Below, one piece after another: positions 1-25,827 of a stretch of DNA of 25,827 nt. Made by a program: the position numbers and the translations under genes. Below the pieces are notes generated by a model, which saw only the letters and a list, made by a program, of their open reading frames with translations, ran no database searches and was not told the DNA's origin. The DNA comes from a virus: the IMG/VR virus record IMGVR_UViG_3300045988_153208; one strand, 5' to 3'. The first letter of the stretch is position 1, and every line of letters begins with the position of its first letter.

Positions 1-3000
1 GTTATTTTAGCAGCTGTTTCTTTATTTAAGCCTAACTTCATTAAATTAGTCTACAATGCATTTAAAGTTTTCTTTTTTGTTGAATCTGAAATTGTTTCAT
101 TATTTATTTTATTAGCAGTACTTTCTAAATAAGTAGCTGCTGTTTCTTTTAATTTAGCTATTTCTAATCCTTCTGTAATAGCTTTTTCAGTTAAAATGGA
201 AGCATTATGCTAATCTCTAACCTATTTTAAAAATTGAATTCCTGTGGCCAAACTGTCAATACCACTTTTAACCATAAAACTAAGGCTACCAATAGAAGTA
301 AGAATAGCAACAGCTTTTTCCCACCCAGACATATCAGGATCTTTAATACTACTGATTAAACTATTAATAGAAGAAATCGCCATTCCCGCTGATTGAGCAA
401 ATGAAGCCATTGACATAAATGCTTCAATACCACCAACTAAATGTTTAGGTTTAAAATTTTCAACTTGTTTATTTAATTCTTCTTGTTTTTGCTTAGCTTT
501 TTCTTGGGCTTTTTGCATTTTTTCAAATGACTAAACAACTTTTTTAACTTCATCGTCTCCTACACCCATACCTCTTAAAGAAGCAACTAACTAATCTTGA
601 GATAACTTACTACTTTGCACAATCTAAATATATTGACGCATTTTAGCCATACGTTTATCTGTACCAGTCTCATCCCAAGGTATTGATGCAATTTCTTTCT
701 CTAAGCTTTGCAGTATTCCTAAATCCTAAATATTTTTAGGTAAATTTTCACGAAATAAATTAAAATAAGCTTCAGCTTTTGCTGTAGCTATTTCAAAATC
801 TTGAGTAGGAATTGGATCCTTTATATTAACAACATTAGCGTAATTTTCACTTGTTAAATTAGTTAATTTATCTAACTATGCTGTGACTTCAGTTGTCATT
901 TCATTAAACAAATTTGCTACTGGAGTAGTACCATCAGCTTTTAACCAAGCCGATAAGATATTATTTACAAGATTATCATTTAAGGTATCTATTTTATTAT
1001 AATACCCTTCTAAATCACTATATAATTGTTCATATTTTCGACCTAATAATGCATCCTTGGCATTTCCAGGATTATTATGGTAACTAGCCTAATCCCAAAC
1101 TTCTTCCATCTAATTATTATATGCTTTTGAAATACCTTTTTTGTCTCCTATCATGGTATCTTGAGCATCATTTATAATCTTTGTATAAGCGTCAATTTCT
1201 TGACCTAATTTAATAAGCTAATCTCCCTACTACTAGATACCCTATTTTTCTGTCTCCCAAAATGATTTCTCAGCTGCTGTCATTCTTTCTGAAGCTATAG
1301 TTATTTTATCTTTCATTTCAGAAACACGTTTAGAATTTAATAAACTCTATTTAGATTCTTCATCTAAATTATCACCTTTTTTAGATAAATAATTAGAAGT
1401 CTATTCATTTATTTGAGTATGAATTTTAGCATAAGCTTTATCAGCTCCACCAACCAATATTTGAATATTACTAATAACATTTCGTAAAGCAGGCTCAATT
1501 TTTGAAGCTAAACTCTATTCAACAATAGCTAATATTCCTATTAGTACTGGCTTAAGGCCTCCTATTTTATCAATAAATGAATCAACACCATCAACAGTAT
1601 CAGCTAAAAAATCAGTTAATTTAATAAAAAACTTATCATCAATTAAATCTTGATATAATCCCTAAAATGAAGCCTTCAAACGCTTATTAGCGGCTTCCCA
1701 AGACTCTTCATAAATTTTCTATTGCTCAGTTAATGTTCCAGTAGCATTACGAGCAGTTTCGAGATTTTCTTTCATGAAATCCCATTTATCCATCAATGCA
1801 ATTAATTGAGTATATTGGCGGACACCAGCAACAGTTTGAGCTAATGCCACTTTAGCATCTTTAGAAATTAATGGATTTCCTTCAGCATCAAATGAATTCC
1901 ATTTTTCGCCTAAATCATCAAGGATATCATCCATCTCTCGCAATCCACCATCTGCTGTTTTAATAGAAACACCAACAGCTTCAAGAGCTTGAGAATATTT
2001 TCCTAATGTAGTACCATCTTCAAGGGTTTTTCCCAATTCTAAATCTTGAATACGAGCAAATAATGTTTTAAATGCAGTACCAACCACATCAGCAGATTGA
2101 CGAGTTGTAGCTGTTACAGTTGCTAAAGCAGAAGTAGCATATTCATAACTTAAACCTACTGTATTTGACACAGCCGCGAATTTTTCTAATCCAGCCGCAA
2201 TTTCATCTGTACTAGAAGCAGTAGCAGCACCCAACGCCGTCATAACATCAGCATAATATTCTAATGATTGTGATCCATCATAGAAATTATTCCAAACAGC
2301 GGTCAATTGCTAAGAAATTTTATCGGCGCTTTCACCAGCGGCATTAGCCATTTTAATTGTAACAGCAGTTCTATCTTCTACTTCTTTATCAGATAAACCC
2401 TGTTGATAGTAAATTAAAGAAGCATCAGTATAATTTAATGTAGAAGTACTTAATGCCTTTGCCGCTTTATTTGCTTTATCAGCAAATTTATCCATATAGT
2501 CAATATTATGACCGGTAACAATTCGAATATCATTTAATGATCTGTTTAAATCCTAAGCATAACCATAAGCCCCTTGTAATGCTCCCATTACGCTATGAAT
2601 CATACTTGAAGAAATCTACCATTTAACTGTATTTTTAACAGTAGTTAAAAAATCCTATAAACGAGCATTTAAGCTAATCATTGGCTAATCAGCCGCAGCT
2701 ATAGACTAAGCCAATTTTACAAATGCTTGCTATCCCGTTACTCCCGCATCTAATAAACTTTTAGATAATTTAGTTACATCTGTCTAAGATCTATTTAAAC
2801 TTGCATTAAGTTTACTTAAATCATAATTGCCAGTAGCTGTATTATAAGCTTCATTTAAATGAAATGCTAACTATCTGGCTGCCTCAGAAGCTTTTTGCAT
2901 CTATTCTGGTTTAAGCCCTAAATCAGTACTATATGAAAGTTTAGTTAATAATTGTTGTAATTCTTGAATAGACTATTTTGCTTGAGTAGTATTTGCAGTA

Positions 3001-3032
3001 AAATCTAATGCAACATTTAATTGTTTTGCCAT
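1..3032 (-). CDS. Tail tape measure protein, 5' end at 3032 and 3' end beyond the left edge of the window. Single reading frame with many in-frame TAG codons.
   Basis: ORF-track fragments 222..518, 1719..2306 and 2310..2495 are all in the same frame (codon starts = 0 mod 3). Fragments 1719..2306 and 2310..2495 are separated only by TAG at 2310-2312 (..SADKIS-TAG-Q-L-TAVWNN..). TAGs at 531-533, 222-224 and 210-212 are also in frame with sense codons continuing. ATG at 3030-3032 is preceded by GGAG (rc of 3041-3044). The fragment text (AGLEKFAAVS..VGTAFKTLFARIQDLELG) matches the TP901-type tape-measure motif. Confidence 0.75.
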
Positions 3033-3061
3033 AAACGGGACTCCTTTCTCTCATAATATAA

Positions 3062-3100
3062 ACAAAAAAATGGGTGTGAGAAATAATCTTCTCACACCCA
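3062..3100 (-). terminator. Intrinsic terminator hairpin (GGGTGTGAGAA / TTCTCACACCC) followed by a T7 run on the minus strand, downstream of gene 3147..3671.
   Basis: Inverted repeat 3072-3082 / 3089-3099 with A-run 3064-3070 on plus (T-run on minus). Confidence 0.55.
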
Positions 3101-3146
3101 TACACTTGATTATTCCTATTTAATTTTAAAAAATCAAATAGTTTAA

Positions 3147-3671
3147 TTATCCCAACTTGGTCAAAACATCTTTTAGCAATCCTAATGTTTCAGGATTCTG
3201 AATATCATTAGTTAATTGCTCCATATCAAATGTTGTATCTTTATAATCAGTAGAAATAATATCCAAAATACCTGCCGCTGAATTTTTATACTCATAAATT
3301 GAATGGATAGTTTCTGCAACCCAACTCTTAATTTGTGCATATTCTCCTGGATTAATTTCTCCAAATACCTTAGCAGAAAAACCAGAACCAACTACCAAAT
3401 CATATAATTTCTTTGGGTCTTCTTTTTGTTTATCAGTAAAACTTACATTAGTATATGCCATAATCATTTTTAAAATAGTATGAAGATATACACGAGCAGG
3501 ATTATAATAACCATTCTTATCAATAGAGTCATTAATAATTTCTGAAATAAGATTTAACTTATCTCCAATAGGAAGATAATCCTTAACTTCAATAATCTAA
3601 TCTCCCCATTCAAATGTTGATACTTCTGTATTTTTATTTAAATTTAACTTTGAAAATGATACTTTTGCCAT
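3147..3671 (-). CDS. Hypothetical tail-assembly-region protein, 174 aa. One in-frame TAG at 3597-3599.
   Basis: ATG at 3669-3671 with AAGGAGG (rc of 3677-3683). Hand translation shows no TAA/TGA in frame down to TAA at 3147-3149. Includes ORF-track fragment 3147..3467. Confidence 0.55.
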
Positions 3672-3733
3672 TCCAAAATCCTCCTTTTACACTTATTTAT
3701 ATTATACTAAAAATTTAGTTTATTGTCAATTTT

Positions 3734-4813
3734 TTATATATGGACATAACGATCGCCCTTGATAAAATTAGTTCCTTTTACTAATTCATCTATTAATTCA
3801 TTTACTTTTTCAGATGCTTTATGAGTAGATAATTGAGCAGCATCTTTTTTTACTGGTTCTGAAATGTATCGAGCAATTTCTAAGGCCACACTACTAGGAG
3901 CTAAATTTTCATCAACAATTTTACTATAAGCTAAAATACCTTTTTCAATAGTAGTAAATGATGCTAAACGAACTCTATTTCGATATTGAGATGTTTGAGT
4001 AGCTCGAGCACCACTTTTTACTTGAAATCGACCAACATCTCCAGCTACCGTGCCACGCATTGTACCTAACGCACTTTTTATATGGCCCCATCCTATAGAA
4101 ACTGATTCATGATCCGCCCAATAGGAAGAAGAATATTTAATATCAATAGATGCTGCTAAAGACATCTTATCCATCAGTGTTAAATTTTCTAAATTATTTA
4201 ATTTTTCATAAATAAGACTATGATGTTCAGCTAAATGCTCTTCAAAAGCTTCAGAAATATAACCCTAATTAACTCGTGGTCTACGTCCTTTAGGTGGATT
4301 ATAAGTTCCTTTAATCATTGATAAATAACTTAAATAATGTTTAGTTAATAACTATTGTATCTATTGACTTGCAGAATCATTTAAATTTTGTGATAAATCA
4401 TCAATAGCTTTTTGTAAATCTAAACCAATTACTTTTCGTCCGTCTTCAGACCTTTCAAATAACCATTCTGCTTTAATCTCTTTAGTAGTATATCGGGTAC
4501 CTTCAAAATAAAAACTATATTCAATATTATCATAAGCATCTATTTTAGGTAAATAAATTTGTAATAATTTACGTAATTCTAATGATATTTTTTGGACTTG
4601 TTTATAAGCCATAAAAGCTTCATTAATTGTATTGGGTTGTATTAATGAAATTTGTTTTAATTTGTTTAAATTATTTTTTAAACTAGTATAATTGTTATTA
4701 GTATTATTTCTAATATTAATAATAATTTCTGTTAAAATAGCAGTCAATTCCTTCAAAGATATAACATTGTCCATATCAGAAGGAGTAAAAATTAATTCTT
4801 GATTGGTAAGCAT
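3734..4813 (-). CDS. Hypothetical protein, 359 aa, tail module (between the major tail and tape-measure genes; possible assembly chaperone). Three in-frame TAGs at 4361, 4352 and 4265.
   Basis: ORF-track fragments 4361..4813 and 3734..4174 are in the same frame. Hand translation of 4175-4360 shows only sense codons plus TAG. ATG at 4811-4813 with AGGAG. TAA at 3734-3736. Confidence 0.5.
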
Positions 4814-4826
4814 TTATTTTCTCCTA

Positions 4827-4868
4827 AAATAAAAAAATGGGGAAGAGGAATAAATCCTCTCCCCATAA
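4827..4868 (-). terminator. Hairpin GGGGAAGAGGA-ATAAA-TCCTCTCCCC plus U-run on the minus strand, between the major tail gene and the next gene. Possibly a partial terminator that sets stoichiometry.
   Basis: Inverted repeat 4838-4866 with A-run 4827-4837 on plus. Similar element at 10002-10040. Confidence 0.5.
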
Positions 4869-4883
4869 AAAATTTTGATTAAA

Positions 4884-5960
4884 TTACCAATTATAACTAT
4901 CGTGAGATTTCTGGTGAACTGTACTATGACGATGTAAATCATCATTATCCAAATACTCAATTACTTGAATTGCAGCCAGAACTTTCTTACTATGATCAAA
5001 ACGAGTATAATCAGGGAATGCATCTAAGGTGAAAGTAAATGTACTTGGGTCACCAGAAGAAGCCATAGTAAAGGTAAAGTTAGACTGAATCTTGCAGTTA
5101 GGAATAATAAATTCAGCAGGCATATCTACACCGTTAGTATCACGGAATAGAGTAGAAGCCTCAAGATAATAGTTACCACCGAACTTATCAGCAGTAATTT
5201 CCATCTGAGTAGCACCAGACTTGCGCTCAGTGTAATAATCAACTAGCACAGAATCGAACTTTAGACGATTTGGTAGAGTGACTACATCGTAAGCTGGGTC
5301 GCCACTTTCGCTCTCATATTTATGTCCTTGATTCTACTCATCTTCATAAGAAGCCAAACCAACATACATTTTATGATCCATAACAGCTACACGATAATAG
5401 GTTTTACCGTCTAGGTCAGTCACAGTCTCAGGCATAGCTTCACTATCAATAGCAGTATCATCACCCTCATGAACAGGAATGTAAGGTTCAGTAGTGATTT
5501 CGCCATTCTTCATAAACATTACATAAGCGAAGTTATCACCAGCATTAGCAGGTAGATAAGGCTTATTTTCAGTATAAACAGCAAATTTAAATCCAGTAGC
5601 ATCAAATTTAAAACGTAAAGAATCGCTTGCATCAACAGTCTCAGTTACATGTTGATAAATTGGCTTATCCTTATTAGCAGCAATTAAACCGGCACCAGAA
5701 AGAATCATAAATCCTTCAGGAGAAATTAAAGCATCCTCCATAGTAAAGGTTAAAGTTCTTTCACCTTCCCATGCTACTAAACGAGAGTTACCACGACCAC
5801 CTTGTGCATATACAGTGGTAGCAGCGCCTTCTAAACTAGAAGTTTTTAGGGTGTCAAAATAAATAACAGGTTCACCAGCATAGAATACCTTATTACCGAT
5901 TTTCTGTGCTGACTTAGCCTTTAGTACAACATCACAAATTTCGCGGACACCGAATTTCAT
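4884..5960 (-). CDS. Putative major tail (tube) protein, 358 aa, with in-frame TAGs at 5334-5336 and 5250-5252.
   Basis: ORF-track fragments 5334..5960 and 4884..5249 are in the same frame, joined by TAG. ATG at 5958-5960 is preceded by AAGGAGG. TAA at 4884-4886. The N-terminal region (ICDVVLKAKSAQ..GEPVIYFDTLKTSSLEG..) resembles TP901/SPP1-type major tail proteins. Position immediately upstream of chaperone/TMP genes. Confidence 0.55.
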
Positions 5961-5984
5961 AGTGTTATTTCCTCCTTGTATTTT

Positions 5985-6716
5985 TAATTAATGAATGTTT
6001 TTCATCCAATTATCCGGGGTCCCTTCAGGTTTACCACCAGCTAAACGCTAGCGCACATCCAGGTCCCAAGCAGTATATAGCGTATATCTCTCCATTAAAT
6101 CATATAATTGGAACATTGTCAGATTTGTCAAATCCTATAATGACATTGAACCTAATCCAATAGTCAAGATTGACATATACTAACTAAAAACACTTACATT
6201 CGAATTACCGTTTTGCGCGGCAACTCGCTGTCTCCCTCGCATTAGCTTTTGAGCAATCTCACGAGCCTTATCGTTGGCAGGATTGAAAGCCTACTAATCC
6301 ATCGGGCCATTGTGCATACAAAAGATTAAACGTAACACTTCTTGTAATGCTTCAAAATTATTTCCATCTATAGTAATAGGAGGAACACCTTCCTTTATAA
6401 ATAATAATGAGTTTGGTGTCACATTTATTTTATATGATGGGAATAATAAATTTAAAACATTTAAAATGTTAGCTTTTTTATCCTTTGTTTCATCCTATAA
6501 CATTATCGTCATAAATATCTAAAAATTATTGATACTGTCTAGAATAGTTTTGTCCTCTATAAACATAGTTTTATGTAAACAGAGGGTCTATGCTCCAATA
6601 AAAAAATCAGATTCCCCAATAAATGAAATTTCTTTTATCCTTGGTTGATGAGCGACTAAATTACATTCAGGAATCAACATATCAGTTCCGCAAATTAAAC
6701 TTAAGCGGTAATCCAT
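5985..6716 (-). CDS. Hypothetical virion protein, about 243 aa, with at least 7 in-frame TAGs including a TAG-TAG doublet at 6291-6296. Start is uncertain (ATG 6714-6716 or 6678-6680).
   Basis: About 230 consecutive codons were hand-translated on the minus strand with no TAA/TGA, in roughly 70% AT DNA. TAA at 5985-5987. The plus-strand ORFs 6310..6522 and 6623..6847 overlap it and look spurious. Confidence 0.45.
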
Positions 6717-7318
6717 TATTTACTAATATAATCCTTGAATTCTTTAATAAATTGTTCCTCTTTAATTTTGCCGCTATTTTTATCAGGATAAGTTGGCATA
6801 TATTTTTCATCTTCACCGCCATGAACAGTGCGATACATCAAACATAACCCAGCAAATTCATCAGTCAAAACAATCTAAGTAGCCCCCACAAATTCTAAAT
6901 AACCAATACCAGTCAATTTTTTCAAATTAAACATTGAATCAATCTCTCCAGCAATTTTATATGGGCGTAATGCATAATCTCTTAAATTCCATTGGTCAAA
7001 ATGACATATAATATCAAATTGAATAGTATTATCTCTAAACTCTGGATTTTCACTGGGAATAAAATTATCAAAATTAATTAATACATAATTTAAAACAGAG
7101 CCATCAACATATAATTTAGGCACTATTTTAATATTAGTTCCTAGTAAACTTAAAGACTAATCTTCAGTAAGATTAGGTTTTTCCATAGCATCACTAGTAG
7201 TATAATATAATAATTTTTTTAAACGATTATTTTTTAATATTTCATTAACAATAATCCCAGTATCTTTTTCCATAGATAGAAAACTTGATTTTGGAATATG
7301 ATATCCGTCTATTCTCAT
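6701..7318 (-). CDS. Hypothetical virion protein, 205 aa. In-frame TAGs at 6875 and at about 7138 and 7157.
   Basis: ATG at 7316-7318 with AAGGAG. Same frame as ORF-track 6875..7123. Hand translation runs to TAA at 6701-6703. Confidence 0.5.
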
Positions 7319-7340
7319 GTTTTCAATCTCCTTTTACTCA

Positions 7341-8495
7341 TTAAAACAATGATTCTACTACTATAGTTTTTCTACTAGTTCCATATACTAAATCAAACTA
7401 ACCACTATAAGTAGAGTCCCACTTAAGTTTAATCGTTGAAAATCCTTTATCATTAGTCCCTTCACTAATAATTCGGACAGGGACATCATTACCTTCAATT
7501 TTCCAAGTCCCTCGAACATTTTTAATATTTAAATTAAAATCATATTCTTTTTTAGGCTTAATAAAGGTTTCACCAACTATATTTAAAATTTTATTATTAT
7601 CTTTGTTATCATCTATAATTTTACGTTTTAATATTGGATCTGGTATTTTAAATACATCAGCCAATCCTGCATCTCGGTCATCTGTAAATTCATTAGCATA
7701 ATATTCAACAGCATTTACTTCAATAACACCAGTCATGCTAATATTATTTACAGCTTCAACTCTCCAACAGGTATCATAAACCGAACCATCTTCCGGCCAA
7801 ATATAAAACTTCTAATACCGTTTAAAAAATTTCAAAGTTTTTTCATTTTTAGGAATTAATAAATTTAAAGAATAATTTGGATTATCTACGCTAGTAGTAT
7901 GTTTTTGAATATAATCAATTTTAGTTTCTACTGGACCTCGATTAGCCACATAAACTACATTTAATTCATCATCCATCATAAATGGAATTTGATAGGTACA
8001 TCTACGAACGTCCCCACGGAAATAAGCTAATTCATCTAAATCCTATAAATAAATTAACCAATAAGTTCCAGTATTACACCATTCAAATACATCTCCACAA
8101 TTAAATTTATGTTCAAATCCAATCGAAATAACTTTATCATCATAATCCTATTTTAATTTATTAGGATTTATTAATGCTCGAACAGGAGGTAAAATATTTT
8201 TTTCTTTTTTAGTTTCTACCTCTGTGGCCGCACATTTACGCACCCAAGCCGCCTAATAAGAATATTTAGTAGCTTGGTCTAACGAATGTCGTTTATCTTT
8301 GATCATTCGCTACTATTGGGCAAAACCACCCGCACTCATTAATCTTTTAGCCATATCTAAACTACCATCAACTGAATCTGGCTAAGGAATTTTTATACTT
8401 GTATCACCTAAACGAGCCCCTACAAGATTTACACTTTTATTAGTATTTAAACCATAAGGTAATAATTTTTCCATCTTTTCTGGACGTTTTGGCAT
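7341..8495 (-). CDS. Hypothetical structural protein, 384 aa. About 12 in-frame TAGs, including a TAG-TAG doublet at 8310-8315.
   Basis: ATG at 8493-8495 with AGGAG (rc of about 8506-8510). All 384 codons hand-translated with no TAA/TGA. Ends at TAA 7341-7343. Includes ORF-track fragment 7398..7736. Confidence 0.5.
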
Positions 8496-8755
8496 TACTT
8501 TTTAATCTCCTATAATAAACTAATACATTCAAATACAGTTTTTCTATAAATTGAGAACTCAATATCATTTAAAACATTTAGCCCTTCTAATTTACTAAGC
8601 AACTATAAAAATCGCGGGTCCTAAATAAAAATTTCATTTAAGCCCGCAATTTCAATAATAACTGTATTTAATTGTTTATCCCAATCTTCTTCATTTTCTC
8701 TCATAGGGATTAATTTCCACAGTTGATTAGTTAATCTTACTATATTTTTCTCCAT
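8495..8755 (-). CDS. Small hypothetical protein, about 86 aa. Its stop overlaps the ATG of the downstream gene (TAATG).
   Basis: ATG at 8753-8755. Minus-strand translation MEKNIVRLTNQLWKL... has 3 in-frame TAGs and ends at TAA 8495-8497. Weak RBS. Confidence 0.3.
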
Positions 8756-8783
8756 GACTTCATTAGAAATATCTGTATGATAT

Positions 8784-9371
8784 TTAGTTATCATAAGGAT
8801 AATTCTTATAATGAAATACGCCCCAATTGGATTCGTATTTCCCTTCTACTAATTTACGACGTTTATATAAACGTTGCATATGGAATGATTGTCTCTAACA
8901 CTCACTTAATAAAGACATCAATTTTTGTAAATGATTAGCCTATGAAGTCATTTTAAAATCTGAACCACTATATTTCATACGAGTGTGTTCAATAGAAGTG
9001 ACTTGGCGTTGTACCCAGTTCACCATCATCAATATAGCTAAAATATTAATTTCCTCCGGTGTTAATTCAACTCCAAAAGATGAATGCTCTACCATTACAC
9101 GAGGAGGGCGGATTTCTGATTCTTCATCTGTTTCATCTTCCCACAAAAGACCAATTACAAAATCATCTTCTAATATTTCATCTTCATATTTAATTTCCTA
9201 ATCAATAGTATAATTATAAATATCAAATCTAGGAAATTCAAATTCAGGTAAAATATTTAAAAGTATCGCACGCAAATCTTTAATTGTGTCTTCTGGAGTT
9301 AATTCAATATAAAGGTCATCAGTAATTTTCCCAAGGAAGCGATTATAAATATCAGTGAATTTAGTTCCCAT
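8784..9371 (-). CDS. Putative head-tail connector/adaptor-type protein, 195 aa, with an acidic central patch. Three in-frame TAGs at 9198, 8940 and 8895.
   Basis: ATG at 9369-9371 with AGGAGG. Hand translation MGTKFTDIYNRFLGKITDDLYIELTPEDTIKDLRAILLNILPEFEFP... runs continuously to TAA 8784-8786. Includes ORF-track 8940..9146. Position downstream of the capsid gene. Confidence 0.4.
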
Positions 9372-9392
9372 GATACGCCTCCTATTTATTTA

Positions 9393-9980
9393 TTATTCAG
9401 CAGATTTAGTTTCAGTTTGCTTTACTACTTTGTAAGCATTCCCAGATGTACGACGTCCTGCGGGAGCAGATTCTGTAACACGTCTTTCAGCTGGCTTATC
9501 TGCGATAGTTTCCTTTTTATCATCTTCTTTACTAGCGCGGTCATTTTCAATAGCCTTATCTACGTCAAAACCAGTTTTAGCTTTTAGAGCTTCACGCTTA
9601 GCCATATCAGTAATAGGCAATTGAACAGACATAGTTTTAATCAAATCAATAACCCCAATAGGAGCAAAATCAAGAGCATCTAAAAATGCATCAATAGAAC
9701 CACTAAGAATTAAATCACGCACTTGCTCTTCTGACATATTATATTCAGGCTCACGATGGACATTTAAATCATCAGTAACTTCATTTTCCATAATCTGTAA
9801 GAAATTAGCAATTAACTCACGACCGCCGGGTTGATAAGTCAATTTTTCTAATTCACTAAATGGAATACGCTTTACTTCACCGGGTGCCCACTCACGTCTC
9901 AAGTTACTCTCAGGAATTCTATATACAACAACACTAGTACTTCTATTTTTTACATTAAACATATCTTCAGAATGAATCAT
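9393..9980 (-). CDS. Hypothetical virion protein, 195 aa, basic Ala/Arg-rich C-terminus. No in-frame TAG.
   Basis: Complete ORF in the track. ATG at 9978-9980 preceded by AAGGAG. TAA at 9393-9395. Confidence 0.6.
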   Translation of the reverse strand: MIHSEDMFNVKNRSTSVVVYRIPESNLRREWAPGEVKRIPFSELEKLTYQPGGRELIANFLQIMENEVTDDLNVHREPEYNMSEEQVRDLILSGSIDAFLDALDFAPIGVIDLIKTMSVQLPITDMAKREALKAKTGFDVDKAIENDRASKEDDKKETIADKPAERRVTESAPAGRRTSGNAYKVVKQTETKSAE

Positions 9981-10001
9981 TTTATTATCTCCTTTTTCTC
10001 T

Positions 10002-10040
10002 AAAAAAAATAAGGGGAGAGGGAGTAAATCCCTTCTCCCC
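10002..10040 (-). terminator. Hairpin GGGGAGAGGGA-GTAAA-TCCCTTCTCCCC plus U-run on the minus strand, immediately downstream of the putative capsid gene.
   Basis: Inverted repeat 10013-10040 with A-run 10002-10009 on plus. Sequence-similar to the 4838-4866 hairpin. Confidence 0.55.
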
Positions 10041-10065
10041 TTAAACAATAGTTATATTAAGGTTT

Positions 10066-11175
10066 TAATCAAATAGTACCACTCTTACGGCCATCATAGG
10101 TAACAACCTTACCAGTAATGCCATCATAATTCCAAGTATACATTTGACCCATTAAGGAAGTGTCAACATAAGAGCAAATGTTGTTAGCCAACATACAACC
10201 AACGCCGACCTTCTTATAAACCTGAATCTCACGAGAACGATCGTAATTGCTGAATTCATCAACAATAGTTCCACCCTCGAAAGCAATCTTTACAGGCTTG
10301 CCATCAACACCAGTAGGAATAATCCAAGCATAACCAGGATCAATAACCTTACGAGTATTACTTTCATCTTCGAAGCCCTACTCTAAAATAACAACCTTGG
10401 TTCCCTTATAGGTAGCCAAACGGCCAGTATTCCACAGCTCAGTCTTCATAGCTTCAGTATAACGCCAAGCTTCATTAGGAATCATACGAACAGCAAATTC
10501 ATAAGTACAATAAATAGTAGGAGTACCATAAGCAGAAGCAATGGTAATCAAACGATCCATAGCACCCTCATCAAAACCTGCTGCAGCAACGCGGTTAGCA
10601 GGAGGTAGCTGATTGATAGAAGACTTCAAAGCCAAAGCAACTTCCTTATAAATCAGTTCATCCATACCATCCATAATAATCTTGGTAACTTCAGCAAAAT
10701 CAACACGACCATCTAAGAACTCTTCGAAGCCGATTTGAGCAGCTCCGCCGATAGCAGAGGTACGGACCTCAAAGCTCTCGCTCTCAGCAGGTCCCAGCTT
10801 GAAGACTTCATAGATACCAGCCAGTCCAACACGAGTCACAAACTGCTTAGCACGTGCGCGTGTATTTAGAGGACGACGGAAAATGGGCTTATCACCCTGA
10901 GCAAACTGCTTAACTTCAGCAAACTGCTCATAAGACTGAGAAACCTTCTTAGGAAGAACTTCATCCAAAGTCTCCTCAATCATTGAGAAAATTAGATTTT
11001 TATTTTCACGATATAGAGCATTGGTACCAGCCAGCTCGTTCATCTCATTACGTAAAGTATCGTTCAGAGCCTCATAAGAAAGGTTCTGACCATTATAACT
11101 GTAAGCCACAGGAGAAGAAGGATCAGCCTTAGCAACAGTCTTCATTAAAGCAACTAAATTGTTTCTATCTAACAT
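10066..11175 (-). CDS. Putative major capsid protein, 370 aa. One in-frame TAG at 10378-10380.
   Basis: ORF-track 10378..11175 continues in frame through TAG to TAA at 10066-10068 (315 nt in frame). ATG at 11173-11175 with AAAGGAGAG. Position scaffold-decoration-capsid as in lambda/SPP1. Followed by a strong hairpin. Confidence 0.5.
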
Positions 11176-11192
11176 TATTCTTCTCTCCTTTC

Positions 11193-12128
11193 TTACGCAA
11201 TACGTAGAATCTTAGCGCCACGTTGTCCATCAGGCATAGTATATACCTTAACAACCTGCCACTTCATATCCTGACTCTCATCTTTTACAAGAATTCCGTC
11301 AGCAGCTGCTGGAGCTAAAATATCACCAACAGAAACACTATCTTCATTAATCATATTAGTAGTATAATGATCACCAACATTAGTCTTGAAGACACGAGGA
11401 ACCATTGCAGTGCCTGGAGTCATACGCTTCTCATGATAAACACCAAGCTTCTTATATGGATCATTAGTCCAAGTCAGCTCTTCGTAAATGTCAGCAACAT
11501 CAGTTAGAACCTTATCATAAGCATACTTTACAGGCACAGGAGTCTTAGTCTGATTGGTCTTAGGATCAATCTCATACTCTACACCATTATAAGTAAACTT
11601 ATTGTCCTTAACATCATAAACTTCGCCAGCGATGGTAACAGTCTTTAGACCCTGATCTAAAGCAACAGTGTGCTCAAGCACCTTGTGATCAGCACCAGTT
11701 TCATCAACACCATTCCAGAAACGTCCACCATATTCAACCTCGGTATGCTCCCAATCGTATGGAGAATAAATACGAGCCTGATAGTCGTCCTTTAGCATAG
11801 CAAATTCGCAATCCCACTGCTTAGTTCCATCAGGATGATCGCGATATAACTTAATCTCATTATAAACTAGCATCCACTCGCCCTTGCCAGTAAAATTCAC
11901 TTCACCAATACCATTGGCATTAGCAGCGTAATCATACTTGACAAACTGACCGTTTTCAAGAATATTAATACCCTTGTTAGCAGGCAACTGAGCATAAATT
12001 TGAGCGGTTCTTTGTGCAGACAGGTGATTTGGCTCAACCTGACCATAACCAAACTCAACATACTTAGCCTGTGACTTAGGTGGATTTTTACCAACGCCTA
12101 AACGAGAATTTAAAAAATCCTTAAACAT
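11193..12128 (-). CDS. Capsid-associated protein, 311 aa. Decoration-like by position between scaffold and capsid; could alternatively be the major capsid protein.
   Basis: Complete uninterrupted ORF. ATG at 12126-12128 with AAGGAGG. TAA at 11193-11195. Confidence 0.55.
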   Translation of the reverse strand: MFKDFLNSRLGVGKNPPKSQAKYVEFGYGQVEPNHLSAQRTAQIYAQLPANKGINILENGQFVKYDYAANANGIGEVNFTGKGEWMLVYNEIKLYRDHPDGTKQWDCEFAMLKDDYQARIYSPYDWEHTEVEYGGRFWNGVDETGADHKVLEHTVALDQGLKTVTIAGEVYDVKDNKFTYNGVEYEIDPKTNQTKTPVPVKYAYDKVLTDVADIYEELTWTNDPYKKLGVYHEKRMTPGTAMVPRVFKTNVGDHYTTNMINEDSVSVGDILAPAAADGILVKDESQDMKWQVVKVYTMPDGQRGAKILRIA

Positions 12129-12146
12129 TTAAGTATGTCCTCCTTA

Positions 12147-13736
12147 TTAGTTTTTATTGGCTGATTCTAGAACAGCCTTGACCCAAGCTGGCATTCCAGC
12201 ATCTCTGTCATCATCTAAATTGCTTAAATTATAGGTAGTTGGGCCTTTATCATTATTATCATCATCAAGGTTAAAATTAACCTTGTTGCGAACACAAATA
12301 ACAGAAAGTTTTGCTTCAATATCATCAACAGAATACTTATCAATGTTATCAATAACATCTTTCTTATCATCATCAGACAGCATATAGAATGATTGAATCA
12401 TAGCTTCTTTATCCTTGCGTTCAATACTATTTTTAAACTCAGTTAAAGAAGTATTAGTTTCACTTAGAGTTTTATTTTCAGCCTCTAATAAACTAAATTT
12501 ATTTTGTAATTCTTCATATTCTGCCTTTAAGCTAACATATTCTTCAATTTCATCCAAGGAATACTTTTTCTTTTTCTTTTTATCCTCATCATCTTCTGAA
12601 GGATCGTCATCTTCATTTTCTGACTTTTGACCATTATTTTTAGAAGAACCATCATCTTTTTTGTTCTCAGGGTCGCCAGAATTATTGCCCTTATCATCGT
12701 TTGCCTTTTTATTTTCTTCTTCTTCTTGCTTTTTCTTAAATTCGGCTTCATAAGCTTCAACCGCATCTAAAGCAAACTGAGGCTCTGCTGCTGGAGTATA
12801 AGATTTAGTTACTTCAATTAAACCTTCACCAGGAACAAGACCATCAGAATCACTCAAAGAAAAGTTTAAACGATAATATTTCATATCTCCGCGGTCTTGA
12901 AGAATAGCAAATTTTTGACTATTATCTTCAAAAACGCCATCAATACGATATTTAGAGCAATAATTGTTAGAGCCATCAGGGAAAGCCTTATTTACATATT
13001 CCCATAAAGCACTCCATAGAGAATCTCCGATTTCTACGGCATATCTATTAAACACTTTTGCTCCTCCTTCTTTTAATAATTCTTTTAGTTCGTTCATCAT
13101 TGAGTATAGTTCATTTTTAAAACTATCATCAAATGAAAGAGAAAACTTTGTAATAGAGGAGCCTTCGAAGCAAGGTTCACACTCTTCTCCTAAAATACAA
13201 AGTTTAGAAATAATTGCTTCATTAATAATGAAAAACTACGGCTTTCCATTATTATCTTTCGTCCAAGTTCCATCTAAAGTACCTTCATCGAGCTCCATAG
13301 AATGATTATTGCCTTGCTCAATGATGCGCTTACATTCTGGATATTGGCCGGTCCATAAATATCCTTCAGTCATAAGATATTCATGTTCATTAACGCCATC
13401 ATCTAAAAATTTCTAAAACCAAACCTTGGCACCTAAATCTACAAAACCATAAGGTTTAGTAGTGTCTTTCATTTCAAACTTTCCGTTTGAAATATCAATA
13501 ATTCTATTGTGTTCCTCAAAATCTCCATTAGATTCATTATAAAAGCCAACAATAGGACTGCCAGGGAGACTATTAGCCATCTCCCTCGCAGTTTCTTTAG
13601 AAATAATGCTTCGATTGCGATTTGGTTCATCCCCAACGTAGCAAACTTTAATTTGGCATTTAGAAATCAAAGGATTAATAGGAGTTACATTAATAAATTC
13701 ACAAGGCGTTTCAAGTTTAATACTTTGATGCTTCAT
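12147..13736 (-). CDS. Capsid scaffolding protein fused to an about 210-aa N-terminal domain (possibly prohead-protease-like), 529 aa. In-frame TAGs at 13413 and 13236.
   Basis: ORF-track 13413..13736 and 12147..13100 are in the same frame. Hand translation of 13101-13412 shows no TAA/TGA. ATG at 13734-13736 with AAGGAGG. C-terminal half is highly acidic with coiled-coil-like repeats (EYEELQNKFSLLEAENKTL) and a K-run, typical of scaffold proteins. TAA at 12147-12149. Confidence 0.5.
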
Positions 13737-13747
13737 GATTTACCTCC

Positions 13748-15409
13748 TTAATTCATTGACTCTTTATTTTTTATGGTTTTTTCACTTTTCTAATCATCAG
13801 CCTTTTCAGGTCGCCCAGACTATTTTGTTTCAGTAGTCTGTTTTGTAGTAGTCTATTGATTACTACTTCCTGAATTATTTTGTGTTTTATTCTAATTGTT
13901 TGAACCTTTATTACCCAAAACATCTTGACTACTCATAGTAGAAGACATTAATGGTGGGATCATAATTTCAGTTAATTTCAACACATCATTTTCAAATACC
14001 GCAGTATTTAAAATAAAACTCTAAGAGTGACCAAGAGCAATTTGAGGTAGCATCTTAGAATAACCAAGTTGCGTTTGTTCTTTATATAATTTTGACATTT
14101 CTTTATAATTATATTGTGTAGTTTCAAGCATATAAAATTTAAAACTATATTTCTTATTGTTCGCAACTTTCATCTTTACTATTCTATCAAAAAAAATGTT
14201 AAATTGCAACAACAAGTTTCTAACAGTTGATTCATCATTAAGGATAGACTTCTCTAATGATAAATTACCATCAGTATTAAATAGATTTTGAGAAATACCT
14301 AAATTATTATAAACAGTACGTTCAACTTTTGCTAAATCATCTGTAGTAGTTGTAGTATTTTTATCTGATAAATCAATAGATTGAACATCAGTAAATGTTG
14401 TTAAAACATCAACACCAATAGCTCTTGATAACATAGCAACAGCATTATTATGTATGTCACGAGATTCATCAATATCAAATATTAAATCGCCATTTTTATC
14501 CATTGGAAGTTTTTGAACAATAATTTTTAACAACTTCTACATTTGTTTTCTGCGGTCTAAATCTTGAGCAGCATCTAAATCCATAAGAGCAGGGATAGAA
14601 TTAATAAATGGTGGGACATCACTACCATTAAAATTAAATTTCACACTTAATTCTGGAGATAGTAAATACCAACTTCCACTATAATCTCCCTTAATATCAG
14701 GAAGTAATTTTCCTTTCTTATATAAAACATATCCGCGCTAAAATTCTTCGGGGAATAATTTTAATACGCGCATACGATAATTAGGATCTGGAAACTAATC
14801 AAAAAACCGCATGTCAAACTCAATCGCTGGCATACCAGCCACAAAATATCTAGAACGGCAATAACTAGCAGGTAATTCTTGTAGCATTAAACTATTTGCA
14901 GATTGCACTATATATCCATAATAACAACCATTTTTCATAATACTTTGAGCAATATCACCGCAGATTTTTTTAATATAAGTATTATCTAAATAATTTAATA
15001 ACTTTGAAAAATCTTTTAAAACTTTTTCATCTTTTACTGTATCATCTAAAATCTCTGGAGCGACATACCAATCATATCTATACAAATAAGCAAAATAATT
15101 ACATACTCGCTCATAAATGCCGCTTATATCATAAAATAAATTAGAAATTCTACGCATTTCAACAATATCACGATTTATCATAGCTCGTAATACATCATTT
15201 TTAGTGACCATGCGACATGGTCCACGACGATTAGGATATAGCCGAGCAAATGACCCTAAATCTAATACAGCATCATCTAATGTTTGAACCCCAACTTTTA
15301 TTTTACGATATTCTGTTGGATCAGCAGTTCGATAATCACTTGTTCCATTGCTGATATTAAATCCTTTGGAGTGGATGATTTCCTAACGTGATAATTCTTT
15401 AGTATCCAA
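13748..15409 (-). CDS. Portal protein, 553 aa, with a Q/T/N/S-rich C-terminal tail and multiple in-frame TAGs.
   Basis: Putative TTG start at 15407-15409, 7 nt after AAGGAGG. Same frame as ORF-track 14795..15211 and 14021..14533. Hand translation continues to TAA 13748-13750. Located between terL and scaffold. Sequence FYDISGIYERVCNYFAYLYRYDWYV is portal-like. Confidence 0.55.
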
Positions 15410-15421
15410 AATTCCACCTCC

Positions 15422-15778
15422 TTAATATCCAGCTAATTGCATTATATAATCATATGTAATAAGATTTTCATCTGTATAAGGAATCTCTATTAATTTAAAA
15501 TCATGTAAAGCACAAAAACGTCGTTTTTGATTATCATTATATTGTTGTTGATATAAACCTTTTTTACCACCAAATTTTGCGCTAGGCTCATAATGCTATT
15601 TACCCTAATATTCAATAATAAAATCAATTCTACCATCATCATCAAAAACGACAAAATCGAAACGTAAGGGTCTGCCACTTGGTGCCTTCAAATCTGGGAA
15701 AATATACTCCATCTTAAATGGTAATTCAGCTTGTCGCAAAATCTCTTCAATTTTAATTTCGCCTCTAGACGCTCTCAT
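15422..15778 (-). CDS. Small Vsr/DUF559-like (PD-(D/E)xK) endonuclease, 118 aa. Possible free-standing homing endonuclease between terL and portal. Two in-frame TAGs.
   Basis: ATG at 15776-15778 with GAGGAGG. Translation ...LRFDFVVFDDDGRIDFIIEY[TAG]GK[TAG]HYEP... carries a D..(I/V)E..G..H-type motif. TAA at 15422-15424 overlaps the portal RBS. Confidence 0.35.
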
Positions 15779-15788
15779 AATTACCTCC

Positions 15789-17522
15789 TCAATTCAAGAA
15801 ACACCAATCTTTAGCATTAAACTTTTTACGTTTCTTCTTTTTATCTTCTTCTAATTTTAAATAATATAGTCCATATTCAAAAGCAGAAAATTTATCTTTT
15901 CGGATACTTTTATTTGCTTGTTTCAGGATAATATTTACTCCTTCAGTTTCTTCACGCAAATTCATCATTTCTTCTTTTAATATGGAAGTTAATGTAAATG
16001 GTTTTAATTCTTCTGCCCTCTATTCTGGAGTCATAGTTTGACCTTTCTTTTTAGCAAGAAGTTTATTTTTTGCTACGCGCTCATCAATTAAAAATTTCAC
16101 TTTTCCAGAAGCAAGTTGTGATTTAGCAATCGCGTGAGCTTCTGTATTAAGTGGCGCATTAGCTTTTATAATATACATAGCATCTAATACTGTATTAGAT
16201 GTTTTATATTTTTTATAAAATAAATCATCGTCATTAACAACACCAAAATCAGGGAAAATTTCATTGGTTTCAGGATCAATCTACGTCTTAACCATGTAAT
16301 CAATTAAACCAATTCCTAAACCATTACCATCAATTACAATTCTATCAGCATTATATTTATAATATAATTTTTTTAATTTAATAGTTTGGTCTTCAAAATG
16401 TTCATCAGATAATGTATATATATTCACTAGACTTTTAATCGACCCACCTTGTGATTGTGGAGTTACTTTAAATACACAAATAACTGAATCGCATCCTTTA
16501 CGACCAACGTCGACAGCAAGTACATAAGATGCTAATTTTGAATTACGCCCGGATGCTTCATATTCAGGCTAATTTAATATTCTATTTCTATCAAATATTT
16601 CAGCATTAAAAAATGCATCTTCTACAGTGCCAGACCATTTACTTTCATATTCTCGATCAAATGAACTTTCATTGAACGTTCCGTCCATTTTTAGGTCTTT
16701 AATAAAATTCGCATCTAATAATTTCATTAAAACAGGAATACGATAAGTACCACCCATAATAATAGATTGCTAAGGTTTAACAATCTCCCAAACTAATAAT
16801 TGGATTAATTTATCATAGGGGAAAGTATTTTTATATCCAGCAGTAGTAATATAAATTTGAGATTTATTAAGAGTTTCATCAGGTTGAGTAGTACCATCCA
16901 TACACATACGAGAAATATTCATTGTAGGAATAATAACTTGTGATAGAATATCACCATCAACACCAACACACTCTTCAATTAAACCACCATGGCGACGTTT
17001 ACCACGAGAAGACTCTCTTGCAGCAATATTATCAAAATATGAACCATTTTTAAATACATATTTAACATAATCTTTACCTTCAAGAGTTTGACCACGGCGC
17101 CAATCTATTTCTTTCTAAAATGCAGGAATAAGAGTACAAATTTCTTGAACTTTTTCTTTTACAATTCCAGCCGCTTGTTCTTTACCTCCAGAAGTAATAA
17201 ATAATTTACATCTGGGATATAAAATCGCACGACACATTAAGACCATCATTGACAAAAAAGATTTTGAATAAGCACGAGGGAATACAGCATAAATATATTT
17301 ATGACGCATCGCAGCGCGCAAAAAGATTCTCTAATAAAAATAGAGTTTAAAATGTTGAGGGCCGCCATCAGGTCCTGCCATGAAGTCGATAAACATATCT
17401 GGGTATTCTCTCCAAAAGGCTATGTACTATCTTGCTTCTGGTATAATTGCACGAAGACGGTCCTCTGAAATTCCAATCTTTTTACGCTTCTAAGATAAAT
17501 CAAGTAAATCCTATAAAGCCAT
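15789..17522 (-). CDS. terL: Terminase large subunit, about 577 aa, with multiple in-frame TAGs.
   Basis: ATG at 17520-17522 (AAGGA RBS). Same frame as ORF-track 17115..17321 and 16569..16757. Contains a Walker-A-like motif (AVFPRAYSKS), an ..RHGGLIEE.. segment, and a C-terminal nuclease-like region. TGA at 15789-15791. Confidence 0.6.
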
Positions 17523-17523
17523 A

Positions 17524-18720
17524 TTATCCTTCTAAATTTCTTAAAGTCTGAGCATCTATTTCAGATTCTTCCTCAAGGAAATCATTATATTCAATTAAAT
17601 CTTCATCTTTAAGATGATCGATTTCCTCCATCGTTAAATCTTCTTCAATATCTTGGTCTTCTTCTTTATTTTCTTCTTCTTGCATTTTCTTAATAGCCCC
17701 TTCAATGAGATTACCTAGATTCATCTCTTCAGTGACTAATGTGTGTGTATAATTCTTTAAATCTTGTAAAGTTTCATCAACTTTATCTTTTGGACCTTCT
17801 GTATAATACCGAGGGATAAATCCTTCAGTCTCACACATGGCTACTAATTCTCCAATAGAATCAAATGCTTCTCCTGTATCTGCTTTGTTTTGAGCGGCGG
17901 TGAAATTACCTGATTTCATTAGACTATCATAAACCTTGCTCATCTTTTGGAAACCTTCGATATCACCAATATCGATCAACTAGTTTGCTTTTAAGGATGT
18001 CTTACAAATTAATTTTAATGTATCAATATGACCAGCGCCGCGGATATCATAAGAACTCATCATTTCTTCATAGAGTTGCTCTAGTTTAACCCATTCTTCG
18101 GGTTTATACGCTTTACCCCACTTCATACGAAGATATAAAATATCTTCTTCTGTTAAATCGAGGTCATCTGCTGGGTCATGTTCAATACCATTCTATTGAT
18201 CAAAATAATCATCACCATCTCTAAAACGTTCTGGTAATTCAGGAGTGTAAGGTTTTAATTCTTCTTCTGGAATAGCGACAGTAGATTTAGCAATAGCTGT
18301 TGCTATTTGCTGGGCATCATAACCTTGTCGTTTCATAGTTTGTTCTAATTTATTATTAGCCACTTCCTATAAAAACTCAGAATCTTTCCATCGATAATCT
18401 CTATATTGTTTAAGTTTCATTTTGGACAAATATCTACCTAAAATACTCATACCAGTTAATTTAGATTTATCTTGTCCATATTTTACCATCAATTTACTCC
18501 ACTCATCTGGAACATAAGGTACATCAATTTCTTGTAGAATCCACATATAAGTTTCTGGATTCCAATTATCTACAAGCATTGTAATACATTTTTTACATTG
18601 AGGGAGTTTTCCATCATTTGGATATTTTTCTAAATTATTAGATGTATAAAACTGGTCAGCGCCCATAGTTCTATTACATCGTTCGCAATAATATACTTTT
18701 TTATCATTATCTACAGTCAT
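17524..18720 (-). CDS. 398-aa protein with an N-terminal Cys4 zinc ribbon (CERC..x23..CKKC) and a very acidic C-terminus. Possible terminase small subunit or DNA-packaging partner. In-frame TAGs at 18367, 18193 and 17980.
   Basis: ORF-track 18367..18720 and 17524..17979 are in the same frame. Hand translation of 17980-18366 shows no TAA/TGA. TAA at 17524-17526 sits immediately before the terL ATG. Confidence 0.4.
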
Positions 18721-18756
18721 AATTTTCCTCCTTATATCTATCCAATAACAGGCATC

Positions 18757-19827
18757 TCAAAATTATAACTGTTTGCCCTTGTTTTTAGCATTACGGCATT
18801 TTTTACAAATACTATAATAACCATCTTTACTAGTTTTATTTTTGCTAAAATATTTATTATGTGCTAATTTAATTTGCCCACAGCGACTACATTTTTTATA
18901 TTTACCTTTTGCTTTATGTAAATAATAATCATATAGGTATTGGTCTTCAGCCGCAGAGGCGATTAATTTTGGAATTTTATTGCGCCATAAACTAGAAATA
19001 TATTCTAAACTATGAGTAATATTAAATTCCTCTTGAATTTTCTTTTGAATGTCTATATTCTATAATCCATCAATTTTATATTCAACTATTCTATCATATA
19101 AGGGATAATCTTTAAGAGCAATGGTACATAAATTATCGAAATCTTCCATAATATACCATAAATCTCTTTCAAAATCTCCCCAACTATCTTGCTTTAAACG
19201 AGAATAATTACATAAAATTGCAGAACATACTCTAGGGTCTAAGAGTGAAACGCCATCCGGAATTGGATAACCATCATCATCAAAAATGCAAGTCGTGTCC
19301 TCTAATGGAATAAAATTTCTTGAACGAGTAATTTTAGTCATAACAATTGGACGACGAACTGCATTTTTAATAACATACTAATCTTTACGCATTTCAATAA
19401 TAGCACGTTTAATTATAAATGCTTCGCGTCCTTCACTAACTCGTAATTTGGCTTCCCAAGTAGTAATGGCGTCTCTTAACTATTTTAAATGAGGTATTTC
19501 TTCTATATCTTTTTTAGTAATTGTAATCTTAGGCTAAAATATTGTATTTTTATTTTCAGTAATTAAATTATAAATTCCATCTTCGCCATTCTCAAATTGG
19601 GAAACAAGACCTTCAAAAGATGTTTCACGCTTATTAACTGTTGCCATACGATTATCAGTTAATAATTTACGCTCCTTTTTCTCTTGTTTCTCCATACAAA
19701 GAATGATATAGTCCCCTAATATTTCTAAATATCGAGGAGAGGGGTCTGGGGTTTCCTCTAATATTTTCTTGACTAATTCATTTCTTTCTTCTGGAGTTTG
19801 TAAGGAATAATCTAATTTTATCATCAT
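18757..19827 (-). CDS. 356-aa hypothetical protein with a C-terminal Cys4 zinc ribbon (CSRCGQ..x17..CKKC). First gene of the leftward operon. Four in-frame TAGs.
   Basis: ORF-track 19534..19827 and 19060..19341 are in the same frame, joined through TAGs at 19534, 19480 and 19378. TGA at 18757-18759. ATG at 19825-19827 with GGAGG. Confidence 0.45.
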
Positions 19828-19852
19828 TACCTCCAGATTTTTTTACGTCTTC

Positions 19853-19880
19853 ATTATACAAAAAATTTTTCCAGGTGTCA
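19853..19880 (-). promoter_or_regulatory. Leftward sigma70-type promoter (TTGACA-N16-TGtTATAAT) for the packaging/structural operon.
   Basis: The rc of 19875-19880 is TTGACA. The rc of 19853-19858 is TATAAT, with TG upstream. Confidence 0.4.
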
Positions 19881-19936
19881 AATTTTAATAAATGCATTTA
19901 AAAAATTTTTAAACGATACTATTAATTGGAAAAAAT

Positions 19937-19965
19937 TTGACAATAAAAAAAATTTTTTGTATTAT
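19937..19965 (+). promoter_or_regulatory. Rightward sigma70-type promoter (TTGACA-N17-TATTAT) for the early operon, in the divergent intergenic region.
   Basis: TTGACA at 19937-19942 and TATTAT at 19960-19965. AAAGGAG RBS, then ATG at 19996. Confidence 0.4.
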
Positions 19966-19995
19966 TATTATAATAAAAAATAAAAGGAGAAGTTT

Positions 19996-20394
19996 ATGGT
20001 AATTGCTATTATTATATTAAGTATATTATTAATATTATCTATTATATATAATATATTGTTTACAAAAGGAGTCGCTAAACTTCTTGACCCTGAAAACATT
20101 GAACAAAAATATAATTTAATAGCAGATTATTATGGAGATGCAAATAACATTGAAGAAAGTTTCCCTTGTTGTTTGCTATTACATCTCCAATTTAATGCGA
20201 AGGAATCCGCAAAAATCACAGACTTCTCTAATTATGAAAATTCTAATATAATCGCTTATTCAGTTTTGTCCAAGGGCCCGCCACCGCCTGGATACGCCAA
20301 TCAACTGGAAGAAGACGGCTCTATAAGAATATTAGTCCACAATGTTCGAGTAAATAAATATAAGGATGGTGAATATTTTTGGGAGCCTATGTAA
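19996..20394 (+). CDS. Membrane protein, 132 aa (N-terminal transmembrane helix, PPPPG motif).
   Basis: Complete ORF with good RBS. Hydrophobic N-terminus VIAIIILSILLILSIIYNILF. Confidence 0.6.
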   Translation: MVIAIIILSILLILSIIYNILFTKGVAKLLDPENIEQKYNLIADYYGDANNIEESFPCCLLLHLQFNAKESAKITDFSNYENSNIIAYSVLSKGPPPPGYANQLEEDGSIRILVHNVRVNKYKDGEYFWEPM

Positions 20395-20585
20395 TTGTTA
20401 TCTTTTGGATAATCATTTCAGCATTAGTAATGTTTGAATATATTGATGCAATTCAAAGCGCCGGTGAAAATAAATTAATTGTTTGTCTAATATTTTTTAT
20501 TGGTGGCCCAATATTTGCTGCGAGTGATTTATTACAAAGAATTTTAGATATATTTTTACCGGAAGGGTGGAATGGTGATGACTGA
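20379..20585 (+). CDS. Small two-TM membrane protein, 68 aa (TTG start).
   Basis: ORF track; AAGGATGGTGA upstream. Overlaps the preceding gene by 16 nt. Confidence 0.4.
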   Translation: MGAYVIVIFWIIISALVMFEYIDAIQSAGENKLIVCLIFFIGGPIFAASDLLQRILDIFLPEGWNGDD

Positions 20586-20604
20586 AAAATAGATTAAATA
20601 TATT

Positions 20605-20904
20605 TTGAAAAATTTTAAACGAGGCACTACTATTCTATTTATGGGTGTATCATTTAATCAATATATTAATCTTGAACAATTAACTGAAGCAGGATATACT
20701 TGTATTTTATTGGGTGAAGGTCAAGATTATTGGCCATATATTCAAGATAATATGATTATTTATGTGGATAATATTGATATTAAAATTATGCGATTAAATT
20801 GTTATCCATTACATTGCCCTATTTTTGTATCTGATAGAAATCGAGTAATAAATGCAGAAGATAGAGATGTGCGCGTTTGGGCAGAAGTGTTAAAAGAGGA
20901 GTAA
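20605..20904 (+). CDS. Hypothetical protein, about 99 aa (start uncertain: TTG 20605 or ATG 20641).
   Basis: ORF track; tightly packed operon. Confidence 0.45.
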   Translation: MKNFKRGTTILFMGVSFNQYINLEQLTEAGYTCILLGEGQDYWPYIQDNMIIYVDNIDIKIMRLNCYPLHCPIFVSDRNRVINAEDRDVRVWAEVLKEE

Positions 20905-20905
20905 T

Positions 20906-21199
20906 ATGAAAATTTATAAATATTTAATTGAAACTCCAGGGTCAACTCATATTATGGACCATCTGACTGATATTGTATCTACTGGATTAGATGTAAATAA
21001 TAATCCATGCGTATGGGCAGTTTATGATGAAAAAGTACCCAAAAAATATTTTCAAATTAATGCTGTTGGCACAGGTTGGGAATTGGATAAATATGTAAAT
21101 AATAATGACAAGTATTTAGGAGTTATTAATGATGGTGAGTATATTTGGCATATCATTAAGTCTTCTGGAGAAAAATGTCATATAATGGAGGAGAAGTGA
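20906..21199 (+). CDS. Hypothetical protein, 97 aa.
   Basis: ORF track; RBS AAAGAGGAG immediately upstream. Confidence 0.55.
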   Translation: MKIYKYLIETPGSTHIMDHLTDIVSTGLDVNNNPCVWAVYDEKVPKKYFQINAVGTGWELDKYVNNNDKYLGVINDGEYIWHIIKSSGEKCHIMEEK

Positions 21200-21203
21200 T
21201 TTT

Positions 21204-21521
21204 ATGGAAGATGGAAAAAATTATTTTGATATTGTAATGCGAGAAGGCCAAGCAATAGTTCATAATGAAGGTTCTATTCATTAGGTTGATAGTTTAGGCC
21301 GTCTTGTTTTTCCTAAAAATTTAAGACAAAAATATGGTATTACTCCTGGTGACCGCATGGAATTTTATACTATTGAATATAATGGTGAAGTTTATGTTGG
21401 AGTGCGAGTGAGTAAACGATATGGTAGTAGAATAGAGTATTTACGCGCTAAAGAAGTATTAGATGATTTGGGAATTGAGATTCCTCAAAAACTAACTGAT
21501 GCTATTAATGGAGTAATGTAA
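21204..21521 (+). CDS. AbrB/MazE/SpoVT-family (swapped-hairpin) DNA-binding protein, 105 aa, with an in-frame TAG at codon 27 (21282-21284).
   Basis: GGAGGAG RBS. Hand translation MEDGKNYFDIVMREGQAIVHNEGSIH[TAG]VDSLGRLVFPKNLRQKYGITPGDRMEFY... carries the classic VDxLGRxVIPKexR..GI..GD motif. TAA at 21519-21521. Absent from the ORF track because of the TAG. Confidence 0.55.
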
Positions 21522-21522
21522 T

Positions 21523-21666
21523 ATGCCTAAGTATAAAAGTTTTGGAAATGCCCTCGCTGCTAAAATGCAGAAAAAGGCTAATTATTATGCTACTAAAGCA
21601 GTTCATCAAATTGTATGGGGTGAAAACCCTAAACGTGGTCGTCCTAAGAAGGAGAATAAGAAATGA
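21523..21666 (+). CDS. Small basic protein, 47 aa (..GRPKKENKK).
   Basis: ATG at 21523 with GGAG 9 nt upstream. Stop TGA overlaps the next ATG. Confidence 0.35.
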   Translation: MPKYKSFGNALAAKMQKKANYYATKAVHQIVWGENPKRGRPKKENKK

Positions 21667-21746
21667 TTCTTGAAGCATTGGCATTAATAGGATTAATTCT
21701 ATTTTTTCCTATCTGGTTTTTTGGTAGAAATAAAATTAAAAAGTAA
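21663..21746 (+). CDS. 27-aa hydrophobic peptide (MILEALALIGLILFFPIWFFGRNKIKK).
   Basis: ATG at 21663 with AAGAAGGAG RBS. Single predicted TM segment with a basic C-terminus. Confidence 0.35.
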   Translation: MILEALALIGLILFFPIWFFGRNKIKK

Positions 21747-21956
21747 TTCTTTTTACCGTTATCTGAATTGAAAAAAGTTTTGGTGAGAGTTTGTACCAGC
21801 CAAACAAAAAAATAAAAATCAAAAAAAATTTTTTCCCGAAACCCACCCCCCCGGTCGGTTTTTATCTGAGAAAAAATCTGAACACTATCGAGACCTTCTT
21901 GGGCTTGGCGCACGCGGAAAGGCTAGACCATCCCCAATACAGCCCCTCAACTCGCA

Positions 21957-21981
21957 GGACCGCGAATGGCTGTCGCGGTCC
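21957..21981. other. Perfect 9-bp stem-loop (GGACCGCGA-atggctg-TCGCGGTCC) with no U-tract, about 60 nt upstream of the tiny-peptide promoter.
   Basis: Inverted repeat read directly from the sequence. Confidence 0.5.
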
Positions 21982-22041
21982 TCATTCACAATAAATACAA
22001 ACTCCACAAAAAATCTCTCGCAAATTTGTGTATTCTGCCAA

Positions 22042-22070
22042 TAGACACGCATCCTGAAATCTGGTATAAT
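22042..22070 (+). promoter_or_regulatory. Promoter TAGACA-N17-TGgTATAAT driving the 31-aa peptide gene.
   Basis: TAGACA at 22042-22047, TATAAT at 22065-22070, with an extended -10 TG. Confidence 0.5.
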
Positions 22071-22095
22071 AGTATTATCAAAGGAGGAATGGTCT

Positions 22096-22191
22096 ATGTC
22101 TATCATCTACAAAGTCGTGCGCTTCATCACCGCGGTCGCTGTTGTCGCGGGCACTGGCATCCTGATGTGCCTCATCTGCCTCCCTCATTGA
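22096..22191 (+). CDS. 31-aa hydrophobic peptide (MSIIYKVVRFITAVAVVAGTGILMCLICLPH), its own transcription unit. Small membrane peptide, possibly type-I-toxin-like.
   Basis: AAAGGAGGAA RBS 8 nt before ATG 22096. TGA at 22189-22191 lies inside the terminator stem. Confidence 0.5.
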   Translation: MSIIYKVVRFITAVAVVAGTGILMCLICLPH

Positions 22192-22204
22192 GGGAGGTTT
22201 TTTG
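22179..22204 (+). terminator. Intrinsic terminator CCTCCCT-cattg-AGGGAGG plus T6.
   Basis: Perfect 7-bp GC-rich stem followed by TTTTTT. Confidence 0.7.
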
Positions 22205-22210
22205 TTGCCC

Positions 22211-22291
22211 TAAGATTGTTAAAAATTTAACGATGTAGCAAGATTGTTAAAAGATTAACAATGTAGCAAGATTGTGAAAGATTTAACAATC
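22211..22291. repeat. Three tandem about 28-bp repeats (tAGCAAGATTGTTAAAArtTTAACaATG), each containing the palindrome TTGTTAA-N4-TTAACAA.
   Basis: Copies at 22211-22235, 22236-22263 and 22264-22291, read directly. Confidence 0.8.
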
Positions 22292-22295
22292 ACTC

Positions 22296-22400
22296 AACCA
22301 AGAGAGGACAAGGACACGCACGGCACAGTGGACAAGGCAAAGCGAGCCAACGAGCGAGCGACCAACAGACAAAGAGAACAACAACACAACACAACACAAT
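22296..22400. other. About 100-nt tract almost devoid of T on the plus strand (A/C/G only; CA and CAA repeats, ACAACAACACAACACAACACAA).
   Basis: Direct reading; extreme strand composition skew. Confidence 0.8.
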
Positions 22401-22408
22401 GATAGATA

Positions 22409-22430
22409 CATTGTTAATGTATTAACAATG
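22409..22430. promoter_or_regulatory. Operator-like palindrome CATTGTTAAT-gt-ATTAACAATG (10-bp perfect arms) between the two skewed tracts.
   Basis: Direct reading. Confidence 0.6.
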
Positions 22431-22432
22431 TA

Positions 22433-22505
22433 GTATAGTAGTATGGTATGGTATGGTAGGGTATGGGGTGGGGTGGGCTATGGGTAGTGGGTAGGGAGAG
22501 AGAGT
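22433..22505. other. About 73-nt C-free G/T/A tract with TATGG/TAGGG repeats and a G-quadruplex-type motif (GGGGTGGGGTGGGCTATGGGTAGTGGGTAGGG).
   Basis: Direct reading; four or more GGG runs separated by 1-5 nt. Confidence 0.75.
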
Positions 22506-22726
22506 AGACCAACAATAAGAGATGCGGACGCGCTTCCCACCGGTCGGCTCACCGGGAACCGCGCACAACAAATCTAATGTAAGTATTCTATTTCTCTTTT
22601 GGGTTCATCATCGTTAACGGCCCTAATCGCCCAAGAATAAGCCCTCGCACAATTGCCAAACAACACAGCAGGGCAGGCGCTGAACCGCGCGTATCCCGCA
22701 ACACACAGCTCTCACAGAGGAGCGAG

Positions 22727-22753
22727 CAAGATTGTTAAAAGTTTAACAATGTG
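22727..22753. promoter_or_regulatory. Operator-like palindrome copy (CAAGATTGTTAAAAGTTTAACAATGTG).
   Basis: Matches the repeat consensus. Confidence 0.55.
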
Positions 22754-22840
22754 AGAGCCAAGAGCAAGAGAGTAAAGAGTGCGCTTGCACAGGTAGCAAG
22801 GAGGATACACACGGCACAGTTGATACATTCGCTGACCGAG

Positions 22841-22866
22841 CAAGATTGTTAAAAAATTCACAATGT
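22841..22866. promoter_or_regulatory. Operator-like palindrome copy (CAAGATTGTTAAAAAATTCACAATGT).
   Basis: Matches the repeat consensus. Confidence 0.5.
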
Positions 22867-22890
22867 GTGGATGTGGTGAAGTCGCTGTTT

Positions 22891-22911
22891 AATTGTTAAA
22901 AATTTCACATT
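22891..22911. promoter_or_regulatory. Degenerate operator-like copy (AATTGTTAAAAATTTCACATT).
   Basis: Partial match to the consensus. Confidence 0.4.
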
Positions 22912-22990
22912 CGCTGTTGGATGCCGAACACGGTCGCAACGCCCCAGACTTCACCACATTAAAGTGTTAAAGAAAAAAAATTGCAAATGC

Positions 22991-23012
22991 GATTGTTAAA
23001 ATAATCACAATC
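22991..23012. promoter_or_regulatory. Operator-like copy (GATTGTTAAAATAATCACAATC) about 40 nt upstream of the promoter at 23054.
   Basis: Matches the consensus. Confidence 0.5.
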
Positions 23013-23053
23013 TTCATCCCGAAAATAAATAGGTTATTTTTGAAAAAACCTCT

Positions 23054-23081
23054 TGACAAATTGCCCTATGTGTGCTACAAT
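23054..23081 (+). promoter_or_regulatory. Promoter TTGACA-N16-TGcTACAAT for the two-gene operon 23112-23550.
   Basis: TTGACA at 23054-23059 and TACAAT at 23076-23081. Confidence 0.55.
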
Positions 23082-23111
23082 GATTACAGTAAAACAAAGG
23101 AGGACGATACA

Positions 23112-23348
23112 ATGTCTAACATCTATGGAGTCTGCTACACCACGAAAGAGCCTGTTGTCTACAACAGAGGGACACAGTGGGAGAAAACCTGTTCCGATTT
23201 CCTGTTCGTTCAGGCAAACAAGGACAATGGCACAAAGCTGGTGGACAAGCTGAACGCTATGCTTGCCGCAGGTGTGGAAAAGTACGAACTGCTGGACATG
23301 ACCAAGATTGACCATTTCTATCTTGACAAGTCCGAGGAAATGTATTAA
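23112..23348 (+). CDS. Hypothetical small protein, 78 aa.
   Basis: AAAGGAGGAC RBS and ATG at 23112. No in-frame TAG. TAA stop. Confidence 0.6.
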   Translation: MSNIYGVCYTTKEPVVYNRGTQWEKTCSDFLFVQANKDNGTKLVDKLNAMLAAGVEKYELLDMTKIDHFYLDKSEEMY

Positions 23349-23361
23349 GGAGGAACTGACA

Positions 23362-23550
23362 ATGACACGCACTATCGCTAATACCTACATCTGTATCAAC
23401 AACGAGGGACAGATGCTCTCCATCATTGCCCGCACGGGCAACGAAGCCCATAACATCGCAATAGGGTTTTTGCGGAAAGCAAACATCGTGAGCGTTCGCC
23501 GTGTATTCAAGTCTGGCAAGCTGGGCAAGGAAATTCTGAAAATTAAATAA
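23362..23550 (+). CDS. Hypothetical small basic protein, 62 aa.
   Basis: TAAGGAGGAA RBS and ATG at 23362. TAA stop followed by the terminator. Confidence 0.6.
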   Translation: MTRTIANTYICINNEGQMLSIIARTGNEAHNIAIGFLRKANIVSVRRVFKSGKLGKEILKIK

Positions 23551-23554
23551 AATA

Positions 23555-23584
23555 AACAGGGCGCAAGCCCTGTTATTTTTTTTA
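23555..23584 (+). terminator. Intrinsic terminator AACAGGGC-GCAA-GCCCTGTT plus T9 (GNRA tetraloop).
   Basis: Direct reading. Confidence 0.75.
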
Positions 23585-23603
23585 TAAAATGCGAAAAAAA
23601 CTA

Positions 23604-23632
23604 TTGACAAATATAAATAAGCGTGTTATAAT
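23604..23632 (+). promoter_or_regulatory. Promoter repeat copy P1: cTATTGACAAATATAAATAAGCGTGTTATAAT (TTGACA-N17-TGtTATAAT).
   Basis: TTGACA at 23604-23609 and TATAAT at 23627-23632. About 90% identical to the copies at 24022 and 25281. Confidence 0.6.
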
Positions 23633-23664
23633 GAATACAGAAATTAAGAAATGAGGTACACAAA

Positions 23665-23853
23665 ATGAAGAACATCTATGAAATCGAGAACATCATCGAC
23701 GAAATCCCCGCTGATGATTGGGCTGGCATTTGTAATCTGATGGACTACTACTATCAGTCGAATTTCTCCGCTGACGCTGAACAGAGACTGGCAAGGGCAA
23801 TCGCTCCTTACGGCTTGACCGCAGAGGAAATCCTGACCTGGGACGCTGAATAA
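23665..23853 (+). CDS. Small acidic protein, 62 aa.
   Basis: RBS AAATGAGGTACACAAA and ATG at 23665. TAA at 23851-23853 lies in the terminator loop. Confidence 0.55.
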   Translation: MKNIYEIENIIDEIPADDWAGICNLMDYYYQSNFSADAEQRLARAIAPYGLTAEEILTWDAE

Positions 23854-23868
23854 GCGTCCTATTTTTTT
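23841..23868 (+). terminator. Terminator GGACGC-tgaataa-GCGTCC plus T7.
   Basis: Direct reading. Confidence 0.6.
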
Positions 23869-23876
23869 GCTGTTGG

Positions 23877-23896
23877 ATTGTTAAAATTTTAACGAG
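23877..23896. promoter_or_regulatory. Operator-like palindrome copy (ATTGTTAAAATTTTAACGAG) between the terminator and the antisense promoter.
   Basis: Matches the TTGTTAA-N4-TTAAC consensus. Confidence 0.5.
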
Positions 23897-23933
23897 CATC
23901 GTCGCGCTCATCAGGCACGTGGCGCCCCGAAAT

Positions 23934-23963
23934 ATTATACCACAACAGTCCACCAGTTGTCAA
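23934..23963 (-). promoter_or_regulatory. Minus-strand promoter (TTGACA-N18-TGgTATAAT) firing antisense toward the 3' end of gene 23665..23853.
   Basis: The rc of 23958-23963 is TTGACA. The rc of 23934-23942 is TGGTATAAT. Confidence 0.4.
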
Positions 23964-24021
23964 GAGAAAAATACGAAAATTTCGCACAAAATTTGCTATC
24001 CCGATTTGTATAGTTTGCCAA

Positions 24022-24050
24022 TAGACAAAATGAAATAAGCGTGTTATAAT
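24022..24050 (+). promoter_or_regulatory. Promoter repeat copy P2: TAGACAAAATGAAATAAGCGTGTTATAAT.
   Basis: TAGACA at 24022-24027, TATAAT at 24045-24050, with extended TG. Confidence 0.55.
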
Positions 24051-24083
24051 GAGTACAACAAAACAACAAAGGAGATACACACA

Positions 24084-24392
24084 ATGATTAACATTCGTTC
24101 TATCCGCAAGCTGGGCAACAATGACGGGCTGACCCTCAAAATGGGCAAAAAGGTAAACTATAAATCCGGCTGGCAAGTTGCCACAGAGGGCATCGAGTGC
24201 AAGACCGCACAGGAAGCCATTGACGCGGTGAGAGACTACGGCGGCAATTGTGGCGTGTGGTTCAGTGAGGGCGTGTATTACATCGACAAAAGCAAGCGCG
24301 TGGCGACAAAGCGTGAAGCTATGGAAATCGGCAAAGCGTGTAATCAAATTTCCGTGTTGAAATGGGCAACTATGACGCTTGCCTACTGCTAA
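24084..24392 (+). CDS. Hypothetical protein, 102 aa.
   Basis: AAAGGAGATACACACA ATG. TAA stop followed by the terminator. Confidence 0.6.
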   Translation: MINIRSIRKLGNNDGLTLKMGKKVNYKSGWQVATEGIECKTAQEAIDAVRDYGGNCGVWFSEGVYYIDKSKRVATKREAMEIGKACNQISVLKWATMTLAYC

Positions 24393-24396
24393 AATA

Positions 24397-24423
24397 ATAG
24401 GGCGAAAGCCCTATTTTTTTTTG
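24397..24423 (+). terminator. Terminator ATAGGGC-GAAA-GCCCTAT plus T9.
   Basis: Direct reading; GNRA loop. Confidence 0.75.
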
Positions 24424-24443
24424 AAAAAATTTCAAAAAAGGTA

Positions 24444-24472
24444 TTGACAAATCCCGAAATAGGTGCTATAAT
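24444..24472 (+). promoter_or_regulatory. Promoter TTGACA-N17-TGcTATAAT.
   Basis: TTGACA at 24444-24449 and TATAAT at 24467-24472. Confidence 0.55.
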
Positions 24473-24502
24473 TAAACCATCAAAAGAGAGGAGCTAAACG
24501 CT

Positions 24503-24694
24503 ATGACAAACTTTGAACAGTATCTCGAAAACCTGATGGGTATGAAGAAAGCGGAAATCATCAATGAGGGCATCACCTGGGGCATCTGGGCGAACACCGA
24601 GGGCAACAAAGCCGAGTTGATGAAATGGAAAAAAGTTCTGCTGGCGCGTTCCCTCGCCGATAGGCTGGAAAGACTGGAAAGGCGGGGCTACTAA
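24503..24694 (+). CDS. Hypothetical protein, 63 aa.
   Basis: AGAGAGGAG RBS and ATG at 24503. TAA stop. Confidence 0.6.
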   Translation: MTNFEQYLENLMGMKKAEIINEGITWGIWANTEGNKAELMKWKKVLLARSLADRLERLERRGY

Positions 24695-24695
24695 G

Positions 24696-24722
24696 ACAAG
24701 GGCGAAAGCCCTTGTTTTTTTT
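24696..24722 (+). terminator. Terminator ACAAGGGC-GAAA-GCCCTTGT plus T8.
   Basis: Direct reading. Confidence 0.75.
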
Positions 24723-24773
24723 ATATGGCATTATGCCCATAATTCGGTTGAAAATTTTGGTGATTTTGCCTAT

Positions 24774-24801
24774 TGACATTCTGCCCCATTTGTGTTATAC
24801 T
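24774..24801 (+). promoter_or_regulatory. Promoter TTGACA-N16-TGtTATACT with no ORF immediately downstream. It transcribes into the GC palindrome and toward the next cassette.
   Basis: TTGACA at 24774-24779 and TATACT at 24796-24801. Confidence 0.45.
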
Positions 24802-24804
24802 CGG

Positions 24805-24831
24805 TCGCGCGCCCACGGTCCTGGCGCGCGA
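24805..24831. promoter_or_regulatory. GC-rich palindrome TCGCGCGCC-cacggtcct-GGCGCGCGA lying between face-to-face promoters.
   Basis: Perfect 9-bp inverted repeat. Confidence 0.6.
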
Positions 24832-24839
24832 AATTTACC

Positions 24840-24868
24840 ATTATACCATGTCCCAGCAATTTTGTCAA
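24840..24868 (-). promoter_or_regulatory. Minus-strand promoter (TTGACA-N17-TGgTATAAT) facing the 24774 promoter and firing antisense toward gene 24503..24694.
   Basis: The rc of 24863-24868 is TTGACA. The rc of 24840-24848 is TGGTATAAT. Confidence 0.45.
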
Positions 24869-24926
24869 TAGGCAAATCAAACAAAAATCATACATTCCAA
24901 ATCCCGAAATTTGTGCATTTTAACTA

Positions 24927-24955
24927 TTGACATTCATACGCCCCTGTGCTATACT
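24927..24955 (+). promoter_or_regulatory. Promoter TTGACA-N17-TGcTATACT.
   Basis: TTGACA at 24927-24932 and TATACT at 24950-24955. Confidence 0.55.
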
Positions 24956-24984
24956 GTATACATAAAACAGAGGAGGTCATGAGT

Positions 24985-25257
24985 ATGACGCGTGAGTACA
25001 AGATTAGGTTCATCGACAGCGAGGCGCAGTATAGCGAGACTGCTACTGCTCAGTGGGACACCGACACCAGTATATGCGATTTCCTTGAAGAACAGCTGTA
25101 TATTCAGTGGGAACTGCGCCCTCTGGAAAGATACTGGCAGAGAGAGTTCTGCACCAAAGGCTGGACGCGGTTTATATATGGTCTATATGAGCAGTTCTCC
25201 GTGTCTTATGACTGGGACAACTCCAATATCATTACCGTTGAAAAAATCCGAAGCTAA
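24985..25257 (+). CDS. Hypothetical protein, about 90 aa (alternative start ATG 24979).
   Basis: AGAGGAGG at 24971-24976. The ORF track's longer N-terminus (from 24946) lacks an RBS. Confidence 0.55.
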   Translation: MTREYKIRFIDSEAQYSETATAQWDTDTSICDFLEEQLYIQWELRPLERYWQREFCTKGWTRFIYGLYEQFSVSYDWDNSNIITVEKIRS

Positions 25258-25270
25258 TTCGGATTTTTTC
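25245..25270 (+). terminator. Terminator TCCGAA-gctaa-TTCGGA plus T6, overlapping the stop codon.
   Basis: Direct reading. Confidence 0.6.
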
Positions 25271-25280
25271 ATTTTTTCTA

Positions 25281-25309
25281 TTGACAAATACAAATAAGCG
25301 TGTTATAAT
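25281..25309 (+). promoter_or_regulatory. Promoter repeat copy P3: TTGACAAATACAAATAAGCGTGTTATAAT.
   Basis: TTGACA at 25281-25286 and TATAAT at 25304-25309. Confidence 0.6.
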
Positions 25310-25338
25310 TGTATTATCAAATGAGGGAGGTATTCAAG

Positions 25339-25560
25339 ATGGAATACTCAGTAGTAGTCAATAATGTTGAGGTCGTGCGCGTGAGCGGTGATGAAGCCGC
25401 GTGGAACAAATTTGAAACGGCGTGTGAGCTGGTGCGGCTGATGCTGGCTGATGGCGGTTTTGGTGAAGCGTGGGCAGAACTCCGCGAGATGAACGGCGAG
25501 CCTATCGCCCGCTTTGATGAAAACGGTATGAGCGAGTGCGGCGCAGTCCGCGGAATGTGA
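25339..25560 (+). CDS. Small acidic protein, 73 aa.
   Basis: GAGGGAGG RBS and ATG at 25339. TGA stop overlaps the next RBS. Confidence 0.55.
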   Translation: MEYSVVVNNVEVVRVSGDEAAWNKFETACELVRLMLADGGFGEAWAELREMNGEPIARFDENGMSECGAVRGM

Positions 25561-25570
25561 GGTGCGACAA

Positions 25571-25768
25571 ATGGACGCTAAGGGATTTACATTTTGCGGC
25601 GGGGCTGATGAACGGGATGTTCTCCGCTACGGCGAGTATCTGACCGATGAACAGTATACCACGTGGGATAGCCACTATTACCGCCTGCGCGCTATCCGCT
25701 ACAATGGCAAGCTGTACTGGCACAAGATGGTGGACGGCGAACTGGTTGAATTTAAGGTTTTGAAATGA
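25571..25768 (+). CDS. Hypothetical protein, about 65 aa, translationally coupled to the upstream gene.
   Basis: GAGGTG 6 nt before ATG 25571. TGA at 25766-25768 lies inside the terminator. Confidence 0.5.
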   Translation: MDAKGFTFCGGADERDVLRYGEYLTDEQYTTWDSHYYRLRAIRYNGKLYWHKMVDGELVEFKVLK

Positions 25769-25793
25769 GCCAAATTTTGGCTCATTTTTTTTG
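25766..25793 (+). terminator. Terminator TGAGCCAAAA / TTTTGGCTCA plus T8.
   Basis: Direct reading. Confidence 0.7.
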
Positions 25794-25805
25794 TGCATTT
25801 TGACT

Positions 25806-25827
25806 ATTGACAAAATAAGCATTTTTA
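25806..25827 (+). promoter_or_regulatory. Start of another promoter-repeat copy (cTATTGACAAAATAAGC...), truncated by the window end.
   Basis: TTGACA at 25807-25812. Shares the ATTGACAAA..ATAAGC motif of P1-P3. Confidence 0.4.

Follow-up and report, generated by a model that had tools for sequence, protein, structure and literature searches.

What is the purpose of two strong promoters that face each other across a palindrome, with no gene in between? The question is raised by a locus near the end of a 25,827-nt stretch of viral DNA (hereafter, the window). On the plus strand, our promoter scan found P1 (24773-24801; TTGACA-17-TATACT), an 11/12 match to the consensus with a TG extension at 24793-24794; on the minus strand, the likewise TG-extended Pminus (24868..24840; TTGACA-17-TATAAT) matches the consensus perfectly (12/12). 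Between them lies the palindrome TCGCGCGCC-N9-GGCGCGCGA (24805-24831), composed of TCGCGCGCC (24805-24813), CACGGTCCT (24814-24822) and GGCGCGCGA (24823-24831). This confirms the arrangement proposed in an earlier, sequence-only reading of the locus: face-to-face promoters that flank a palindrome without an ORF. The two -10 boxes are 38 bp apart and, assuming that transcription begins ~7 nt past each of them, the predicted start sites fall at ~24807-24809 (plus) and ~24833-24835 (minus), leaving a gap of ~26-28 bp, close to the ~30 nt estimated before. Chance does not account for such promoters, as positions 21800-25827 contain ten that score at least 11/12, compared to a mean of 0.1 across 300 shuffles. 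Nor is the element an assembly artefact, since its identical sequence is present in many independently assembled contigs.

We found no credible ORF between P1 and Pminus; the ORFs crossing the element are mechanical and lack a Shine-Dalgarno sequence. A 72-aa ORF (24712..24930) was rejected as coding, having no RBS and a frame that is broken by a 1-nt indel among orthologues (96 versus 97 nt). Likewise, no ORF was found that is served by Pminus or that lies between P1 and P2 (24927..24955, plus strand; TTGACA-17-TATACT), the proximal promoter of a downstream 92-aa gene (24979..25257; MSMTREYKIRF...; RBS GAGGAGG at 24970-24976). In the opposite direction, Pminus fires towards the intrinsic terminator (24693..24718, plus strand; terminator scan) of an upstream 63-aa gene (24503-24694), a terminator that is kept in all relatives, and the claim that the minus promoter is directed antisense at this gene through its terminator is borne out in the window as far as orientation goes. 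The module thus reads terminator, rightward P1, GC hairpin, leftward Pminus, 58 bp, rightward P2 and RBS-gene. Directly ahead of P1, the upstream element AATTTTGGTGATTTTGCCTA (24753..24772, plus strand; repeat families D3 and D7, position profile) belongs to the TTTGTGCATTTTGnCTA motif, which precedes the -35 of most early promoters in the region, and the 58-bp divergent spacer from the Pminus -35 to the P2 -35 (24869..24926) contains both upstream elements, AGGCAAATCAAACAAA and TCCCGAAATTTGTGCATTTTAACTA. Database searches gave no match for the window among 50,697 GenBank phages (megablast and blastn), no Pfam or PHROG match for the 92-aa protein or the neighbouring early proteins, and nothing at the element in tRNA/tmRNA and Rfam searches (Rfam 15 covariance models: no gathering-score match in the window and, at E<=1, none on 24750-24900). 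The matches listed by an IMG/VR search with the 14-base pattern AAATT-N0-2-CCATTATAC were chance matches. A hammerhead-like CUGAUGA near 23910 on the minus strand is without Rfam support.

In which context does the element occur? It is one copy of a repeated, probably cis-regulatory module of an uncultured human-gut phage of ~200 kb, in whose late genes TAG is read as sense, and lies in an early region resembling those for host takeover. Related human-gut phage contigs (~100-200 kb) carry at least five face-to-face pairs per early region, and we count 46 distinct hairpins flanked by promoters on both sides, with up to 4 per 14 kb and all module copies in one shared orientation relative to genes. 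The arrangement is hence conserved and repeated in related genomes, where the sequence-only reading had suggested looking for it. In the window, the next face-to-face module begins at 25808..25827 (plus strand; TTGACAAAATAAGCATTTTTA...) before being cut by the window end, with a match to the second-module P1 of relatives (e.g., L007 at 3138 and L010 at 6289). While the upstream neighbours of the module vary, it always precedes certain genes and is missing from most others, and the distance from Pminus to P2 is 58-59 bp in 33 of the 41 scored modules, with a few at 47/48. The module is best explained as part of the region that controls the downstream gene. The plus promoter does lack an ORF before 24927, as had been noted, yet it is no orphan, and P2, the 'next cassette promoter' of the earlier reading, lies at a conserved distance from Pminus.

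Three architectures exist across the relatives: the face-to-face pair and—in more distant relatives—hairpin units with either P1 only or Pminus only. In P1-only variants, a U-tract follows the hairpin, such that the promoter gives way to a terminator at once. Pminus-type units may carry an operator-like palindrome, or nothing, in place of P1, and those of relatives that have Pminus only lead directly into a reversed terminator. The window itself contains a P1-less version (23876..23963, minus strand), in which Pminus' (23963..23934; 18-nt spacer, 12/12) is directed at GC-rich sequence and at the operator-like palindrome GATTGTTAAAATTTTAAC (23876-23893), and P2' (24022-24050) lies 58 bp from Pminus', as in the face-to-face module. 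No regulator site or operator is evident in the face-to-face copy. On whether only one of the two promoters is conserved, a point on which the sequence-only reading had staked its case, the answer is therefore mixed: the pair is conserved in orthologues, and single-promoter units occur in distant relatives.

Might such an element have no function of its own, having arisen as promoter units were duplicated and inverted in a region of cassette shuffling, or as a selfish, MITE-like repeat whose inverted ends carry promoters, and being tolerated since? The outer arms do resemble 24-nt terminal inverted repeats (I9), the module occurs as a repeat family, and there is frequent duplication of promoter subfamilies whose spacers are conserved. 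However, among orthologues the hexamers of both promoters are invariant while their spacers drift (variable positions, 0/24 versus 12/34; Fisher p = 7e-4). The P1 hexamers are unchanged in 7 orthologous variants, with TAAAAT in four others, and Pminus is still 12/12 where recombination has replaced its flanking sequence (L012, L013, L014). Apart from the hexamers, the best-conserved part of the module in the position profile is the GAAATTTACC segment (24830..24839), which, read on the minus strand as GGTAAATTTC, comprises the Pminus discriminator and the bases predicted to be transcribed first. Together, this supports both promoters as real sequence features that are under purifying selection on both strands. 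A lack of function is further at odds with a covarying stem (see below), with constrained distances to both -10 boxes and to P2, with the single orientation of all copies, and with the absence of a precise empty site or target-site duplication, presence/absence differences comprising whole cassettes; we regard it as very unlikely. A MITE or Correia-like repeat was rejected, as the inverted outer arms are promoter units, no precise empty site was found, and copies differ by whole cassettes or module-to-module deletions. The same holds for an invertible segment between the 24-nt inverted repeats, which are nothing but the two promoter units: L012 and L013 have a replacement of the right-hand unit, and flipping the segment would restore the same arrangement.

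The palindrome is best read as a base-paired hairpin that would be common to both transcripts, as indicated by covariation of its arms: in a set of 27 paralogues and orthologues, stems differ among paralogues yet remain paired in 94.7% of cells (shuffles, 78%; slid controls, 25-42%), and double changes affect 5 of the 9 stem pairs. This fits the earlier suggestion of an RNA hairpin shared by both transcripts. An apparent compensatory stem change in L014 was discounted, as this sequence is a recombinant of two paralogous modules. In the window, the GC-rich hairpin (24805..24831; 9-bp TCGCGCGCC/GGCGCGCGA stem, 9-nt CACGGTCCT loop) is predicted to fold on either strand (-17.0 and -17.6 kcal/mol). 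Although hairpins range from 14 to 34 nt in length, the stem always lies 2-6 nt after the P1 -10 and mostly 7-8 nt from the Pminus -10, and these constant distances imply that a stem is kept at both predicted 5′ ends. The predicted P1 start is 2-4 nt inside the left arm, and that of Pminus 2-4 nt ahead of the hairpin base. Close relatives conserve the loop ACG and GAAATTYCC after the stem; in distant relatives the loops are unrelated, which favours a generic structural role.

Other identities of the palindrome fared less well. An operator for a dimeric DNA-binding protein, the other option of the sequence-only reading, was rejected: paralogous arms comprise at least seven different sequences, no half-site is conserved among copies, and 5/9 pairs have changed on both sides, arguing against sequence-specific recognition. 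Nor did the recurring GGTCC/GGACC motif hold up, since orthologues have any of the four bases (T, C, A or G) in the middle of the loop and the motif in the hairpin at 21956-21982 becomes GGGCC/GGCCC in L024. A protelomerase-type telomere site (CGCGCG core, cf. N15 telRL) is incompatible with a centre that is a non-palindromic 9-nt loop and with covarying arms. Finally, the hairpin is no intrinsic terminator in the window or in most face-to-face copies: the terminator scan made no call, the bases after the stem (AAATTTACC on the plus and CCGAGTATA on the minus strand) form no U-tract, and the T content of face-to-face copies averages ~3 in 9 nt in either direction. The P1-only relatives, in contrast, do fit a terminator.

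How could these parts work together? We tentatively propose, at somewhat less than an even chance, an interference or insulator module, in which P1 and Pminus exclude each other and each transcript carries a 5′ hairpin cap. From sequence we infer that both are active, near-consensus sigma-A/sigma-70 promoters subject to mutual exclusion or 'sitting-duck' interference. With start sites ~26-28 bp apart, two polymerases could not hold both promoters at once: an open complex covers DNA to about +20 and, at 38 bp between the -10 boxes, the footprints would overlap. Whichever polymerase escapes would run directly across the opposing promoter. One and the same stable stem-loop would then open both transcripts at the extreme 5′ end, where its role is likely physical rather than sequence-specific: it could shield the RNA from RppH and RNase J-type decay at this end, and could pause the polymerase ~10-12 nt later, exactly over the opposing promoter. 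As to biological purpose, Pminus may oppose transcription arriving from the upstream cassette and so insulate P2 and the downstream gene, and P1 may confine the antisense transcript, a task that elsewhere would fall to a bound protein or the reverse terminator. The transcriptional interference envisaged in the sequence-only reading is hence supported in part, by a conserved pair whose start distance of ~27 bp would make mutual interference all but inevitable, but an obligatory toggle is not, the pair being just one of three architectures. A bistable toggle is no more than a possibility.

Precedents exist for several of these steps. At the face-to-face Pm and Pr promoters of Ecl18kI, the front ends of bound RNA polymerases clash directly (PMC2760811), and at coliphage 186 pR/pL interference is ~6-fold and acts mainly through the sitting-duck mechanism (PMC6593788). 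Our module resembles these systems, and P2 Pe/Pc, in its close convergent promoters, of which one would suppress the other, a likeness that here holds at the level of sequence. In the known switches, however, each promoter drives genes of opposing role, with a repressor or methyltransferase setting the balance, whereas the promoters of the module lack ORFs of their own, are both near-consensus, share a covarying 5′ hairpin and recur in at least five copies per genome. The 186 promoters are also more widely spaced, at 62 bp as compared to ~27 bp. For lambda PR/PRE, a hairpin-dependent pause at tR1 parks the elongating polymerase on the convergent promoter, thereby strengthening interference (PMC6593788). 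By its geometry, the module would place a polymerase that pauses 10-12 nt past the stem over the opposing core promoter in both directions, while the lambda promoters are 320 bp apart and the effect there is one-way. With respect to the 5′ cap, B. subtilis RppH requires at least two unpaired 5′ nucleotides, which a 5′-terminal stem-loop denies it, so that RNase J1 entry is blocked (PMC3997798). Gram-positive stabilisers of the aprE leader, ermC and SP82 type similarly have a stable stem-loop very near the 5′ end, as predicted in both directions here, but the module uses one palindrome for two opposite transcripts and the predicted P1 start lies inside the stem.

This last point touches a weakness of the interference reading: a P1 RNA starting 7 nt past the -10 would be without the first 2-4 stem bases, such that the hairpin suits Pminus better than P1. 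The polymerase clash is itself a prediction, as are the start sites and how strong the promoters would be in the real host, and two consensus promoters seem a costly solution where each cassette already has a terminator. Moreover, the P1-only variants, with their immediate succession of promoter and terminator, suggest that P1 transcripts are not destined to reach the gene, which suits a 'tiny hairpin RNA' product as well as it suits interference.

Might the RNA itself, then, be the product? An abundant, short, GC-clamped stem-loop RNA with a 5′ triphosphate could act on a protein, possibly as an antitermination site similar to lambda nut/boxB or HK022 put that enables read-through of cassette terminators, or as a decoy that occupies an RNA-binding host factor of defence or decay, a CRISPR-repeat mimic among the options. 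Of all features, just the hairpin recurs in all three architectures, always placed 5′ in the transcript of a strong promoter, and the P1-only promoter, hairpin and U-tract amount to a minimal gene for a ~35-40-nt RNA. Both the conserved loop and post-stem bases of close relatives and the presence of a terminator after nearly every early gene (terminator scan), which would give an antitermination device work to do, point the same way. Conversely, stems differ within one genome and loops in distant relatives, leaving no single sequence for a protein to recognize; the diversity of stems also speaks against one mimicked CRISPR repeat. Plus and minus loops are complementary rather than identical, and P1-only and Pminus-only RNAs would differ accordingly; in the window and most face-to-face copies, the missing U-tract means that no defined 3′ end is predicted, and no Rfam family matches. 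Lambda nut (boxA-boxB) and HK022 put are likewise small stem-loop RNA elements just downstream of early promoters in a terminator-rich region, yet the module has neither a family-wide loop or boxA nor a candidate N-like protein, and would be transcribed convergently from both strands. On balance, we consider a hairpin-RNA product unlikely, though the likeliest of the rivals. Slightly more doubtful still is its boldest form: an undescribed class of phage elements, in which consensus promoters 3-8 nt from a covarying GC stem-loop mass-produce, from either or both strands, trans-acting tiny 5′-triphosphate hairpin RNAs that, during host takeover, could make RNA polymerase ignore cassette terminators or soak up a host defence or decay factor.

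Alternatively, Pminus may give rise to a stable cis-antisense RNA that carries a hairpin at its 5′ end and stops at the upstream terminator read in reverse. By pairing either with the upstream mRNA at its 3′ end or with the P1 transcript at its 5′ end, this RNA would lead to RNase III decay, comparable to lambda OOP, B. subtilis type I antitoxin RNAs or IS10 RNA-OUT. The aim of Pminus at the 63-aa gene, a predicted 145-nt minus RNA that is well structured (z = -2.75), and the Pminus-only units running straight into a reversed terminator would all be in line with this. Against it, the module tracks the downstream gene and not its variable upstream neighbours, and the upstream terminators are not enriched in the A-tract needed for reverse function. 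As they are not specially bidirectional (mean A count 3.7 versus 4.4; one-sided p = 0.95), there is no sign of selection for stopping Pminus transcripts there, which weighs on the interference reading, too. At IS10/Tn10 pIN-pOUT and ColE1 RNA I/RNA II, convergent promoters produce transcripts with a 5′ overlap of a few tens of nucleotides and the antisense RNA begins with a stable stem-loop, and the module would share both the overlapping 5′ ends and the stem-loop start. Whereas the IS10 overlap includes the ribosome-binding site of the transposase, that of the module (24807-24834) consists of the hairpin only and is remote from every ribosome-binding site, the nearest start codon being ~150 nt further downstream; the RBS and start at 24970-24981 are served directly by P2, bypassing the overlap. 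An antisense role thus strikes us as rather improbable.

A role at the DNA level appears marginally less probable again. Here, the palindrome would be extruded or exposed as a DNA hairpin with the help of the flanking promoters, and could act as a replication start (a transcription-activated origin or two-strand priming), as a recombination hot spot for cassette shuffling, or as a topological or gyrase barrier. Covariation keeps pairing equally on both strands, G.T-type mismatches favouring the plus RNA in 4 variants and the minus RNA in 3, and in close relatives the loop keeps one orientation on the DNA regardless of which promoter it accompanies. Hybrid modules have arisen by deletion from one module to another (L012, L013, L014 versus L010), three contig or window ends fall inside modules, and next to the P1-less copy is an iteron-like palindrome of which there is also an array at 22212-23014. 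Yet repeat recombination and assembly breaks are expected by-products of any repeat, convergent transcription should generate positive supercoils between the promoters and so oppose cruciform extrusion, and a presence in at least five copies per genome, with a specific downstream gene for each, does not resemble an origin.

Switches built from convergent promoters are known, each of them a single case that serves specific genes under the control of a protein. The phage module, by comparison, is a protein-free unit of ~100 bp in which two consensus promoters ~27 bp apart have a covarying 5′ hairpin between them and a third promoter follows at constant distance. Copies of it precede selected early genes, and it is conserved throughout a clade of gut phages that are abundant, uncultured and stop-codon-recoded. 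Under either the interference or the hairpin-RNA reading, the element is short and self-contained. If the hairpin RNA were the product, it would represent a new kind of phage small RNA. If instead the inferred mechanism of interference and insulation is true, the module would be a compact natural insulator or interference part, and would open a view onto how large Firmicutes phages schedule their genes during host takeover.

What does the face-to-face promoter pair consist of? In the window, 24753-24891 reads TTTTGGTGATTTTGCCTA-TTGACA-TTCTGCCCCATTTGTGT-TATACT-CGG-TCGCGCGCC-CACGGTCCT-GGCGCGCGA-AATTTACC-ATTATA-CCATGTCCCAGCAATTT-TGTCAA-TAGGCAAATCAAACAAAA. A consensus scan recovered the two opposed promoters of the sequence-only reading, P1 (plus strand, 24773-24801; 11/12) and Pminus (minus strand, 24868..24840; 12/12), each with a 17-nt spacer and a TG-extended -10, confirming the pair at sequence level. 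The palindrome between them (24805-24831) likewise has the 9-bp arms and 9-nt loop described for it, and folds at -17.0 and -17.6 kcal/mol, one value per strand. Assuming a start ~7 nt after each -10, the predicted starts lie 26-28 bp apart. The absence of an ORF between the promoters also held: frames crossing the element are mechanical, have no Shine-Dalgarno sequence and are broken in orthologues, whose length difference of 1 nt (96 vs 97 nt) disrupts them. Across 21800-25827, ten promoters score at least 11/12, compared with 0.1 in shuffles; the plus strand has eight, one for each small gene, and the two on the minus strand are Pminus and 23963..23934.

The element lies in a plus-strand string of cassettes that begins at ~21800, each with a consensus promoter, a strong RBS, a 30-100-aa ORFan and a terminator. 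GC content rises here to ~44%, ordinary stops are used, and none of the early-region proteins matched Pfam or PHROGs; it looks like an early region for host takeover. Positions 1-19827 (GC ~30%) encode structural proteins on the minus strand, with fragments of tape-measure, portal and virion proteins, and for the late/structural genes on the minus strand of 1-19900 TAG appears to be a sense codon. With TAG as sense, frames of 150 codons or more comprise 5300 codons, compared with 2432 under the standard code; taking TGA as sense changes nothing. The largest structural-gene frames contain up to 10 in-frame TAGs, and portal and tape-measure matches are fragmentary under the standard code. Long structural reading frames form only if TAG is sense. 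No similar cultured phage was found in GenBank, the relatives being human-gut contigs of 95-201 kb from IMG/VR and ENA; three fragments fall in Clostridia or Lachnospiraceae MAG bins, a weak hint at such a host.

The upstream 63-aa gene (24503-24694) has 78 homologues, and in most close relatives the promoter pair follows it by 110 nt. Among seven orthologous variants of equal length, variable positions number 0/24 in the promoter hexamers versus 12/34 in the spacers (Fisher p = 7e-4), 1/18 in the hairpin arms and 1/9 in the loop, namely its central base. In four other orthologues the P1 -10 is TAAAAT plus one added base. In three loci from related phage contigs (L012, L013, L014), the right flank of ATTATACCA differs and a perfect TTGACA-17-TATAAT is still there. 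Because the hexamers are invariant relative to the spacers, and a perfect Pminus is kept despite a replaced flank, these alignments argue that both promoters are under maintaining selection; that the arrangement has no function at all we regard as very improbable. A small imperfect hairpin, ATATGGCATTATGCCCATAAT (24721-24742), directly 3' of the 63-aa gene's terminator, is kept in all relatives, including those without the face-to-face module (L018, L025, L027).

The palindrome had been proposed as a candidate operator or RNA hairpin. A sequence-specific operator was rejected, since the arms of paralogues differ in sequence yet stay paired: TCGCGCGCC/GGCGCGCGA, CCGGCCGC/GCGGCCGG, CGAGCGCC/GGCGCTCG, CCGACCGCG/CGCGGTCGG, CCGGGCGC/GCGCCCGG, CCGGCCGA/TCGGCCGG and GCCGGCCA/TGGCCGGC. 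Over 27 aligned copies, which were picked as hairpins and include some recombinants of each other, 94.7% of cells are paired (78% in shuffles, 25-42% with the partner slid), five of the nine stem pairs have changed at both partners, and covariation scores 0.50 versus 0.20. The loop ACG is kept in close relatives, and loops are unrelated in distant ones. What is conserved in the palindrome, as judged from these comparisons, is a stable GC stem. Mismatches of the G.T type show no strand preference. An intrinsic terminator was rejected too, as face-to-face copies have no U-tract in either direction (~3 T in 9 nt), and so were Rfam family and MITE identities.

Hairpins are 14-34 nt long, and 30-47 nt separate the two -10 boxes; across this range the stem starts 2-6 nt past the P1 -10 and mostly ends 7-8 nt before that of Pminus. 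Such fixed distances despite variable length imply that the stem is kept at both predicted transcript 5' ends. The predicted P1 start lies 2-4 nt within the stem, and that of Pminus a few nucleotides upstream of its base, so that Pminus RNA would have the entire hairpin. Another hairpin, AGGACCGCGA-ATGGCTG-TCGCGGTCCT (21956-21982; 10-bp stem), sits without an adjoining promoter at the 30%/44% GC boundary and is kept in relatives; in L024 its stem has changed in a compensatory way (AGGGCCGCGA...TCGCGGCCCT). The GGTCC/GGACC motif thought to recur in both places is, at 21956-21982, that hairpin's own stem and not common to the 24805 loop.

The architecture recurs: a search of all retrieved loci for convergent pairs of promoters around a GC-rich centre gave up to four copies per 14 kb, and contig 120995 has at least five; a hairpin-centred census counted 46 distinct GC hairpins with promoters on both sides and 24 with one on one side. 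All copies share one layout (upstream terminator, T-run and TTTGTGCATTTTGCCTA, P1, hairpin, GAAATTYCC, Pminus, ~58 bp, TCCCGAAATTTGTGCA...TTGACA of the third promoter P2, then RBS and gene) and one orientation relative to genes. The distance from the Pminus -35 to the P2 -35 is 58-59 bp in 33 of 41 scored modules and 47/48 in three, one helical turn less. Neighbouring modules have recombined, deleting the intervening cassettes and leaving hybrids (L012-L014 vs L010). The window end (25808-25827) falls within P1 of the next copy (compare L007 3138), and the related contig 163304 (L006/L015) stops just past the hairpin, at ...ATTATACCA; both are probably assembly breaks at a repeat with a strain-variable right flank rather than genome termini. 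In several cassettes of related loci (for example L010 7010-7031, L011 7122-7143 and L005 2870-2909) a promoter -35 box lies within a GC-hairpin loop, as in TGGGGC-TTGACAAC-AAGCCCCA and ATAGCAAATAGGGG...TTGACAA...CCCCTATTTGCTAT.

To which gene does the module belong? With genes grouped by N-termini and their upstream content examined, the face-to-face form always precedes the families MATIAIL..., MTREYK... (including the window's 92-aa gene, 24979..25257), MTMNALA... and MSKREMV..., the MINIRSI... family (the window's 24084 gene) always has a version without P1, and most early genes never have a module. Since gene families keep it while upstream neighbours vary, this linkage makes the module part of the downstream gene's control region. 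P1, previously read as a promoter without an ORF, is instead the distal member of a tandem pair with P2 (plus strand, 24927-24955), the opposing promoter lying between.

Besides the window's face-to-face copy, two architectures occur. In one, Pminus faces a hairpin or GC-rich leader without P1, almost never followed by a U-tract; the second copy in the window (23876-23963) and L033 5388 have, where P1 would be, the palindrome GATTGTTAAAATTTTAACAATC, which recurs as an array at 22212-23014, and in more distant phages Pminus-type units run directly into a reversed terminator. The second minus promoter (23934-23963; 12/12) stands back to back with that of the 102-aa gene (plus strand, 24022-24050), with a -35 to -35 spacing of 58 bp, equal to that of Pminus and P2. 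In the other, P1 and hairpin lack a Pminus -10, and a U-tract follows the stem before P2 (GCGCGCCG-AGTTTTTG in L033; GGCGCCCGG-TTTTCGG in L172), which reads as a promoter and immediate terminator; L032 and L033 have P1, hairpin and U-tract at the position homologous to 23934-23963. By their sequence, all three architectures share a strong promoter that points into a GC hairpin a few nucleotides away.

An ~800-bp stretch without any ORF of at least 80 aa contains an array of at least eight copies of a 22-28-bp palindrome (AAGATTGTTAAAANNTTTAACAATGTAGC; 22212-23014), including a tandem run of three (22212-22295), with a further copy at 23876-23896, at P1's place in the P1-less module. The array resembles iterons, or a multi-operator for a DNA-binding protein. 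At 21200-21530 and 21525-21665, an AbrB/SpoVT-like frame (...LVFPKNLRQKYGITPGDRMEFYTIEYNGEVYVGVRV...) with an in-frame TAG adjoins a small basic ORF with an AT-hook-like C-terminal end (NPKRGRPKKENKK), both identified by eye; either product could bind the palindromes. Inside the non-coding region of the palindrome array are the window's longest T-less run (70 nt, 22330-22399) and then a G-rich, C-less run of 51 nt (22427-22477; GGTATGGGGTGGGGTGGGCTATGGGTAGTGGGTAGGG), which could form a G-quadruplex.

How might the module work? Open complexes cover DNA to ~+20, and with starts ~27 bp apart two RNAPs should be unable to occupy both promoters. A front-to-front RNAP clash has been studied experimentally at Ecl18kI Pm/Pr (PMC2760811). 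An RNAP escaping from either promoter would transcribe the stem first and, ~10-12 nt past it, where hairpin-dependent pauses occur, would cover the core of the promoter facing it. At lambda PR/PRE, pausing has been documented to enhance the occlusion of a convergent promoter (PMC6593788). RppH requires two or more unpaired 5' nucleotides (PMC3997798), which a stem at the extreme 5' end would deny it, blocking 5'-dependent decay. On these three predicted effects (RNAP exclusion, pausing over the opposing promoter and 5' stem protection) we tentatively favour a module that would interfere or insulate without any protein. Its best-conserved part, Pminus, which is also found alone, would counter transcription from the upstream cassette and isolate P2 and its gene. 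P1 would limit the antisense transcript, a role that elsewhere may fall to a palindrome-bound protein or a reversed terminator; P1-only versions gain a terminator, which fits P1 transcripts not being intended to reach the gene. A stable cis-antisense RNA from Pminus is improbable, its discrete version being weakened because the upstream terminators, when tested, proved not to be specially bidirectional. An element acting at the DNA level is improbable as well. That the hairpin RNA itself acts in trans, either like nut/put or as a decoy, is unlikely, and we are slightly more doubtful that the module represents something more novel, a class of tiny hairpin-RNA genes.

An interference or insulator module of this kind would resemble in its action the opposed-promoter switches of phage 186/P2 and Ecl18kI, and resembles IS10 pIN/pOUT in geometry. 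In contrast to those systems, there is no gene of opposing role under Pminus, no regulator site in the face-to-face copy and no ribosome-binding site in the overlap. Four features are new: a single covarying hairpin at the predicted 5' ends of both convergent transcripts, each from a consensus promoter; a third promoter at a fixed distance; recurrence ahead of selected early genes; and conservation within a clade of gut phages with a recoded stop codon.
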